Shown here: piece after piece, positions 1 through 64,000 of the stretch
Layout of the letters: every line of letters starts with the position of its first letter
Position numbering within the stretch: the stretch's first letter is position 1
NCBI GenBank assembly: GCA_965248195.1
Contig: CBDFIQ010000002.1
Coordinates: 1,952,001 to 2,016,000 of the forward strand
DNA: 64,000 bases
Reading direction: 5' to 3'
From: Longimicrobiales bacterium
Lineage (GTDB): Bacteria; Gemmatimonadota; Gemmatimonadetes; Longimicrobiales; Gaopeijiaceae
Made by a program: the position numbers and the translations under genes
The notes under the pieces: generated by a model
The model's input: only the letters and a program-made list of their open reading frames with translations
The model's database searches: none
What the model was told of the DNA's origin: nothing

Positions 1-9
1 TTCGCAAAC

Positions 10-1092
10 GTGGGGGCGCGCTTCTCAGTCGATGAGTGGGTGAGGCAGCGTACCGGCAGCTTCAGCAGAGTCTTGCGAGGGTCGTATCGGATCGTCGGTT
101 TTCCCAGTGCAGATACGCTTACGGTGCTGTATTCGTTCGTCTTCTTGAACTTCGCGTTATTGAGTCTCGCCGCAGTGCTCTTCCATCTCGACGATCCCTT
201 TTGGCTCGGCGGTCACACAGTGGGCGTGATGTTACAGGATTCCTATTTCAATCCCCACTTCGAAATCTTCCGGACGGCCGCCGATGCGGCCCCCGTGCCC
301 TGGCGCATGTTCAGCGTCACCGGGGTGGTGTTTCAGACGATCTTTCAGCTCTTTATGATCCCGCTGATATTCCTGCAATTGGGACGGCGGTTCGTGATTT
401 GGTGGGGACTGAACTTCATCATCGTTTCCCTCTTGTTTTTGAGGCTCTCGTATCTACCGTTCATCGAGCTGGCGATTTGGACAATGTTGTTTCTCCCGCG
501 CCCCAAGAAGCAAATCGCGGAACCCGCGCCGGCGCCAGTCTCGGTGTTACATATGGGTTACGTGGCATGGTGGCTTCTCATCTGCGTTCTTTTCCTGCTA
601 CAAACCTCTGTACCTGGCTTGGGTCGCATCACGGACCATGTCGGCCTCTCTCGGTGGCGGCCGGAGGTCTTCTTGCGTAGCCACGGCCTGCAGTCACCCA
701 ACGTGTTTAATCGAACCGACCTGTCGATGTCGGAACACTGGCCGGTTCTGTATCGGTATTCCGATTCGGGCGAGCCCGAGCTCGTACCGTTCAACGGTCC
801 TGACGGCGAGCGTCTCGCCTATCACCGTTATGACGAATTGTATTTTGGTAACAGCGTGAGGTGGCGAAGGGGCATGATCGATCAGGATATCCGCTCCACA
901 CATCAGCCCGGCAGATTAGGATACGAGCTCATCGCACGTGTCTTGCTCTTTGATCGCAGGCTTCAGGGTTTCGAGGCACCGGTGCGTTATAGGGTCGATA
1001 TCATGGAGAGCCAGTCGACCGAGGTGGCACTTCCCCACAGCGAGCGATTCGGGGTCCGGCAGTTGTTCAGCTACGAGGTTTTGGTGCCCTGA
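10..1092 (+). CDS. Polytopic membrane protein (HTTM-like), probably 5'-truncated by the window edge
   Basis: 360-aa ORF with several hydrophobic helices followed by a soluble C-terminal domain; family assignment is tentative. Confidence 0.6.
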   Translation: MGARFSVDEWVRQRTGSFSRVLRGSYRIVGFPSADTLTVLYSFVFLNFALLSLAAVLFHLDDPFWLGGHTVGVMLQDSYFNPHFEIFRTAADAAPVPWRMFSVTGVVFQTIFQLFMIPLIFLQLGRRFVIWWGLNFIIVSLLFLRLSYLPFIELAIWTMLFLPRPKKQIAEPAPAPVSVLHMGYVAWWLLICVLFLLQTSVPGLGRITDHVGLSRWRPEVFLRSHGLQSPNVFNRTDLSMSEHWPVLYRYSDSGEPELVPFNGPDGERLAYHRYDELYFGNSVRWRRGMIDQDIRSTHQPGRLGYELIARVLLFDRRLQGFEAPVRYRVDIMESQSTEVALPHSERFGVRQLFSYEVLVP

Positions 1093-1253
1093 GCGCGGAA
1101 CCATCACCGCCATCATCCTTTTCGCTTTCTTATCCGTGGGTCATGCACAAGGGCGGCGATTGGAAAATGCCCGGGGATCCACTGCATGCTGAGGCTCCTC
1201 TCAGCTCTCCTCAGCCGGACACTCCATGATCAAGTGCGTGTAGGGGATGCGCA

Positions 1254-2629
1254 GGTCAAGTCCCGATTTGTGTGTAAAAGCGGAGGAAGCTCCTCGCCTT
1301 CGGCTAGGCTGCTTGGGCGACCTCCTGTTTCTGGAGGAGTGAGAGGTCGAGGTAACGCCGGTCGCCCCAGACGTGTGTGGTCCTGAGTGCGACGGCCGTG
1401 ATGAGCCTGAGGGCGCTGGCCCGGTCCGGGAAGGCGCCGGCGGCCTTGATCCTGCGTTTGATCTCGCCGTGCAGCCGCTCGAGGCTGTTGGTGGTACGCA
1501 GCCGGGGCCAGTGCGCCTCGGGGAACGCGTAGAACTGCGTCGCTGCCCCGAAGCCCCGCTCCAGGACCTCCACGGCCTCGGGCAGCTCCTTCTTCCAGCG
1601 TGCGCCGAACTCGCCCAGGAGCTTCTTCGCCTCGGCGAGTCCGGATGTCTGGAAGATCACCGAGACCTCACGCGCCACGCGCTTGCGTAGGCGGTGGGGG
1701 ACCCTCGCCCCCACATTACGCTGCAGATGGACCGTACACCTCTGACGGCGTGCCTCGGGCAGGAAGCGGCGGACCGCAGCTGCCAGGCCTGCGTGCTCAT
1801 CGGCGATCACGAGCTCGACACCGCCGAGGCCGCGGTCCTGGAGTTGCTCGAGGAGCTCCGACCAGCTCTGCTGCGACTCCTCAGCGCCCAGCGTGACGGC
1901 CAGGAGCCGTCGGTGACCCTCAGGGCCCACTGCATACGCCACGAGCGCACTCACGTTCTCGACTTTGCGGGCCCAGCGGGCGTCCAAGAACGTGGCGTCC
2001 AGGTACAGATAGGGGTGAGGCCCCTCGATCGGCGCACGGCGCAGCCCTTCCACGGCCTCGTCGAGCCGTTTTGCCACACGACTCACCGTCGAGCGCCCAA
2101 CACGCTCGCCCATCAGCGCCTCGGTGACGTCGCCCATCTTGCGCTGTGACACGCCGCTCACATACGCCTCGACCATCATCTCGTCGAGCTCGGGGCTCCT
2201 GCGCTGGTAGCGGCCGATCACGTCGGCCGGCGAACCGTTGTCCCGGCTCCGGGGCATGGCGACCTCGATCTGCCCCAGGCTCGTCAGCAGCCGCCTCAGG
2301 TATGTGCCGTTCCTATGGTCCTTCCGGCTTCCCACCCGCTCGAAGCGGCGTGCACCTACCATGGCCTTCAGCTCCTCTTCCAGCACCATCTCGAGCGTCA
2401 GCCGGATCGCGCCTTGAAACAGCTCGCGCAAATCATCGCGTAGCTCGTCTTGCGTGGCCCGACCGATCTCCACAATCTCTTGCATCGGAAGCTCCTCTCC
2501 GGTTCCGAGCCTGCTCTGCAGACCCGGACTCCCGGGTTCATGTGACAGTGAACAACAACAGAGGAGCTTCCGTTTTTCTTTCCCTCCTGTCCAGCTTATC
2601 CGCTTTTACACAAATCTAGGGACACTACC
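1254..2629 (-). mobile_element. IS256-family insertion sequence, copy 1
   Basis: Imperfect terminal inverted repeats GGTCAAGTCCCGATTTGTGTGTAAAAGCGG / GGTAGTGTCCCTAGATTTGTGTAAAAGCGG; 9-bp target duplication GGATGCGCA at 1245-1253 and 2630-2638. Confidence 0.95.
1304..2485 (-). CDS. IS256-family (Mutator-type DDE) transposase
   Basis: RNGTY, YLYLDAT, LVIADEH, QRCTVHL and RTTNSLERLHGEIKRR motifs. Confidence 0.95.
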   Translation of the reverse strand: MQEIVEIGRATQDELRDDLRELFQGAIRLTLEMVLEEELKAMVGARRFERVGSRKDHRNGTYLRRLLTSLGQIEVAMPRSRDNGSPADVIGRYQRRSPELDEMMVEAYVSGVSQRKMGDVTEALMGERVGRSTVSRVAKRLDEAVEGLRRAPIEGPHPYLYLDATFLDARWARKVENVSALVAYAVGPEGHRRLLAVTLGAEESQQSWSELLEQLQDRGLGGVELVIADEHAGLAAAVRRFLPEARRQRCTVHLQRNVGARVPHRLRKRVAREVSVIFQTSGLAEAKKLLGEFGARWKKELPEAVEVLERGFGAATQFYAFPEAHWPRLRTTNSLERLHGEIKRRIKAAGAFPDRASALRLITAVALRTTHVWGDRRYLDLSLLQKQEVAQAA

Positions 2630-3179
2630 GGATGCGCAGCAGATCGTGTCTCAGGTGGAAGACCGCGGAGGGGAAAACGGGCGTGACCAGATGGCGCCAC
2701 GCCTCCAGTGATCTCACGTGCTGGCCCCGGTCTTTGTCGGCGAGATAACGAGCCAAGCGGGACTGATCGTCGGTGTAGCAGGGATCCAGCGTCACCAGCC
2801 GGCCCGTGGGCTTCAGGCCGCGACGGGCGAGGCTCATGAACTCCCCTGCTTGGTCGTCGTCGAGGTGATGAAGCACGCCCCAGGCGAGAACCAGATCGTA
2901 GTGCGCCTCCTCGGTCATGGTCTCCTCACCGAGGGGGCCGAGCCGGAACGTCGCCCGACCCCCGAAGCGGCTCCGCGCCTCGGCAGAGTACAGATGATGT
3001 GAATCACGGCAAGAAATCGTCTAAGTTCAACCAGGACTGCGCGATCTGCCGCACTTGCCGTTAGACCATATCTAATTCCACCGTACAGAAATGGTGGGAA
3101 AACAGCATCAAACAGCGGGAATCCGGGCCTAGTGGCATGAGCGCACGTGTCGACTTCGATGCAGAACTAATCACGGGTG

Positions 3180-3522
3180 GAACTTTCTCGACCCGGACGG
3201 CCCGGTCCGCCAGGTACACCCGGCCCCCCTGCCGCCCGTGGTACGCCGCGCGCCCGATCACGTCGATGATCTGATCCAGCGCTCCGCCCGCCAGCGCGAA
3301 GACGTTGACCAGCGGGAGCAGGTGTTCGCGGCCGTCGGTGGCCAGCAACTCCCTGAGGCCTGCCTTGTCCGGCTGGGCCCCCTTCTCGTAGCTTTTCCTC
3401 ATCGTGGTGGTCTCCCTGTTGGGGTTTTCTCTGCCTGATTCCCAATCTGGAATCAAGCCCCCGGGAGCCACCACGGTTCTTTTCCCCTCCGGCAAACCTC
3501 CAACTATTCCTGGGACACCCTC
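3180..3522 (-). mobile_element. Remnant of a second, different IS256-like element (one end plus deleted transposase N-terminus)
   Basis: End sequence GAGGGTGTCCCAGGAATAGTTG at 3522; ATG at 3402 gives MRKSYEK...LDQIIDVIGRAA/YHGRQGGRVYLADRAVRVEK, which resembles IS256 transposase N-termini with an internal deletion. Confidence 0.6.
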
Positions 3523-4066
3523 TGCGGACACTGTAGTAACGAGATGACCCGAAGCCCCTATGTGAACTGACTACAGAGATTATCCAATAGGCGTAGGGAG
3601 CGAGCAAGTCTGCCGCAGAGATCGTTGATGTGATCGTAGGGCGAACCGTACGTCCGAATTAAGGTCGCTCGGATCCGCTGAGCCTGCGAACCGGCAGAGT
3701 GCGCAACCAGTTTGGAACGAAGCCGCTGTAGGTCCCGCAAGGGCTCAATGGCTTCGGCAACAACCTCCGAGGGGACGTCCGCCGTCGTGAGAACTTCCTC
3801 AGCACACCGAATGGAACCCCATAGCGCGACCTCTTCCGATGGCCGATGCTTCAGCCTCTTGGCGAAGAACTGCTTCTGCAGCCCTTCGTTGACGATCTTC
3901 GCGAGCTTTCCTATTGCGTCGTCCCAACTCTGATTCGCCTCAGTTAGCGGGAGGTGAAGTCGATTGAGGAGATCAGGTTCGCGCAACTTGAACCCCTCTC
4001 TGCCAACGTACGTGAGACACGGAGCACGCAAAGAATTAGAGTAGGGCGAAGGCAGAGAAAACGAAC

Positions 4067-4516
4067 ATGTTGGGACTGCGAGAGAGAATGGAAGAGAATG
4101 GTAGTGCCCCTGGAATCGGGGAGGCCAAGCGAAGCGCGGCAGCTCCTGCGGACCCGGAGGTAGTAGATAGGCCGCTACGCCGGCGGTTCAGTCCATCGTA
4201 CAAGCTGCGGATCGTCGAAGAAGCGGACCGGTGCACCGAGCCCGGCGAGGTGGGTCAGCTCCTGCGGCGCGAGGGCCTGTACTCGTCGCACCTGACGACG
4301 TGGCGCAAGGCGGCGCATAGCGGGTCGCTGAAGGCCCTGTCGAAGAAACGCGGCCGCAAGCCGGAGCGGAATCCGCTGGATGAGAAGGTACGCAAGCTGG
4401 AGCGGCAAAACGCACGGCTCGAGAATGAGCTCAGGAAGGCACACCTGATCATCGACGTGCAGGGAAAAGTTGCGGGGCTGCTGGGGATAAGCCTCGACGA
4501 CGGGACGAACTCTTGA
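4067..4516 (+). CDS. IS3-family transposase OrfA (HTH)
   Basis: RRRFSPSYKLRIV...LLRREGLYSSHLTTWR plus coiled coil; in-phase slippery heptamer G GGA AAA at 4462-4468 with an open -1 frame into orfB. Confidence 0.9.
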   Translation: MLGLRERMEENGSAPGIGEAKRSAAAPADPEVVDRPLRRRFSPSYKLRIVEEADRCTEPGEVGQLLRREGLYSSHLTTWRKAAHSGSLKALSKKRGRKPERNPLDEKVRKLERQNARLENELRKAHLIIDVQGKVAGLLGISLDDGTNS

Positions 4517-5520
4517 AGGCGGCCGATGAGCTGGCTAAGCACGTCGGTGTAAAACCGGCGTGCGCGGCTCTCGAGGTCTCCCGATCGACGTTCTACCGTC
4601 GTCGAGGCCCATCGACCGGGCAACGGCAGCCCCGCCCGACGCCCGCCCGGGCATTGAGCGAGACGGAACGAGGCGAGGTCTTCGACACGCTGTGTTCGGA
4701 GCGGTTCGTGGACCGCTCACCCGCCGAGGTGGTGGCCACGCTGCTCGACGAAGAGGTCTACCTGTGCAGCGAACGCACGATGTATCGTGTTCTGGCCTCC
4801 GAGGTGCCGGTTCAGGAACGCCGGGCGCAGCGCACCCATCCCGAGTACAAGAAGCCCGAGTTGATGGCCACGGCGCCGAACCAGGTGTGGTCCTGGGATA
4901 TCACGCGGCTACTCGGGCCGAAGAAGTGGAGCTATTACTACCTCTACGTCATCATGGACATCTACAGCCGCTACGTCGTGGGCTGGATGGTGGCGGACCG
5001 GGAGAACTCGGCCCTGGCCGGCCGGTTGATCCAGCAGAGCTGCCTGAAGCATGGCGTCCAGCCCCGGGTCCTGACCCTGCACTCGGATCGGGGAGCTCCA
5101 ATGACGAGCCAATGCACCGCTCAACTTCTCGCTGACCTCGGCGTGACTCGCTCGTTGAGCCGGCCTCAGGTGTCGGATGACAACCCGTTTTCCGAGGCTC
5201 AGTTCAAAACCTTGAAGTACCATCCCTCGTTTCCCGGGCGGTTCGGGGATCAGGGCCAGGCCAAGACGTTGTGTCGATCGTTCTTCCGCTGGTACAATGC
5301 CGAGCACCGCCATGGCGGTATCTCGATGCTAACCCCCGAGCAGGTCCACTTCGGGAACGCCGATCAGGTCATTGCCGGCAGGAAATCCGTGCTCCGCGAA
5401 GCATGGGCCGCTCATCCCGAACGCTTCGTCACAGGTGTGCCGAAGCCCAAACCGCTCCCGGAGGCCGTCTACATCAATCCTCCCATCCCTTCCCTCACCA
5501 CACAGGATATTGCTCTCTAA
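4513..5520 (+). CDS. IS3-family transposase OrfB (rve DDE integrase core)
   Basis: PNQVWSWDIT, LHSDRG and NPFSEAQFKTLK DDE motifs. Confidence 0.93.
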   Translation: MKAADELAKHVGVKPACAALEVSRSTFYRRRGPSTGQRQPRPTPARALSETERGEVFDTLCSERFVDRSPAEVVATLLDEEVYLCSERTMYRVLASEVPVQERRAQRTHPEYKKPELMATAPNQVWSWDITRLLGPKKWSYYYLYVIMDIYSRYVVGWMVADRENSALAGRLIQQSCLKHGVQPRVLTLHSDRGAPMTSQCTAQLLADLGVTRSLSRPQVSDDNPFSEAQFKTLKYHPSFPGRFGDQGQAKTLCRSFFRWYNAEHRHGGISMLTPEQVHFGNADQVIAGRKSVLREAWAAHPERFVTGVPKPKPLPEAVYINPPIPSLTTQDIAL

Positions 5521-6410
5521 TTAATCCCGTAGAGTGTCCCATTGTCGTTGACAGGTTCCGAACCATCCAACACCTCTTGCTTCCAAGTCCCTCGCAGTGT
5601 CCTTGATGTCACGTAGGCGATTCTCTTCACGCAGCCAATCCCCCTCGAAATCGGTATCGTAGGCGCTTTGCGGAATGCCAGCCTGTGGAGGCTCATTAAA
5701 TGACTTCCAGTATACCTGCTCCGAGTGGGGAAGATCCCCAAGGTAGGTCACATAAGTATATATCTGTTGTGCGTTGTTTACCCGATAGACCTTGAGATGC
5801 CATGCATTCCGGCACGATATGGACTGGTCGTCTACAGAATACTTGTCTGAGTCTGCAAGGTATCTGTTGAGGACGTCTGGCTTAAAAAACGTGGGGGAAA
5901 CTTGGTACGGTAAGGACGAAGGAGGATCGAAGTACGACGCAAGGCGATCCGGGTTACAGCTAGCGGGCACCAGCGTGCATTTCGTGTGGTCCAACAGTAT
6001 TCGTGGGTTAGGCCTCCGGCCAGGAGTGCCACTATTGCGCCAATCAGCAACAACGTAGGACTCATATCGTTTAGGTTGCGTTTTCTGTTCGACCAGGGCG
6101 GCACCTAGTTCTTCGGCAGTGTTGCTCGGTAGTAATACTTGGAGCCCGCGAATATAGCTTTGATGTTGAGGCTCAATGTGGGCGCGATAGTGCAGGTTGT
6201 GCTGGCGATCGTTAACCACGTGAGCGCTGCCTACCCAGCCCTCAAAAGCCTTGGTGATGCAGGTCGAGTCGAACATCTGCACGACGGCGGAGTTTGCAGC
6301 AGACATATGGACTTCGACATCTCTCAATTAGCTCCGGCGAGGGCGGCTGGCCACCGTCCTCTCTCGTGGTCAACTGTCAGGTGAATACCGTCTCAGCACA
6401 CACGTCGCCA

Positions 6411-6578
6411 TTCCACGATGCCGGGATCGAGAACGATCTCCGTATCTACGATGAGGGAAACCACGGGTTCTGGCTCCACGTCGACCAGGATCCGGAGCTT
6501 CGAAGCGAGCCGGCACTGGACGCGTGGCAGCGCCTGATGGCGTACCTGGACCGAACCGCGGTAGCCGCCTGGAGATGA
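6411..6578 (+). pseudogene. C-terminal fragment of a dienelactone hydrolase-family protein
   Basis: IYDEGNHGF...ALDAWQRLMAYL matches the catalytic-His and C-terminal helix pattern; no N-terminus present. Confidence 0.6.
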
Positions 6579-6583
6579 CGGGA

Positions 6584-7959
6584 GGTAGTGTCCCTAGATT
6601 TGTGTAAAAACGGATAAGCTGGACAGGAGGGAAAGAAAAACGGAAGCTCCTCTGTTGTTGTTCACTGTCACATGAACCCGGGAGTCCGGGTCTGCAGAGC
6701 AGGCTCGGAACCGGAGAGGAGCTTCCGATGCAAGAGATTGTGGAGATCGGTCGGGCCACGCAAGACGAGCTACGCGATGATTTGCGCGAGCTGTTTCAAG
6801 GCGCGATCCGGCTGACGCTCGAGATGGTGCTGGAAGAGGAGCTGAAGGCCATGGTAGGTGCACGCCGCTTCGAGCGGGTGGGAAGCCGGAAGGACCATAG
6901 GAACGGCACATACCTGAGGCGGCTGCTGACGAGCCTGGGGCAGATCGAGGTCGCCATGCCCCGGAGCCGGGACAACGGTTCGCCGGCCGACGTGATCGGC
7001 CGCTACCAGCGCAGGAGCCCCGAGCTCGACGAGATGATGGTCGAGGCGTATGTGAGCGGCGTGTCACAGCGCAAGATGGGCGACGTCACCGAGGCGCTGA
7101 TGGGCGAGCGTGTTGGGCGCTCGACGGTGAGTCGTGTGGCAAAACGGCTCGACGAGGCCGTGGAAGGGCTGCGCCGTGCGCCGATCGAGGGGCCTCACCC
7201 CTATCTGTACCTGGACGCCACGTTCTTGGACGCCCGCTGGGCCCGCAAAGTCGAGAACGTGAGTGCGCTCGTGGCGTATGCAGTGGGCCCTGAGGGTCAC
7301 CGACGGCTCCTGGCCGTCACGCTGGGCGCTGAGGAGTCGCAGCAGAGCTGGTCGGAGCTCCTCGAGCAACTCCAGGACCGCGGCCTCGGCGGTGTCGAGC
7401 TCGTGATCGCCGATGAGCACGCAGGCCTGGCAGCTGCGGTCCGCCGCTTCCTGCCCGAGGCACGCCGTCAGAGGTGTACGGTCCATCTGCAGCGTAATGT
7501 GGGGGCGAGGGTCCCCCACCGCCTACGCAAGCGCGTGGCGCGTGAGGTCTCGGTGATCTTCCAGACATCCGGACTCGCCGAGGCGAAGAAGCTCCTGGGC
7601 GAGTTCGGCGCACGCTGGAAGAAGGAGCTGCCCGAGGCCGTGGAGGTCCTGGAGCGGGGCTTCGGGGCAGCGACGCAGTTCTACGCGTTCCCCGAGGCGC
7701 ACTGGCCCCGGCTGCGTACCACCAACAGCCTCGAGCGGCTGCACGGCGAGATCAAACGCAGGATCAAGGCCGCCGGCGCCTTCCCGGACCGGGCCAGCGC
7801 CCTCAGGCTCATCACGGCCGTCGCACTCAGGACCACACACGTCTGGGGCGACCGGCGTTACCTCGACCTCTCACTCCTCCAGAAACAGGAGGTCGCCCAA
7901 GCAGCCTAGCCGAAGGCGAGGAGCTTCCTCCGCTTTTACACACAAATCGGGACTTGACC
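6584..7959 (+). mobile_element. IS256-family insertion sequence, copy 2 (inverted relative to copy 1)
   Basis: Same ends and identical transposase as copy 1; flanks ATGACGGGA / CTGAGGCGC are not duplicated. Confidence 0.95.
6728..7909 (+). CDS. IS256-family transposase
   Basis: Protein identical to 1304-2485. Confidence 0.95.
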   Translation: MQEIVEIGRATQDELRDDLRELFQGAIRLTLEMVLEEELKAMVGARRFERVGSRKDHRNGTYLRRLLTSLGQIEVAMPRSRDNGSPADVIGRYQRRSPELDEMMVEAYVSGVSQRKMGDVTEALMGERVGRSTVSRVAKRLDEAVEGLRRAPIEGPHPYLYLDATFLDARWARKVENVSALVAYAVGPEGHRRLLAVTLGAEESQQSWSELLEQLQDRGLGGVELVIADEHAGLAAAVRRFLPEARRQRCTVHLQRNVGARVPHRLRKRVAREVSVIFQTSGLAEAKKLLGEFGARWKKELPEAVEVLERGFGAATQFYAFPEAHWPRLRTTNSLERLHGEIKRRIKAAGAFPDRASALRLITAVALRTTHVWGDRRYLDLSLLQKQEVAQAA

Positions 7960-7967
7960 CTGAGGCG

Positions 7968-9413
7968 CTAGGGTAGCATAGCCCGAAGTACCCTGAGTCT
8001 GCCTCTCACGCGTTTGGTGCCTGTAACGACCGAGCCGTGGGAGGTGGGTTCGGGGTTGTCCACCATGGCCCGAATCTCGTCGGCTTCGAAGATGAGCCGT
8101 CCGAGTTTATGGGCTTCAGCGAGACGGAGTGCTTCGTCCGCGGCTTTCCGAGCACGATCCGCCCGACGGAGAATCAGTTCGTCCCGAGCGCGATCCAGCA
8201 AGAGTTGGGTCCACACCTCAACTTGTATACTGGCACTAGCGGACTTAAGGATCTTTGTCGCTCCCCTGTACGTTTCCACGTCGTTACGTCGGGCGGCCAC
8301 CTGGGCCAACCCGCTCGTGGCCGTAGCTCGGACGTCGATGTCCCTCTGGCCCGAACCCAACACGATCTCATAGGCATCTTCCGCAGCGCCCAGATCACCG
8401 CATTCGAGCAGTACGTTTCCCAGCACGACTAGCGTGCCAAAGCGGTCGACGTGATCTACTGGGTAGGCGTCGTACGCCAACAACCCGAACTTGGCGGCGG
8501 GAGCTAATGACCCCACTTCCTGTTCCACCAGCATCAGCCCGAAGTAAGCCAGCGGAATACCCAGCGCTCCTGGCGGCGCAATTCTGAGGGCTTCTTCGTA
8601 TGTGGTCCGAGCCAGCGGCATGTTTCCCTGCATCCGGTGGACACTCCCCCGTCCGGTGAGGATAGCCGCCGCCAAGCTCTGGTCCGTCAGTTTCCGGGCT
8701 GCCCCTTCCGCGACCTTGTACGCTGCCAACGCATCCTCGAGGCGCCCCAGCCTCCGTAGCGCCCGGGCTTGGTACCATGCCGCGCGCACCCCATTCTCAG
8801 CCAAGCCCATCGCTAGACACGCCGAAGCCGCGACCTCATAGAGATTCAGGGCGCTTTCGTAGTTGCCGGACGCCTCACATTCCTCTGCTTGGGCAAACAG
8901 GGTGCCTGTGGTTTCTCTCTGATCCCACAGCGACGCGTCCTCTGTGTCGATCAATACGCTGATGGCTACGTAGCGCGACTCGTGGAAGAGTTGTCCCACA
9001 TCTCGGCCGAGGTTCAGCTGCCGGACGCCCGAGAGAACCAAGGACCACCGGCGACCATGCTTCGCCGCGATCATGTAAGCGAGACTCTTCCTCGGGCGTG
9101 CCCGCCCGGTGCCGACAGTGCCCTCAAAGGCGGCGGCCAATCCCCGAGCCGCGAGGTCTGCGCCGAACGTCACACGCGGTTCATCCCTGACGGCATCGAC
9201 CACGATATGAGGGAACGGTCCGGCCGATCCATCAATGGGTGACCACACGAGGGCGCAGCGATCCGCGCGTGTAGCTTCTAGGAGTTCGACCAACTGCGGG
9301 ACAAGACGCCCGCGAACGGGGTCCATCGAGTATAGAGCCTGCGCGTCGCGCATACGCCTCTCACGTTCTGGGCCGGGAAGGAAAGTTCGAATATCAATAA
9401 CATCACGCGACAT
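7968..9413 (-). CDS. Tetratricopeptide-repeat protein with an uncharacterised N-terminal domain
   Basis: Repeated TPR-like helices (ARALRRLGRLEDALAAY; GSVHRMQGNMPLARTTYEEAL; LGNVLLECGDLGAAEDAY). Confidence 0.75.
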   Translation of the reverse strand: MSRDVIDIRTFLPGPERERRMRDAQALYSMDPVRGRLVPQLVELLEATRADRCALVWSPIDGSAGPFPHIVVDAVRDEPRVTFGADLAARGLAAAFEGTVGTGRARPRKSLAYMIAAKHGRRWSLVLSGVRQLNLGRDVGQLFHESRYVAISVLIDTEDASLWDQRETTGTLFAQAEECEASGNYESALNLYEVAASACLAMGLAENGVRAAWYQARALRRLGRLEDALAAYKVAEGAARKLTDQSLAAAILTGRGSVHRMQGNMPLARTTYEEALRIAPPGALGIPLAYFGLMLVEQEVGSLAPAAKFGLLAYDAYPVDHVDRFGTLVVLGNVLLECGDLGAAEDAYEIVLGSGQRDIDVRATATSGLAQVAARRNDVETYRGATKILKSASASIQVEVWTQLLLDRARDELILRRADRARKAADEALRLAEAHKLGRLIFEADEIRAMVDNPEPTSHGSVVTGTKRVRGRLRVLRAMLP

Positions 9414-9609
9414 GCATGATCCCGCACGGAGACCCCTCGTCGGTCGGCAATCTAGGGCCGCACGAAAATTACGCTAGTGTCGGTGCGTTTGTAATAATTT
9501 TAGTCGCGGCCCCGTTTCTTGGGCATGGAGTACCGGTCGGCATACAATCGTCGCGGGTCACTTGGTTTCACCGCCCGCTATCCCCACGAGCGGCCAAACG
9601 GAGGACCCC

Positions 9610-9723
9610 ATGATCCGAGCCATTGGATTCTTAGCAGCATTATTCGTGCCGCTCATTTCCGCGGCTCAGGCCGCCGAGATGTTAAGAACAGAGTTGGCCA
9701 AGTGCGCCGTCGTGGACGGTGAA
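9610..9723 (+). pseudogene. N-terminal fragment of a secreted protein (TagO/VasI-like)
   Basis: GGAGG RBS, signal peptide MIRAIGFLAALFVPLISAAQA, then LAKCAVVDGE, after which the sequence stops looking coding. Confidence 0.4.
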
Positions 9724-9970
9724 AGTTCCGGAGCCCACCCGGGGGCAGGACTCCTCCCTCTCCCGGCCTACCCCGCCAACGTCTCGGATTCTTGCCGCAA
9801 GCCGTTCAGCTATCTCCCGATCTTCGGTCCTGGATCGCCCCCAAAATTGCCCAGGTTGGGACGATCTCGGAGGCGGAAATGGACGCCGAAGGAGACCGGA
9901 AAAAGGACCTCTCAGAGAAGACCCGTGAAGAGATCCAGGACGACCTCGACAACAAGAGGCTTTGGTCACC

Positions 9971-10192
9971 CTAGCTCTCGATCACAAACAGGGGATCGCC
10001 CCCCCCGATCTCCTCACCGACAGAGATATAGACCTCTTTGATCGTGCCGCTCGCCGGGGCCATGATAGGCATCTCCATCTTCAAGGCCTCGATGTCGCAC
10101 ATGCGGTCTCTCTCCTCGACTTGGCTCCCCTTTTCGACATGAACCCGGATCACCCTTCCCCTCATGGGGGCCTTCACAATCTGTTCAGCCAT
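9971..10192 (-). CDS. Stand-alone biotin carboxyl carrier protein
   Basis: 73-aa biotinyl fold: APMRG...V..G..V...IEALKME.PI.AP..G.I; biotin-Lys motif variant EALKM. Confidence 0.9.
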   Translation of the reverse strand: MAEQIVKAPMRGRVIRVHVEKGSQVEERDRMCDIEALKMEMPIMAPASGTIKEVYISVGEEIGGGDPLFVIES

Positions 10193-10233
10193 CCCCTCTC
10201 ACACTATAAGCATCACCCGCTAAACGAAGACGC

Positions 10234-11385
10234 CTAGCCTAGAACACTCAAAAAGATCCCAGCGACAACAGCAGAACCTACAACACCAGCCACATTTGGT
10301 CCCATGGCATTCATCAGCAGGAAGTTGCTCGGGTTGGCTTCCTGCCCCATTCGCTGCACTACCCTGGCTGACATTGGCACGGCCGAGACACCACAGGCAC
10401 CTATCATCGGATTGAAGGGTTCTTTGCTAACTAGCTTCATCAGCTTCCCCATAAGCACACCCCCGGCTGTCCCACAAGCAAAGGCGAAAAGACCCAAAGC
10501 CAGAACCATAAGGGTTTCCGGGCGCATTACTAGCTCGGCAGGCATACTTGCTCCGATAGAAAGCATGAGGAGTATAGTGATTGAGTTGATAAAGGCATTC
10601 TGTGCCGTGTCAGAAAGCCTTTCTACTGCACCGCTTACCCGGAGTAAGTTTCCAAACATAAACATTCCCACGATGGGTGCGCTGCGAGGTACCAGCAATA
10701 TGATCAGAATGAGGCATACTATGGGGAACAAGATCTCTTCTGTTTTTGACACCTCGCGTAACTCTGGCTCCATATAGATCTCTCTCTCCCTTTTTGATGT
10801 GAGAGCTCTAATTATGGGAGGTTGAATGATGGCTACCATTGCCATGTAAGAATATGCGGCCACCGCCGTGATCCCCATTATCTCAGGCGCAAGCCGGGAG
10901 GTGACGTAGATCGTTGTGGGACCGTCAGCACCGCCAATGATTGCGATGGCAGCCGCTTCCTCCAATCCAAACTCGGCGATACCAAAGTGCCCCAAAGCCA
11001 AAGCGCCGAGGAAGGCAACAATTATTCCTACTTGTGCCGCTGCCCCAAGCAAAAAGAGCCGCGGACGGGCTATGAGTGGTACGAAGTCCGTCAACGCACC
11101 AAGACCAACGAAGATTAGCAGAGGCAGGACTGTATATCTGAGGAGACCAAATTCAATCAATATTCCCAAGAGACCGGCAGTCCCAATTTCGCCTCCCGCC
11201 TCCTGAGGCTGAACCAAGAGTCCAGTGCCAGGGAGATTAGCCAAGATCAATCCCATCCCGATAGGGAGGAGTTCATAGGGCTCGAAGTCCTTGACAATAG
11301 CGAGATAGATGAAGGTGAGCCCCACACATATTAAGACGACATGCCCCCAGGTAAGGTCGGCAAAGCCGGTTTGAAATCCTAGCAT
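10234..11385 (-). CDS. oadB: Na+-translocating decarboxylase beta subunit
   Basis: FEPYELLPIG, IIGGADGPTTIY, AAYSYMAMV, GVSAVPMSARV and AMGPNVAGVVGSAV motifs. Confidence 0.95.
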   Translation of the reverse strand: MLGFQTGFADLTWGHVVLICVGLTFIYLAIVKDFEPYELLPIGMGLILANLPGTGLLVQPQEAGGEIGTAGLLGILIEFGLLRYTVLPLLIFVGLGALTDFVPLIARPRLFLLGAAAQVGIIVAFLGALALGHFGIAEFGLEEAAAIAIIGGADGPTTIYVTSRLAPEIMGITAVAAYSYMAMVAIIQPPIIRALTSKREREIYMEPELREVSKTEEILFPIVCLILIILLVPRSAPIVGMFMFGNLLRVSGAVERLSDTAQNAFINSITILLMLSIGASMPAELVMRPETLMVLALGLFAFACGTAGGVLMGKLMKLVSKEPFNPMIGACGVSAVPMSARVVQRMGQEANPSNFLLMNAMGPNVAGVVGSAVVAGIFLSVLG

Positions 11386-11402
11386 CTTGTTCCAGTCAAC
11401 TC

Positions 11403-11567
11403 CTAAGTTCGTTCTCTTTCTTGCCCGCCTTCAGCCTTGCTGGCAGCGACTCTGCCAACTATCACCCCGACGAGCCAGATAGCTAGAGCCAGCATGATTA
11501 GGACGGCAAAGACTAGGACAAAGCCAAAGCCACTAATCTGCGCAGCGAGCCCCCAGTCTATTTCCAT
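11403..11567 (-). CDS. oadG: Na+-translocating decarboxylase gamma/delta-type small membrane subunit (54 aa; absent from the ORF track)
   Basis: Translated by hand: MEIDWGLAAQISGFGFVLVFAVLIMLALAIWLVGVIVGRVAASKAEGGQERERT*; single TM helix with an OadG-like GF.LVF.VL..L pattern, lying between the alpha and beta genes. Confidence 0.85.
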   Translation of the reverse strand: MEIDWGLAAQISGFGFVLVFAVLIMLALAIWLVGVIVGRVAASKAEGGQERERT

Positions 11568-11593
11568 ATCTCTAACTCAATAACTCGATCAGG

Positions 11594-13018
11594 TTATGAG
11601 CGGAGGTCGCTCTTTTCCCTGAGGGTCAGAAAGTCCTTGGCCTGCATGGGGTAGAGTATCCCCATGAGGATATCCTCGTCGCTCTTTGCCAGAGGGCCGA
11701 GTTCTTTCACCGCTCTGTCCCAGTCCTCCGGATCGGCGAGGTCCCCTGCCCTTGCCGAGTAATCGGGAGACTTGTCGCCCATTATCTTAGTCACGAGCTC
11801 CTCGCTCACCGGGCCCGGTGGCCGACCGTATTTACCCGCGACATAATCCATGACCTCTTGCGTGATGATTTGGTATCGCTCTCCCATCAGCACGTTGAAT
11901 ACCGCTTGGGAGCCGACGATCTGGCTCGTGGGAGTCAGGAGCGGCGGATAGCCGAGGTCCTTCTCCACATTCGGACTTTCTTTCAGGGCCGCCTCCATCA
12001 GATCCATCCGGCCAGCCTCTTTCAACTGCGCGACCATGTTGGAGATCATCCCGCCGGGCATCTTGTGCTTGAGCACCTCGGCGTTGACACCAGCGTACTT
12101 CGTTGCGTGTTCCGAATACTTCTCCCCGATGTCCCGTGTGATCCTGGTAGGCTCCTCGAGTAGCTTCAGGTCTATGCCCGTGTCGAAGGGTGTGTCCTTG
12201 AGTGCAGCGATCATCGTTTCGGTCGCGGGGTGTGAAGAGCCGAAAGCCAGCGGGCTCAGCACCGTATCGATCATATCCACCCCGGCGAGTAGGGCCATCA
12301 GGTGGCACATGCTGGAGGCCCCGGTCATATCGTGAGTGTGGAGGAGGACCGGCATTTCCTTGGCACGGTCCTTCATGCCCTTGATGATCCTGTAGGCATC
12401 GAAGGGCATGATGATACCCGTTGCGTCCTTCAGCGATAGCCAGTCTGCCCCGATCTCCAACACTTGCTCCGCATACTCCATCCACTTCTCAAGGGTGTGC
12501 ACCGGGCTGATGGTGTAGTTCACCTCCACGTGGGCCTCTCCCCCGAACTCCTTGACCGCCTTGGCGGCCACCTCGACGTTCCGGAAGTCGTTGGTGGCCT
12601 CGAACACCCGGAAGACGGTAATGCCGTTCTTCACCGCCTTCTCGACGAACTTGCGGACGATTCGGTCCGGATAGGGCTTATAGGCGAGGATGTGCTGGCC
12701 CCTCAAGAGCATCTGAAGTTTGGTGTTGGGCATGACCTCCTTGATTCGTTTGAGCCTCTCCCAAGGATCTTCCTTCAGGTATCTCAAGGCGGCGTCGAAG
12801 CTGGCCCCTCCCCATACCTCCACCGCATAGAAGCCACACTTGTCCAGGGCCGCGCAGAGGGGGAGAAGGTCATCCGTGGAAACCCTAGTGGCGAGTTTGC
12901 ATTGCTGGCCATCCCTCGGGGTCAGATCGGTAATCTTGATCCTTCTAGAGCCGATCGGTGCGCTGAGCAGTGTTCGAAGATCTTGATCCAGTCTCTCGAA
13001 GGATTCATTCAGATCCAT
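11594..13018 (-). CDS. Biotin-dependent carboxyltransferase (OadA/PycB superfamily), CfiA-like; no biotinyl domain
   Basis: ITDLTPRDGQQCKLATR, EVWGGA, SLKDATGII, LHTHD, PGGMISNM and PPLLTPTSQIVG motifs; strong GGAGGAGG RBS. Confidence 0.92.
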   Translation of the reverse strand: MDLNESFERLDQDLRTLLSAPIGSRRIKITDLTPRDGQQCKLATRVSTDDLLPLCAALDKCGFYAVEVWGGASFDAALRYLKEDPWERLKRIKEVMPNTKLQMLLRGQHILAYKPYPDRIVRKFVEKAVKNGITVFRVFEATNDFRNVEVAAKAVKEFGGEAHVEVNYTISPVHTLEKWMEYAEQVLEIGADWLSLKDATGIIMPFDAYRIIKGMKDRAKEMPVLLHTHDMTGASSMCHLMALLAGVDMIDTVLSPLAFGSSHPATETMIAALKDTPFDTGIDLKLLEEPTRITRDIGEKYSEHATKYAGVNAEVLKHKMPGGMISNMVAQLKEAGRMDLMEAALKESPNVEKDLGYPPLLTPTSQIVGSQAVFNVLMGERYQIITQEVMDYVAGKYGRPPGPVSEELVTKIMGDKSPDYSARAGDLADPEDWDRAVKELGPLAKSDEDILMGILYPMQAKDFLTLREKSDLRS

Positions 13019-13032
13019 GGGTCGCCTCCTCC

Positions 13033-13473
13033 CTACGCTGACGTGACGGTCCCTTTCAAGGAACCGACTTCGTACTCACAGGTTATGGGGGCCACCCGAC
13101 TCGCCATAACGGCAATGCTGCAGGTGCGGGTCAGCGCTTCGTGAATGGCGTCCCGGACATCCTTGTCGGTGAGGTCTGGCCCTTTCATGCGGAACTTCAG
13201 CATGATCTTCGTATAGACCTTTGGATAATCTGGCCGGCGCTCCCCGTCTGTTTCCACCTCAACATCTTCCACGTGTTTGCCGGCCTGGTGGAGTGCCTCA
13301 TAGGCATGGATTCCCATGCACGCCGCGATAGAGTACATAAGAAGGGCTGGTGGCCTGAATCCCCTGCCTTTCCCACCCACATGCGCGGCGGCGTCAATCG
13401 GCAACTCTAGGTCAAGGTCTTCACCTTTGCCGACAAAATGGAAATCCGTCTTCTGGTTGACTCTTACCTTCAT
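13033..13473 (-). CDS. OsmC/YhfA-family protein
   Basis: GFRPPALLMYSIAACMG and TCSI two-Cys pattern; R.PDYPKVYTKI. Confidence 0.85.
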   Translation of the reverse strand: MKVRVNQKTDFHFVGKGEDLDLELPIDAAAHVGGKGRGFRPPALLMYSIAACMGIHAYEALHQAGKHVEDVEVETDGERRPDYPKVYTKIMLKFRMKGPDLTDKDVRDAIHEALTRTCSIAVMASRVAPITCEYEVGSLKGTVTSA

Positions 13474-13488
13474 GGTCTAACCCTCCCT

Positions 13489-14454
13489 TCACTTAGGAAG
13501 CACCACAGAAAGTGGGGGCTCACCCGTCGCCACACGCCGGATGTTCTCCCACGCAAAACGGGACCGGCGGAACCAGCCCTCGTATCCATGCCCCGCGACA
13601 TGGGGTGAAAGGACGACATTGTCCTGCTGCACGAAAGGATGATCGGCGGGAAAGGGTTCCGTGCAAAAGACATCCAGCCCCGCTCCAGCGATGCGATTCT
13701 CCCTCAAGGCCTCGACCAGGGCCTCCTCGTCCACCGCGGGCCCGCGGCTGGTGTTGAGTAGGACGGTGGTGGGCTTCATCATTCCCAGCGCTTCCCGCCC
13801 GATGATCCCCTCGGTCTCCGGGGTGGCGGGGACATGCAGGCTGATGATGTCTGCCTCCCGCAGTAACTCCTCCAGAGAGACCCGGCGGGCCCCTAGATCT
13901 TTCTCTATCTCGGGGGCGGACACGACGTCGTAGTATATGACCCGGGCCTCGAACGCCGCCAAGCGCCGGGCTACTTTCCGGCCGATGTTCCCCGCCCCAA
14001 CCAGGCCCAGGGTTTTGCCCGCCACCTCAAAAGTGTTGAACCCCGAAATCGGCTCCCGCCACCGTCCCTCCCGCATCGCCCGGTCACACTGGATGAGACG
14101 CTTGTAAAGAGCCAAGAGGAGGGCAACAGTGTGCTCGGCCACCGACCAAGCGTTGGCCCCGCCGTTGGTAGCCACCGGGATACCCAACTCGGCGGTAAGG
14201 CCCAGGTCTATCTTGTCATAGCCGGCGGTCAAGAGTTGGATCAGGCGCAGCGTCTTGGCCGCTCGCAGGAGGTCCTCAGAGATCTGGGCCGGGTGGAGGA
14301 CCAGGAAGTCCGCCTCCCGCATCAAGGGGAGTTTCTCCTCGTCGCTGACACGACGGGGTAGCCAGGTCAGCTCAAACCCCTCGCGAGGCGCCTCCTCCGA
14401 GAAGATCTCCGCCACCCGCTCGCTTTGACCATTGATGAAAAACACCCTGGACAT
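13489..14454 (-). CDS. NAD-dependent D-isomer-specific 2-hydroxyacid dehydrogenase
   Basis: SVAEH, GAGNIG, YYD, NTSRG, LDVFCTEP and SPHVAG catalytic motifs. Confidence 0.93.
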   Translation of the reverse strand: MSRVFFINGQSERVAEIFSEEAPREGFELTWLPRRVSDEEKLPLMREADFLVLHPAQISEDLLRAAKTLRLIQLLTAGYDKIDLGLTAELGIPVATNGGANAWSVAEHTVALLLALYKRLIQCDRAMREGRWREPISGFNTFEVAGKTLGLVGAGNIGRKVARRLAAFEARVIYYDVVSAPEIEKDLGARRVSLEELLREADIISLHVPATPETEGIIGREALGMMKPTTVLLNTSRGPAVDEEALVEALRENRIAGAGLDVFCTEPFPADHPFVQQDNVVLSPHVAGHGYEGWFRRSRFAWENIRRVATGEPPLSVVLPK

Positions 14455-14513
14455 CTTCGTGCCTCCTCGAATCGCCGACCCTTTATGGTTCCTCCCACGA
14501 ATCGGCGCGCCGT

Positions 14514-14542
14514 GACCTAGTCGGATTCCGGGCGCATGTCAA
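14514..14542 (-). promoter_or_regulatory. Candidate sigma70 promoter for the dehydrogenase-decarboxylase operon
   Basis: Perfect TTGACA (14537-14542), 17-nt spacer, weak -10 TAGGTC; GAGGAGG RBS before 14454. Confidence 0.4.
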
Positions 14543-14577
14543 GGGAGCCGTCAGCCTCGATACGGCGCGGCAGGTGA

Positions 14578-14721
14578 TGTTTCTGGCACCATCACGCTGT
14601 CTGCTCCCGAGGCACTCTTCCGAAGAGCAACCAGAAATTCTGGAAGGACAAGTTCCACCAGAATCGGGCTCGAGACCAACGGAAAGTGGATGCTCTCCGC
14701 GAATCTGGCTTCCGCGTCATG
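14578..14721 (+). pseudogene. vsr: Internal fragment of very-short-patch repair endonuclease
   Basis: Hand translation CFWHHHAVCSRGTLPKSNQKFWKDKFHQNRARDQRKVDALRESGFRVM matches the Vsr signature; both ends missing. Confidence 0.8.
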
Positions 14722-14730
14722 GGGTCCACT

Positions 14731-14847
14731 TCAGGTCACGCCCAGCTCCGTTCGGCGAAGCAGTTGAGCGTTGAGCTCTACGATGATCGTGCTGAGAGAC
14801 ATGAGTACCGCCCCTAGGGCCGGGTGTAACAGCACGCCCCAGGCCAA
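14731..14847 (-). pseudogene. C-terminal fragment of a heavy-metal P1B-type ATPase (CopB-like)
   Basis: [32 protein letters not shown] matches the last TM helix motif (MSLSTI.V..NA.LL). Confidence 0.75.
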
Positions 14848-14997
14848 TCGCTCTAAGGGTTTCGGAGTTCGTAGGGTGAGGCACTGTTCGACCGGATACA
14901 TGAGCGGTCGTTGAGCCACAGCAAGCCTCGCCTCGGCTGCCGCTATCCTCGCCTTCGTAACCTCGTGTCGGGCACGGGCCGTCGAGGTCCTTGCGAA

Positions 14998-16011
14998 TCA
15001 CCCCAGCGCCCGCACCAGGGCATCGCTGAACTCGACCGTCGAGGCCTGGCCCCCCATGTCCCTCGTCCTTACCTCGCCCGCGCGAACCACGTTGTCGAGC
15101 GCCGCCCGGATGCGGGCGCCCACGTCGGGCTGACCGACATGCTCGAGAAGCAGACACGCCGACAGGAGGAGTCCAGTCGGGTTGGCGATCCCCTGCCCCG
15201 CGATATCCGGAGCCGACCCGTGGACCGCCTCGAACACGGCCGCGTCCTCTCCGATGTTGCCGGCCGGAGCGAACCCGAGACCACCTACGAGCCCCGCCAT
15301 CAGGTCGCTCAGAATGTCCCCTAACATGTTCTCCATCACGAGAACGTCGAACTGGCGCGGCTCCAGGACAAGAGCCATGGCGGTCGCGTCGATGATGCGG
15401 TCCTCCCATGCGATGTCCGGATACTCCGGGGCCATCTCACGGCCTACGTCGAGAAAAAGCCCCTGCGTGTACTTCAGGATATTGGCTTTATGCGCCAGGG
15501 TGACTCTCTTGCGGCCATTCGCGCGCGCGTACTCGAAGGCGTATCGGACGATCCGCTCGGCGCCGAAACGAGTCACGATCATTACGGATTCTGCGGCAGC
15601 CCGCGGGTCGCCCTCCAAGCCGATGTAGTGCTCGACGCCGACGTACAGACCCTCGGTGTTCTCCCGAATCAACACCAGATCGATGTCTTCGTAGCGCCCG
15701 CCCGGAACGATGGTTCGCACGGGTCGGACGTTGGCGTAGAGGTCGAACTCCTTCCGGAGCGCGACGTTGATGGAGCGGAAGCCCGAGCCCATGGGCGTGG
15801 TGAGCGGGCCTTTGAGCGACAACCCGTTGCGGCGGATCGAGTCGAGGGTGGCGTCCGGAAGCGGCGTATTGACTCGCTCGAGCGCCTCCAGGCCAGCCAC
15901 CTGCATATCGTACTCGAGGTCCGCACCCGACGCCCGGAGAACACTCAGCGTCGCGTCGGTGACTTCTGGACCGATCCCGTCTCCCGGGATCACGGTGACG
16001 GTTTTGGTCAT
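14998..16011 (-). CDS. idh: Isocitrate/isopropylmalate dehydrogenase family, probably NAD-dependent isocitrate dehydrogenase
   Basis: IPGDGIGPEV, KGPLTTP..SGFRSINVALR, IRENTEG, HKANILK, GDILSD and FEAVHGSAPDIAG motifs. Confidence 0.85.
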   Translation of the reverse strand: MTKTVTVIPGDGIGPEVTDATLSVLRASGADLEYDMQVAGLEALERVNTPLPDATLDSIRRNGLSLKGPLTTPMGSGFRSINVALRKEFDLYANVRPVRTIVPGGRYEDIDLVLIRENTEGLYVGVEHYIGLEGDPRAAAESVMIVTRFGAERIVRYAFEYARANGRKRVTLAHKANILKYTQGLFLDVGREMAPEYPDIAWEDRIIDATAMALVLEPRQFDVLVMENMLGDILSDLMAGLVGGLGFAPAGNIGEDAAVFEAVHGSAPDIAGQGIANPTGLLLSACLLLEHVGQPDVGARIRAALDNVVRAGEVRTRDMGGQASTVEFSDALVRALG

Positions 16012-16479
16012 ACGAAGAACGAGCCCGAGCTAACTGACGAACTCCTCGCTGTACCCGAAGTCTGTGTGATCCTGACCCGCCACGTTTTTGCTCTCATTGA
16101 AATCCACCACAAGGATCGCACAACGCCGCGCCAGGAGCTAGAAGGCCGCTCTAGCGCCCCCGCCAAATCTCCGTGTCCGGACGGAAAACCGCCCAGGAGA
16201 ACCAGAAGTGGTTGCCGTGAACGATCTCGGTGAGTTGCGCGCCCGCCAGTTCACCGGCGATCGCCCTTCCGGAGAGATTCCAACAAGCGTTCCCGGGTCA
16301 AACGGGCCCCTTCCGGCGAAAACCCGTAGAGGGAGACCGCCGCGTTGCCCGACCGAAGGCGGAGGCGCGGCACGGCATGGGTCAACTGCACACGAACCTG
16401 CACACTTCGTCCAGAAACGAGACGAAGCACCGAGCGTAACCCGCTGCCCCATCTAGGTTTACGCGATTCCTTCGCGCAG

Positions 16480-16640
16480 TGGAGGCGGCGGGAGTGACCT
16501 GCGGTCGGCGCTGCGCGCCGATCCTCAGTCGGCTCGTCGGTCGACGAGAGGATGTTCGAGACCGTAATCCCTCCTCGGCTCGAACCTCGCTTGCCGTCCT
16601 CGGCGGAGCCGAGGCCGGGCGGGTTCGACTCCCGCCGCCT
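16480..16640. repeat. tmRNA-linked palindromic repeat element
   Basis: 16-bp direct copy (16480-16495) and 22-bp inverted copy (16619-16640) of the tmRNA 3' end, flanking several hairpins. Confidence 0.8.
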
Positions 16641-16658
16641 AAACACCCCGAACGCATT

Positions 16659-16694
16659 AACAGAAAGGACCGAACCATCAACATGGTCCGGTCC
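16659..16694 (-). terminator. Intrinsic terminator after tmRNA
   Basis: GGACCGGACCAT-GTTG-ATGGTTCGGTCC hairpin followed by TTTCTGTT. Confidence 0.75.
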
Positions 16695-16701
16695 CTCTGG
16701 A

Positions 16702-17056
16702 TGGAGGCGGCGGGAGTCGAACCCGCGTCCGCAAATGGATCCTACAGAGCCTCTACGTGCGTAGCGTCACTCAATGTTTCGCCCGGGGCGGCGAGCGAGC
16801 AACCGACCCCCAAGCTAGCTACCTGAACATCTCATCTCTGGCCCGGGCAGCACCGGCCAGCGACCAGCCCGACTCATCGACGTCTCGGAGACCCGCCTCG
16901 GGCAGGCAGATCAGGAAACGGACTACGAACCGAAGTTACGCAGCCAATGCCAGTTCATTGTTGGCAATTAAGGTTTTCCCAGGGGTTTTACGAGGTCCCG
17001 GGAACCTCGGCACGCTACTCCATATTCACCAAACGCGTCGAAGCCGTGACGCCCCC
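16702..17056 (-). ncRNA. ssrA: tmRNA
   Basis: 5' GGGGGCGTCACGGCTTCGAC; 3' GCGGGTTCGACTCCCGCCGCCTCCA; tag reading frame ANNELALAA* at 16965-16936; 3' CCA not encoded. Confidence 0.97.
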
Positions 17057-17153
17057 GATGTCCTGCCGACCTATGGCCGTCCTACGTGAAACATACACCT
17101 CATGGACTGAATTACCCCCTGGAACAAGTCCAGGGTCCTGGCAGCCCTTCGTA

Positions 17154-18158
17154 TCAGGCGGCCTCGTAGGCCCCTGCGAGATGCCGCGCCAAGTACGCCT
17201 CAAGTAGGGCCTCGATGTCGTCGAGAGACGTGATCTGGAACAGCTGGGTGCGCAGTGCCCGCCCACCTGGTAGGCCCTTCGTATACCATCCGAGATGCTT
17301 CCTGAAGTCGATCAACGACTTTTTGGGATTGTCTTCGTAGCGGATCGCGTTCCTTGCCTGCTCCAGGCAAATCCCGAAACGTTCCTCGACGCTCGGCTCC
17401 GCTGGTATGGGATCGCCGTCCAGAGCGGCCCGTGCCTGAGCGAAGACCCACGGCGAGCCATGCGATCCCCTCGCGATCATCACACCGGCGCAGCCCGTCT
17501 CATCCTTCATGCGTCGGGCGTCGGCTCCGCTTTGCACGTCACCGTTACCGACTACGGGGACGTCGAGCGCTTCAACAAGAGCCGAGATCTCGTCCCAACG
17601 AGCCTGCCCACCGTACATGTCCGTTCGGGTACGGGCGTGGAGCGTCACCATGCGCGACCCAGCCGCTCGACAGCGTAGCGCGATGCCGACCGGATTACGC
17701 GACGGCTCGTCGTAGCCGCTTCGGATCTTGGTGGTCACTGGCAAATGCGTACTCCGCACTACGGACCGTATGATGCGCTCGACCAGGTCCATGTCTCGAA
17801 GGCAGCCCGATCCACCATTCCGCTTCACGATCTTCTTGACCGGACATCCGAAGTTGATATCGATGAAGTCCGGTCCGAAAACATCCGTTACGAGCGCAGA
17901 CGCTTCGCCCATCGTCTTGGGGTCCGACCCGAAAATCTGGATCCCGATCGGCCGTTCGTCCTCGCTGAACCGGAGTTGCTCGCGGGTCTGCCTGTTCCCT
18001 TGCATGATGCCATCGGCGCTCACGAACTCCGTGGATACGACGTCGGCACCAAACCGCCGGCAAAGCCGTCGGAACGGAGCTTCGCTCACACCCGCCTGGG
18101 GCGCGAGGAAGAGCGGCGTTCGGCCGCTCGCCATCAACTCGAAAACGTCGATTTCCAT
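17154..18158 (-). CDS. dusB: tRNA-dihydrouridine synthase B
   Basis: LAPQAGVS, IQIFGSDP, IDINFGCP, KIRSG, HART, GNGDV and VMIARG motifs; start reassigned to MEIDVF. Confidence 0.92.
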   Translation of the reverse strand: MEIDVFELMASGRTPLFLAPQAGVSEAPFRRLCRRFGADVVSTEFVSADGIMQGNRQTREQLRFSEDERPIGIQIFGSDPKTMGEASALVTDVFGPDFIDINFGCPVKKIVKRNGGSGCLRDMDLVERIIRSVVRSTHLPVTTKIRSGYDEPSRNPVGIALRCRAAGSRMVTLHARTRTDMYGGQARWDEISALVEALDVPVVGNGDVQSGADARRMKDETGCAGVMIARGSHGSPWVFAQARAALDGDPIPAEPSVEERFGICLEQARNAIRYEDNPKKSLIDFRKHLGWYTKGLPGGRALRTQLFQITSLDDIEALLEAYLARHLAGAYEAA

Positions 18159-18303
18159 ACGGAGAAAGGTAGGGTCCGGCGGAACACCGGTGAAGGGCCA
18201 CGCCTTTGACAGTCTTTGGTGCCTTGAAGATATTCCACGGTTATTACTCACGGAACTTGCGGACCTTGAACCCACGGAGGGGCGCCCCTTCGGAGGCGCA
18301 CAT

Positions 18304-18756
18304 ATGAAGCTCATAGAACTGTTCACGGCCGATGTCGTGAACCTCAACCTCACATCGGATTCGAAAGACGAGACGGTCAAGCAACTGGTCTCTCTTCTCA
18401 AGCTCGACGAAAAGGCGAAAGGAATCCTCTACAAAACCCTCAAACGCCGAGAGAACCTCGGATCGACGGGAATCGGCCGTGGCATCGCGATTCCCCACTG
18501 TCGGTCCCTCGTGGTGAATCGGCTTCAGCTCGCCTATGGGAGGAAGCCGGGAGGGGTCGAATTCAAGGCCATCGACGACGAACCGGTATACAATTTCTTC
18601 CTCATCGTGGCACCGCCGCTCGAGGTCTCCAATCAATACCTTCCGATCCTCGGCAAGATCGCCCAGTTCGCGAAGGAGGATGACGTGCCGGATCTGCTGG
18701 CTGGTCTAGAGGGTCCCGAAGACTTTCTGAAGTTGTTGGAGGAGAGGGCCACTTAA
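18304..18756 (+). CDS. ptsN: PTS EIIA (Ntr/fructose-type) protein
   Basis: RRENLGSTGIGRGIAIPHCR phospho-His motif; start at MKLIELF. Confidence 0.85.
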   Translation: MKLIELFTADVVNLNLTSDSKDETVKQLVSLLKLDEKAKGILYKTLKRRENLGSTGIGRGIAIPHCRSLVVNRLQLAYGRKPGGVEFKAIDDEPVYNFFLIVAPPLEVSNQYLPILGKIAQFAKEDDVPDLLAGLEGPEDFLKLLEERAT

Positions 18757-18786
18757 GAGTTGACACAACGCTGGCCCCAGTACCGG

Positions 18787-19233
18787 CTACTTCGCCACGT
18801 ACATCCGCATCACGGCCGTAACGCCATTCACGGTCAGCTGCACGAAGTAAATCCCGGACGCCACCTCCCGACCGGACTGATCGAGCCCATCCCAGTACGC
18901 CTCGTACCGGCCCGGGGTCACGTATTCCAGATCGACGAGTGGAGCTCGTCCGCCCGGATGACTGAGCGCGATCGGGGAGGCGACGAACTGCTGGAGAACG
19001 TTGTAGATGCGGACGGATACAACGGCCGTCGCCCCATCAGTGAACAGGACTTCGAGGAGATCGAAGGGAATCCTGGTCTCGGGATTGAACGGGTTAGGAT
19101 AGTTCTGCCCAAGTGTAAAACCGCTTTCTTGCTCCCCCGCCGGACCTGCATCTCCCGGCGGCCCCTGGGCCGAAATCCCCGGCGCAAGGCCGAAGAGCAC
19201 AGAAAGCAGGAAGACGCTCAGTATGCGTCTCAT
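18787..19233 (-). CDS. Secreted protein consisting of a FlgD-Ig / T9SS C-terminal-domain-like module
   Basis: Signal peptide; LGQNYPNPFNPETRI...WDG.D..G..VASGIYFVQL. Confidence 0.8.
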   Translation of the reverse strand: MRRILSVFLLSVLFGLAPGISAQGPPGDAGPAGEQESGFTLGQNYPNPFNPETRIPFDLLEVLFTDGATAVVSVRIYNVLQQFVASPIALSHPGGRAPLVDLEYVTPGRYEAYWDGLDQSGREVASGIYFVQLTVNGVTAVMRMYVAK

Positions 19234-19389
19234 GCTATTTCCGCCTATCCGGTAGCTGTTGGACTAATCGCCCTCCATGGTAGTTGCCACTCGCGGCCGA
19301 CACGATACCCCACAATATCACGCGAAAACATCGCAAAGAACGCGGTCCTCCATGTTCCGCTGGGCCTGCTTTCTTAGGACTCCGTTGGA

Positions 19390-21306
19390 CTAATTTGGTT
19401 CCCTCCTGGCTACATTTCTCCCATCCGGGCCCCGTGTCGTGAGGCCGGTCCGATCGAAATGACTCAGAATCGGGATCAAATGCTTGCGGGTCACGGGAAG
19501 CAGTTCGCGGAAGTCGGAGGGGCCCAGTCCGGTCGCACCGGCGAGCTCCTTCGCGACCCGCTCGGCCGCTGCGGAAAATCCCTCGGCGTCCATGAAAAGC
19601 TCCTTCTCCAACGCCACCAGGTGACCCCGAAGCTCCAATAGCTTCAAGAGGGGCCAGAGATCGTCACGCTCCCGTAATGTCACCGGTAATTCCGAGACCG
19701 TTGGAGCGGCTAACCCGGATTTGCGGTAGAGATCGAGCAACTCCTCCATGGCTTCTCGCTGCCGGTCGGTAACGATGGGTTCATATCCCGGCCGCGACAC
19801 CGCACTGTCCCGAACCTCTAGGGATCCGGACGTGACCGCTTCGCTCAGGAGCATGTCGGCGAGCCGCCCTTCATCGTGGGTCGGTACTGTCTGGCGCAAT
19901 AACTCCACCGTGATGCCGGCCCGAAGCGGCTCGTCCCGATGGAACGCGTCGACGGCGGCATCCATAAGCGTTCGGGCCGCGTCGACGATCGACCCGTCGA
20001 ATAGCCGACCGCCAGCTTCGCGAGCCCCTTCCTCGACGAGGGCGATTCTCGCCGACCGGCCCTCCTCGGGGGGAAGGCCCGTGCGTACCGGGAGTTCGTC
20101 CACGGCGATCCCTTTCCACGAAGCCAACCGAAGGACGGCCCCGAGGGCCGCCTCGGCATCGCCATGGATGATCGTTTCCAACTCCGAGGCCTCGCCGGCA
20201 CCGAGCTTCTTCCGTTTGGATGGGAGAGCCTCGGCAACGACGCCCCCCCCAATCGTGGTCACAGGGGAGTAAGACCGGATCACGAACCGGTCCCTCGTGC
20301 GTCCCAACAGAGGCCGCTCCAGGCGAAGTTGGACCCACCCCTCCTCTCCCGGAGGAACCTCGGTCCCCTCCAGCGTGACCACGCGAGCCATGACCTCCGT
20401 AGTGCCGAGGTGAACCCGGACCCGCTGGCCGTGCTTGACCGTCCACCCTGTCCCCTGAACGACTCGAAGCAGTGCTGTGAGCATTCCAGTCGCCCGCCAA
20501 GCGCCCTCGGCCACCAGGACCTGACCCCGCTCGGCGCTATCGAGATCGATTTCCCCGCCGGTGATCGCCACCGCTGTACGCTCCCCCGCCCCGGCATGGT
20601 CTACCGCGACGCCGTGCACCTGGAGACCCCGCACTCGCCCATGGCCGCCGGAGGGCTGCAGGACCACGGCGTCACCGAGGGAGAGGCGCCCACTCCAGAG
20701 GGTCCCTGTGACCACGGTACCCGTCCCCCTGACCGTGAAGGCCCGGTCGATTGGCAGCCGAACAAGATCTTCACTGGACCGTTTTTCCGCCCCCTCGGCC
20801 ACCTCCACCAATCGGTCCTTGAGCGTCTCGATCCCGGCGCCGGTGACCGTCGACGTGACCACCACGGGCGCTGCGCTAAAGGGCGACTCCTGAAGGGCCT
20901 CTCGCACCTCCTCTTCGACCAGGGGGAGCCACTCCTCTTGCACGAGGTCGGACTTGGTCAGCGCCACGACCATCTGCTCGACGCCGAGCAAGCGGACGAT
21001 CTCCAGGTGCTCCCGGGTCTGCGGCATCATTCCCTCATCGGCCGCCACCACCATCAGGACCAGGTCCATACCGGTGGCGCCGGCGAGCATGTTGCGAATG
21101 AAGCCCTCGTGGCCCGGGACGTCCACCACGCCCATCCGAAGGTCGTCCCTGGGAGCGAAGTCTGCGAATCCGAGCTCGATCGTGATGCCGCGGGCCTTCT
21201 CCTCACGCAGGCGATCTGTATCCACACCGGTCAGTAACTTCACGAGCGCGGTTTTTCCGTGATCGATATGGCCGGCAGTACCGAGGATCAGGCGCTTCTC
21301 GGTCAC
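19390..21306 (-). CDS. selB: Selenocysteine-specific elongation factor
   Basis: GTAGHIDHGKT, RGITIELGFA and DVPGHE motifs; C-terminal winged-helix TRKHLIPILSHFD. Confidence 0.95.
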   Translation of the reverse strand: MTEKRLILGTAGHIDHGKTALVKLLTGVDTDRLREEKARGITIELGFADFAPRDDLRMGVVDVPGHEGFIRNMLAGATGMDLVLMVVAADEGMMPQTREHLEIVRLLGVEQMVVALTKSDLVQEEWLPLVEEEVREALQESPFSAAPVVVTSTVTGAGIETLKDRLVEVAEGAEKRSSEDLVRLPIDRAFTVRGTGTVVTGTLWSGRLSLGDAVVLQPSGGHGRVRGLQVHGVAVDHAGAGERTAVAITGGEIDLDSAERGQVLVAEGAWRATGMLTALLRVVQGTGWTVKHGQRVRVHLGTTEVMARVVTLEGTEVPPGEEGWVQLRLERPLLGRTRDRFVIRSYSPVTTIGGGVVAEALPSKRKKLGAGEASELETIIHGDAEAALGAVLRLASWKGIAVDELPVRTGLPPEEGRSARIALVEEGAREAGGRLFDGSIVDAARTLMDAAVDAFHRDEPLRAGITVELLRQTVPTHDEGRLADMLLSEAVTSGSLEVRDSAVSRPGYEPIVTDRQREAMEELLDLYRKSGLAAPTVSELPVTLRERDDLWPLLKLLELRGHLVALEKELFMDAEGFSAAAERVAKELAGATGLGPSDFRELLPVTRKHLIPILSHFDRTGLTTRGPDGRNVARREPN

Positions 21307-22055
21307 TCGTCGAAGCCCGCTAGTGCGCCGAACACCCTGAACGCCTTGAGGGGTTTGGAGCCTGAAATGTGATACGTCACGAAATCATGCAGCAGCTGCA
21401 AATGGGCCCTTGGCTTCCCGAGCGCTTCGGGGGTCGTCCCTTGAAGTAACGCAACCAGCTGCTGCCGGGCGCCCGGGCCCACGAGCGGTCCTGAATGATC
21501 GAAAGCACAGTCGGAGCAGCGTGCACCCCCGGCAGAGAAATCGAAGCGAGACACCTCCGAGTTGCCCAGAGCCTTGCCGCAATGGACACAAAGGTCGATC
21601 TGTGGCTCGTATCCGAGTGTGGTCACGAGCAGCCACCCCTCGGCGAGCACCGCTCCGACGATCCCTGCCCGGGGCTCCGCCTCGATCCGCCGCAGCGCGT
21701 TCGTGAGGCGCTCGAATACCTGAGGGCTCGGGTCGGGCCCGGCGTTTAGGAGCACGATCTCCGCGAGCACCGAGGCCCCGGCGAACCGAAGCACGTCTCT
21801 GCCGAGTGACGCACCCGCTTCTTCGACCGCGAACTCCTTGAAGGTTTGGAGGTCGCGGGTCGGCCGTACATACGCGGTGAGCTCGCCACGGGAGAACGTG
21901 TCGATGCCGCCCTGTCCGCGCGCTCCAGCTCGGCGGATACCCTTCGCCATGACGCTGACGAGTCCCAGGTCCTTGGTATAGAGTCTGAGGACTCGACTCG
22001 TTTCACTGTAATTGAAGGACCTGAGTAGGACCGCCGGGGTGCTCACGACCGACAT
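21303..22055 (-). CDS. recO: DNA repair protein RecO
   Basis: YSETSRVLRLYTKDLG..MAKG; CxxC...CxxC zinc finger. Confidence 0.92.
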   Translation of the reverse strand: MSVVSTPAVLLRSFNYSETSRVLRLYTKDLGLVSVMAKGIRRAGARGQGGIDTFSRGELTAYVRPTRDLQTFKEFAVEEAGASLGRDVLRFAGASVLAEIVLLNAGPDPSPQVFERLTNALRRIEAEPRAGIVGAVLAEGWLLVTTLGYEPQIDLCVHCGKALGNSEVSRFDFSAGGARCSDCAFDHSGPLVGPGARQQLVALLQGTTPEALGKPRAHLQLLHDFVTYHISGSKPLKAFRVFGALAGFDE

Positions 22056-22082
22056 CTCGCCCGTACTCCTTCGACAGCCTTC

Positions 22083-23324
22083 TCAGTCGCTCTTTCGGAG
22101 AAGAGACAGAAGTGCTCCACGCCGTTCGAGGATTTCCGATCGCGTGTCGGGCTCTGCGGCCTCCGCAAGCGCATCATCGATTCGGGCCACTTCAAGGATC
22201 AGCGCCTCGCGGCCCAACCCTGGATCCGGCCCTGCAAGGGCTCGTCTACGAGGACGCACGTACGCCAAGAATCCCCCTGCAGCCAACATCACGGTGGCCA
22301 GCAGCGCGAGCCATTCGAGCGGAGGGGGACCTCGATCTTCTGTCTCGACCAGCGTGAGCACCACGTCCACCAGCTCGCTCGCTCCATAGCGGCGATAGGA
22401 GCTTCCCGGCCCGAGAGCCACGACGTCCACGGGTTCCAAACCCTCCACGCGAAGCGGCGGAAAGGGCTCCTTGACCAGGAGCTCGAACACCTCGGTTCTA
22501 CCCGGAGCGGGAATCGTCGAGTCGAGGGTCGCCAGTCGGTACCGGATCATGAGTAGGCGGTCTCCCGGAGGAAGCGGAGCGCTGACGAGCACTCTCCCCC
22601 CTTCGAACGTGACCGAATTGGGTGGCATGTCACCCTCCCCCAGCTCAGGCTCGGTGGCCCCCGGCGGGAGAGGGTAACTCCACACGACACCGCCCTCCTC
22701 GGCCACGAGGGTTCGGGTGCCCCGGTTGTCGATCGCGAAGAGGTCGGTGGCAACCCACTCGTCGCCAGCGAACTCGATGAACATGGTTCGTACCTCCACC
22801 GGGAGAGACACACCCTCCCGTGGCACCTCTTCAACCGGGAAAACCCGGACCACGTACAAGCTGTCCAGCTCTTCCAGCGCCGTGATCGCAGGTCCGAAAT
22901 ACAAAACTCCTTCAAAGTCGATCGAGGCGAAGAAGATCTCGCCCTGGATGTCGGCATCCGGCACGGCCGGGAGCAGAAATTGAAACTCACCCCCCGGCCC
23001 TACGGTGACCGTATCCACCTCTCCTGATGCCTCGGGGCTCACACGGTGGAGAATTACGGTTCCGGCATCGAGTGGCGAATCACCCTCGAATACGATCCCA
23101 TCGAGAATCGGGGGGGCCTGCTGCGCCGATGAGGCGGTTGGGCTTGCCTGCCCCAGGACAGCGGACGCCTCGCCCAGGATGACACAACCGAACACCGCCG
23201 TGAATGCGGAAAGACTACGGAGTGAAGCGGCCAAAGTCCTCGGGGGCGAGCTTGCGCAGGTGCTCCTTGAGTTCTTCGGCAGCCATCTCCGCGTCGGGCT
23301 CTCCCTCGAGTACCGGCGGGTCAC
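22083..23324 (-). CDS. Hypothetical membrane-anchored exported protein (true start probably downstream)
   Basis: Signal-like segment, beta-rich ectodomain, C-terminal TM helix and helical tail; operonic position. Confidence 0.65.
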   Translation of the reverse strand: MTRRYSRESPTRRWLPKNSRSTCASSPPRTLAASLRSLSAFTAVFGCVILGEASAVLGQASPTASSAQQAPPILDGIVFEGDSPLDAGTVILHRVSPEASGEVDTVTVGPGGEFQFLLPAVPDADIQGEIFFASIDFEGVLYFGPAITALEELDSLYVVRVFPVEEVPREGVSLPVEVRTMFIEFAGDEWVATDLFAIDNRGTRTLVAEEGGVVWSYPLPPGATEPELGEGDMPPNSVTFEGGRVLVSAPLPPGDRLLMIRYRLATLDSTIPAPGRTEVFELLVKEPFPPLRVEGLEPVDVVALGPGSSYRRYGASELVDVVLTLVETEDRGPPPLEWLALLATVMLAAGGFLAYVRPRRRALAGPDPGLGREALILEVARIDDALAEAAEPDTRSEILERRGALLSLLRKSD

Positions 23325-23790
23325 CCATCGTCGGCTCCCCTGGCAGGTCTAGGGGCGCGCGCTCCAAGAGCGCTTCATGGGCAAAGATGTCGGCTTGGAG
23401 CCGGAGCGCGACCGCAATCGAGTCCGAAGGACGCGCGTCGACCGAGATCACCTCTCCATTTCGCCGAATGATCATTTCCGCGAAGTAGGTGTTCTCTTCG
23501 ACCCGGCTGATAACGACCTTCTGAAGGGCACCCCCGAGACCACCAACAACCGAAGCAAGCAGGTCATGTGTGAGCGGCCGCGAGAACTTCATGTCGGCGA
23601 GCTCCATAGCGATGGCGCTGGCCTCTCCGGGGCCGATCCATATCGGGAGCACGCGCTCACCGTCACGCTCCTGGAGGATGACCACCGGCGTATTGGACGC
23701 ACGGTCCAATCCCAGACTCTGCACAGAAACCTGAACGAGCAAAGACTCAGTCCTCTTCAAATTCAGACGCCCACCGTTCGATAATACCAA
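23215..23790 (-). CDS. Bifunctional nuclease (DUF151) family protein; start uncertain
   Basis: LPIWIGPGEASAI, RPLTHDL and DARPSDSIAVAL motifs. Confidence 0.9.
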   Translation of the reverse strand: MVLSNGGRLNLKRTESLLVQVSVQSLGLDRASNTPVVILQERDGERVLPIWIGPGEASAIAMELADMKFSRPLTHDLLASVVGGLGGALQKVVISRVEENTYFAEMIIRRNGEVISVDARPSDSIAVALRLQADIFAHEALLERAPLDLPGEPTMGDPPVLEGEPDAEMAAEELKEHLRKLAPEDFGRFTP

Positions 23791-23852
23791 TACTCCGGAG
23801 TCCGGCGGGAGTTCTCCGCGGGGGAAGGCAGTCGGTGTGCCGAGTCAGGGAG

Positions 23853-25030
23853 CTAGAGCTTCAGCTCCGTGCGGATATCATTCACGCGATCGGACCTTTC
23901 CCACGGAAACAGGTCGACGCTGCGTCCCTCGCCGAGGCACCGTGATTCCGGTTTTCGCCCGAAGTGTCCGTAGGCGGCGGTCGGAAGAAAGATCGGCGTT
24001 CGCAGGTTTAGTCGGTCGATGATCGACTGGGGGCGAAAATCGAACACGTTCTCGAGCGCGCTCGCCAACTGCTCGTCGGGTAGTTCTCCGGTCCCAAAGG
24101 TATCGACGAAAATCGACACGGGCCGGCCACGCTGATTGCGTAGGCGAGCTGAATTTCACAGCGCGAGGCCACCCCGGCGTCCACGAGGTTTCGCGCCGCC
24201 CACCGCGCCGCGTAAGCCGCCGACCGGTCGACCTTCGTGGGATCCTTTCCGCTGAACGCGCCGCCGCCGTGCCGGCCCATGCCGCCGTACGTGTCGACGA
24301 TGATCTTCCGGCCGGTCAACCCAGCGTCTCCGTGCGGCCCGCCGATAACGAACTGGCCCGTTGGATTGATGTGAAACGTGCACGTGTCGGAGTCGAGGAG
24401 ATTCGAAGGGATGACGGGAAGGACGACGTCGCGAAGGACACCCTCTCGAATGGTATCGTTGTCCACATCCGGCGCGTGTTGCGTGCTGACCACCACCGTC
24501 TCGACCGACCGGGGTCGGCCGTTTTCATACGCGACGCTCACCTGTGATTTGCCGTCCGGCCGGACCCAGGGCAGCGTACCGTTACGCCTCACCTCTGCGA
24601 GCTTCCGAACAAGGGCATGGGCGTAAAAGATGGGAGCGGGCATGCGCTCGTCCGTTTCGTCGGTGGCGTAGCCGAACATCATGCCCTGGTCACCCGCACC
24701 GCCCGTATCCACACCCATGGCGATGTGCGGGGACTGTTTGTCGATGGTCGTGAGCACCTCACAGTTGGCCCCGTCGATCCCGTACTCGGCATCGTCATAA
24801 CCGATTTCGAGGAGCGTTTTCCGGACCAGAGCCGGCACGTCGACTTGGCTGGTTGATGTGATCTCCCCGGCGACCACGGCCAGGCCGGTGGTCACGAGCG
24901 TCTCACATGCCACCCGGGCGCCCGGATCGTCCATCAGCATGGCGTCGAGGACCGCGTCGGAAATTTGATCGGCGACCTTATCCGGATGGCCTTCGGTTAC
25001 GGATTCGGAGGTGAAGAGGACGTGGCTCAC
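23853..25030 (-). pseudogene. metK: S-adenosylmethionine synthetase, frameshifted near 24125 (probably a sequence error)
   Basis: [19 protein letters not shown] and GGGAFSGKD in one frame; [11 protein letters not shown]...TAAYGHFGR in another. Confidence 0.9.
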
Positions 25031-25138
25031 GGGCTGACCTGAGACCTTCTTTACGAGGACTGTGTCAAGGAGCGGGCAGCAAAGCCGCCCGCGGAACAAA
25101 AAAAGCTATTTCGTCCCGTGAAGAGGGACAAGCTCCGG

Positions 25139-26920
25139 TCAATCCAACGTCGGGAGGTTCCATCTCCCGGAGAACGCCGACAGGTCCACAGATCCGCCGA
25201 TCCCCTCCACGAGGCATTCCACCACCTCCCGGCTCGTCGGTGCAGAGACCGCGGCCTTGGCCGCACGCCGCGCGTCTTCCATGCGGAAAGAACGCACCAT
25301 CTTCTTCACCTCCGGGAGCGAGGGCCAGGCGACCGACAAGGTCGTGATGTCGAGCCCCAGCAACAGAAAGGCTCCCAACGGATTCGCGGCCATCTCACCG
25401 CATACGCTCACCTCGATACCGGCGCTCTTCGCCGCACGCGAGACCGAGCTCAACTGCTGGACGACCGCGGGGTGGAAGGGATTGAACAGCTTGGCCAGCC
25501 TCGCGCTCGTGCGATCCACGGCCAACGTGTATTGGGTGAGGTCGTTCGTGCCGATCGAGAAGAAATCGCTGTGCCGAGCCAGCTCCACCGCCTCCAAAGC
25601 CGCCGCGGGTGTTTCCACCAGGATGCCGAGCTTATACCCGGAATTGAACGGTATGCCGTCCTTACGAAGACGCTCCTCCTCCCCCTGAACCAGCTCCCGG
25701 ACCTGCCGGATCTCTTCGACGTCGTTGACCAGCGGGACCATGATCCGGATGTCCCCATGCGCGGAGGCTCGCAGGATGGCCCGCAGCTGCGTACGGAACA
25801 ACTCCGGTTCGTCCAGGCAAACGCGGATCGCACGCCATCCGAGGAAGGGATTTTCCTCCACGGGCATGTGCAGAAACATCGGAAATTTGTCGCCGCCGAG
25901 ATCGAACGTGCGCACCGTGACCACCTGTTTGGGGAACGCCTCGGCGACACTTCGATAGGCCAGGTATTGGTCTTCTTCACCCGGCATTTGATTCCGCCCC
26001 ACCACCAGAAATTCCGTTCGGAACAGGCCGACACCTTGCGCGCCGTGGAGGTAGGCCCTCTCCGCCTCTCCGGGCAAATCCAAGTTCGCGCGGAGCGCCA
26101 CGGGCTGCTCGTCAGCGGTGATCGAAGGGAGCTCGGCGATCGTCTCGAGCTCATCTTCCCAGGCGAGAATCTGGGTCTCACGTTCCCGGAACACATTGCG
26201 GTCGTGAGCGTCAGGATCCAAGACCACCCGCCCGATCCGACCGTCCACGATGGCCTCCTGCCCCGTCTTAGCCTGCTCTGACACTACGCCAATGCCGCAC
26301 ACGGTCGGAATCCCAAGGGAGCGCGCGAGCATCACCCAGTGCGCCGTTCGCGTTCCGTGATCGGCCGCGATCCCGAGGACTGAGCTCGGATCGAACTGCA
26401 CGGTGAGGCTGGGCGTCAGGTTGCGGGTGACGACGATGACGTTCTCCCCCAAGCCGGAAACGTCCGTCGGGTCCGGGAGGCCCAGGAGTTGATGCAGCAA
26501 TCTGACTTGGAGGTCCTGGAGGTCATTGAGCCGGTCGAGCACCATAGGATGGGCGGTCCGGCTCCACCTTGCCTGAATTTCGAGTAGACGCCAGTCCAAC
26601 GCGCGTGCCGCGGAGAGCCGATTTTCACGGATGTAGCGTGCAGCGCCCTCGACCAACTCCTCATCCTCCAACATGAGAAGCTGCGGCTCGAAGATTCTCG
26701 CTTCCACCACTCCGAGGCGCTCTTCGGTCGTATCCTCCAGGTCGAGAAGCCGTTTCTTCGCCCACTCGAAGACCTCCCGGAGATGCTCTTCCTCCCCCGC
26801 CACCTCCTCGGGGTCGATGGACCGGTGCGGAACGTCCGGCACACCCCAATTCAGGATGTGGACCCGACCCGCACCGATCCCCTCGGAAGCGCCAATACCG
26901 TCAAGAACCTTAGACACCAT
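25139..26920 (-). CDS. ptsI: PTS enzyme I
   Basis: GTRTAHW phospho-His, GVGLFRTEFL, NPFLGWRAIR, FSIGTNDL and CGEMA motifs. Confidence 0.96.
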   Translation of the reverse strand: MVSKVLDGIGASEGIGAGRVHILNWGVPDVPHRSIDPEEVAGEEEHLREVFEWAKKRLLDLEDTTEERLGVVEARIFEPQLLMLEDEELVEGAARYIRENRLSAARALDWRLLEIQARWSRTAHPMVLDRLNDLQDLQVRLLHQLLGLPDPTDVSGLGENVIVVTRNLTPSLTVQFDPSSVLGIAADHGTRTAHWVMLARSLGIPTVCGIGVVSEQAKTGQEAIVDGRIGRVVLDPDAHDRNVFRERETQILAWEDELETIAELPSITADEQPVALRANLDLPGEAERAYLHGAQGVGLFRTEFLVVGRNQMPGEEDQYLAYRSVAEAFPKQVVTVRTFDLGGDKFPMFLHMPVEENPFLGWRAIRVCLDEPELFRTQLRAILRASAHGDIRIMVPLVNDVEEIRQVRELVQGEEERLRKDGIPFNSGYKLGILVETPAAALEAVELARHSDFFSIGTNDLTQYTLAVDRTSARLAKLFNPFHPAVVQQLSSVSRAAKSAGIEVSVCGEMAANPLGAFLLLGLDITTLSVAWPSLPEVKKMVRSFRMEDARRAAKAAVSAPTSREVVECLVEGIGGSVDLSAFSGRWNLPTLD

Positions 26921-27197
26921 GCATCTCCTCGAACCCGCTGGCGATCAACTCCGCCAGAGCGCTAAGCGCCTCTTCCGCATCGTCACCGTTTCCGCGAATC
27001 ACCAACTGCGACCCCATTTCCGCAGCCAACATGAGCACACCCATGATGCTCTTGGCGTTCACCTCCACGCCGTCCTTGTCCAACCACAGATCGGATTGGA
27101 ACGATCCGGCCAATCGCACGAACTCCGCCGCCGGCCGGGCATGGAACCCAAGCGGATTGACGATCTCGACCCTGCGTTCGATCGTTTCGTCGGTCAT
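26910..27197 (-). CDS. ptsH: Phosphocarrier protein HPr
   Basis: GFHARPAA and NAKSIMGV motifs. Confidence 0.96.
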   Translation of the reverse strand: MTDETIERRVEIVNPLGFHARPAAEFVRLAGSFQSDLWLDKDGVEVNAKSIMGVLMLAAEMGSQLVIRGNGDDAEEALSALAELIASGFEEMHGV

Positions 27198-27946
27198 GCG
27201 TTCCCCAGGGCCGTGAGCAACGTGATGACGAGCACCACGACGAGCGTGGTGCCCCGCAGCGCACGGTGTCCAAATTTGAGCCCCAGGCCGAACCCTGCAA
27301 ATCCGGCGAACGCCCAGAGCGCCCCGGAGTCCTCAGCGGCAAGGTGGCTCACCAGGAAAACACCCGCCAAGATCCCGAGCAACACCGCACCTCCCGAAAA
27401 AGCGCGCTCGGCCAGTCGGGAAAGTTCGGCTCCCCGAAGCCGTACACCCACATCCTTGCCGTATTTGAGACCCTGACTATACGCCCACCAGCGAAGCGCC
27501 AGGTGTCCTGCGTTATACAAAATCAGGAATACACATACCGGAACCCACGGCGGGGTTCCAGCCCAAGCCAGCACCAAAGCCAGCAAAATCGTCGCGGGAC
27601 GCCACGCTCCCCAAATCAGGAGATCTCCGAGCCCCCCGAGCGAGCCCTGGATCGCCCTCTTGAACCTCTCGATCGTCTCGGTGTCCGTACCACTACCCTC
27701 CATTCGGGCTACGGCTCCTAGCGCGATCCCGACGAGATACGGGTGGGCGTTGAACGTCCCCATGTGGCTCCGAACCGCTTCATCCAGAGCGTCGCCCGAA
27801 AGCCCACGTTTACGGAGCACGGGAATCATGCAGTAGGCAAATCCGGAGCCCAACAGCGACCGAAAGTTCCAGGATGCCTGGATGATGAACTGCCTCAGAA
27901 AGCTCGACATCCAGCCTGGCGGTCTCGTCGAGTCCAAATCCGTCAC
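27194..27946 (-). CDS. Mannose/fructose/sorbose-family PTS EIID
   Basis: IQASWNF, FNAHPY and LGGLGD motifs; GTG start overlaps the EIIC stop. Confidence 0.88.
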   Translation of the reverse strand: MTDLDSTRPPGWMSSFLRQFIIQASWNFRSLLGSGFAYCMIPVLRKRGLSGDALDEAVRSHMGTFNAHPYLVGIALGAVARMEGSGTDTETIERFKRAIQGSLGGLGDLLIWGAWRPATILLALVLAWAGTPPWVPVCVFLILYNAGHLALRWWAYSQGLKYGKDVGVRLRGAELSRLAERAFSGGAVLLGILAGVFLVSHLAAEDSGALWAFAGFAGFGLGLKFGHRALRGTTLVVVLVITLLTALGNA

Positions 27947-28596
27947 AGGTAAGCGCCCACGATGCCGGCGACGAGCCCGACCAGGAAAACGGCCCGGCGG
28001 CTCTTCCACCCCCCGAAACCCCTCAGCAACGCTCCGAGATGGACCGACGCACCGATCAGAATGAGCGCCACGGTCGTTTCGTAGGGCAACGGCCATCGCG
28101 ACGCGAGGACCGCGGACAACCACCCTCCCACGACCAGCCCTACCGCCGTAACCCCCGCTCCACGCACGAAATCCAGAAGCATCGACGAAAGGTGCACCGC
28201 CGTGAGCTTTGGCGCGGTCATGGACCTGGGGTCGGTCCGGCCGAAAACTCGGCCGACCATGTGACGCTGCAAATCCACGGTCATTCCACCGATTTCAGAG
28301 ACCGCCAGTCCTGCCACCATTCCCAATGCCAATCCAGCTAGTCCGCCGGCGGACATCGCAACCGCCACTGCGACCACCGCAGCGGGTCCCGACTCCGGAA
28401 CGCGGGAGCCGCCGGCCGGGACCCCTGCAAGCTGGAAGAGCTCGAGCATCGCGCCGACCTCCAAGCCCACGGTGGGATCTCCAAGCCACCAACCGGCCAA
28501 TGTGCCCGCGACGAGCGGGCGAGAGACCATGAATTGTCCGGCCGAGGTCGCATCGAGGGCCAGGAGCCCACCCAGGACGGCAAGGGGAAGGGACAC
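27943..28596 (-). CDS. Mannose/fructose/sorbose-family PTS EIIC
   Basis: LD....GQFMVSRPLVAG...G..LE....PAGG. Confidence 0.88.
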   Translation of the reverse strand: MSLPLAVLGGLLALDATSAGQFMVSRPLVAGTLAGWWLGDPTVGLEVGAMLELFQLAGVPAGGSRVPESGPAAVVAVAVAMSAGGLAGLALGMVAGLAVSEIGGMTVDLQRHMVGRVFGRTDPRSMTAPKLTAVHLSSMLLDFVRGAGVTAVGLVVGGWLSAVLASRWPLPYETTVALILIGASVHLGALLRGFGGWKSRRAVFLVGLVAGIVGAYL

Positions 28597-28603
28597 GGTG
28601 CTT

Positions 28604-29083
28604 CTAGGCCAGGAGTGTTTCTAAATCGACCGCGCGACTCCCCGGAAGGTCCCGGGCGGAAACCTCGACACCCTCATCCGCGAGGACTTGAAGACCCTCC
28701 TCATCCTCCTGACCCAGGAACACGTACGGGACACGCTCGGTGCGGCCGGCCGCGTGATGCAGGCCGCCGAGGTTGACCTCACGACCCCGTAGACGATCAC
28801 CCTCGGCGAGCGCGTTCATCGCGGCGATCGTCCGGGTCAGAACCACCGTCTTTCGGGGAGCGGCATCGAGGTCCGTGAGGCGTGCTCTCGCATCCGCGAC
28901 GGTCAGGAAGTCCGCCGAGGCGGCGTCGGGAAGGCCCAGCCGGTAAAGATCTTGCTCCCATTCGCTCGTGGCCAACTCGTCGTCCACGACCACGTAATGC
29001 CGCACCCCGAGTTGCGGTCCCCAGCCCATCACCACCTGCCCGTGAATGAGCCGCTCGTCGATTCGGTAAAGGACGACCGACAT
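28604..29083 (-). CDS. Mannose-family PTS EIIB
   Basis: RIDERLIHGQV motif. Confidence 0.93.
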   Translation of the reverse strand: MSVVLYRIDERLIHGQVVMGWGPQLGVRHYVVVDDELATSEWEQDLYRLGLPDAASADFLTVADARARLTDLDAAPRKTVVLTRTIAAMNALAEGDRLRGREVNLGGLHHAAGRTERVPYVFLGQEDEEGLQVLADEGVEVSARDLPGSRAVDLETLLA

Positions 29084-29479
29084 CTATGCCGGCGGCTCAG
29101 CTGTCTTGACGCCTTCTTTGCCCTTTTGGAGGAGACGCGGAACCAGCTGGGAAAGGGGAAGCTCCCGATGAAACACGAACTCCAGTAACATCGGCAGGTT
29201 CATGCCGAACACCACCGCCCGCCGCCCGTTGTCTTTGCAGGTCAGTTGAGCCGTGAGCGCGCAACTTCCGCTGCCGAGATCGGTGAAAACAACGACCGGC
29301 TCACTTCCCACCAAGGCCTCCACCCGGTCGGCCAATCCCTGGGGATTCTGTCCCTCGTTACTCATCGCCATCAGAACACCCTCGTCCAGGCCCGTGATCC
29401 TCCGGACCGCGTCGACCATGCCTTCGGCTAATTTCCCATGGCTGAGCAAGACGCCCCTTACCAGCTCCACGTCACTCAT
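29084..29479 (-). CDS. Mannose-family PTS EIIA
   Basis: LSHGKLA, FTDLGSGS and GMNLPML motifs. Confidence 0.92.
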   Translation of the reverse strand: MSDVELVRGVLLSHGKLAEGMVDAVRRITGLDEGVLMAMSNEGQNPQGLADRVEALVGSEPVVVFTDLGSGSCALTAQLTCKDNGRRAVVFGMNLPMLLEFVFHRELPLSQLVPRLLQKGKEGVKTAEPPA

Positions 29480-30467
29480 AGTCCTGCTCGAAGTACTCGC
29501 GCACCGGACGCATGGCGTCCTTCAATCTTTGATCGAAGGCATCCGCGGAGTCTATGCCCTCATACTTCAAGAGGTGATTCATGGCCACCACCTCCGAGAT
29601 TACCGTGATGTTTTTTCCGGCATTGAGCGGAATCGTCACTTGCGGAACCTTGATCCCGAGCACGTCAACCTCGGTCGTCTCGAGGCCGGTCCGCGTATAG
29701 GCACGGTCTTCGTCCCAAAGCTCCAGAAGGACCATCACTTCGATACGCTTCTGCTGGCGCGTGGCGTGGATCCCAAAGAGCGTGCGGATGTCAATGATGC
29801 CGAGACCCCGAATTTCCATGTGGTGCGCCTGGAGTTGATGCCCCTGGCCAAGAAGAATGTCCGGCCCGTGCCGCGAGACGATGACGTGGTCATCTGCCAC
29901 GAGTCGGTGGCCTCGCTCAACCAGGTCCAACACACACTCGCTCTTCCCGACACCGCTCTCTCCGACGAAGAGCAACCCCACGCCGTATACGTCGGCCAAG
30001 GAACCATGGAGATTGGTGCGGGGGGCGAGAATCGCATCGAGATAGGGCTTGACCCGTCGGTAGAATTCCTTGGTGCTGAGACCCGAGCGGAGGATCGGAA
30101 CCGAACATTCTGCGGCCACCTCGACAAATTCGTCGGACAGCGATAACGCCTTCGTGACGAACACGACTGGAATTCCGAAACCGAGGACACCCTTGACCCG
30201 GTCTCGCCGCTCCTCTGGGGACAGGCCTTCCAGATAAGCGATCTCGGTTTCACCAAACACCTGAATTCGATCTGACGAGAACCGCTCCGTGTACCCGGCC
30301 AAGGCGAGCCCCGGGCTGGAGAGATCGGGGTCCCGAACCGGGCGCTCCAGGTTGGTGTCGGGGGTCAGGACTTCGAGCTGGAGCGTCTCTCGCCTATCCT
30401 CGAACAGCCGCTGGACGGTGATCTCCGGGATCGACTCCGGCGAGGCCTCCGGCGAATCGCTAGTCAA
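29472..30467 (-). CDS. hprK: HPr kinase/phosphorylase
   Basis: HGSLADVYGVG, GESGVGKSE, LVADD and MEIRGLGII motifs. Confidence 0.96.
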   Translation of the reverse strand: MTSDSPEASPESIPEITVQRLFEDRRETLQLEVLTPDTNLERPVRDPDLSSPGLALAGYTERFSSDRIQVFGETEIAYLEGLSPEERRDRVKGVLGFGIPVVFVTKALSLSDEFVEVAAECSVPILRSGLSTKEFYRRVKPYLDAILAPRTNLHGSLADVYGVGLLFVGESGVGKSECVLDLVERGHRLVADDHVIVSRHGPDILLGQGHQLQAHHMEIRGLGIIDIRTLFGIHATRQQKRIEVMVLLELWDEDRAYTRTGLETTEVDVLGIKVPQVTIPLNAGKNITVISEVVAMNHLLKYEGIDSADAFDQRLKDAMRPVREYFEQDYE

Positions 30468-30474
30468 ATAGGGG

Positions 30475-30801
30475 CTACTCCTCTGCGAGAGCTTCGGTCA
30501 GCGGTGGAGCTCGGTGGTCCTTCGTCTGGTCGGAAAGCTTCCGAAGCTGACGCGCCAGGCGAACGTTCACCTGGCTCAGAGCTTCGCTGAAGTCCTCGCC
30601 TTCCCCGGTGGCGACGATCGTGTCACTCCGGTCGATGTGCAGAATCCCCTCGATCTTCTTGGAGTTCTTTTCTTCATCGAAAATGACCTCGACGACGGAA
30701 ACGCGAGCGTCGTACTTTTTCAGCTTGGAGAGGAGCTCCTCGGTGCGGGCTCGAAGGGACTCGGGAAGGGTCGTATGTCGCGACGTGATCCGAACTTCCA
30801 T
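30475..30801 (-). CDS. hpf: Ribosome hibernation factor HPF/RaiA (short form)
   Basis: ITSRH...RLARQLRKL pattern; position upstream of hprK. Confidence 0.85.
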   Translation of the reverse strand: MEVRITSRHTTLPESLRARTEELLSKLKKYDARVSVVEVIFDEEKNSKKIEGILHIDRSDTIVATGEGEDFSEALSQVNVRLARQLRKLSDQTKDHRAPPLTEALAEE

Positions 30802-30867
30802 GCCGCCTCCATTTTTGACTTCTCACGACGACTCAACATCGGCTCGTGGTCCCGCACGTAACCAAAG

Positions 30868-31995
30868 TTAGCTCTGACTGGGCACCTCGACTACCCACTC
30901 CTGTAGGAACTTCTCCATGGAACGCGCCGAAGCGTCCCAACCGAACCGCTCGGCGAAGCGCCTGGCACCGGCTCCCAATCGTGCGCGTGTTTCTTCATCC
31001 CCGAGGAGCTCTTCGATCCGCCGGCTGAGAATCTCGACGTCCCCGTGGGGCACGAGAAATCCGGTTTGCCCATCCACCACCGAATCCCTGAGGCCGGGCA
31101 CATCGCTAGCGATGGTCGGCGTGCCACAAGCCGCGGCCTCCAGGTTCGAGATGCCCCAGCCCTCCTTCACCGACGTGAGGAGATTGATCCAGCTCTTCCG
31201 AAGGAGCCCCCCCTTCTCCACCTCGGATACGTAGCCCAGAAACTCAACGTGTCGCTCCAGGCCGAGGGACACGCGGAGCGCCTCCAGCCGCGGCTGATCG
31301 TCTCCACGACCCGCTACGAGCAGGCGGCACGAAGTCCCTCGCTCCACCAGTGCCGCCACGGCCTGGAGCAAGAGGTCGATGCGCTTGTAGCGTTTGACTC
31401 TTCCCAGGTACAGGAGGGTGGGTTCGGGAAAGCGCTCGTCGGGCGCAGGGGGAGACAAGACCTCGAGATCCACCCCATTGGGAATGATCTCGATCCCGCT
31501 ACGTGGCATCCCGCGCCGCGCGAGATCCTCCGCAGTACTTTCGGAAACCGCCACCGTCGGCACGGATCGGAACACTCTTGGCACCGGCAGCTCGAGGAGC
31601 CAGGTCGCTGCCGCCACCGGGAGGGACGCCTCTTGAAATGCCGCCGTCCCGAAGAGGTGGTGGACGATCAAGGCCACCGGTGCCCCGACCCCCCAAAAGG
31701 GCGAAAAAAAAGGCACCTTGTTCAGGTCCTCCACCACGACGTCGAACCGCTCGGCCCGGAGTCGGCGTCTGAAGTAAACCGGGGCAACGAGAGAAAGCGT
31801 GTATCGGCTGCCGACCCGATGCACTTCAATGCCGTCGAGCACGGTGCGGCGCGCACTCCCCGGCCACGCCGAGCATAAGAGCGTGACCGAATGTCCCCAC
31901 GTCACGAGTCGGCGGAAAATCTCTTGGAGATGGACCTCCGCCCCACCGGCCTGCGGGTTTTCCGGATCGAGCCAGTTGAGAACGAGGATCTTCAC
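30868..31995 (-). CDS. Glycosyltransferase family 4
   Basis: AGGAEVH, IPNGVD, LGRVKRYK and EGWGISNLEAAACGTP motifs. Confidence 0.92.
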   Translation of the reverse strand: MKILVLNWLDPENPQAGGAEVHLQEIFRRLVTWGHSVTLLCSAWPGSARRTVLDGIEVHRVGSRYTLSLVAPVYFRRRLRAERFDVVVEDLNKVPFFSPFWGVGAPVALIVHHLFGTAAFQEASLPVAAATWLLELPVPRVFRSVPTVAVSESTAEDLARRGMPRSGIEIIPNGVDLEVLSPPAPDERFPEPTLLYLGRVKRYKRIDLLLQAVAALVERGTSCRLLVAGRGDDQPRLEALRVSLGLERHVEFLGYVSEVEKGGLLRKSWINLLTSVKEGWGISNLEAAACGTPTIASDVPGLRDSVVDGQTGFLVPHGDVEILSRRIEELLGDEETRARLGAGARRFAERFGWDASARSMEKFLQEWVVEVPSQS

Positions 31996-32011
31996 GCACC
32001 GGGCTCCGAGA

Positions 32012-32482
32012 TCAGCGGATCACCCGCTTGTAAAGCGCATCCAGTACCCCATTTACGAACCGGGGGGACTCGGGGCCGCTGTACCGCTCGGCCAACCGCA
32101 ACGCTTCTTGAATGGAGACCTTGGGCGGGATTTCATCGAAACAGATCAACTCTGCGGCGGCAATTCTGAGAATTCCGCGGTCGAGCAGAGCCAGACGGTC
32201 CATGCGCCAATTGTCCAATGCGACTTCGAGCAGTTGGTCCAACTCATCACCGCGAGCGTCCAACTCCGCCGCCAGGCGACGCAAATACGGCAGGCGGGAC
32301 TCTGCAATCCTCCGCATGGCCATGACTTCCTCGAGCACGTCGGAAAACGTACCCTCGCGCTCCCGCACGTCCCACTGGTAGTGGATCTGAAGCGCCCACG
32401 CCCTCGCCCGGGTCCGGTCGATCCGCCGGGCAACGCTTTCAGCGATCCCACCCGATTTTTTCAATGTGCCTGGAGGCCTCAT
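32012..32482 (-). CDS. nusB: Transcription antitermination factor NusB
   Basis: RTRARAWALQ, WRMDRLALLDRGILR and FVNGVLD motifs. Confidence 0.93.
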   Translation of the reverse strand: MRPPGTLKKSGGIAESVARRIDRTRARAWALQIHYQWDVREREGTFSDVLEEVMAMRRIAESRLPYLRRLAAELDARGDELDQLLEVALDNWRMDRLALLDRGILRIAAAELICFDEIPPKVSIQEALRLAERYSGPESPRFVNGVLDALYKRVIR

Positions 32483-32551
32483 GGAGAAGTGGGGCGAGCC
32501 GCGTTAGGAGCGCCGACCCCGGTGCCCAGCCAGAACTTCTCCATGAGGCCT

Positions 32552-33037
32552 CTAATCCTCGAGACCCTCGTATAGGCGGATCATGTGAAGTGCGCTCTGC
32601 GCCAGCTCACGCCCCTTGTTGCCCACTTCTTGCGAAGCGCGAGCTAAGGCCTGATCTGGTGTGTCGGCCGTCAGCACACCAAACAGGAGTGGAATATCGA
32701 GCTCCCGTGCAACGGCGCCGAGGCCCGAAGAGGCCTCACCGGCCACGTAGTCGAAGTGGGGCGTTTCCCCCCGAATCACACATCCAAGAGCGATGAGCGC
32801 ATCGTGGCGGTCCAGGGCTGCGATCCTCCTGGCCGCCTGGGGAAGCTCCCAGGCACCCGGCACGCGATAGACGTCCACCGCGTCCGCCTCGACGCCGAAC
32901 TCTTCGAGGGTGCTCTGGCAACCTTCCAGCATTTCTTCCGTCACATCGCTGTTGAAGCGCGCCGCGATAATCCCGATGCGCCTGCCCGGCGCCGGATCCG
33001 GGGGGTGCGAGCCGGTGTCGATTTGCACGTCAGACAT
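32552..33037 (-). CDS. ribH: 6,7-dimethyl-8-ribityllumazine synthase
   Basis: ARFN, VPGAWELP and GCVIRGETPHFDYV motifs. Confidence 0.96.
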   Translation of the reverse strand: MSDVQIDTGSHPPDPAPGRRIGIIAARFNSDVTEEMLEGCQSTLEEFGVEADAVDVYRVPGAWELPQAARRIAALDRHDALIALGCVIRGETPHFDYVAGEASSGLGAVARELDIPLLFGVLTADTPDQALARASQEVGNKGRELAQSALHMIRLYEGLED

Positions 33038-33067
33038 CCTCCCGTGATGGCATCCTACAGGCGCATT

Positions 33068-34315
33068 CTACAGGAGGTGGCCCAACTTCGATCGCTTCGT
33101 GTCTAGGTAACTCTGGTTGTGCTCCCCGCGCCCGACGCGTAGGGGCTCCCTTCCGGTGACCTCGAGACTGTACCCTTCGAGCCCGACAATCTTCCGTGGA
33201 TTGTTGGTCAGAAGGCAAATTTTCTTGAGTCCGAGGTCGAGGAGAATCTGGGCGCCAATCCCATAGTCCCGCAGGTCAGGCTTGAACCCAAGGGCCTGGT
33301 TCGCCTCGACCGTGTCGTGACCCTGGTCCTGTAGTTCATACGCCCGAATCTTGTTGTGCAGGCCGATCCCCCGTCCTTCTTGTTTCAAATAGACGATAAC
33401 CCCCCGGCCTCTCTCCGAAACCTGCTCAAGCGCGGCCCTCAACTGCCAGCCGCAATCGCAACGAAGGGAGCCGAACACATCACCCGTCAGACACTCCGAG
33501 TGCATGCGAACGAGCACGCCCTCGTCTCCCTCCTCGTCTCCCTCCACGTCACCCTCGACGCCCTCCTCCACATCAGCCCCTACGTCACCTTTGACGAGCG
33601 CTACGTGCTCCCGGTCATCGATCGGACTCTGGTACGCGATGATCCGGAACGGTCCAAACTCGGTCGGTAGATTCGCTTCGGCCACCCGTGTAACCAGGCG
33701 TTCCTTGGTCAGGCGGTACGACACCAGCTGGGCGACTGTGATGAACCGGAGGCCATGTTCCTTCGCGTACAACTCCAATTCGGGGCGGCGCGCCATCGTC
33801 CCATCGGGATTGAGGATCTCACAGATCACCCCGATCGGAGGCAGCCCGGCCATGCTTGCCAGGTCCACCGCAGCTTCCGTCTGGCCCACGCGGCGAAGGA
33901 CGCCACCAGGGCGGGCCTTGAGGGGAAAGATGTGTCCCGGACGCCTGAGGTCGCCTGGCTCGGACTCGGGATCCACCAGGACCTCGATGGTCTTGGCTCG
34001 ATCATGAGCGCTGATGCCCGTGGTCACACCGAAACGTTGATGGGCGTCCACAGAAATCGTGAAAGCGGTGCCCTGTGGGTCCGAGTTCTCGTCGGTCATG
34101 AGGGGAAGACCCAACGCTGTGGCACGAGGCTGCGTCAGCGCGACACAAATGAGGCCCCGGCCGAACTGGGTCATGAAGTTCACCGTCTCGGGCGTCACGA
34201 GGGAAGCCGCACAAACAAGGTCTCCCTCGTTTTCGCGATCCTCGTCGTCGGCGACGATGATGAGCTTGCCTTGACGAATATCCTCTAGGGCATGCTCGAC
34301 GGTATCGAACCCCAT
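33068..34315 (-). CDS. ribBA: Bifunctional DHBP synthase / GTP cyclohydrolase II
   Basis: [29 protein letters not shown] and QEGRGIGL motifs; start at MGFDTV. Confidence 0.96.
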
Positions 34316-34394
34316 GACCAGACGCTCCTTCTCGATCCGTGACTCCAGTGCGCACGGCGCACGACTGTGGCGACGTACGTTTTGCCACACAGAC

Positions 34395-34403
34395 ATTATA
34401 TCA
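34395..34403 (-). promoter_or_regulatory. Extended -10 internal promoter upstream of ribBA
   Basis: Perfect TG-A-TATAAT in the gap between ribE and ribBA. Confidence 0.55.
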
Positions 34404-34492
34404 GCAGTGAAGGCTCCACGGGACCACACGAGCGTTGCGTTACACGCTCCCCCACCTCATACCAACACCATTTCGCCCTTTCGGCAGCGCCC

Positions 34493-35092
34493 TCAGGAAC
34501 GCTCGGAGAGCAGCCTCCGAACGTATTTTCCGACCAGGTCACCTTCGACGTTCACCCGTGCGCCGGGTTCGAGCATGCCGAGGTTGGTATGCTCCCACGT
34601 GTACGGTATGACGGCGACCTGACAGATGTGGTCGTCCGAGATTGCGTTGACCGTGAGACTCACACCATTGAGTGCGATCGAACCATGGAGGAGGGTCCCC
34701 GATGCCACAGCGGACGGAATTTTGAAGTCGAGGAGACGATACTCCCCCCGGTGCTCGACACCGATCAAATCACCCACACCGTCGATGTGGCCTTGAACCA
34801 GATGTCCGTCCAGGCGGGTTCCTATCGCAATAGCACGTTCGAGATTGACCGGGCTCCCTTCGGTGTAATCGCCCGCCACGGTCCGAGAGAGCGTCGTTCC
34901 CACGCTGTTGACCGTGAAGCCCTCGTCCAGAACCTCGACCACCGTGTGACAGGCTCCGTCGAGACAGACCGACGAGCCGGGCTGGAGATCTTCAAGCACG
35001 ACGCTCGCATCGATCTCCAACACTCGGGCACCGTCCATCTCTCGCGTGGTGCGTACAGTGCCCATCTCCTCTACGATCCCACTGAACATCAC
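34493..35092 (-). CDS. ribE: Riboflavin synthase
   Basis: MFSGIVEE, VNLERA, GHLVQGHIDG and SIALNGVSLTV motifs. Confidence 0.95.
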   Translation of the reverse strand: MMFSGIVEEMGTVRTTREMDGARVLEIDASVVLEDLQPGSSVCLDGACHTVVEVLDEGFTVNSVGTTLSRTVAGDYTEGSPVNLERAIAIGTRLDGHLVQGHIDGVGDLIGVEHRGEYRLLDFKIPSAVASGTLLHGSIALNGVSLTVNAISDDHICQVAVIPYTWEHTNLGMLEPGARVNVEGDLVGKYVRRLLSERS

Positions 35093-36318
35093 ATTTCTCG
35101 GTGGTACGTGAGTAGAACGTCGGGCCCGAATCGAACCGGCTCGCCCCTGCTCGACCAGCCCAAGCCCTCCGGCGTCGAGTGCCCGCCCCCAAACGCCGGA
35201 ACACCTTGGGACCCGAGGGTCACGGGTGCCTGGAAAAGATAAAACCGCCGGGCCAATCCCTCACGTGAAAGAGCCGTGGCCAATCTTCCCCCACCCTCGC
35301 AGAGGACCGACCGAAAACCGAGATTCCAACACCGTTCGAGCACCTGTTCCAGGTTCGCTCCTCGATCCGAATGTGGCACGGGCTCCCCCAGTGGCACCGG
35401 TTCCCCCAGTGGCACCGGCTCTGCCTGTGGCATCGGCTCCGCCTGTCGCACCGGCTCCGCCTGCGGTACGATCTCCACCTGTGCACCGACCTCCCTCAGT
35501 GCATCGACCCGTGCGGAAGGAGCGGCTTCGGTCGCGAAGATCAGGACCGGCGTTTGGCTCTCGGCACCGAACAGAGCCGCATCCGGTGACAGAGCAGCGC
35601 TCGGATCCAATACGATACGCGTAGGCGGAATGCGGGGGGTCCGACCGTATCGCACGGTCAACATGGGGTCATCGACACGGGCCGTCTCCCCCCCGACCAA
35701 CACTGCGTCGAATCCGCTCCTGAGACGATGTACCTCTCTATTCGCTTCGTCGCCTGTAAGGAGCGTCCGCTCGCCCGGCCGAGCAGCGATCCGCCCATCC
35801 AGACTCACCGCCAACTTCAGAGCGAGGTACGGTCGCCGGTACTGCATCGTATAAAAAAACACGGGATCGACGTCGTGGAACGACCGAACATCTGCCGAAG
35901 GGCCGATGACTTCGACCCCGGCCTTCGCCAAAAGCTCGCCCCCACCTCCGGTCTCAAGGAATGCGAAGCCCTCGTCCACAACAAAGATCAAGGACCCCGG
36001 ATCGGCGGCCCCGAACACTACCCGGGTCACGCCGGCCTCCAGCAAGAACTTCGAACACGGGGGCGTCTTACCATGGTGGCCACACGGCTCGAGGCTCACG
36101 TACACGGTAGCGCCACGGGCGGCATCTCCTGCGGAACGGATCGCGTTCACTTCAGCGTGCGGACCGCCGTACTCCTCGTGCCATCCCTGACCCACGAGCT
36201 GTCCATCCTGCGTCAGGACGCACCCGACCATCGGATTGGGATGCACCCGACCCCACCCCCGCTCCGCCAAAGAGGCGGCCCGCTGAAGCCACTCCCGGTC
36301 CGACTCGCTCAGAGACAC
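35089..36318 (-). CDS. ribD: Riboflavin deaminase/reductase
   Basis: PNPMVG, HAE, LEPC..HGKTPPC, SLDG and CEGGG motifs. Confidence 0.95.
   Translation of the reverse strand: MSLSESDREWLQRAASLAERGWGRVHPNPMVGCVLTQDGQLVGQGWHEEYGGPHAEVNAIRSAGDAARGATVYVSLEPCGHHGKTPPCSKFLLEAGVTRVVFGAADPGSLIFVVDEGFAFLETGGGGELLAKAGVEVIGPSADVRSFHDVDPVFFYTMQYRRPYLALKLAVSLDGRIAARPGERTLLTGDEANREVHRLRSGFDAVLVGGETARVDDPMLTVRYGRTPRIPPTRIVLDPSAALSPDAALFGAESQTPVLIFATEAAPSARVDALREVGAQVEIVPQAEPVRQAEPMPQAEPVPLGEPVPLGEPVPHSDRGANLEQVLERCWNLGFRSVLCEGGGRLATALSREGLARRFYLFQAPVTLGSQGVPAFGGGHSTPEGLGWSSRGEPVRFGPDVLLTYHREM
35373..35462. repeat. 5 x 18-bp in-frame tandem repeat inside ribD
   Basis: GTGGCACCGGCTC.... units encoding QAEPVR/QAEPMP/QAEPVP/LGEPVP/LGEPVP. 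Confidence 0.9.
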
Positions 36319-36319
36319 G

Positions 36320-37285
36320 TCAGATCGTGAGTCGGCCGGCTAGGCTGACAAACGGCGTTATCGAACCGGGATCGTACGCACCCGAGTAGCCGGCCAGTCC
36401 GTCGTATCCTCCCGCCCATCCACCCTCGACCGAAAACTGGAACACGAGCCTCGTGATGGATATACCGCCGAAGTAGACCGATCGGCGGGTCGTCAGGTCG
36501 TTCATAGAGCCCATCCCCCGTCCCCCCGGGATCGTGGGATCCGGCACCTGGACGCCCATGCTGCCTCGGTCCCAATTCCATCCCACGCCCCCCGAGACCG
36601 CGAGGGTGAAGAAGTTTTTCCCGATTATCGCCCGCACCGAGGTCGCCGAGATATCGGTATCGATTTGGGACCCGTTCACACCGGCGGTCCAGTCCACGCT
36701 CTGCCCAAAGGACTGCGTCACTGACACTGTGACGCCAGGCAGGGTGAACGACTCACGGAAAACTCCGAGCCGCCCGCCCACCGACAAGATGCCCTCGTTG
36801 CCCAGAAACCCGTCGGACTCCCCCAGGAAAATGAGGCTCGCGGACGCGAGAAGATCGAGGGATAGCAGCCCACCGACGGTCGGCATCAGGGAAACTCCGT
36901 CCAAGACGCCAAATGCCACCGAGGCCTTCACCCCGTATGCCTCAACTACGTTCTCCCCCGCGGCGCCTGTGCCTCCGCCGAGGAGGTCCGGCATTCTGAA
37001 TCGAGCCATCCGGAGACGCGCGTCCACGCTCACACGCGGCGCACTCCCCAGCCGTCTCCCGATTGTGCTGGACGACCCGGAGAGGCTGGCGCCCATTCTG
37101 TCGGCTATGGTGATTCCGCCACGCATGGCTTGCGCTGCCAATACGCCACTTCGGCAGGACGTCACCAAGTCCGCCGATCCGCCGGCCGCACATTGCGCGA
37201 CGAACGGTCCCAGATCTTGTCCCTCCGCGGACCCGAAACGCCCTGAAAGCAGCAGAACACAGAAGGCTACATGACTGGCCCTCAC
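36320..37285 (-). CDS. Hypothetical exported, probably outer-membrane beta-barrel protein
   Basis: Signal peptide, amphipathic beta-strand pattern; GTG start overlaps the purM stop. Confidence 0.6.
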   Translation of the reverse strand: MRASHVAFCVLLLSGRFGSAEGQDLGPFVAQCAAGGSADLVTSCRSGVLAAQAMRGGITIADRMGASLSGSSSTIGRRLGSAPRVSVDARLRMARFRMPDLLGGGTGAAGENVVEAYGVKASVAFGVLDGVSLMPTVGGLLSLDLLASASLIFLGESDGFLGNEGILSVGGRLGVFRESFTLPGVTVSVTQSFGQSVDWTAGVNGSQIDTDISATSVRAIIGKNFFTLAVSGGVGWNWDRGSMGVQVPDPTIPGGRGMGSMNDLTTRRSVYFGGISITRLVFQFSVEGGWAGGYDGLAGYSGAYDPGSITPFVSLAGRLTI

Positions 37286-38316
37286 GCCCACCGTACACCC
37301 TCGCCGGCCTCCACCTCTCCCATGACCCACGCCGGACCGTCGCCCTGGCTCAAACCCTCGAGGACCCCGTCGACATCCCCGGGTGCAACCATCGCGATCA
37401 TGCCCACGCCCATGTTGAACACGCGCAGCATTTCCTCCCGCTCGATACCTCCCGCCTCAGCGAGCAAACGGAACACATCGGGGACCTCCCAAGAAGCGAG
37501 GTCGATCACCGCGCCGAGCTCCGATCCGAGGGTCCGGGGCAGATTGCCTGGGATGCCCCCACCGGTGATGTGAGCCAGGCCCCGCACACGTCCGGCGTCG
37601 AGAACATCGGACAAGACGGGCAAATAGCTCCGATGTACATCCAGGAGCACGTCCGCCACCGAGCGTCCCGACCCGGGAAATTCGTCATCGATCGACAACC
37701 CCATGGACTCGAACACGATCCTCCGCGCCAATGTGTAACCGTTGGTATGCATGCCGGTCGACCCAAGGCCGATCAAGACGTCTCCCGCACGGACACGCGA
37801 GCCATCCAGGATCCTGTCGCGCTCCACGATGCCCACGATGAATCCAGCCAGATCGTACTCGTCCTTGGCATAAAATTCGGGCATCTCGGCCGTCTCTCCA
37901 CCAAGGAGCGCGCACCCATTCTCCTTGCACGCCGTCGCTACTCCGCCCACGACTCCTGTCACAACAGCCTCGTCCATGGCGCCGCATCCGAGATAATCCA
38001 GGAAGAACAGAGGCCGGGCTCCCTGCACGAGGATGTCGTCGACACAGTGGTTCACCAAATCTTGGCCCACGGTGTCATGCCGTCCCGCCATGAAAGCAAC
38101 CTTGACCTTGGTTCCCACACTATCGGTGCTCGAGACGAGCACCGGGCTCTCTACGTCTCCGGGTACAGCGTACAGGCCGCCGAACTGGCCGAGCGCGGAC
38201 AGGGTGTGTTCGTCCCTGGTGGAAGCCACCAACGACTTGAGGCCCTCCATCACCCGCTCGGCTGCGTCGAGATCGACCCCTGTTGAGCGATAGTCCAGCG
38301 CACCCGGCTCAGCCAT
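37282..38316 (-). CDS. purM: Phosphoribosylformylglycinamidine cyclo-ligase
   Basis: TDSVGTK, PLFFLDY, GGETAEMP, HITGGG and FNMGVG motifs. Confidence 0.96.
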   Translation of the reverse strand: MAEPGALDYRSTGVDLDAAERVMEGLKSLVASTRDEHTLSALGQFGGLYAVPGDVESPVLVSSTDSVGTKVKVAFMAGRHDTVGQDLVNHCVDDILVQGARPLFFLDYLGCGAMDEAVVTGVVGGVATACKENGCALLGGETAEMPEFYAKDEYDLAGFIVGIVERDRILDGSRVRAGDVLIGLGSTGMHTNGYTLARRIVFESMGLSIDDEFPGSGRSVADVLLDVHRSYLPVLSDVLDAGRVRGLAHITGGGIPGNLPRTLGSELGAVIDLASWEVPDVFRLLAEAGGIEREEMLRVFNMGVGMIAMVAPGDVDGVLEGLSQGDGPAWVMGEVEAGEGVRWA

Positions 38317-39235
38317 CCGAGTCCCCCAGATGATGCTCGAACGCCGTTATCTCTCTGAATTCCACGATCCGGTGCAGGATCTCCCTCTCGTTGAGCGATC
38401 GGAACCGATCGACGCTGAACTTCTCGACCGCAAACGAACCCATGACGGACCCATACACCATGGCGCGCCGCAGGTCGTCCGGCTCCTGAGAGTCGACCGA
38501 GGCCATGTACCCGACGAAGCCACCCGCGAAGGAGTCTCCAGCCCCGGTGGGGTCGAAGATCACGTCCAAAGGGAACCCCGGCATGAAGAACATCCAGTCC
38601 GGCCCGAAGAGAATCGCCCCATGCTCACCCTTCTTCACTACAACGAAGCGGGGGCCGCGCTCCTGTATCCACCGTGCCGCCCGGACGAGATTGTGGTCTC
38701 CGGCGAGCTGCCGTGCCTCGGCGTCGTTGACCATCAAGATATCGACTCGCTTCAGGAGTTCGACGAGCACCTCGTGACTCCCTTCGATCCAGTAATTCAT
38801 GGTGTCGCAGATGACAGCCGCCGGCTCCCGGACCTGATCGAGCACCTCCAGCTGGAGCACGGGATCGATATTACCCAGGAAGACGTACCGAGAGTCCCGA
38901 AACGCATCCGGGATGCGCGGTTTGAAATCGCCGAACACCCCCAGGCTGGTCTCGAGAGTCTCTCGCGAGTTCAGGTCATACTTATACCGCCCAGCCCAGA
39001 AAAAGCTCTCACCCTCGGCACGTTCCACACCCGAGAGGTCGGCACCTCGCTCGGTAAGGAAATCCAACTTCTCGAACGGATAGTCGTCTCCGACCACACC
39101 CACGATGCGGACCGGACACAGCAAGCTCGCGGCGGCGGCGAAAAACACAGCCGACCCACCGATCACCCGGTCGGCCGAGCCGAAAGGTGTCTCTACCGAG
39201 TCGAGAGCCACGCTTCCCACCGCCAAGATCGACAT
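38309..39235 (-). CDS. PfkB-family carbohydrate/nucleoside kinase
   Basis: GSVALD, GGSA and DPTGAGDSFAGG motifs. Confidence 0.92.
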   Translation of the reverse strand: MSILAVGSVALDSVETPFGSADRVIGGSAVFFAAAASLLCPVRIVGVVGDDYPFEKLDFLTERGADLSGVERAEGESFFWAGRYKYDLNSRETLETSLGVFGDFKPRIPDAFRDSRYVFLGNIDPVLQLEVLDQVREPAAVICDTMNYWIEGSHEVLVELLKRVDILMVNDAEARQLAGDHNLVRAARWIQERGPRFVVVKKGEHGAILFGPDWMFFMPGFPLDVIFDPTGAGDSFAGGFVGYMASVDSQEPDDLRRAMVYGSVMGSFAVEKFSVDRFRSLNEREILHRIVEFREITAFEHHLGDSDG

Positions 39236-39243
39236 CCCTCTCC

Positions 39244-40989
39244 CTAGCCGCCCACGTCGTCAGCCCGAGCTCCGCCGGCCAAGTCGTCAGCCCGGGCTCC
39301 GCCCGCCACGTCGTCAGCACGAGCCATCTGCTCGGGAGCCACGATGCCTAGGATGCTCAGCCCGTTTCCAAGTACGATCTGCACCGAACGGGCGAAGGCG
39401 AGCCGTGCGTTCCGAAGGCTCTCATCCTCCACAAGCACGGCCAAATCCGGGTTTCGGCTCGGGTTCCCCGCGTGATACCACGAATTGACCGCTCCCGCCG
39501 TCTGCTCCAAATAGTCGCAGATCAAGTGAGGGGACCGCAGTCGCGCTGCGTTTCGGACCAGATCGGGGAATTGCACGAGCATCTTGATGACCTCCCGCTC
39601 AGCGTCCGTCGTGAGCACCGAAAGATCGACGCCTTCCGTCCCAACGGAAGCCCGCTCCAGACCGGCTTTCTTGAAGATGCTGCACATGCGGGCGTGGGCG
39701 TACTGCACCTTGTACACCGGATTCTTGTCGGACTGGTCCAGGGCGAGACCCAGATCGAAGACCAGATGCCCATCCGGTTTCCTCATTTGGAAGAAATAAC
39801 GCGTGACGTCGACCCCGACCTCCGTCATGAGCTCCCGAAGCGTCGTATACGAGCCCGCCCTCTTCGAGAACTTGATCTCCTTCCCGTCCCGCTCGACCCG
39901 AACCATCTGATGGAGCACGTACTCCGGGTACTCCGCCGGTAACCCGAGTGCCTGTACCCCCGCCTGCACGCGAGCAACGCCTCCGTGGTGATCGGCCCCC
40001 TGGACGTTGATGGCCTGATGAAAACCACGCCCCCACTTGTCCATATGGTATGCGACGTCGGGAAGAAAGTAGGTCGGAGATCCATCGCTCTTGATCATGA
40101 CGCGGTCCTTCTGGTCTCCATACTCCGTCGTACGAAGCCAGACGGCGCCGTCCGAATCGAACACTTTGCCGGTCTCTCGCAGGGCCTCGACGGTAGAATC
40201 CACCCGACCGTCCTCGTAAAGGGAAGACTCGAGGAAGTAGACGTCGAAGTGGATACGGAAGTCGGAGAGGTCCCGGTCCTGCTCCTCGCGAAGAGTGCGC
40301 ACCGCAGTCTCCCGCATGATCTCCAACGCCTCTTCGTCTCGGATTCCTACGAAGCGATCTCCGTGTTCCTCGGCCAGGCCCGCCGCGATCTCGCTAACGT
40401 ACTTTCCCTGGTACCCTCCTTCGGGGATCTCGGCATCTTGCCCAAAACGTTGCTGGTACCGGGCCCAAACACTTTCGGCAAGACGATCGATCTGGGCTCC
40501 GGCGTCGTTGTAGTAGTACTCCCGGCTCACGGCCCACCCCGTCCAATCGAGGAGTCCCGCGATCGCATCTCCGATGGCGCCTTGCCGTCCGTGTCCCACG
40601 TGCAGCGGCCCCGTGGGATTAGCCGACACGAATTCGACCACGATCGACTTCCCACCGCCTTCATCGCACCGCCCATAGTCGTCGTCGGCACCGATGATCT
40701 CCACGAGTCCGGAGGCGACCTGCCCGGAACTGAGCTTGAAATTCAAGAAGCCCGGCCCCGCCACGCTCACGGATTCGATGCCGAAGCCTTCGGTGTCGAT
40801 CCGGGAAGCGATCTCCTCGGCGATCGCAAGTGGCGGCCGGCCGAGGTGTTTCGCCAACCTCAGGGCGATAGTCGTCGCCAGATCACCATGGCTTGAATCT
40901 CTGGGCTGATCGAGGCGCACGTCGGCATCGTCCACTCCCATCCCGCTGAGCGCCTGCCGGACCGCTTCCCTAATGGCTTCTTCAGACAT
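39244..40989 (-). CDS. argS: Arginine--tRNA ligase
   Basis: VEFVSANPTGPLHVGH, GADH, FSKRAG and QYAHARMCSI motifs. Confidence 0.96.
   Translation of the reverse strand: MSEEAIREAVRQALSGMGVDDADVRLDQPRDSSHGDLATTIALRLAKHLGRPPLAIAEEIASRIDTEGFGIESVSVAGPGFLNFKLSSGQVASGLVEIIGADDDYGRCDEGGGKSIVVEFVSANPTGPLHVGHGRQGAIGDAIAGLLDWTGWAVSREYYYNDAGAQIDRLAESVWARYQQRFGQDAEIPEGGYQGKYVSEIAAGLAEEHGDRFVGIRDEEALEIMRETAVRTLREEQDRDLSDFRIHFDVYFLESSLYEDGRVDSTVEALRETGKVFDSDGAVWLRTTEYGDQKDRVMIKSDGSPTYFLPDVAYHMDKWGRGFHQAINVQGADHHGGVARVQAGVQALGLPAEYPEYVLHQMVRVERDGKEIKFSKRAGSYTTLRELMTEVGVDVTRYFFQMRKPDGHLVFDLGLALDQSDKNPVYKVQYAHARMCSIFKKAGLERASVGTEGVDLSVLTTDAEREVIKMLVQFPDLVRNAARLRSPHLICDYLEQTAGAVNSWYHAGNPSRNPDLAVLVEDESLRNARLAFARSVQIVLGNGLSILGIVAPEQMARADDVAGGARADDLAGGARADDVGG
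39250..39324. repeat. About 3 x 27-bp tandem repeat at the argS 3' end
   Basis: Encodes ARADDVAGG-ARADDLAGG-ARADDVGG. Confidence 0.85.
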
Positions 40990-41027
40990 GGAATCGCAGC
41001 TCCACTCGGCCCCCCTCAGGCCTGCGA

Positions 41028-41441
41028 CTAGGAGGACTTGCCGGCATCGGAGGATTTCGATCCGCCCGATGCCCCTGCAACATCAGCGGACGTTCTCTTT
41101 GACTTGCTTGAACCCCCGTCGGATGGACCGCCGCTCGCGCCGCCCCCGCTCCCGTCTGAAGAGTCCGCACCACCACTGGATTTTTTTTCCGCGTCACCGC
41201 TGGAGGCTTTTTTTTCGGGCGAGGCCGCTTCCTTGTCAGAACTAGCGGCTTTCTTGTAGGCCTCACTCCGGTAGTCCGTGATATAAAACCCTTCGCCCTT
41301 GAAGATCAGGCCCGCCCCCCCGGACAAGAGACGCACGGCGGTCTTTCCGCACTCCGGGCATGTGGCCCGGGCCTCGTCGGACATACGCTGGAACAGCTCG
41401 AATTCATGTCCCTTCGGGCAACGATACTCGTATGTGGGCAT
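41028..41441 (-). CDS. FmdB-family zinc-ribbon protein with a low-complexity tail
   Basis: MPTYEYRC..GH.FE...CPECG...FKGEGFYITDY. Confidence 0.92.
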   Translation of the reverse strand: MPTYEYRCPKGHEFELFQRMSDEARATCPECGKTAVRLLSGGAGLIFKGEGFYITDYRSEAYKKAASSDKEAASPEKKASSGDAEKKSSGGADSSDGSGGGASGGPSDGGSSKSKRTSADVAGASGGSKSSDAGKSS

Positions 41442-41532
41442 ATCGGATTCGCGTCAAACGGTGATTCGGCAAATTGGCCGGCACGGAAGCCTTGGTGGCG
41501 CACGACCGCAGAGTCGGAACGATAATAGCCTT

Positions 41533-43101
41533 TTAGGCGTCGTGCGTCCCCCACTCCTCACGCAGCACCTCACTGATTTCTCCGAGCGTAGCCGAGGCTT
41601 TCACCGCTCCGATCATCGGAGGGATCAGATTCTCGGTCGACCGGGCGGCGGACCGGATCCCGTCGAGCGCTTGCGAAGTATCGCCGGAGTCCCGCTTTTT
41701 CCTGAAATCCGCCAGCCGGCGCTTTTGATCCGCCTCAAGCCCCGAAAAATCGGGACTCGGGACCGACATGGGGTCCTCTTCATCCTCGTCGAAAACGTTT
41801 ACGCCCACCACCCGGCGCTCGTTCTCTTCGATTTCCATCTGGTATCGGTACGCGGACTCATGGATCTGGTCCTGCATGAACCCGATGGCCTTCGACGCTC
41901 CACCCAAACCCTCGATCTCTTCCAGATAGGCACGAGCACCATCTTCGATCTCGAGGGTGAGGGACTCTACGTAATAACTGCCCGCGAGGGGATCCACCGT
42001 GTGCGTGATTCCTGATTCGTTAGCCAAGATTTGTTGCGTGCGGAGAGCGAGCTTGGCGGCCTCTTCGGTCGGGAGAGCCAGGGCTTCGTCGAAACCGTTC
42101 GTGTGTAACGACTGGGTCCCCCCAAGGGCAGCCCCCAGGGCCTGTATGGTGACTCGTACCACGTTGTTGAGCGGTTGCTGAGCCGTCAGCGTCGATCCGG
42201 CCGTCTGGGTGTGAAAGCGCAGTTGGCATGAGCGGTCCGAAGCGCGGAAGCGCTCCTTCATAAGCCGCGCCCACAGGCGGCGCGCAGCCCTGAATTTTGC
42301 GACTTCTTCAAGGAGGTCATTGTGCGCCGCGAAGAAAAAGGAAAGCCGCGGCGCGAAGTCCTCCAAGGAGACTCCGGCAGCCAGCACACTCTCCACGTAG
42401 GCGAGTCCGTTGGCCAGGGTGAACGCGACCTCCTGTGGAGCGGTGGAGCCGGCCTCACGAATGTGATAACCCGAGATCGAAATCGAATTCCACCGTGGCA
42501 CCTCTCGGGCGCAGAAGGCTATCAGGTCTGTGGCCAGCCTGAGGCTGGGGTCCACCGGGTAGATGTACGTCCCCCGGGCGACGTACTCTTTGAGCACGTC
42601 GTTCTGGACCGTGCCAGCCAGTGCGTTTCTCCCCACGCCCTGCTCGTCTCCGACGGAGAGGTACAGAGCAAGGAGAATGGCAGCCGTCGAATTGATCGTC
42701 ATCGACGTGGACACTTGATCGAGCGCGATCGCGTCGAAGAGAGTCCGCATGTCTTCGATGGTGTCGATCGCTACGCCGACCCGGCCGACCTCGCCCCGCA
42801 CGATCGCATGGTCCGAGTCGTACCCCATCTGGGTGGGGAGGTCGAACGCAACCGATAAACCGGTGGTGCCCTGGGTCAGGAGGTAGTGGTAACGCTGATT
42901 GGTTTCCTGCGCCGTCCCGAACCCGGCGTATTGCCGCATGGTCCAGAGGCGGCCCCGATACATGTTCGGGTAGATGCCCCGGGTGAATGGAAATTGGCCC
43001 GGCCTCTCGAGCCCCTCGCCATCACCAGCGTTGGCCTCGTACACGGAATCGACTTCGATTCCGCTGCCCGTCCGGAAGGGCCTCTCGTTGGCGTCGTTCA
43101 T
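41533..43101 (-). CDS. Methylmalonyl-CoA mutase, substrate-binding (large) subunit
   Basis: [35 protein letters not shown] and GGTQSLHTN motifs; no B12-binding domain; start at MNDANE. Confidence 0.93.
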
Positions 43102-43109
43102 CGGATCTC

Positions 43110-43664
43110 TCAATCCCCTTCTCTCTCCGAAAATTTTTCCGAAACCTCGCCGGGTGGGAGCATATCCATCAGGACTTCGTCCTTCTCGACCGTCTGGCCT
43201 GCGGCGACGTGGATTACGCCGACGCGGCCTGCGACCGCGGCGGTGAGCGAATTCTCCATCTTCATGGCCTCGACGACGAGGAGACCGCCTCCCGCCTCCA
43301 CCAACTCTCCTTCTTTCACCTCCACCTTTACGACCAGCCCCGGCATTGGGGCCCGCACGGGCGTCGGGCCCTTGACGGCCAATCCCGCGGAGCTCATGTC
43401 GCGCATCGCCTTCGCTCGGTCGTCCAACACGTCGGCTCGATACCGCCGCCCCCGATGCTGGAGAGCCCACACGCCGGAACCGCCGCGCTCGGCCAGAACC
43501 GTATGGGATGCCCCGCCCACGAGAAAGGAATAGAGCTTCGGGCTCACCAATTCGGGGCCACGGGCCTCCATCCGGTCCCCGTCGATCCGAACTCCCTCAG
43601 CGTCGATTGCCACCTCGAAGGTGGTGTCGCCCACGGTGACATGATAACGCACAGCCCTACCCAC
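43110..43664 (-). CDS. Biotin carboxyl carrier subunit of acyl-CoA carboxylase
   Basis: APMPGLVV and EAMKMEN motifs. Confidence 0.92.
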
Positions 43665-44955
43665 TACGGGGCTCCGCGGCAGTCCGCCTCAGCACGACCA
43701 CCACCTCCACGTGCGCGGTCTGTGGAAAAAGGTCGAACGCTCGAACGTTCACGACCTCATAGGACGACGAGAGCCGCCCGATATCCCTCGCCAATGTCGC
43801 GGGGTCACAGCTGACATAGATCAGGCGCGGTGGGCCCGCCGCCTGAAGCGCCTCCGTTACCCTCGCGTCGACACCGCTTCTGGGTGGATTGAGGACCACG
43901 AGGTCGGCCGGCAGGGCCTCCACCACGCGATCCTCCACGGCGCCCGTCCATACCGTGAAGCTCTCCGGGGCATCGCACGATGCGGCTCTGGCCGCCTCCG
44001 AGTCGCGTTCGATGCCAAGGACGTCCGCACCGGATCTCGCCAGGTCTCGACCGTATAAGCCCACCCCGCAGTAGGCATCCACCACTTTTTCGCCGCCTCT
44101 CACCTGTCCCTGCTCTACCACCCATCGATGAAGCGCCTCACCCGCCTCCCTGTTCACCTGGAGGAAGGTCGTCGGCCCGGTCCGCACGGTTTCTCCGAAG
44201 CGAGTGTCATGAACGTGAGTCCGCCCGGCCAGAAGCTTTCCACCGCCCTTGGGCTTTTCGCCCCACACGGCCACGAGCCCTTCGACTTCTCGGAGAAGGA
44301 TGTCCGGCCGCCCCGGACCTCGACCACCTCCGACGACGAGAACCACCCCTTCGTCCACAGCGCGCAGCGTGAGGCGCAGCTTGCGGCCGGCTGGAAGCCT
44401 CCGGGCCCCCTCCCCCCAAGCCCGCCGTAAGCCGGTCCATACCGACGCCACGGCCGGCTCCGGAAGGATACACCCCTCTTCCACGTCGACGATTCGATGG
44501 GGCACCCCGAGATGGTGAAATCCCGCGACCACCCGGCCACCCGGTAGGCGCATCAGCGTAAACGTCACCCGGGACCGATAGTTTCGTTCTATAGGGCTCG
44601 GCACCACCTCCGGAAGTCCGATGTCCACGTGTGAGATTCTCCTGAGCGCCTCTCTCACCGTGTCGCCCTTCCAATGGAGCTGCCGGGGGTAGGCGACATG
44701 TTGCAACGTGCAGCCCCCGCACTCTTCGTAGTACGGACAGGCAGGGGGAACCCGGTCCGGTGACGGAACGCGCAATTCACGGAGTTGGCCCCTGGCCCAG
44801 CGCGGTTTTTCATGTGTGATGCGCACTCGGACCTCGTCACCCGGTGTGGTCCGTGGCACGAACACCACTCGTCCATCGTCCAAATTCCCTACGCCGGCAC
44901 CATCGGACGACAACGCTCGGATCTGCACCGTTGCTTCGGTGGTCAAGTCTGCCAT
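43657..44955 (-). CDS. rlmD: TRAM-domain RNA (uracil-5)-methyltransferase, RlmD/TrmA family
   Basis: CPYYEECGGC, FLQVN, DAYCGVG, PPRSG, YVSCDPATLARD and DLFPQTAHVE motifs. Confidence 0.88.
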   Translation of the reverse strand: MADLTTEATVQIRALSSDGAGVGNLDDGRVVFVPRTTPGDEVRVRITHEKPRWARGQLRELRVPSPDRVPPACPYYEECGGCTLQHVAYPRQLHWKGDTVREALRRISHVDIGLPEVVPSPIERNYRSRVTFTLMRLPGGRVVAGFHHLGVPHRIVDVEEGCILPEPAVASVWTGLRRAWGEGARRLPAGRKLRLTLRAVDEGVVLVVGGGRGPGRPDILLREVEGLVAVWGEKPKGGGKLLAGRTHVHDTRFGETVRTGPTTFLQVNREAGEALHRWVVEQGQVRGGEKVVDAYCGVGLYGRDLARSGADVLGIERDSEAARAASCDAPESFTVWTGAVEDRVVEALPADLVVLNPPRSGVDARVTEALQAAGPPRLIYVSCDPATLARDIGRLSSSYEVVNVRAFDLFPQTAHVEVVVVLRRTAAEPRSG

Positions 44956-46457
44956 GGCCAACCCGACGCCCGCCACGCGGAGAGCCCCCGTTCGTCCATT
45001 CCATCGATCCGGTCGTCCGCTCCATCGATCCGGGTGGCGCCTACACGTCCGCACCCGCCATGCTCCAGCATTGCCGCCGCCAAAGCCACCAAACGGACCT
45101 CGCCATCGGAAGGCCGTAACCACTCCGGATGCTCTTCGACGTAGGCGATCGTGAGGTCCCCTCTCCTAAAGTCATCTTCCTCCATGACACGTAGGTGGAA
45201 CGGGATACTCGTATCGACCCCGTGGATCACCAGTTCACCGAGCGCTCGCCTCATACGAGCGAGGGCAGCGGCTCGAGAGCCGGCATGGACGATGAGCTTG
45301 CCCAGAAGGGGGTCGTAGTGAGGTCCGATGTCGGAACCGGCACGGATCCCGCCGTCCCACCGGATCCCCGGTCCCGAGGGCACCTCGAGGTGGTCGATGC
45401 GCCCCATAGACGGAAGAAAACCGCGGGCGGGATCCTCACTCGTGATGCGACATTCGATGGCGTGCCCTGAAAACCCGACGTCTTCCTGGCAGAAGTCCAA
45501 GGGCTCTCCGAGCGCAATACGGATCTGCCACTGCACCAGATCCAGGCCGGTTACGGACTCCGTGATCGGGTGCTCGACCTGTAACCGGGTGTTCATCTCC
45601 AAGAAGTAGAATTCGCCGTCCTGGTAGAGGAACTCGACTGTGCCCGCACTCCGATACTCGACGGCCCGAGCAGCCTGCACGGCCGCAAGACCCATCGCTT
45701 CCCGAGCCCGGGGCTCCAGCAGGGGCGCGGGCGACTCTTCGATGAGCTTCTGATGACGCCGCTGAATCGAACATTCCCGCTCACCCAGGTGGACCACAAC
45801 ACCCGATGGATCGCCGAGCACCTGGATCTCGATGTGCCGGGGCCGCGCCAAGTACTTCTCCACATAGATCGCCCCGTCCCCGAAGGCGGCTTCCGCCTCT
45901 CGGGACGCCGACTCGAAGGCTCCCGGTAGCTCGTCGGCGTCGGATACGACCCGCATCCCCTTCCCGCCGCCCCCCGCAACCGCCTTGAGGAGTATGGGAA
46001 ATCCCACCTCACGTGCAACGTCAGCGGCTTCCTCCGGACCGGTCGTCGGCTCGAGAGCGCCCGGAATGATCGGGACCCCCGCTTCGGCCATGCGGCGCCT
46101 TGCCTCGGTCTTGTCGCCCATCGCCCGGATGGACTCAGGGGAGGGGCCGATGAAAACGAGACCGGACTTCTCTACCGCCGCGGCGAACGAGGCCCGTTCA
46201 GCAAGGAATCCATATCCGGGGTGGATGGCTCCCGCTCCCGCACTCTCGGCCACCTCGATGAGATGTTCTCCGCGGAGGTAGCTCTCCGATGACGGCGCCG
46301 GCCCGATCGGAACTGCCGAGTCGGCCTCGAGAACGTGCGGCGACAGCCGATCCACGTCCGAATAGACTGCGACGGAAGCCAAGCCCAACTCGCGGCACGC
46401 ACGAATGATCCGGACGGCGATCTCGCCACGATTGGCCACAAGCACGGTGTCGAACAT
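44943..46457 (-). CDS. accC: Biotin carboxylase subunit (acetyl/propionyl-CoA carboxylase)
   Basis: LVANRGEIAVR, HPGYGFLAE, GGGGKGMR, ERECSIQRRHQK and EMNTRLQVEH motifs. Confidence 0.93.
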   Translation of the reverse strand: MFDTVLVANRGEIAVRIIRACRELGLASVAVYSDVDRLSPHVLEADSAVPIGPAPSSESYLRGEHLIEVAESAGAGAIHPGYGFLAERASFAAAVEKSGLVFIGPSPESIRAMGDKTEARRRMAEAGVPIIPGALEPTTGPEEAADVAREVGFPILLKAVAGGGGKGMRVVSDADELPGAFESASREAEAAFGDGAIYVEKYLARPRHIEIQVLGDPSGVVVHLGERECSIQRRHQKLIEESPAPLLEPRAREAMGLAAVQAARAVEYRSAGTVEFLYQDGEFYFLEMNTRLQVEHPITESVTGLDLVQWQIRIALGEPLDFCQEDVGFSGHAIECRITSEDPARGFLPSMGRIDHLEVPSGPGIRWDGGIRAGSDIGPHYDPLLGKLIVHAGSRAAALARMRRALGELVIHGVDTSIPFHLRVMEEDDFRRGDLTIAYVEEHPEWLRPSDGEVRLVALAAAMLEHGGCGRVGATRIDGADDRIDGMDERGLSAWRASGWPWQT

Positions 46458-46557
46458 GGGCCGCTCAGGATCCTCGGGAAGGGCGTCAGGGCCGACGGGC
46501 CCAGTCTTGTCCGGTGGAGCCTGAAGTTTGGTAGAGGGGTGTGGGGGTGTAAACCCC

Positions 46558-47502
46558 TTACTCCACGTAGCCCTCCGCCACCAGCTCGCTTCCCCTCCGG
46601 ATGATCCTGAACCGGATCGGCTCGTCCTCTTCATAGGACCGGATGAGCCGGAGCACCCGGCCCACCGTTTCTGCCTCCCGGGCTCCGACGGCGAGCACCA
46701 CGTCTCCCGCCATGAGTCCCAACGTCGAGTCTTCGTCGACCTCGACCACCAGCACCCCGTTGTCACTCCCGAAGTACTCGCCAAGCTCAGGATTCAGGTC
46801 GATGAACTCGACACCTTCCGCTGAGGTGCGGCCGAAACTGAAGTTGAATCGACCAGGTTCTATGACCTGAATGTCCCCTAGACGGTCCCTTATGACGCTC
46901 AACCGATCGGCAAGTTCGCCGCTGAAATTCTCATGCATTCCGAAGGACCACCTGTCCCCGTCCCACTCACCATCCCAGATGAGGTCTGGAGCCACCCCGA
47001 AGGTTCGGACCTCAGGAAATTCAAACTCCTCGGCTTCGACGCTCACCGTGCTGCTGGCGCCATCCCTCAAATATCGGATTTCGACCGTCTGCCCTGGCTC
47101 CAAGTCACGGGCCAATGCCAGAAGGCGCTGGGCTGGAAGGGATTGATCCAGATCGAGGTCCCTCTCCACATCAGAGTCGGGGAGTGGAACCGTGAGCACC
47201 TGACCCTGGAACACCGTAATGACGTCGCCGTTCTGAAGCCCGGCGTCCTCCGCTGGAGAGTCGCGCATCACGCCTGTGATCAAGGCTCCGTCCCGGTCGA
47301 ATCGACGTGACTGTCCCTGGTCCAGATAAAGCCCCAGCCGGGTTCTGGACTGTTGCTCCGTGTAGATATTGAGGAGAGGAGCAAGCGGCGTCCGACGCGA
47401 GTCTCGAGTCCGAGTTCGATTCTGACTCGCGCCCAGGGCGGGAGTCACCGAGACCGCGCACACCAGCACGGCCAACCATTTAGCTGTTCTATTCGCCGTC
47501 AC
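46558..47502 (-). CDS. Exported two-PDZ-domain protein
   Basis: Signal peptide; SPAEDAGLQNGDVI and GLMAGDVVLAV. Confidence 0.85.
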   Translation of the reverse strand: MTANRTAKWLAVLVCAVSVTPALGASQNRTRTRDSRRTPLAPLLNIYTEQQSRTRLGLYLDQGQSRRFDRDGALITGVMRDSPAEDAGLQNGDVITVFQGQVLTVPLPDSDVERDLDLDQSLPAQRLLALARDLEPGQTVEIRYLRDGASSTVSVEAEEFEFPEVRTFGVAPDLIWDGEWDGDRWSFGMHENFSGELADRLSVIRDRLGDIQVIEPGRFNFSFGRTSAEGVEFIDLNPELGEYFGSDNGVLVVEVDEDSTLGLMAGDVVLAVGAREAETVGRVLRLIRSYEEDEPIRFRIIRRGSELVAEGYVE

Positions 47503-47608
47503 CGTAGTCCCTCCATCTTCTAACCCCGCTTCACGACGGACCGCCCGAAGCTATTCCTGAGATGACCTGAGGCGGGCGGAGCGTTGCCTGCGACGTCACC
47601 ACGGGACG

Positions 47609-49159
47609 TTAGAGCGGGATGTTCCCGTGCTTCTTTCGGGGGTTCTCGTCGCGCTTGTTGCGAAGCATGTCGAGCGCGTTGATGAGGCGGGGCCGTGTGG
47701 TACGGGGGTCGATGACGTCATCAACGTAGCCCCGCCCTGCAGCGATGTAGGGGTGAGCGAACTCAGTCCGGTATTCCTCGATGCGGGCCCTGGCAGCTGC
47801 CTCCGGATTCTCGGCAGTGTCGAGTTCCTTCCGGAAGAGCACTTCGACGGCGCCCTCGGGGCCCATGACCGCGATCTCCGCGGTCGGCCAAGCCAGGTTC
47901 ACATCCCCTCTGATGTGCTTGGAGCTCATCACGTCGTAGGCACCGCCATATGCCTTCCGGATGATGACCGTGACCTTCGGAACCGTCGCCTCGGAGAATG
48001 CGTAGAGCAGTTTCGCGCCGTGCCGGATGATGCCACCGTGCTCCTGCCCAACCCCCGGCAAGAACCCGGGGACATCCTCGAAGACGATCAACGGGATGTT
48101 GAAGACGTCGCAAAATCGTACGAAACGCGCTCCCTTTACCGAGGAGTCGATGTCCAAAACCCCGGCGAGGACGGCAGGCTGATTGGCGACCATCCCGACC
48201 GCATGCCCCCCGAGGTGCGCAAAGCCAACGATAAGATTGCGAGCGAACGCTTGGTGGACCTCGTAGAACTCCCGATCATCCACGACGCCCTGGATGACTT
48301 CATGCATGTCATAGGGTTTACTGGAGTTATCTGGCACGATCTCCAGTAATTTCTCATCCTGGCGCTCATGTGGATCGTCGGTGGCTCGGGACCCGGGGAC
48401 CTCGGTATTGTTCTGGGGGAGGAAAGCCATCAAGTCCCGAACGGCAGCCAAACATTCCGGCTCCGAATCGTACACGAAGTGAGCCACTCCCGACGTCGAC
48501 GCGTGCACGTCCGCCCCACCCAAGCCCTCCATGTCGATGTCTTCGTGCGTCACGGTCTTCACGACGCCAGGCCCGGTGACGAACATGTAGCTCGTGCCGC
48601 GGACCATGTACACGAAGTCCGTAATGGCGGGCGAGTACACGGCTCCGCCGGCACAGGGCCCGAGTATCACGCTGATTTGGGGAATCACACCCGACGCCAG
48701 GGTATTTCGGAGGAAGATGTCGGCATAGCCGCCCAGCGAGGTCACCCCTTCCTGAATCCGTGCACCGCCGGAATCGCTCAGTCCGATGAGCGGCGCCCCG
48801 TTCTTCAGGGCCATGTCCTGAAGCTTGACGATTTTTTCTGCGTGCGCCTCAGAGAGCGATCCTCCGAAAACCGTAAAATCTTGGGAAAAAACGTATACGA
48901 GCCGACCATGGATGGTCCCGTACCCGGTGACCACCCCGTCCCCTAGGATCTTCAGGTCGGCGAGCGTCTCATCCGTAGAACGGTGGGTGACGAACCGATC
49001 CATCTCGACGAAGGAATCCTCGTCCAGCAGGAGCGCCACACGCTGGCGGGCGAGAAGCTTGCCTTTCGCCTGCTGGGCCTCGAGTCTCACCTTCCCGCCG
49101 CCGAGCTCCGCCTCCCTCCCAAGGTCTTCCAGATGTTCGAGCTTCTTGCGCATCGACAT
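47609..49159 (-). CDS. pccB: Acyl-CoA (propionyl-CoA) carboxylase beta subunit
   Basis: [37 protein letters not shown] and KKHGNIPL motifs. Confidence 0.94.
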
Positions 49160-49199
49160 CCGCCGACCCCCGGCCTTAGAAGCTCATGTGCGCGGGATC

Positions 49200-51116
49200 C
49201 TACCGGCCGGCTGGCACGGAGGGGACCAGCATCGGACACCGGAACCCGACGACGCGGTCCAGCGCCCCCTCGGGGATCGAATCCGTTTCAGGGTCCCGCA
49301 AGGGCGGCCTCACGATCGGATCCGCGCGCGCTCCGTCGGCCAAGTCGAGCACCTGCCGATCCTGGAGACAGCCCACGAAGTGGTCCCGTACGATCCTGCC
49401 GTCATCGACGAACAGACGGCCCGTGGCACCTGAAAAGCCGGGCATGGCTTCGAGCGTGTCGAGTAACTCGCCGGGTGTCGACGCCCCCCTCCTGATGCCC
49501 TCGAGAAGAAGCGCGGCCGCGTCATAACCCAAGGCCGGCACCAGATCGGGAAGCGTACGCTGATAAAGGGCCTCATAGGCTTCGACAAATCGCCGGTATC
49601 CCTCCGACTCCCCCTCGGCAGGCTGCGGCGACGCCGTCACGACCCCGTTCGTGTGGCGGGTGTCGACTCGCGACAGCATGGCTTCCTCGCTCCAGCCGGT
49701 GGTGCCCAGTACGCGGATTTCCAAGGAGTCGAGCCCGAAAAAAGTCACCTGCGGCGCCATCAACTCCACGTCCCTCGCGGGAATCGGTAGAACCAGCACA
49801 TCCGGACGTAGCGCTTCCGCTTGCCGAAGCTGCTCTTCGAAAAATGTCGCACCCGTCGGGTAGCTGATCTCACCGAGTATCAAGCCCCCTTCGGACTGAA
49901 ACGCCTCGGAAAAGGCTCGAGCCTCGTAAAGGCCGTCGGTGCTTTCGGGATACACCACCACGGCCGTATACAGGTCGCTGGAAATCGCGTACCGTGCCAA
50001 CGCTCGTGCACCGCCGGGGTCGGCACTGCTGAGGGAGTACACGCCGGTGGAACCGTCGGGCACCAAAGGAGATGTCGGTGAGATCACGGCAAGCCTCCCC
50101 TGGACTCGATCGGTGACCTCCGATAGAGCGCCGTCCTGAAGCGGTCCGATGACCCCGAGCACCTCCGACGCCTCTATCGCCGAAAAAGCGATCCTCGCAC
50201 CGATGACATCACCGCCGCTGTCTTGAACGACCAGCTCGGGCGCCAGTCGATTTCCCTGCGGCAGGCCAAACATTTGAAAGGCGACGCTAATGCCTTCTTG
50301 GATTCCGGTCGCGAACTGCCTCAGTCGGGGCGATCCGCTCGTGGGTAGAATCGCCCCGATGCGCGGAACGATCAGGAACTCGCTTACATCACCGGCCAAA
50401 ACAGCTTCGGCCAGAAGCTGCGCCCTGCCGGTGGCCCCGGAATCCAGCGCACGGGTCGCATAAGTTCGGGCGGCGGCATCGGCGCCCAGGGTGTATTGCC
50501 GGAACGCGAATTCAGCCAGGACCGGGGCAACCAAACCCTCATCCGACGCGACCAGCCGGCGAAGCTCGCTCTGCGCGAGCTCATCTACGTGATCTTCCAC
50601 ACGCACGAGGGCTTCTTCGGAAACGGGTTCGCCCGGAGCGGGCAACCAGGCCGCCACGGCTTCGGCGGTTCTGCCCAACGCCTGGAGCGCGTCGCCCTCC
50701 AGGAGAGTCACCTCGGCAATTCGCTCGTCCCCGTCGGCCAGGTAGGTCCGGAACCTGCGTGCCGCTTCCTGCGACCCCTCCAGATTGCCGCTGGCCATGG
50801 CAGCGCGAGCACGAATCCACAGAGCTTGCGCGCTCCCTGGGGCAGCGCTGAATTCAGCTTCGATCTCGAAGGAGAGGGCCTCGGCAAGCTCGAAGGCCTC
50901 CTGGTCGAGCGCCGCCTGCGCCTGAGCAAGTAGGGCATCGGCTTCCGCCTGCCGGCCAGGTGGAAACGGCCCACCTACGATCGCCGGCTCAACTCGACCT
51001 CCCCCGGCGTCGACGATCGGCGCCCCTGGTGTGACGCATCCGAATACGGCGACCACGGCGACAATCGAAAGCCCGGGCGCGACTGGCGTCCGGGCTTTCG
51101 AGGGCAAGTTATGCAT
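49200..51116 (-). CDS. LpoA-like lipoprotein (TPR plus type-1 periplasmic-binding fold)
   Basis: Lipobox VFGC, helical repeats, IGAILPTSG...IGPL...ALGYDAA...GATG; start at MHNLPS. Confidence 0.8.
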   Translation of the reverse strand: MHNLPSKARTPVAPGLSIVAVVAVFGCVTPGAPIVDAGGGRVEPAIVGGPFPPGRQAEADALLAQAQAALDQEAFELAEALSFEIEAEFSAAPGSAQALWIRARAAMASGNLEGSQEAARRFRTYLADGDERIAEVTLLEGDALQALGRTAEAVAAWLPAPGEPVSEEALVRVEDHVDELAQSELRRLVASDEGLVAPVLAEFAFRQYTLGADAAARTYATRALDSGATGRAQLLAEAVLAGDVSEFLIVPRIGAILPTSGSPRLRQFATGIQEGISVAFQMFGLPQGNRLAPELVVQDSGGDVIGARIAFSAIEASEVLGVIGPLQDGALSEVTDRVQGRLAVISPTSPLVPDGSTGVYSLSSADPGGARALARYAISSDLYTAVVVYPESTDGLYEARAFSEAFQSEGGLILGEISYPTGATFFEEQLRQAEALRPDVLVLPIPARDVELMAPQVTFFGLDSLEIRVLGTTGWSEEAMLSRVDTRHTNGVVTASPQPAEGESEGYRRFVEAYEALYQRTLPDLVPALGYDAAALLLEGIRRGASTPGELLDTLEAMPGFSGATGRLFVDDGRIVRDHFVGCLQDRQVLDLADGARADPIVRPPLRDPETDSIPEGALDRVVGFRCPMLVPSVPAGR

Positions 51117-51129
51117 GAAAAGCTTCGCC

Positions 51130-53727
51130 CTATTCCTCTTCCTTGGCCTCGTCTTCATCGGCGTTCGCCTCGTCTTCACCGGCGTCGGCCTCGTCTTCAC
51201 CGGCGTCGGTCTCGTCTGCACTGGCGTCGGTCTCGTCTGCACTGGCGTCGGTCTCGTCTGCACTGGCGTCGGTCTCGTCTGCACTGGCGTCGGTCTCGTC
51301 TGCACTGGCGTCGGTCTCGTCTGCACTGGCGTCGGTCTCGTCTGCACTGGCGTCGGTCTCCTCTGCACTGGCGTCGGTCTCGTCTGCACTGGCGTCGGTC
51401 TCCTCTGCACTGGCGTCGGTCTCGTCTGCACTGGCTTCCGATTCGTCCTCGCCGGCATCCGCCTCCGCCGCACCACCTTCGTCGGCCTCAGCCGCATCCT
51501 CTTCTGAGTCTTCTTCGGCGGTGGCTTCGACGGCGTCGGCCTCCTGCTCATCATCGGTTGCCGCCTCTGGGGCTTTGACCTCTTCAGCCGACGATTCGGG
51601 TGCATCGTCCGACTCCGTAGCCTCGAGCTGCCCATCGGCTTCGGACTCGTCCACGCCGGCATCCGCCTCCGCCGCACCACCTTCGTCGGCCTCAGCCGCA
51701 TCCTCTTCTGAGTCTTCTTCGGCGGTGGCTTCGACGGCGTCGGCCTCCAGCTCATCCTCGGTTGCCGCCTCTGGGGCTTTGGCCTCTTCAGCCGACGATT
51801 CGGGTGCATCGTCCGACTCCGTGGCCTCAAGCTTCCCATCGGTTTCGGACTCGTCCACACCCTCTTCCTCAGGCGGAGGCTCCGGTACATCCATACGCTC
51901 GTGAAGCGTCGTCACCTCGAGTACGATTCTACGGTTCGCGGCATCGGACTCGATCACCTTGAGCTCGAGTGGCTCTCCGGCGCGGAAATACTCGGGGAGC
52001 TTTTCCTCCTCCTCGACTCCGGAGTGGGACGTCGGCACGAAACCCTCGATGTCGTCGCCCAGGTCTACGACCACACCCTTTTCCTGCACCCGAGCCACCG
52101 AACCCGCGGGCTCGACACCCGCAGAAAAGCGCTCCGAAATCTCCGGCCACGGATCATCGGACAGCTGCTTGATCCCGAGCGAGATCCGCTTCGCCTCCGC
52201 ATCGACGTCCAGCACGAGCACCTGGACCTCATCGCCCTTCTGGATGACTTCCGAGGGATGCTCGACTCGCCGGGTCCAGCTCAGATCGGAGACGTGCACC
52301 AGGCCGTCGATTCCGGACTCGATTTCGACGAACGCGCCGAAGGAAGTGAGGTTCTGCACCACTCCGGCCAACTGTGTGCCGGTCGGGTATTTGGCCGGTA
52401 GTGCGAGCCATGGGTCCTCTTCGATCTGCTTCATGCCGAGAGAGATCTTCTCGTCCTGCATATCCACCTTCAACACCACAGCCTCGATCTCATCGCTGAT
52501 GTTCACGAGCTTGGACGGATGCCGAATGTTACGCGTCCACGACATCTCCGAGATATGAACCAGGCCCTCGACACCCTTCTCCAGCTCGATGAAGGCTCCG
52601 TAGTTGGTGATCGACACCACCTTTCCACGCACCCGTGAGCCCACCGGATATTTCTTGTCGATCCCGGTCCACGGGTAGGGCAGAAGCTGCTTGAGGCCCA
52701 ATGAAATACGTTCGCGGTCCCAATCGATGTCGAGGACCTTTACGTCGAGCTTGGCGCCGATATCCACAACCTCGGAGGGGTGTCCTACGCGCCCCCATGA
52801 CATGTCGGTGATGTGGAGGAGACCGTCGAGTCCACCCAGATCGATAAACGCACCGAAGTCGGTGATGTTCTTGACGATACCTTCCCGGACCTGCCCGACC
52901 AGAAGCTCCTTGACCAGGGTCTCCCGTTTCTTCTCGCGCTCCCCCTCGAGGATCACGCGCCGCGAGACCACGATGTTCCGGCGGCGCTTGTTGAGTTTGA
53001 TGATCTTGAATTCGAAGGTCTGACCAAGGAGGTCGTCGATGTTCGGCACCCGGCGCAGCGCAATCTGCGAGCCGGGCAGGAACGCGTCGACACCCATGAT
53101 GTCTACCGTGACACCACCCTTGATCTTCCGCGCCAGCATTCCTTCCACCGGCTCATCGGCCTCATGAGCCTCCCGAATTTTCTCCCAAACACGCAGGAAG
53201 TCCGCCTTCTTCTTCGAAAGCACGACGATCCCGTCATCGTCCTCGAGGCTTTCGAGAAGAACCTCTACCTCCTGTCCCGGCTCGATCGCGTCACGGTCCT
53301 TGAACTCATCTAGCGGGACCGCGCCCTCGCTCTTGAACCCGAATTCCAGGATGACCATGCTGTCGGTGACCCTGAGCACCTTCGCGTGGACGATCTCGCC
53401 TTCCCTGAAGTCACCCATCACATCCGCGTGATCGGAGAGCAGGGCCTCGAAATCCGCTGCGGATATGTCGAGAATTTCCTCTCCGTACGGATCCGCCAAC
53501 AACTCGGGGGAGATACCGCCGGGCACTCTCTCGGCTACCCCTACGGCTACCGGAGCCGACGAAGCAGCAGCTTGGGCATCGGACGCTTTGTCGCCGGACC
53601 CGGCGTCATCGCTGTTGTTCTCTGGGGATCCTTCGGCCGCGCCGTCTTCGGTTTCGCTCTCCGGGGGGGCTTCGGCGGGGGCTTCGGAGATGGGGTCGGG
53701 GGACTGGGGGTCTAGGTTGTTGGTCAT
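51130..53727 (-). CDS. rpsA: 30S ribosomal protein S1 with long acidic extensions
   Basis: Six S1 domains (AFLPGSQI, FGAFIDLGGLDGLLHITDMSW, EGLVHISEMSW); downstream of cmk. Confidence 0.96.
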   Translation of the reverse strand: MTNNLDPQSPDPISEAPAEAPPESETEDGAAEGSPENNSDDAGSGDKASDAQAAASSAPVAVGVAERVPGGISPELLADPYGEEILDISAADFEALLSDHADVMGDFREGEIVHAKVLRVTDSMVILEFGFKSEGAVPLDEFKDRDAIEPGQEVEVLLESLEDDDGIVVLSKKKADFLRVWEKIREAHEADEPVEGMLARKIKGGVTVDIMGVDAFLPGSQIALRRVPNIDDLLGQTFEFKIIKLNKRRRNIVVSRRVILEGEREKKRETLVKELLVGQVREGIVKNITDFGAFIDLGGLDGLLHITDMSWGRVGHPSEVVDIGAKLDVKVLDIDWDRERISLGLKQLLPYPWTGIDKKYPVGSRVRGKVVSITNYGAFIELEKGVEGLVHISEMSWTRNIRHPSKLVNISDEIEAVVLKVDMQDEKISLGMKQIEEDPWLALPAKYPTGTQLAGVVQNLTSFGAFVEIESGIDGLVHVSDLSWTRRVEHPSEVIQKGDEVQVLVLDVDAEAKRISLGIKQLSDDPWPEISERFSAGVEPAGSVARVQEKGVVVDLGDDIEGFVPTSHSGVEEEEKLPEYFRAGEPLELKVIESDAANRRIVLEVTTLHERMDVPEPPPEEEGVDESETDGKLEATESDDAPESSAEEAKAPEAATEDELEADAVEATAEEDSEEDAAEADEGGAAEADAGVDESEADGQLEATESDDAPESSAEEVKAPEAATDDEQEADAVEATAEEDSEEDAAEADEGGAAEADAGEDESEASADETDASAEETDASADETDASAEETDASADETDASADETDASADETDASADETDASADETDASADETDASADETDAGEDEADAGEDEANADEDEAKEEE
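51202..51432. repeat. 11 x 21-bp tandem repeat in the rpsA tail
   Basis: GGCGTCGGTCTCGTCTGCACT units encoding SADETDA/SAEETDA, with degenerate flanking units. Confidence 0.95.
51454..51861. repeat. 2 x 204-bp tandem duplication in the rpsA tail
   Basis: 68-aa unit GVDESE.DG.LEATESDDAPESSAEE...GGAAEADA repeated. Confidence 0.92.
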
Positions 53728-53858
53728 GGCTCATTCACCGGCGCAGTTCGCCGATGCCTATTTACCGGACACCACAGCAGCGCCCCGGTCCGGGTTGAGG
53801 GATAGACAAAACGCCAGCCCCGGCGCCAAGGGCTAACTTGGTCAAGCTATACTTCCCC

Positions 53859-54584
53859 CTAAAGGGGAGTCAAGTCCTTTACCCGCCTCAAGATGAGGGC
53901 CACCTGATCCTCGAATGACAGGCCCGTGGTGTCCACCTCTACGGCATCCTCCGGCCGCCTGAGAGGGGAGTGATTCCGGCTCTGATCGGCCTGGTCGCGC
54001 TGTTCTATGCGTCGGGCCTCTTCCTGGATTTCGCCCGAGGTCGGCTCACGTCCGGCAACCTGAAGCAACCGCCGTCGGGCGCGTTCCTCGAGCCCCGCAA
54101 CAAGAAAAATTTTCACGTCCGCGTCGGGGAAGACGACGGTGCCCATATCTCTGCCGTCGGCCACCAGATCTCCGTGGGCGCCCATGCTGCGCTGCACGCC
54201 GAGCAGCCAATCACGGACCGCCGGTAGGCCGGCGAGCGCGGAAACGTTTCCGGTCACCTCCGGAGTCCGAAGTTCCGACGTGAGAAGCACACCATGGCGG
54301 TAGATGTTCACACCGTCGCCTTCCGCTTCGACCTCTATGTTGAGCGCACTCAACTGTCCGGATTCGAGACCCCGCCACTCCTCCTCCGACACGCCCTCCT
54401 GTAGAAGCGCGAAGGTCAGCGCCCGGTAGAGAGCCCCCGAATCGAGGTGCCGAAAGCCCAACCGTTTCGCTACCGCTTTCGCCGTCGTGGTTTTGCCCGA
54501 CCCGGCGGGACCGTCGAGCGTGATCACGATGGGTCGGGTCGGTCCGTCGGCCACGTTCGATCCGTAGCGTATGGAACGCGTCAT
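53859..54584 (-). CDS. cmk: Cytidylate kinase
   Basis: LDGPAGSGKTT, LDSGALYR and DGRDMGTVVFPDA motifs. Confidence 0.95.
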   Translation of the reverse strand: MTRSIRYGSNVADGPTRPIVITLDGPAGSGKTTTAKAVAKRLGFRHLDSGALYRALTFALLQEGVSEEEWRGLESGQLSALNIEVEAEGDGVNIYRHGVLLTSELRTPEVTGNVSALAGLPAVRDWLLGVQRSMGAHGDLVADGRDMGTVVFPDADVKIFLVAGLEERARRRLLQVAGREPTSGEIQEEARRIEQRDQADQSRNHSPLRRPEDAVEVDTTGLSFEDQVALILRRVKDLTPL

Positions 54585-54603
54585 GGTCAGGTGTGCACCA
54601 CGG

Positions 54604-55908
54604 TCAGGAGCGCTCCGCGCTCAGGTCTTCGAGCATGCCCCAAAAACCCGGGAAGCTCACGTCCGCCACGTCGGCGCCGTCGATCTCGATACGATTCCCC
54701 GGAAGCGCCCCGAGCACGCCGAACGCCATGGCGATGCGGTGGTCGTGATGGCTCGACACCCGGCCGGCGAGCGGATGATCGCCTCCCTCGATTTCGAGGC
54801 CATCACTCAGCTCTTCGGCCCGTACACCCACGGCTCGGAGGTTTTCGACAAGAACTAGGATCCGATCGGATTCCTTGACCCGCAACTCGGCCGCCCCGGT
54901 AATACGGGTCACACCCTCGGCCCGTGCGGCCAGGATCGAGAGGATCGGAAATTCATCGATCATGGCGGGCACGTCGCCCGCTCCAACGGTTGTGCCGATC
55001 AGCTTCGAGGGCCGCCCACGAAGCAAACTCACCGGCTCTCCGCCATCCTCCTCCGCGAAGGGATCGGCCCCCACGCTCGCGCCCATGCGGTCCAGTACGT
55101 CCAGCAGTCCACGACGGGTCGGATTCATGCCCACGTGTGCGATTTCGAGTCCGCCCTCGACCCCGCCCAGGATCGCCAAGGCGAGGAAGAAAGCGGCCGA
55201 AGAAAAGTCGCCCGGAACCTCGAGGTCGAGAGGAGCGATCCGCTCGGGGGGGTCTCGCAACTCTACCCTCCAAAGGCCGTCGGCCTCATGAGATACGACC
55301 GAGACGCCGGACATAGCAAGCATCCGCTCCGTGTGATCCCGTGAGCGGTGCGGCTCCGACATCAAGACGAAGGCGCCGCTCACCAGGCCAGCCAGAAGCA
55401 ACGCACTCTTCACCTGGGCGCTCGCCACGGGGGAGTCATAGTCGAGCGGCTCCAGCGTGCCGCCCGTCACCTCGAGAGGGAGCCGATCCGGCTCGCCCAC
55501 CTCACGAAAGACGGCGCCCATCTTGGACAGCGGGTCGGTCACGCGTCCCATGGGACGGCTCCGCAGCGACGCGTCCCCGGTCACGGTCACGTTCATTGGC
55601 TGACCGGCCAGGACGCCCAGCATGAGCCGAGCGCCCGTACCGCTGTTCTCGAAATCCAAATCGTCGTGCGGCTCGTGTAGGCCACGAAGACCCACTCCTT
55701 GAATTCGCACCTCGGCTCCGTCTCCATCGAACGGAGGGATGTCCACACCCAAGGCACGCAGCGCCCCGGCCGTCGCCTGCGGATCCTCCCCGGACAGCAG
55801 ACCCCGAAGTCGGCTTTCCCCCACGGCGAGTGAAGCGAAGATGAGGGCTCTTTGGGTGACCGACTTGTCGCCCGGAACCCGAATTCGTCTCACGGTTCCT
55901 GCCTCCAC
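54604..55908 (-). CDS. aroA: EPSP synthase
   Basis: PGDKS, NSGTGARL, SAQVKS, ELRVKESDRI and DHRIAM motifs. Confidence 0.96.
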   Translation of the reverse strand: MEAGTVRRIRVPGDKSVTQRALIFASLAVGESRLRGLLSGEDPQATAGALRALGVDIPPFDGDGAEVRIQGVGLRGLHEPHDDLDFENSGTGARLMLGVLAGQPMNVTVTGDASLRSRPMGRVTDPLSKMGAVFREVGEPDRLPLEVTGGTLEPLDYDSPVASAQVKSALLLAGLVSGAFVLMSEPHRSRDHTERMLAMSGVSVVSHEADGLWRVELRDPPERIAPLDLEVPGDFSSAAFFLALAILGGVEGGLEIAHVGMNPTRRGLLDVLDRMGASVGADPFAEEDGGEPVSLLRGRPSKLIGTTVGAGDVPAMIDEFPILSILAARAEGVTRITGAAELRVKESDRILVLVENLRAVGVRAEELSDGLEIEGGDHPLAGRVSSHHDHRIAMAFGVLGALPGNRIEIDGADVADVSFPGFWGMLEDLSAERS

Positions 55909-56735
55909 TCCCGCGTAGCACGCATCAAATCAGCGACCTCTTCGAGTGAGCGCTCAGATAACGCTCTCCGAACGGCGTCCAGGCCGCTCTGCACGCTCTC
56001 GATCGCCCGAAGGTTTTCCTTACTCGCTTCGTCGAGCAGGACCGTCCACACCTCCGGCGAGCTTTCGGCCAGACGCGTCAAATCGCGGCCCCCAGGTCCG
56101 AGATCCTCCACGTTGAGCCCCGCCTCGGCCATCGCGCGTGCCACCACGTTGGAGATCAACTGCGGGAGGTGACTCGCCCACACCATGAGCCGGTCGTGTG
56201 CATCCGCGTCGGTGAGCCGGACCCTCGCGCCCGTCGCCTTCCACATCGACTCCACCGCGCCGATCCGCTCGCTTCCGGCCTCTCCACCACACACGAACAC
56301 TGTTTCACCCGAGAAGAGATCCTCCGATGAGGCCTCGTATCCCGAGTCGGTCCCGCCGGCGAGCGGATGACTCCCGACGAACTGCGAAGCGGCTCCGAGT
56401 GCCCGAGCCTCCTGCATCATCGGCTCCTTGAGGCCGACCACATCGGTGACAGTCGCGTCCCCCCATCGCCCGACATGGGCCCTCATCATGTCTCGAGCCA
56501 CATCCAGTGGTGTCGCGTAGACCACCAGATCCTGTCCCTCGACGGCCTCCACGGCCGTACCAGCCACCGCGTCGATCGACCCGTCGGCCAGGGCACGATG
56601 GGCGTCCTCTCGAGTTCGGTTGAATGCCACGATCCGGGGCCCGTCGTCCATGAGGCGGAACGCACGTGCGAGTGATCCACCAATGAGACCCAGACCGACG
56701 ATCCCCACCCGCTCGAGGGCGAGTCCCGGGGTCAC
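55890..56735 (-). CDS. tyrA: Prephenate/arogenate dehydrogenase
   Basis: [15 protein letters not shown]....SHLP and TRLAES motifs. Confidence 0.9.
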
Positions 56736-57775
56736 AGACTGCTCGCCTTTTCACCGGGCTCGATCTCCTTGCCAGCATGGCTCTTGCTGCCAACGTCGCT
56801 CTCGCCTCCAGCGTCGCCCTCGCCAGCGGCGTCCCCCCCGCTACCGGCATCGCCCCCAGCTACACCGTCGTTGTGCGGAATTTCTACGCTGAGACCGTCA
56901 CGTGCGATGACCGCTGCTGGGAACGCCTCACGCGCCTCGGCTTCGAGTTCTGAGGGGTCGTCGGAGTAGCGCGCAGAAATATGCGTCAGATAGAGCTGCC
57001 GTACGCCGGCCTTGGACGCTAGGGCCGCCGCCCCCCGAGCTGTACTGTGGTATGTCTGCCCGGCCCGATCGGCCTCTTCGTTTCCGAAGGTGGCTTCGTG
57101 GACCAGCAAGGAGGCGCCTTTCGCGATCTCGATCGTCGCCTCGGAAGGGCGGGTGTCGCCCGTGTAAACCACCACACGCCCTGGACGGGGCGGTCCCACG
57201 ACGTCTGCCGGCTCGACTTGGCGCCCATCGACCTCGACCGTCTCCCCCATATGCAACTTGCCGAAGAGTTCTCCCTCGGGTACCCCCAGAGCGCGGGCGC
57301 GCTCGACATCGAAGCGGCCGAGCCGTTCGTGCTCCACGAAGGCGTACCCCAACGCGGACATACGATGATCCGCCGGGAAGGCGACCACGTCATACTCGTC
57401 GTACTCCACGCGCGAACCCGCACGAAGCTCGTCGATTTCGAGTGGAAACGGCACCCGGTCCACGCCCAAGCTCACGGCCTGTTCGAGCGTGCTCCGGGAC
57501 CCGGCAGGGCCGAAGATCCGAAGCGAATCGGTCCGATCCTGAAGTGCCATCGTCCTCAGGAGCCCCGTGATCCCGAGGAAGTGATCGGCGTGAAGATGAG
57601 TCACGAAAATGTCTTGGACAGCGAAGCCCGTGCCGTAACGCATCATCTGGCGTTGCGTTCCCTCGCCACAATCGAGAAGGAAGGAGTCCCCCTCCCTCTG
57701 AAGGGCGATCGCACTCACGTTGCGGCGCACCGTAGGTCGGGCCGCGGCGGTCCCGAGAAATGTGACTCGAATCAT
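56732..57775 (-). CDS. rnz: Ribonuclease Z
   Basis: [30 protein letters not shown] and THISARY motifs. Confidence 0.95.
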
Positions 57776-57837
57776 GGGTCAAGCCGGAGTTGGGGCGGGG
57801 TGGAGCCGCAGAGCAAAATAGCGTCCAGCTTGCCGGG

Positions 57838-59916
57838 TCAGAAGAGCCGAAGTTGGATCCGGAACGTCCGTCCGGGCTGCGGGAGGCCGCACTGATCGAA
57901 GATCGCGTTGTCGGTCAGATTCGTAACGGAAACCATCGCATCCACGTTCGCGAGGGCGGACCGGCCCTCGAGGGCGAAAAGTCGCCGGAGCTGAAGCTCG
58001 AAGCGGTGGGTTCGCCTCAGCCTGTCCATCGAGGCCGAGTCCGCGTTCAGGCAGAACTGGGTTCCCACGAACCGATACCCGCCGGACAGCCTGAAATCTC
58101 CCGGGGCGGGCACAGCCACACTGAACCCTCCGACGACACTAGGCTCGTATTCAGGCCGGGTCTTGACACCGCTATCCTCCTCAATTTGCCAGGCCTGTTG
58201 GAGCGTGAGATCGCCAGTGTACCGCACCGCCCTCCACTCTCCCGAGCCCACCACTTCCAGACCCGTACCCCGAATGCCATCACGGTTTACCCGCTGGCGC
58301 TTAGGCCCCTGCGGCGTCTGCACGCCGATCCGCACGATGCCGTCGGAGAGGACCTGGCGGAAGCCCACCACTTGGAGGTCCACTCCCTGCAGGTCCCAAG
58401 TCAGCCCGAGCTCCATTCCCGTCAGAACCTCCGACTCCAGATCCGGATTCGGGACGAAGCGACCCAGTGCGTCCGAGTACAACTCCCTGAGGGAGGGAAA
58501 ACGTGCGCGACGGCTGACCCCTCCGTGGAGCAGCAGGGAGCCTCCGCCTGTGAGCGACGACACACCGAGGCGCCCCCCCCAGTCACCCATTCCCCCGAGG
58601 GGGGGGTTCCCCCCTGAATCCGGCGTGTCCGCTCCGTCGACCGAGAGGCCCACGTTGAGCTGCGTCGCACCTAGGCTCTCCCAACCCGGGAGATCGTCGA
58701 AACGCCACTCCGCCTCGGACCCGAGGCTCCACAGACGCTGCCGAAAGTCCCGCACGCCCGAGCCGGCCAGTCGCTCCGTGTGGGATATGTCCCCGTACGT
58801 CAGCGCCGTCCGTAGCTCTCCCCTCTCTCCGACGCTGTGTGCCCCGAGTACGCGGAGCGAAACGGTCCTGTCGTCCCCCTCTTCCTCCTCGATCACGCTC
58901 TCGTATGTGGGAGCATCGAACTGTTGAATCCGGAACGAGCCGAAATCGAGCCCCAAGCTCGCTTCGAGATCTCCCATTCCCCAGCCCGTCTCCTTGCGGC
59001 CGGTCCCCCCGGAGACCGCGGTAATCACACGCTTCTGATCCGGGTACCGCCAGAGCCTCGGGTCTGCCTCGTGGATCTCCGGTGGTACGCCACGCTCTAC
59101 GTCGAATCCGGAGGAGGTGAGTGACATCCAGCCTCCCTCGTCACCCTGGTACCGAACGGAGACGAACGCATCCGTATGCCGGGCGTCACTATTAAGGCGA
59201 AGGTCCCCATCGGCGCTCAACAGTGCGGGGTCCCCCGGGATACCCGAGTCGCCGCTCGGTACCGAGACGCCGGGCCGGTCTCTGAAGCCGCCGCCGCCCT
59301 GCACCAGCCACTGGCCTCCGCCGGACTCGAGCGAGCGGGCCACGGTCCCCCCGAAGATTAGACCGCCGTTGTCGTCCAACGCTGCACTGAGCGTCGCCGG
59401 CGGGGGTGCCTCCAAGCGTTCAACACCACGCGCCACATCGATCGACACCACACCAGCCAGAACGTTCGGCCCATAGAGCACCGACGAGAGTCCTCTCAGA
59501 AGATGAATGGACCGGGCAGCCGTCAGCGGAATGATCGAGAGGTCGGTGCGATGGTCCCAACCCAGGGTCAGAGGGACCCCGTCCACGAGTACCGCGATGT
59601 GCCGGTCGGTGGCACCGCGCAGACTCGGCTGAGCCTCGCCCCGTGAATTTTTCCTGACGCGCACCAACGGCATCTCACGCAACGCCTGTTCCAGCGTCGG
59701 TATCGGCACCGAACCCAGAGAATCGAGGCGCATTTCCACCACCCCCACTCCGCCGGTGACCGTGAGGCGGCGACCGGCCACGACGCGAATCCCATCCAGT
59801 CGGAAGCTGTCGGGATAGATCTCGACGATATCCGAACGGAGCGAGTCCGACCGCTGGGCCTTGGTGGCCTGGGGCCAGATGCCCAAGATCACGAGGGTCG
59901 CCGCCAGAGGGACCAA
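57838..59916 (-). CDS. TonB-dependent receptor
   Basis: Plug motifs LVDGVPL and RGLSSVLYG; PDLESE; C-terminal PGRTFRIQLRLF. Confidence 0.9.
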   Translation of the reverse strand: MVPLAATLVILGIWPQATKAQRSDSLRSDIVEIYPDSFRLDGIRVVAGRRLTVTGGVGVVEMRLDSLGSVPIPTLEQALREMPLVRVRKNSRGEAQPSLRGATDRHIAVLVDGVPLTLGWDHRTDLSIIPLTAARSIHLLRGLSSVLYGPNVLAGVVSIDVARGVERLEAPPPATLSAALDDNGGLIFGGTVARSLESGGGQWLVQGGGGFRDRPGVSVPSGDSGIPGDPALLSADGDLRLNSDARHTDAFVSVRYQGDEGGWMSLTSSGFDVERGVPPEIHEADPRLWRYPDQKRVITAVSGGTGRKETGWGMGDLEASLGLDFGSFRIQQFDAPTYESVIEEEEGDDRTVSLRVLGAHSVGERGELRTALTYGDISHTERLAGSGVRDFRQRLWSLGSEAEWRFDDLPGWESLGATQLNVGLSVDGADTPDSGGNPPLGGMGDWGGRLGVSSLTGGGSLLLHGGVSRRARFPSLRELYSDALGRFVPNPDLESEVLTGMELGLTWDLQGVDLQVVGFRQVLSDGIVRIGVQTPQGPKRQRVNRDGIRGTGLEVVGSGEWRAVRYTGDLTLQQAWQIEEDSGVKTRPEYEPSVVGGFSVAVPAPGDFRLSGGYRFVGTQFCLNADSASMDRLRRTHRFELQLRRLFALEGRSALANVDAMVSVTNLTDNAIFDQCGLPQPGRTFRIQLRLF

Positions 59917-59957
59917 GACGGCCGCTTTACGAGGTGCTGCTATGGAGGGTGGTATCG

Positions 59958-60857
59958 TCAGTCTCGCGATCGAATGGAAGCGGTAGCGAAATCCAAGCCG
60001 AAGTCGAGAACCGGCGCCGAGTGGGTGATCCAGCCGCTGGAGATGTAGTCGACGCCGGTTTCCGCAATGGCGCGGACCGTCTCGGCCGTTACCCGTCCGG
60101 AGGCCTCGAGCACAGCCCGCCCGTCGGTCACCTCGACCGCGCGACGCAGATCCGGAGGGTCCATGTTGTCCAACAGGACCGCCGTGGCGCCCGCCTCGAG
60201 GGCCTCGTTGAGCTGCTCCAGCGTATCGACTTCGATTTCGATGGCGGTGGCCGGTCCAATCTGCTTTCGCGCCCCCCCGACGGCCTCCGCCACGCCCCCG
60301 GACGCCGCGACGTGGTTGTCCTTGATGAGGATGGCGTCGTCGAGCCCGTATCGGTGATTCACGCCACCTCCCGCTCGGACGGCTTGTTTCTCGAGTGAGC
60401 GGAGCCCAGGGGTGGTTTTACGGGTGCAGCAGATTTTCGCGTCGGTGCCGGAAACTGCAGCAACAAGCGTTCCCGTCGCCGTGGCCACACCCGAGAGGTG
60501 GCCGAGGAAGTTGAGGGCCGTTCGTTCCGCCGTGAGGATCGATCGAGTCCGCCCTTCCACGGTGGCCACGACCTCACCGACTTCGACCGGTGCGCCTTCG
60601 TGCACGTCGAAGCGAAGCTCCACGGTTCGATCAACCAGCGTGAAGCTCAGCGACGCCGGCTGCACACCGGCGAGAACGCCTCCCTCCCGGGCTACGATGT
60701 GGGCACGAGCCGTGGCATCCGGCGAGATCACCGCTCGAGAGGTGACGTCACCGCCGGACCCGAGATCCTCGTCCAGGGCACGTCGTACGACGGCTTCGAC
60801 GAGCGCTTCGGGGAGATCGGGGATGTTGGGGATGTCGTTCACACCGTCTGGGGACAC
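59958..60857 (-). CDS. nadC: Quinolinate phosphoribosyltransferase
   Basis: TRKTTPG, LIKDNH, EVD, LLDNM and EASG motifs. Confidence 0.96.
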   Translation of the reverse strand: MSPDGVNDIPNIPDLPEALVEAVVRRALDEDLGSGGDVTSRAVISPDATARAHIVAREGGVLAGVQPASLSFTLVDRTVELRFDVHEGAPVEVGEVVATVEGRTRSILTAERTALNFLGHLSGVATATGTLVAAVSGTDAKICCTRKTTPGLRSLEKQAVRAGGGVNHRYGLDDAILIKDNHVAASGGVAEAVGGARKQIGPATAIEIEVDTLEQLNEALEAGATAVLLDNMDPPDLRRAVEVTDGRAVLEASGRVTAETVRAIAETGVDYISSGWITHSAPVLDFGLDFATASIRSRD

Positions 60858-60862
60858 AGGAG

Positions 60863-61942
60863 CTAGCCGGACACCCCAGCCACCGGACCGACGGAATCCC
60901 GGTATTCAACCGTCACCGCGACTTCTACGCCGTTCTCGAAGTCGCGACCCTCGGCGCCCAGGTCCACCATGCGCTGAACCGCACGGCGAGCGCCTTCGAC
61001 CACCTCGTCTGGAATGGTGACTTCGTACCGCATCTCCTGAAGGCTCTCGAGGATGTTTTGAAGCGTGATGCTCTTCATGTGAGGGCACAGGTTACACGGC
61101 CGAATGAACTCCACGTCCGGTGTCTCGGCCGCGACGTTATCGCTCATCGAACATTCTGTGACCATCATGACCCGGGCCGGGCGCTTCTCCTTTACGTACC
61201 GAATCATCGACGATGTGGACCCAGCGTAGTCGGTGACGGCGAGGACGTCCGGCGAGCACTCCGGATGGGCCAGCACCACGAGGCCCGGAACGTTCTCGCG
61301 GTAGTCACGGATCTCTTCTGCCGTAAAGCGCTCGTGGACCTCGCAACGCCCACCCCAGGCGATGATTTCGACATCGGTGAGCGCGGCGACGTTCTTGGAG
61401 AGGTATTCATCCGGCAGAAGGATGACACGATCGACCCCCATCGCCTCCACCACATTGACGGCGTTCGCCGACGTGCAGCAAATGTCGGACTCCGCCTTCA
61501 CGTCCGCCGAAGTGTTCACATACGTCACGACCGGTACGCCCGGATACTTCTGCTTCATGCGGCGCACGTCCTCTCCGGTGATCGAGGCAGCCAAGGAGCA
61601 CCCAGCCTCGAGACTCGGTATCAGGACTGTCTTATGCGGAGACAGCAGCTTTGAAGTCTCGGCCATGAAGTGGACGCCGGCCTGTACGATGATGTCCGCG
61701 TCCGTTTTCCCCGCCTGTATTGCCAACTGAAGGGAATCCCCAACGAAGTCGGCCACGCAGTGATAGATGTCGGGGGTTTGATAATTATGAGCGAGAATTA
61801 CCGCGTTCTTGGCTTTCTTGAGCTCGTTGATCGCATGGATCAGGGGCGCCACCACCGGCCACTCCACCGCGGGGATGAAATCCTTGACCCGATCCTGAAG
61901 ATCCGCTGTCTCGCGCGCGACCTCGGGGGTGTATTCAAGCAT
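60863..61942 (-). CDS. nadA: Quinolinate synthase
   Basis: ILAHNYQ, GVHFMAE, AGCSLA, CEVHE, AHPEC and CPHMK motifs. Confidence 0.96.
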
Positions 61943-62327
61943 CTCGTGTGCGTCGCTCGTGTACCGTGGCCATCCGTGTCGAGCGGTTCGGCCCGGTCGT
62001 GATCAGCTTCCGGGGCCGTTCTGCCCAGGACGTCGAAGTCGCCGCATCTTACACAATATCGGTTCATTCGATCCTGACTCAAGGGCCATCACCTTGCGGG
62101 GCACTTTCGGATTGCCCCTATTCAGCGAACCGGATCCCCAACGATCGGTGAGCCGGCGCTCGCCCGATCACTCGATGGACCCAACCCTCGTACGAGGCTG
62201 GATCAAATGAAAGTTCCCGCTCTCTCTCTTTCGGCGGCCCTCCGGGGGGCAGAGTTCTGACTGACGGGGCGCGGCGTAGCGCGCCCGAGCCGGCCCGGCG
62301 TGGGACGCCCCACGAGAGCCCCCCCAC

Positions 62328-63149
62328 TTGAGATTCAGAGGATACGCTGCCCTCTCGTTGTCGGCGGTTTTCTTTTTGCTCGGTGACATGTTGCAGCGCT
62401 TTGTGGTGTGCCCCTTGTCCCGGATGTTCCCCGCTCGCAGACCCGCGATCCTAGCCGGGTGGCTGCGGTTTCTGTCGCGTACGCTCTTCACGATTCTCAG
62501 GAGAGTCGGTGGCGCGGGCATTCCGTGTCCAGGTCGCGTGCCGGGCGGGCCTGGCGTCCTGATCCTCATGAATCACCAGTCTTTGCTGGATATCCCCATG
62601 GTAGTCGCATCGCTCGACGGCGTGTCTCCCAGGATCGTGACGCGGCAGAGGTACGCCAAGTGGATTCCCATCATCTCTCATACCGCTCGCATGATGGGGT
62701 ACCCGATGGTGAACCCGCTCGCGAAGGCGGGAAAGGGCCGACGGCTTCTAGAGCAGCTCGATCATGTGGCCTGTACGAGTGTCGCGCCCCTGGTCCTTTT
62801 CCCGGAGGGGACCCGGACGCAGGACGGTGAAATCGGCCGATTCCGCACCGCCGGACTCGAGCGGATTCTCCGGGCGAGGGCGTGGCGGGTCTACGTCTTG
62901 GTAAGCGACGGGTATTGGCGTCACAGAAGGCTGGTAGATTTTCTGAGTGGGATGCAGGAGATCGAGGGACACCTGAGCATCTTGGGCCCCTTCGAGTGGG
63001 AGAGTCCCGAGACGGATTCCGGGGACTTCATCGCTCAGATGCGAGGCCAGATGCTGGACGAGCTCGCCCGCGTGCGGGGGGGCGAGACCCACCCGGCACC
63101 AGCGCCAGACGCAGCACCGACTCAGACCCCGGCCCCGTCCCCCGCCTGA
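62328..63149 (+). CDS. Lysophospholipid acyltransferase (PlsC family)
   Basis: NHQSLLD and FPEGTR motifs. Confidence 0.9.
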   Translation: MRFRGYAALSLSAVFFLLGDMLQRFVVCPLSRMFPARRPAILAGWLRFLSRTLFTILRRVGGAGIPCPGRVPGGPGVLILMNHQSLLDIPMVVASLDGVSPRIVTRQRYAKWIPIISHTARMMGYPMVNPLAKAGKGRRLLEQLDHVACTSVAPLVLFPEGTRTQDGEIGRFRTAGLERILRARAWRVYVLVSDGYWRHRRLVDFLSGMQEIEGHLSILGPFEWESPETDSGDFIAQMRGQMLDELARVRGGETHPAPAPDAAPTQTPAPSPA

Positions 63150-63223
63150 ACGGCTGCGCCGATCGGCGGCCTGGGCGGCCGCGCAGAGCGAGAGATGATT
63201 GCTGCGACGACGCCAAAAGAGGG

Positions 63224-64000
63224 TCAGAACTCCCAGGTGAGCCCGAACGAGGGCAGAATGGGCAGGAGGGTCTCACCGATGTTCGGGATCACCCTCCCCG
63301 ACGGAAGCTCGACCTTGTAGTCGTAGGACCGCAGGTTCTCCCGATTGTAGAGGTTGAAGACGTCCAGGAAGGCGCTCAACGTGCCTCTGCCCACCTGGAA
63401 CGTCCGGGTCGCACGGATGTCCATGCGGTGGTAGGCCGGCAGTCTTTCGGCATTGATCGGGCCCGGCCGCTCGTTGACCAGCAGTTGAAGGCACGAGTCG
63501 TCGGTGCAGGATCGCCACCCGGGCGGGGGGGGGAGTCGGCCGGGAAAACCCCGAGCGTGTCGACCTGGAACTCCATCGGGGTGCTCGGCCACCCCGTGTG
63601 ATACTGCCAACCTGCGGAGAACTCCCAGGCGCTGTTCGGCCGGTAGTGCCAGCGCGTGTTGAACGTGTGGCGCTGGTCGAGCGTCCTCGGAATCCATCGA
63701 CCGTCCAGCTTGTCTTCGGCCCTCGCGAGCACGTAGCTCGCCGTCCAGTCGGCCTGGTTTCCGAGCGGTCCCGAAACGGTCAGCTCCAGTCCGTCCGCGC
63801 GCCCTTTCTCGGGAAGAAAACGGACCCTGTCGTTTCCCACCTCGGGGAACGGGATGATCTCTCGAATGACGTTGAGATAACGCGGCCGTGGATCGGAGAC
63901 CTTGCGATGGTACACCTCGGCCCTCACCTGCCACCCCCGGGCGAACCCATGTTCGATCCCCGCGGCAACCTGGTTCGCTCGTTCGGATGGGAAGAACAAC
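63224..64000 (-). pseudogene. TonB-dependent receptor C-terminus, frameshifted at a C9 tract; runs off the window
   Basis: Barrel strands ...DQRH...YHTGWP.T in frame 63376-63999; terminal RLPAYHRMDIR...NLYNREN...PSFGLTWEF in frame 63224-63934. Confidence 0.85.

What the first reader, a model, noticed from the sequence alone, without database searches (positions are those of the whole stretch)
9971..14454. Candidate new Na+-pumping decarboxylase: CfiA-like carboxyltransferase coupled to OadB/OadG and a free biotin carrier
Seen: six co-oriented, tightly spaced intact genes (2-hydroxyacid dehydrogenase, OsmC, carboxyltransferase, OadG, OadB, biotin carrier). OadB retains GADGPT, YSYMA and GPNVAG..GS, and the operon has no biotin carboxylase. 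Known: Na+-translocating decarboxylases are characterised for oxaloacetate, methylmalonyl-CoA, glutaconyl-CoA and malonate, and OadA/PycB carry RDAHQSLxATR and IKDMAG. This protein has ITDLTPRDGQQCKLATRV, WLSLKDATGIIMPF, LSPLAFGSSHPATE and PMQAKDF. From memory, these match the 2-oxoglutarate carboxylase large subunit CfiA of Aquificae, which works with an ATP-dependent biotin carboxylase (CfiB) in the reductive TCA cycle. Inference: a membrane complex that decarboxylates oxalosuccinate or a related beta-carboxy-2-oxoacid while pumping Na+, or that uses the Na+ gradient instead of ATP to carboxylate 2-oxoglutarate. I know of no description of such a system.
Basis: partly seen in the sequence, partly recalled or inferred. 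Interest (0 to 1): 0.92.

Follow-up and report, generated by a model that had tools for sequence, protein, structure and literature searches.

The report
Sodium-pumping isocitrate oxidation cassette
A six-gene cassette found in several bacterial phyla joins the carbon-transfer half of a CO2-fixing Krebs-cycle enzyme to a membrane sodium pump, which suggests an undescribed way to couple the isocitrate-to-2-oxoglutarate step to an ion gradient instead of ATP.

Summary
Six intact, co-oriented genes lie at 9971-14454 (-). The carboxyltransferase groups with Aquificota CfiA (2-oxoglutarate carboxylase; 64-70% identity; support 100/100), not with OadA/PycB (41-47%). It keeps CfiA-specific K41, A199 and K319 but lacks the biotin domain. 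It is linked to oadG, oadB and, where the contig reaches, a free biotin carrier in 11 genomes of four phyla, with four OadB lineages; none has a CfiB ortholog. OadB keeps all six residues shown to be needed in Salmonella OAD. The cassette lies beside or inside isocitrate dehydrogenase and TCA operons in 9 of 11 genomes. The NAD-type D-2-hydroxyacid dehydrogenase occupies icd's position in a Dehalococcoidia cfiBA operon whose genome gave no IDH hit. Best reading: isocitrate is oxidised to oxalosuccinate, whose carboxyl passes via biotin to OadBG, which releases CO2 and pumps Na+. The energetics are near equilibrium, so ATP-free, Na+-driven carboxylation is the main rival. Substrate, direction and OsmC's role are inferred, not shown. 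No description was found in eight literature searches (open-access library only) or in this scan's earlier findings.

The parts
13489..14454 (-). NAD-type D-2-hydroxyacid dehydrogenase of a distinct subfamily; proposed isocitrate:NAD+ oxidoreductase / oxalosuccinate reductase
   Evidence: PF02826/PF00389, below every NCBIfam equivalog cut-off. R237, E266, H285, Asp176 after the Rossmann strand, and K41, H54, H289, R296, R297, R307 are conserved in linked copies. Same 3 of 301 phylum genomes as the CT. Sits between acn and osmC-cfiB-cfiA in L027/L028.
13033..13473 (-). OsmC/YhfA-family two-cysteine protein; ortholog of the gene upstream of cfiB in Aquificota; role unknown (epimerase/tautomerase or thiol redox helper are hypotheses)
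   Evidence: PF02566. 51-66% identical to Aquificota/Acidulodesulfobacterales neighbours of cfiB. C52, C118, H56, E59, K35, R37, R40, R79 invariant in 46 of 46 rows.
11594..13018 (-). CfiA-clade 2-oxoacid carboxyltransferase without biotin domain
   Evidence: Trees. 18 of 21 CfiA-diagnostic columns kept; R35, D36, Q39, R106, K197, H227, H229 present; T362 invariant. Model pLDDT 87, TM 0.88-0.90 to 5KS8/1RQB/2NX9.
11403..11567 (-). OadG-like single-helix membrane subunit, 54 aa with a short cytoplasmic tail
   Evidence: PF04277 30.5 bits over cut-off 27; TIGR01195 below cut-off. Similar small hydrophobic ORFs lie next to OadB in L004, L018, L019, L161, L162, L171, L189.
10234..11385 (-). OadB-family Na+-translocating carboxybiotin decarboxylase (beta subunit)
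   Evidence: TIGR01109 480 bits, cut-off 191. E35, D154, R256, N263, S334, N364 = Salmonella E40, D203, R304, N311, S382, N412. Named nearest relatives are mostly Dehalococcoidia/Chloroflexota proteins, 71-77%; one at 74% lies in an MmdA-BCCP-OadG-OadB operon.
9971..10192 (-). Free 73-aa biotin carboxyl carrier (E-A-L-K38-M)
   Evidence: PF00364. 62-99% identical to the carriers of other linked loci, 30-45% to CfiA, PycB, OadA and MMD-type carriers.
9965..14573 (-). Extent of the transferred cassette
   Evidence: 98.5% nucleotide identity to L001 over this span against 87% for L001's upstream flank, which maps elsewhere in the genome; 94-97% to L002, L094, L095, L096 with the same 3' boundary where reached.
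14998..16011 (-). Adjacent NAD-type isocitrate dehydrogenase-like gene, probably co-acquired
   Evidence: PF00180, best PRK08997 457 bits, below cut-off 510. IDH substrate motifs and HGSAPDIAG (NAD assignment from recalled motif). Not found in 4 of 4 relatives searched. 98% identical copy directly after the carrier gene in L094.
9905..9924 (-). Terminator-like hairpin 47 nt after the last gene
   Evidence: Consensus match only (11 found, 5.5 expected in shuffles).

Best explanation
The cassette encodes a Na+-coupled, two-enzyme version of the isocitrate dehydrogenase step. (1, inferred) The NAD-type D-2-hydroxyacid dehydrogenase oxidises (2R,3S)-isocitrate to oxalosuccinate without decarboxylating it. 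(2, inferred from CfiA orthology) The carboxyltransferase moves the beta-carboxyl of oxalosuccinate to biotin on the free carrier and releases 2-oxoglutarate. (3, inferred from intact OadB residues) OadB/OadG decarboxylates carboxybiotin and exports Na+. Net: isocitrate + NAD+ + nNa+(in) -> 2-oxoglutarate + CO2 + NADH + nNa+(out). It derives from ATP-dependent 2-oxoglutarate carboxylase by loss of CfiB and the fused biotin domain, and by recruitment of a membrane decarboxylase, at least in part from methylmalonyl-CoA-decarboxylase-type operons. In this host (citrate synthase, SucA, no ATP-citrate lyase hit) it most likely runs oxidatively beside ordinary IDH, as the energy-saving branch, but near equilibrium. 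Shown: genes, phylogeny, residues, linkage, absence of a CfiB ortholog. Not shown: any activity.
For: CT in one clade with CfiA, 100/100 (111-row quick tree, SH-aLRT 100). The anchor is L059, whose BC is top hit to H. thermophilus CfiB 7KCT and whose CT is named 2-oxoglutarate carboxylase large subunit. Aquificota genomes carry a separate PycB at 44-46%. K41/A199/K319 are invariant in 17 of 17 CfiA-group and 15 of 15 OadB-linked rows, against L or I / M or Q / Q in 22 outgroup rows. Of 159 loci, 49 are CfiB-linked, 17 OadB-linked and none both. No CfiB ortholog in 11 of 11 OadB-linked genomes, with 2 positive controls. The OadB-linked CTs form one clade (99/99) yet pair with four OadB lineages at 47-59% to the window's. 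An IDH gene lies within about 6 kb in 8 of 11 genomes and in the same TCA run in a ninth; in Methylomirabilota the subunits are interleaved as acn-oadG-oadB and bccp-icd-mdh-fum-sdh. In G004 the dehydrogenase fills icd's slot, both PF00180 hits are LeuB, and PF03971 is not found. G000 has SucA and citrate synthase and no PF16114 or CitF hit. Oxalosuccinate decarboxylation is about -27 kJ/mol. RNA-library contigs of 4 studies cover parts of the cassette, nearly all of it in two.
Against: No assay exists. Hosts keep ordinary IDHs, and G000 has an NAD-type IDH next door that would short-circuit the pump if it is a normal decarboxylating enzyme. Isocitrate -> oxalosuccinate is uphill by about +16 kJ/mol and the intermediate is labile. 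The estimated chemical drive (-17 to -32 kJ/mol) overlaps the pump cost (17-26 kJ/mol for 2 Na+ out/1 H+ in), so the direction is not settled (assumed concentrations). The host's ATP synthase c subunit lacks the Na+-type motif, and NqrA and MrpE were not found in G000, so the Na+ gradient would not drive ATP synthesis directly. Most close CT relatives (17 Binatia-type genome loci and 66 of 80 metagenome loci) show none of the partners nearby; 5 such genomes lack the OsmC and dehydrogenase orthologs. G005 and G816 gave no SucA hit. The CT differs from the CfiA group at F105L, D140E, F196L and S364T. The G004 argument rests on one genome of unknown completeness; G011 and G012 lack even LeuB. A Mariprofundus enzyme labelled OGC also carboxylates pyruvate, so labels do not fix specificity.
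Confidence: 0.54

Rival explanations
1. Same chemistry, opposite physiological direction: inward Na+ flow through OadBG carboxylates biotin, the CT makes oxalosuccinate from 2-oxoglutarate, and the dehydrogenase reduces it to isocitrate with NADH. This is an ATP-free 2-oxoglutarate carboxylase, used for reductive flux or, together with NADP-IDH, as a Na+-driven NADH-to-NADPH cycle.
For: The ancestor CfiA carboxylates, and OadBG replaces CfiB one-for-one. Decarboxylase pumps are reversible (PMC13147460 and PMC7274780 passages). The energetics overlap, and marine Na+ favours influx. NADP-IDH genes lie beside or near the cassette in G005, G013, G056, G715, G813. G005 and G816 gave no SucA hit.
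Against: No ATP-citrate lyase hit in 11 of 11 OadB-linked genomes (citryl-CoA synthetase/lyase not tested, and partial PF00285 hits in G005 and G816 are unresolved). All 11 already have PntB. G000 has SucA and citrate synthase.
Confidence: 0.22
2. The pump acts on oxalosuccinate or a close homologue, but the dehydrogenase has another job: it reduces 2-oxoglutarate to D-2-hydroxyglutarate, or oxidises an unusual isocitrate stereoisomer or homologue that OsmC epimerises. The cassette would then be a catabolic add-on rather than a TCA bypass.
For: The family is promiscuous and the closest solved relatives are phosphoglycerate and glyoxylate dehydrogenases. PrpF and aconitase remnants flank the Terriglobia copies. 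Hosts keep ordinary IDHs. OsmC has two invariant cysteines and a basic patch.
Against: The dehydrogenase sits in icd's slot in korAB-acn-X-osmC-cfiB-cfiA-mdh-fum of G004, which gave no IDH hit. No transporter or catabolic gene recurred among the cassette neighbours that I annotated.
Confidence: 0.12
3. An ordinary oxaloacetate decarboxylase Na+ pump whose alpha chain happens to descend from CfiA and has reverted to, or is promiscuous for, oxaloacetate/pyruvate.
For: A split OadA + OadG + carrier + OadB operon is a known layout. All general catalytic residues are shared. T364 matches most PycB/OadA rows. One enzyme labelled OGC accepts pyruvate.
Against: K41, A199, K319, E161, H163, W193, M231 are all of CfiA type in 15 of 15 rows. 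CitF was not found in 5 of 5 carriers tested. The recurring neighbour is IDH. OsmC is kept from the cfi operon.
Confidence: 0.08
4. The CT and carrier work with a biotin carboxylase or acyl-CoA carboxyltransferase encoded elsewhere (ATP-dependent carboxylase or transcarboxylase), and OadBG is a passenger or serves another CT.
For: G000 has three biotin carboxylases and an acyl-CoA carboxyltransferase-like ORF. In Binatia-type genomes the CT stands alone and OadB lies in an MMD-type operon.
Against: In the window the nearest BC has its own carrier ORF, and another is the N-terminus of single-chain pyruvate carboxylase. The OadBG link is kept across four OadB lineages and several gene orders.
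Confidence: 0.04

Closest known systems
2-Oxoglutarate carboxylase CfiAB (EC 6.4.1.7) plus non-decarboxylating ICDH of Hydrogenobacter thermophilus / Aquificota
   Same: CT clade, diagnostic residues, the adjacent osmC gene, and the split of the IDH step into carboxyl transfer and redox half-reactions.
   Different: No CfiB ortholog and no fused biotin domain; a membrane OadBG instead of ATP; a D-2-hydroxyacid dehydrogenase in place of ICDH; hosts without an ATP-citrate lyase hit.
Oxaloacetate decarboxylase Na+ pump OadGAB (EC 7.2.4.2)
   Same: Same CT fold (TM 0.88 to 2NX9), OadB with Na+ and decarboxylation residues, a gamma anchor; split forms with a free carrier exist.
   Different: CT only 42-44% identical to the three OadA references and in another clade; no fused carrier; gamma of 54 aa ends before the 61-84 tail that binds alpha in Salmonella; context is IDH/TCA, and CitF was not found.
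Methylmalonyl-CoA, glutaconyl-CoA and malonate decarboxylase Na+ pumps (EC 7.2.4.3-5)
   Same: Free small biotin carrier and beta subunit. The window's nearest genome-placed OadB with a visible CT, and the sister group of the Methylomirabilota OadB, both lie in MmdA-type operons.
   Different: Those use acyl-CoA or acyl-ACP carboxyltransferases of another fold (recalled); here the CT is a 2-oxoacid TIM-barrel enzyme.
Transcarboxylase 5S/12S/1.3S (EC 2.1.3.1)
   Same: Stand-alone 2-oxoacid CT and a free carrier, no ATP.
   Different: No 12S-type gene in the cassette; a membrane decarboxylase takes its place; Met186 is replaced by Ala199.

Membership tests
Na+-translocating biotin-dependent decarboxylases (EC 7.2.4.-) | Beta subunit of the OadB family | tested here: met
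   TIGR01109 480 bits against cut-off 191; PF03977
Na+-translocating biotin-dependent decarboxylases (EC 7.2.4.-) | Residues needed for Na+ binding and carboxybiotin decarboxylation (E40, D203, R304, N311, S382, N412 in Salmonella) | tested here: met
   All six in the window; five invariant in 19 of 19 linked OadBs, N311 in 18 of 19
Na+-translocating biotin-dependent decarboxylases (EC 7.2.4.-) | Gamma/delta membrane anchor, biotin carrier and a carboxyltransferase encoded together, without biotin carboxylase | tested here: met
   PF04277 over cut-off (TIGR01195 under); PF00364 with Lys38 in ALKM; no BC in the cassette
Na+-translocating biotin-dependent decarboxylases (EC 7.2.4.-) | Na+-dependent, avidin-sensitive decarboxylation with Na+ transport | not testable with these tools
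   Needs reconstitution
Oxaloacetate decarboxylase OadA (EC 7.2.4.2) | CT in the OadA/PycB group with pyruvate-type residues | tested here: not met
   Separated by a 100/100 branch; K41, A199, K319 instead of L, M, Q; below TIGR01108, PRK12331 and PRK14040 cut-offs, two of which include the carrier domain
Oxaloacetate decarboxylase OadA (EC 7.2.4.2) | Alpha association domain bound by the gamma C-terminal tail | tested here: inconclusive
   CT ends at residue 474 and gamma at 54, so both parts look absent by length; not tested structurally
2-Oxoglutarate carboxylase (EC 6.4.1.7) | CT orthologous to CfiA | tested here: met
   The H. thermophilus CfiA sequence itself was not in hand; Hydrogenobacter sp. 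Uz 6-8 (L059) stood in.
2-Oxoglutarate carboxylase (EC 6.4.1.7) | CfiB biotin carboxylase and a biotin domain fused to CfiA | tested here: not met
   Best BC at most 53% identical in 11 of 11 genomes against 64% and 100% in controls; CT of 474 aa ends in a stop. G000 is 91.8% complete.
2-Oxoglutarate carboxylase (EC 6.4.1.7) | Specificity for 2-oxoglutarate/oxalosuccinate | not testable with these tools
   Inferred from residues and context only
D-isomer-specific 2-hydroxyacid dehydrogenases | Arg-Glu-His catalytic set and NAD-type Rossmann motif | tested here: met
   R237, E266, H285, GAGNIG 153, D176; the NAD reading of D176 is a recalled rule
Oxalosuccinate reductase / non-decarboxylating ICDH (EC 1.1.1.41 type) | IDH/IPMDH (PF00180) family membership | tested here: not met
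   13489-14454 is PF02826/PF00389; proposed as an analogue, not a member
Transcarboxylase (EC 2.1.3.1) | Second, acyl-CoA carboxyltransferase (12S) in the operon | tested here: not met
   None among the six genes. In Binatia-type genomes MmdA sits with the carrier and OadBG, apart from the CT.

The most novel reading that the evidence does not exclude
A fifth kind of decarboxylase Na+ pump, and the first ion-pumping form of the isocitrate dehydrogenase step of the Krebs cycle. An unrelated D-2-hydroxyacid dehydrogenase and a CfiA-derived carboxyltransferase hand the carboxyl to OadBG. The same four to six proteins either conserve the energy of isocitrate oxidation as a Na+ gradient in respiring bacteria or, run backwards, fix CO2 into isocitrate without ATP. 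The module is a 4.6-kb cassette moving between phyla in the ocean.
Probability: 0.65. Interest if true: 0.9.

Novelty: new variant of a known kind. Interest (0 to 1): 0.8.

Why it matters
A 2021 review lists four substrates for decarboxylation phosphorylation and places these pumps in anaerobically grown microbes (PMC8085960). This cassette points to a fifth substrate, oxalosuccinate, normally an enzyme-bound intermediate. It would put an ion pump on a core TCA reaction that textbooks treat as non-conserving. It also proposes a new enzyme for the isocitrate/oxalosuccinate redox step from an unrelated family. Run in reverse, it is an ATP-free C5-to-C6 carboxylase. A 2025 preprint names the lack of a mesophilic 2-oxoglutarate carboxylase as the block for its synthetic CO2-fixation cycles, and this clade outside Aquificota supplies candidates. 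All genes are small and can be tested in a laboratory E. coli strain.

Tried and rejected
Complex prediction of CT with two OsmC chains gave no verdict (score 0.00, mark 0.32, controls not folded); it says nothing for or against binding.

Idea that the cassette replaces a missing transhydrogenase: weakened, because PntB is present in 11 of 11 carriers.

Idea that the dehydrogenase generally replaces IDH: holds only for G004; the carriers checked keep IDH genes.

Class- and phylum-wide tests had little power because the CT clade is rare: 1 of 301 Dehalococcoidia-class genomes, 3 of 201 Methylomirabilota, 2 of 121 Binatia-class. The dehydrogenase hit 2 of 351 Acidobacteriota, one of them a 54% outlier with no cassette gene within 18 kb.

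No att-type direct repeat bounding the cassette among the 20 largest of 55 families shown. No sigma-70 promoter excess. The structure model gave the fold but no pocket coordinates.

Uncovered flanks (8254-9669, 14626-14979) in the RNA contigs are not evidence, since those strains may lack them. The paralog column was mis-framed and ignored.

Aoshima and Igarashi 2008 is not held. The K20140 search returned unrelated grant numbers except PMC13147460. PMC5706468's cfiA mention is unrelated. The only earlier scan note returned (e1-5638615, an archaeal transcarboxylase triad) did not bear on this.


Full report
Observation. The six genes are present, intact and co-oriented on the - strand with gaps of 14-41 nt, and every quoted motif is in place. 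Pfam and NCBIfam name them a D-2-hydroxyacid dehydrogenase, an OsmC-like protein, a pyruvate/oxaloacetate-type carboxyltransferase (CT) without biotin domain, a 54-aa OadG, an OadB and a 73-aa biotin carrier. The host genome (4.86 Mb, 91.8% complete) is closest by sequence to records labelled Longimicrobiales/Gemmatimonadales. The span 9965-14573 is 98.5% identical to L001, whose upstream flank is only 87% identical and maps elsewhere in G000. The CT occurs in 3 of 301 genomes of the phylum and was not found in the one same-genus genome searched. This is a horizontally moving cassette. It lies 2.1 kb past the 3' end of the tmRNA gene and next to IS elements.

The CT is a CfiA ortholog. The best solved relatives are PycB, OadA and transcarboxylase 5S, with the same fold (model pLDDT 87, TM 0.88-0.90). 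Aquificota proteins, however, are 64-70% identical against 41-47% for PycB/OadA. The anchor is Hydrogenobacter sp. Uz 6-8 (L059): its upstream biotin carboxylase is the top hit to H. thermophilus CfiB (7KCT), and its CT is named 2-oxoglutarate carboxylase large subunit. The three Aquificota genomes tested each hold a second CT at 44-46%, the PycB. A 111-row quick tree and a 48-row careful tree both separate the CfiA clade, window included, from PycB/OadA (SH-aLRT 100; 100/100). The 48 rows were my selection, with the longest branches left out. Of 21 columns invariant in 17 CfiA-group rows and nearly absent from 22 outgroup rows, the window keeps 18; one of them, position 472, is an alignment-end artefact, and F105, F196 and S364 are not kept. 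K41 (outgroup L/I), A199 (M/Q) and K319 (Q) are invariant in all 15 OadB-linked rows. A199 aligns to Met186 of 5S. That these positions enlarge the pocket and bind the distal carboxylate of 2-oxoglutarate is my inference; the place of Met186 in the pocket is recalled.

The link to OadBG recurs and excludes CfiB. I took the best 80 of 580 genome matches (79 loci) and the best 80 of 576 metagenome matches. Counting OadB at over 40% identity and CfiB at over 60%, the genome loci split into 8 OadB-linked, 49 CfiB-linked and 22 with neither. The metagenome loci split into 9 OadB-linked, 5 with OsmC or dehydrogenase only (four on contigs under 2.8 kb) and 66 with none. No locus has both. L013's distant MadB-like gene (30%) was not counted, and some metagenome loci duplicate genome loci (L158 matches L019). 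With this gives 11 genomes: four Gemmatimonadota, three Terriglobia, three Methylomirabilota, and one 3.7-kb contig of a bin labelled Planctomycetota, whose assignment is uncertain. In none of the 11 does any biotin carboxylase exceed 53% identity to CfiB, while controls give 64% and 100%; most are incomplete MAGs. The OadB-linked CTs form one clade (99/99), but their OadBs fall in four lineages, the other three 47-59% identical to the window's. The Terriglobia CT is 92-93% identical while its OadB is 58-59%. The Methylomirabilota OadB is sister to OadBs of carrier-oadG-oadB-mmdA operons. The window's OadB is closest to named Dehalococcoidia/Chloroflexota proteins, and one at 74% lies in an MmdA operon. 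I read this as repeated recruitment of a membrane decarboxylase, which argues that the CT needs one. All six residues shown to matter in Salmonella OadB (PMC7274780, passages and section 9) are present. The gamma subunit ends before the tail that binds alpha in Salmonella, so the carrier may shuttle between a soluble CT and the membrane (inference). A split layout with a free carrier is itself known.

The context is the isocitrate/2-oxoglutarate step. An IDH-family gene lies within about 6 kb in 8 of 11 genomes, and in the same TCA run 11 kb away in G013; L002 shows none in 13.9 kb and L003 is too short. The IDHs are of different types: NAD-type, dimeric NADP and monomeric. In Methylomirabilota the subunits are interleaved with the cycle: acn-oadG-oadB on one side, carrier-icd-mdh-fum-sdh on the other. 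In G056 icd follows the carrier gene in the same direction. The window's own NAD-type IDH was not found in 4 relatives, and a 98% copy follows the cassette in L094. OsmC precedes cfiB in 41 of the 49 CfiB-linked loci (read; 7 of the other 8 have under 1.9 kb upstream of the CT), typically as icd-osmC-cfiB-cfiA. It keeps two cysteines and a basic patch in 46 of 46 rows. In Dehalococcoidia L027/L028 the order is korAB-acn-dehydrogenase-osmC-cfiB-cfiA-mdh, continuing with fum in L028. In that genome (G004) both PF00180 hits are LeuB and monomeric IDH is not found. This is the main reason to read the dehydrogenase as an isocitrate/oxalosuccinate oxidoreductase. It rests on one genome of unknown completeness; G011 and G012 are uninformative. 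The (2R) centre of natural isocitrate matches the D-specificity of the family (established stereochemistry, recalled). The enzyme has the catalytic R237/E266/H285, an NAD-type D176 and several conserved basic residues.

Direction. From Table 1 of PMC13147460 (passages), oxalosuccinate decarboxylation is about -27 kJ/mol and isocitrate -> 2-oxoglutarate + CO2 + NADH is -11.7 at 1 mM. With my assumed cell concentrations this becomes -17 to -32 kJ/mol, against 17-26 kJ/mol for exporting 2 Na+ and taking up 1 H+. The system is therefore poised, and such pumps are reversible. For oxidation: G000 has SucA and citrate synthase, no carrier genome has a PF16114 hit (0 of 11, control positive), and all 11 have PntB. 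For reversal: G005 and G816 gave no SucA hit, citryl-CoA synthetase/lyase was not tested, and seawater Na+ favours influx. G000's ATP synthase c subunit reads E-G-A, without the Na+-type motif (motif rule recalled). NqrA was found in 0 of 5 carriers and MrpE in 1 of 5, not in G000. The benefit would thus be Na+ export and membrane potential rather than Na+-driven ATP synthesis. CitF was found in 0 of 5.

Expression. Of 24 runs listed, 17 are on record as RNA. In the 4 laid, from 4 studies, two labelled seawater, contigs at 90% identity or more cover nearly the whole cassette in X1 and X2 and parts of it in X8 and X9. Single contigs span carrier-oadB, oadB-oadG-CT, CT-osmC and osmC-dehydrogenase. 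These are assemblies: they show presence in RNA libraries, not strand, level or a single transcript.

Results against a simple story. The most numerous close relatives (Binatia-type, 73-79%) have the CT alone. Five such genomes lack the OsmC and dehydrogenase orthologs (0 of 5), and three tested lack CfiB. All 5 carry an OadB, in the 4 read in full as carrier-oadG-oadB-mmdA. These counts include G008, which is unpublished and may not be published without its depositors' permission; L016 is from the same genome. This state could be in-trans sharing of the pump or a transcarboxylase, and I did not resolve it. L110 has dehydrogenase-osmC-CT with no oadB in 7 kb downstream. Hosts keep ordinary IDHs, which would compete. 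An enzyme labelled OGC from Mariprofundus also carboxylates pyruvate (PMC12183294, passages).

Comparison and novelty. By components it is a member of the Na+-translocating biotin decarboxylases. It is not an oxaloacetate decarboxylase by clade or residues, and not a 2-oxoglutarate carboxylase for want of CfiB, though it works on the same chemistry by inference. A 2021 review names four such pumps (PMC8085960, passages). A 2026 survey treats OGC as restricted to thermophiles and OAD as the only pump on these cycles (passages); its supplements were not read. Eight searches found no description of an oxalosuccinate pump, a cfiA-oadB link or OsmC with OGC. The library lacks most subscription papers, and the Aoshima papers were seen only as citations. 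bioRxiv 2025.11.12.688011 (passages; supplements closed) reports no mesophilic OGC found. This scan's earlier findings hold no match.

Verdict. The feature is real, conserved across phyla and apparently undescribed: a new variant of a known kind, with a new predicted substrate and a new place in metabolism. I put 0.54 on oxidative Na+ pumping and 0.22 on Na+-driven carboxylation, so about 0.76 on a Na+-coupled isocitrate/2-oxoglutarate step. Other dehydrogenase roles get 0.12, an ordinary oxaloacetate pump 0.08 and in-trans partners 0.04. Interest 0.8.

Noticed in passing
L026-L028 (G004:C19); proteins P0076, P0086: Dehalococcoidia carry a complete cfiB-cfiA (fused biotin domain) operon with osmC and, in L027/L028, the same dehydrogenase in place of icd. 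G004 also has citrate synthase, KorAB and a PycB-type CT, with no IDH or PntB hit. A Bathyarchaeia-labelled CfiA (P0086) and dehydrogenase (P0381) list the same longest contig length. These are candidates for non-Aquificota, possibly mesophilic OGC; growth temperature was not established.
   Followed up: partly
L006-L016, L020-L025, L174-L177: Binatia-type genomes hold a stand-alone CfiA-clade CT, often between an MFS gene and fpg, plus a separate carrier-oadG-oadB-mmdA operon. Two CTs may share one biotin carrier and pump, or form a methylmalonyl-CoA:2-oxoglutarate transcarboxylase. Includes unpublished G008.
   Followed up: partly
L031-L079: A highly conserved two-cysteine OsmC gene lies upstream of cfiB, usually after icd, in 41 of 49 CfiB-linked loci; no paper linking it to OGC was found.
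   Followed up: partly
L094:149-6637: The cassette, the NAD-type IDH and the short stretch after it occur in a circularly permuted order relative to the window, as expected from an excised circle or tandem repeat.
   Followed up: no
L004:5954-6111 and 12297-12486; L017:12324-12416: Short remnants (54-79%) of the aconitase type found in the Dehalococcoidia operon flank the Terriglobia cassette, beside PrpF and an NAD-type IDH. IDH genes in L005 and L017 appear in pieces (frameshift or assembly error).
   Followed up: no
window 14731-14919 (-): 62-codon remnant that reads like the C-terminus of a heavy-metal P-type ATPase (label from recall, not tested), between the IDH gene and the cassette.
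   Followed up: no
window 1304-2485 (-), 6728-7909 (+), 4067-5520 (+), 16702-17056 (-): Two copies of an IS256-like transposase with the same protein sequence in inverted orientation and an IS3-like element (labels from recall), a TPR protein at 7968-9413, and tmRNA with tag ANNELALAA; the cassette sits between tmRNA and this IS-rich stretch.
   Followed up: no
window 41533-49159 (-): Cluster of acyl-CoA carboxyltransferase, biotin carboxylase, RNA methyltransferase, biotin carrier and methylmalonyl-CoA mutase ORFs (labels read from translations); a possible second donor for the OadBG pump.
   Followed up: partly
protein P0199 (674 aa): A divergent CfiA-clade member (57%) that keeps K41, A199 and K319 but lies on a long branch; context unknown.
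   Followed up: no

Follow-up and report, generated by a model that had tools for sequence, protein, structure and literature searches.

The window, i.e. the whole stretch of 64,000 nucleotides analysed here, carries on its reverse strand six close-packed genes in the order dehydrogenase, OsmC-like protein, carboxyltransferase, gamma subunit, beta subunit and biotin carrier. The spacing among them is 14-41 nt, versus a gap of 543 nt upstream of the dehydrogenase gene, and this fits the initial annotation, in which the dehydrogenase gene was the first gene of an operon. The 5' boundary is not universal, because in the related metagenome loci L082 and L086 an IDH gene lies ahead of the dehydrogenase gene in the same direction, and also here an IDH-family gene is found on the same strand beyond the gap of 543 nt. 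In the direction of reading, the features are:

16702..17056, minus strand: tmRNA, of whose 3' end 16 nt recur at 16480-16495
14998..16011, minus strand: upstream IDH-family gene, no constant component of the module, PRK08997-like (457 versus a cut-off of 510) and by residue rules presumably of the NAD type
14462..14468, minus strand: ribosome-binding site GAGGAGG of the dehydrogenase gene, predicted from sequence, 7 nt ahead of the ATG
13489..14454, minus strand: D-2-hydroxyacid dehydrogenase gene of a distinct clade, 321 aa, ATG start, open reading frame; predicted NAD-dependent, non-decarboxylating isocitrate/oxalosuccinate oxidoreductase
13033..13473, minus strand: OsmC-like protein (PF02566), conserved beside the carboxyltransferase of the 2-oxoglutarate carboxylase (OGC) type here and in Aquificota
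11594..13018, minus strand: carboxyltransferase without biotin domain, of the OGC large-subunit (CfiA) type by motif, clade and homology
11403..11567, minus strand: gamma subunit of a Na+-decarboxylase, 54 aa (PF04277 30.5 bits, cut-off 27)
10234..11385, minus strand: beta subunit (carboxybiotin decarboxylase, Na+ pump; TIGR01109 480 versus 191)
9971..10192, minus strand: free biotin carrier, 73 aa, with Lys38 within EALKM

The beta subunit scores above its cut-off, and its residues D154, S334 and N364 align with the Na+-site residues D203, S382 and N412 of the Salmonella structure 6IVA. The gamma subunit and the carrier are encoded beside it, and the EALKM of the carrier is taken by us as a variant of the canonical biotin motif EAMKM. 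Na+-coupled decarboxylation and transport by the beta and gamma subunits can be predicted from these features. An ATP-dependent biotin carboxylase (CfiB) is not encoded in the operon, and its best matches in the host genome (43-52%) lie elsewhere. A promoter scan gave 2 sites versus 2.3 expected, none of them ahead of the dehydrogenase gene, and terminator-like sites number 11 versus 5 expected. Contigs from RNA libraries, obtained in 4 runs that belong to 4 studies, lie on parts of 9966-14476 and leave 9000-9800 and 14607-14873 uncovered; as such contigs show no strand, level or single transcript, may include DNA, and may come from relatives that lack the flanks, they are not counted as expression. 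Between the IDH-like gene and the operon there is a 62-codon remnant (14731-14919) without Pfam match, which we take to resemble the C-terminus of a heavy-metal P-type ATPase.

The operon sits between IS elements and the tmRNA with its partial 3' repeat. On the one side, duplicated IS elements with transposases of the Mutator family and the rve type are found (1304-7909), and on the other side the tmRNA is found together with incomplete repeats of its 3' end, direct as well as inverted (16480-17056), of which the 16-nt copy suggests an island anchored at the tmRNA. The GC3 of the beta and gamma genes is 0.55 versus 0.67-0.78 for the remaining operon, and in Terriglobia the beta subunit is 55-59% identical versus 92-93% for the dehydrogenase and the carboxyltransferase, so that an exchange of the energy module, with the core remaining together, is likely.

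The dehydrogenase and its clade

The protein belongs to the D-2-hydroxyacid dehydrogenases (PF02826 216 bits, PF00389 62 bits), a family in which the substrate is unreadable from sequence. In place are the triad R237, E266 and H285, the backbone pair A77-G78, G153-x-G155-x-x-G158 and Y174-Y175-D176. The triad and D176 are conserved in 120 of the 120 homologues listed, and the initial annotation was thus right about the intact Arg/Glu/His triad as well as about the NAD-type Asp in YYD. Such a triad and an NAD-selecting Asp are described for the family in PMC6303947, and a preference for NAD(H) is predicted from D176. The AlphaFold model (pLDDT 90) compares with glyoxylate reductases, phosphoglycerate dehydrogenases and McyI at a TM of about 0.8 and 25-36% identity. 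Searches against solved structures, by sequence as well as by structure, gave generic family matches only and indicated no substrate, and the Pfam search gave no match to PF00180, the IDH-family fold.

As the top structure and HMM matches (33-41%) are glyoxylate reductases and phosphoglycerate dehydrogenases, the gene might encode a housekeeping glyoxylate/hydroxypyruvate reductase that lies upstream of the other genes by chance. The nearest solved structures, archaeal glyoxylate/hydroxypyruvate reductases and D-3-phosphoglycerate dehydrogenases (2DBQ, 5AOV, 1WWK), indeed have the same fold and triad, but the identity is 33-36%, residues typical of the clade are missing or rare there, and all 23 matched NCBIfam families stay under their cut-offs, the best being glyoxylate reductase with 239 versus 455; SerA, GhrA/B, D-LDH, FDH and PdxB are among the named equivalogs that fall below the curated limits. 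Also the linkage described below, which extends over at least four phyla, argues against a chance neighbour, and such a housekeeping role is, together with the homoisocitrate or 3-alkylmalate enzyme considered further below, very improbable.

The residues that the clade has for its own are H54-P55, W103, H289, Y291 and F300-W302, which are absent or rare among 20 outgroup proteins, the outgroup being relatives of 46-52% identity that include the unpublished G726. The polar residue H54 is found in 119 of 120 clade homologues and 0 of 14 outgroup proteins, H289 in 116 of 120 and 0 of 17, and R297 in 120 of 120 and 6 of 20. These three could serve to bind extra carboxylates, and R296 is a further candidate ligand.

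The clade is rare, with 3 of 201 genomes in the order of the host and 1 of 301 in Dehalococcoidia; in the phylum of G005 it occurs at an identity of at least 72% in 3 of 251 genomes (with 9 more at 47-52%), and in the phylum to which G761 belongs the count is 2 of 301. These broad samples show rarity and not co-occurrence. A 95%-complete genome from the genus of the host contains no clade member, no beta subunit and no IDH of the upstream type.

Linkage to an OGC-type carboxyltransferase

The carboxyltransferase of the window has relatives of 92-98% identity in Gemmatimonadota, Terriglobia and one planctomycete, of 68-80% in Binatia, Rokubacteria and Chloroflexota, and of 63-69% in Aquificota and Acidulodesulfobacterium. 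The Hydrogenobacter copy (L059) is 65% identical and adjoins a biotin carboxylase that matches the solved OGC small subunit 7KCT with 956 bits, which is why the L059 carboxyltransferase is regarded as the large subunit of OGC; the CfiA orthology thus rests on adjacency to the 7KCT match and not on the sequence of an assayed CfiA. The motif RDGQQCKLATRV is common to both carboxyltransferases, whereas pyruvate/oxaloacetate enzymes have RDAHQSLxATR. In a quick tree, of the kind also used for the dehydrogenase, both belong to a clade of 56 rows apart from two pyruvate-type outgroups (SH-aLRT 99; 31 of the 89 rows, all Aquificota-type, were thinned out beforehand). The protein also remains below the OadA cut-offs, with 568 versus 756 for TIGR01108, as measured for a protein that has no biotin domain, and 529 versus 718 for PRK12331. 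By its sequence, it groups with the Aquificota 2-oxoglutarate carboxylase and not with the oxaloacetate enzymes. OGC converts 2-oxoglutarate to oxalosuccinate, as stated in PMC13147460, and for a carboxyltransferase of the OGC type oxalosuccinate would therefore be the expected keto acid of the operon.

One could also think of an ordinary oxaloacetate decarboxylase, with the dehydrogenase as a D-malate/oxaloacetate oxidoreductase like McyI. In PDB and HMM searches, the carboxyltransferase matches pyruvate carboxylase B and OadA best, one OGC carboxylates pyruvate as well (PMC12183294), and the 48% relatives of the dehydrogenase in L105 and L106 adjoin malate-racemase-like genes, which are below cut-off. 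However, these racemase-neighboured relatives belong to the outgroup, motif and clade are those of OGC, a separate PycB/OadA-type gene (43-44%) is present near ATP-type clusters (L091, L149), and malate conversion to pyruvate and CO2 yields just 5 kJ/mol. An oxaloacetate pump is thus unlikely.

The metagenome search that started from the dehydrogenase returned 34 loci, 4 of which are contig-end fragments. With near-full-length relatives of at least 72% identity, the OsmC-like gene comes next in 19 of 19 loci, and downstream of it there is a carboxyltransferase in 15, a biotin carboxylase and then the contig end in 2, and an earlier end in 2. With relatives of 54-69%, OsmC is in view in 0 of 6 loci (two end within 400 nt), with those of 48% or less in 0 of 5, and the 6 regions fetched for relatives of 46-52% have no TCA, OsmC or carboxyltransferase neighbour. 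There are fewer independent lineages than loci, as several loci are near-identical (L019/L084/L085, L090/L092/L141, L002/L083/L140), and the linkage spans at least four phyla, namely Gemmatimonadota, Acidobacteriota, the Rokubacteria phylum and Chloroflexota. Among the 79 loci found from the carboxyltransferase, 9 have the dehydrogenase and OsmC ahead and 2 start inside OsmC, 17 are Binatia-type loci without dehydrogenase or OsmC, and 51 are Aquificota-type loci without a dehydrogenase clade member, with IDH in view in 25 and an OsmC-like gene in 38 of the 51. The clade is also absent from all 5 Binatia-type genomes searched (best identity 44%; one of them, G009, is unpublished). At high identity, the dehydrogenase is always accompanied by the carboxyltransferase where the contig allows the view, and the reverse is not true. 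The conserved linkage to the carboxyltransferase, on which the proposal of the initial annotation had been made to depend, is thus found (19 of 19 with OsmC next, 15 with the carboxyltransferase).

The OsmC-like gene, whose product has two cysteines, adjoins the OGC-type carboxyltransferase in Aquificota, in Dehalococcoidia and in all pump loci in which that side is visible, and it is not found beside the orphan carboxyltransferases of Binatia. Possibly it encodes an unrecognised OGC accessory protein. In the loci L006-L016 and L020-L025, from Binatia and similar bacteria, an OGC-type carboxyltransferase (74-79%) stands alone, without carrier, OsmC or dehydrogenase nearby. In L097 (7001-10456), the dehydrogenase, OsmC, carboxyltransferase and carrier genes are surrounded by a TCA cluster, and the visible part shows no beta subunit and no biotin carboxylase.

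Gene swap in TCA clusters and the substrate

In Aquificota-type loci, the gene order is ICDH-OsmC-biotin carboxylase-carboxyltransferase (for icd/cfiB/cfiA of A. aeolicus see PMC10052474), and the dehydrogenase therefore occupies the position that the known oxalosuccinate reductase has there. Dehalococcoidia show the order OGOR-aconitase-dehydrogenase-OsmC-biotin carboxylase-carboxyltransferase-MDH-fumarase (L027, L028, L089, L091, L093 and L095, to contig limits). The genome G003 has these four central genes between OGOR-aconitase and MDH-fumarase, whereas relatives of the same family without the clade have OGOR-aconitase-IDH-MDH-fumarase (G270) or OGOR-aconitase-IDH-MDH (G785), with an aconitase 85-87% and an MDH 66% identical to those of a module carrier. 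In the sample of this family (43 genomes, 66 IDH-family matches, 30 loci fetched), 22 of the 30 loci have MDH or aconitase as a neighbour, and these come from 22 genomes that lack the clade. In the module carriers, IDH was found in 0 of 4 incomplete genomes: G001, G002 and G775 gave no match, and G003 has only two leuB in leucine operons; monomeric IDH (PF03971) is absent from G001-G003. This absence is soft, as the carriers are incomplete and related MAGs, whereas the positional swap is independent of genome completeness. Four genes replace IDH, and as the dehydrogenase is the only one among them with a nicotinamide redox site, it would do the redox job of IDH.

Clade members of 59-66% identity are encoded after an aconitase, before an RraA/LigK-like aldolase-decarboxylase and YbhJ-type hydratases, or by a tricarboxylate receptor; aconitase and RraA/LigK-like neighbours occur in L100 and L102, and TctC in L099. 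At 54%, G905 and L104 have none of the tested TCA neighbours and match none of the settings described so far. The clusters of aconitase, dehydrogenase, RraA/LigK-like and YbhJ hydratase genes (L100 158-2629, L102 5018-13575, L099 4849-10768, one with TctC) are candidates for a soluble route from isocitrate via oxalosuccinate to 2-oxoglutarate in tricarboxylate catabolism. The G003-type cluster (L028 168-15566, L148, L149) combines a PycB/OadA-type gene, OGOR, aconitase, the ATP-type OGC, MDH, fumarase and Frd/Sdh, with citrate synthase elsewhere in the G003 genome and no IDH found there, and is a candidate for a reversed oxidative TCA cycle. In Terriglobia-type loci (L004 5954-6266 and 12297-13670; L082 1556-5095), aconitase and IDH remnants lie just upstream of the dehydrogenase gene and a PrpF-like isomerase gene is near, which hints at aconitate use and at an older operon of aconitase, IDH and the module.

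Natural isocitrate is (2R,3S) and thus a 3-substituted D-malate. The module has genes of TCA-type aconitases, of MDH, of fumarase and of a 2-oxoacid:ferredoxin oxidoreductase as neighbours, with the leucine genes at other places, which is why isocitrate is favoured over homoisocitrate and alkylmalates; the aconitases are of the TCA and not of the LeuC/homoaconitase type. Homoisocitrate and isopropylmalate have been set aside on these neighbourhood grounds only. From the three substrates that the initial annotation had considered for conversion to a beta-keto acid, isocitrate has gained by the TCA neighbours, while homoisocitrate and 3-alkylmalates are disfavoured. A precedent within the same family and fold is McyI, a 3-methylmalate/malate dehydrogenase of microcystin biosynthesis, which forms a 3-substituted oxaloacetate from a 3-substituted D-malate without decarboxylation and has been found with citrate bound in the substrate site (PMC11977255). 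It differs in that it is about 32% identical, prefers NADP, acts in secondary metabolism and has no carboxyltransferase partner.

The dehydrogenase thus likely serves as isocitrate/oxalosuccinate oxidoreductase, with a fold that is not related to that of IDH. It would interconvert (2R,3S)-isocitrate and oxalosuccinate without CO2 release as a fixed partner of the OGC-type carboxyltransferase, and together the two would split the IDH reaction in two. The carboxyltransferase that stands alone in 17 of 79 loci, all Binatia-type, counts against this explanation, and so do L097, G905 and L104 with the gene contexts given above. Alternatively, the dehydrogenase might act on D-2-hydroxyglutarate and 2-oxoglutarate and in this way supply or remove the C5 partner of the carboxyltransferase, since many family members, including McyI, reduce 2-oxoglutarate. 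Also H54 aligns with an Arg that lies in the corresponding loop of phosphoglycerate dehydrogenases and that we assume to bind the distal anion. Against it, the neighbours are aconitases and TctC, and no IDH is found in the G003-type clusters, so that no other enzyme would reduce oxalosuccinate there and the link from aconitase to OGC would be broken; a 2-hydroxyglutarate enzyme is hence improbable.

The module has its closest known counterpart in the OGC (CfiAB) with the non-decarboxylating ICDH of Hydrogenobacter thermophilus and other Aquificota, which is alike in carboxyltransferase clade and motif, OsmC-like neighbour, dehydrogenase slot and predicted oxalosuccinate route. In contrast to that system, the redox partner here is a PF02826 dehydrogenase and not one of the IDH family PF00180, there is no biotin carboxylase, the carrier is separate, and beta and gamma subunits stand in place of ATP. 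By this analogy, the dehydrogenase likely works like the Aquificota oxalosuccinate reductase without being a member of its family. In Dehalococcoidia, the same trio would act together with an ATP-dependent biotin carboxylase, and this pairing with an ATP-driven carboxylase means that the dehydrogenase would have to reduce oxalosuccinate there.

Direction, energetics and significance

In the forward direction, the free biotin carrier would receive the beta-carboxyl group of oxalosuccinate through the carboxyltransferase, and the beta and gamma subunits would release CO2 while exporting Na+. With OadABG and the four described pumps, the operon has in common a beta subunit with Na+ site, a gamma subunit, a carboxyltransferase family of the TIM-barrel type and a biotin carrier, but it differs from them in the OGC-type carboxyltransferase, the free carrier, the short gamma subunit, the dedicated upstream dehydrogenase and the predicted C6 tricarboxylic keto acid substrate.

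According to a table in PMC13147460, the oxidation of isocitrate to oxalosuccinate takes up 15.7 kJ/mol; the IDH reaction as a whole releases 11.7 kJ/mol at 1 mM, and the decarboxylation alone 27.4. On a grid of 27 points with assumed concentrations, the forward whole reaction amounts to -11 to -40 kJ/mol, and the computed oxalosuccinate level is about 1-18 micromolar. OAD moves two Na+ and takes a proton from the cytoplasm (preprint 10.64898/2026.06.08.730933). Two Na+ cost 46 kJ/mol in seawater by the values of PMC13147460, 34 with a weaker gradient and 19 at low salt, and are affordable at 0, 4 and 21 of the 27 points, respectively; one Na+ at 23 kJ/mol is affordable at 17. Since a whole-reaction yield of 11-40 kJ/mol faces 46 kJ/mol for two seawater Na+, Na+-driven carboxylation is a serious rival to pumping, and forward pumping in seawater would call for an accumulation of isocitrate behind citrate synthase, whose reaction is strongly downhill, or else for slip or a weak gradient. 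A citrate synthase is present in the host, which speaks against the carboxylating direction there.

In that reverse operation, the chemistry would be the same, with Na+ influx via the beta and gamma subunits driving 2-oxoglutarate carboxylation and the dehydrogenase trapping oxalosuccinate as isocitrate with NADH, in the manner of an ATP-free OGC. The 46 kJ/mol of two seawater Na+ exceed every forward grid point, a chemical proton on the cytoplasmic side removes the proton rebate (same preprint), and oxalosuccinate reduction is downhill by 15.7 kJ/mol. Moreover, the nearest characterised carboxyltransferase is that of a carboxylase, OAD is reversible and has been proposed to carboxylate in marine autotrophs (PMC13147460), and an ordinary IDH lies in or near most pump clusters. 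Together with an NADP-linked IDH, the reverse reaction would bring electrons from NADH to NADPH, or it would push a reversed TCA cycle. However, all 5 pump genomes have the membrane transhydrogenase PntB and just 1 of the 5 has a full isocitrate lyase, the forward direction is open at low salt at the 21 points mentioned, and the described pumps have been studied as decarboxylases. Reverse operation would take a sizeable minor share of what is assigned to the isocitrate/oxalosuccinate chemistry and is possible.

The host has no full isocitrate lyase and no close match to citryl-CoA synthetase, and isocitrate made reductively would therefore have no obvious sink. It keeps two ordinary IDH-family genes besides leuB, and their products could short-circuit the pump. 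The c subunit of its ATP synthase has no Na+ motif and is thus presumably H+-type, and NQR or Rnf are not found above cut-off in the host; the H+-type ATP synthase, the lack of NQR/Rnf and the two other IDH-family genes count against a large role of forward pumping. Oxalosuccinate itself is labile (PMC12183294). Given the chemistry, we lean modestly towards forward pumping in the host. The proposal of the initial annotation that the IDH reaction is split in order to store decarboxylation energy as Na+ motive force is thus supported by OGC type, linkage and gene swap as regards the split, while the direction does not follow from these, and the energy for two Na+ is marginal.

Four substrates of Na+-pumping decarboxylases, oxaloacetate, malonate, methylmalonyl-CoA and glutaconyl-CoA, are given in listings of 2020 and June 2026 (PMC7274780; 10.64898/2026.06.08.730933). 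A literature search over titles and abstract starts, with most subscription journals outside its coverage, found nothing on an oxalosuccinate-decarboxylating Na+ pump, and within the same coverage nothing on a D-2-hydroxyacid dehydrogenase that acts on isocitrate or oxalosuccinate. If the reading is true, oxalosuccinate would be a fifth substrate of this pump type and one within the citric acid cycle, isocitrate would be oxidised by an enzyme whose fold has no relation to that of IDH, and genomes that are read as IDH-less or as having a 'pyruvate carboxylase' or 'oxaloacetate decarboxylase' would have to be interpreted anew. Designed CO2-fixation cycles would benefit from a non-decarboxylating oxalosuccinate reductase and from an ATP-free carboxylase; the reductase employed in such cycles to date doubles as an ordinary IDH (PMC12183294).

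It appears moderately probable that a mobile three-gene core, consisting of the non-IDH oxidoreductase, the OsmC-like protein and the OGC-type carboxyltransferase, is combined with interchangeable energy modules, either a Na+ pump or an ATP carboxylase. If this is true, the core with the Na+ pump would constitute, besides the fifth decarboxylase-pump substrate, an ion-coupled reversible IDH step, the core with the ATP carboxylase would permit an IDH-free reversed cycle in Dehalococcoidia, and the core with the Na+ pump running backwards in seawater would be an ATP-free, Na+-driven, CO2-fixing 2-oxoglutarate carboxylase.
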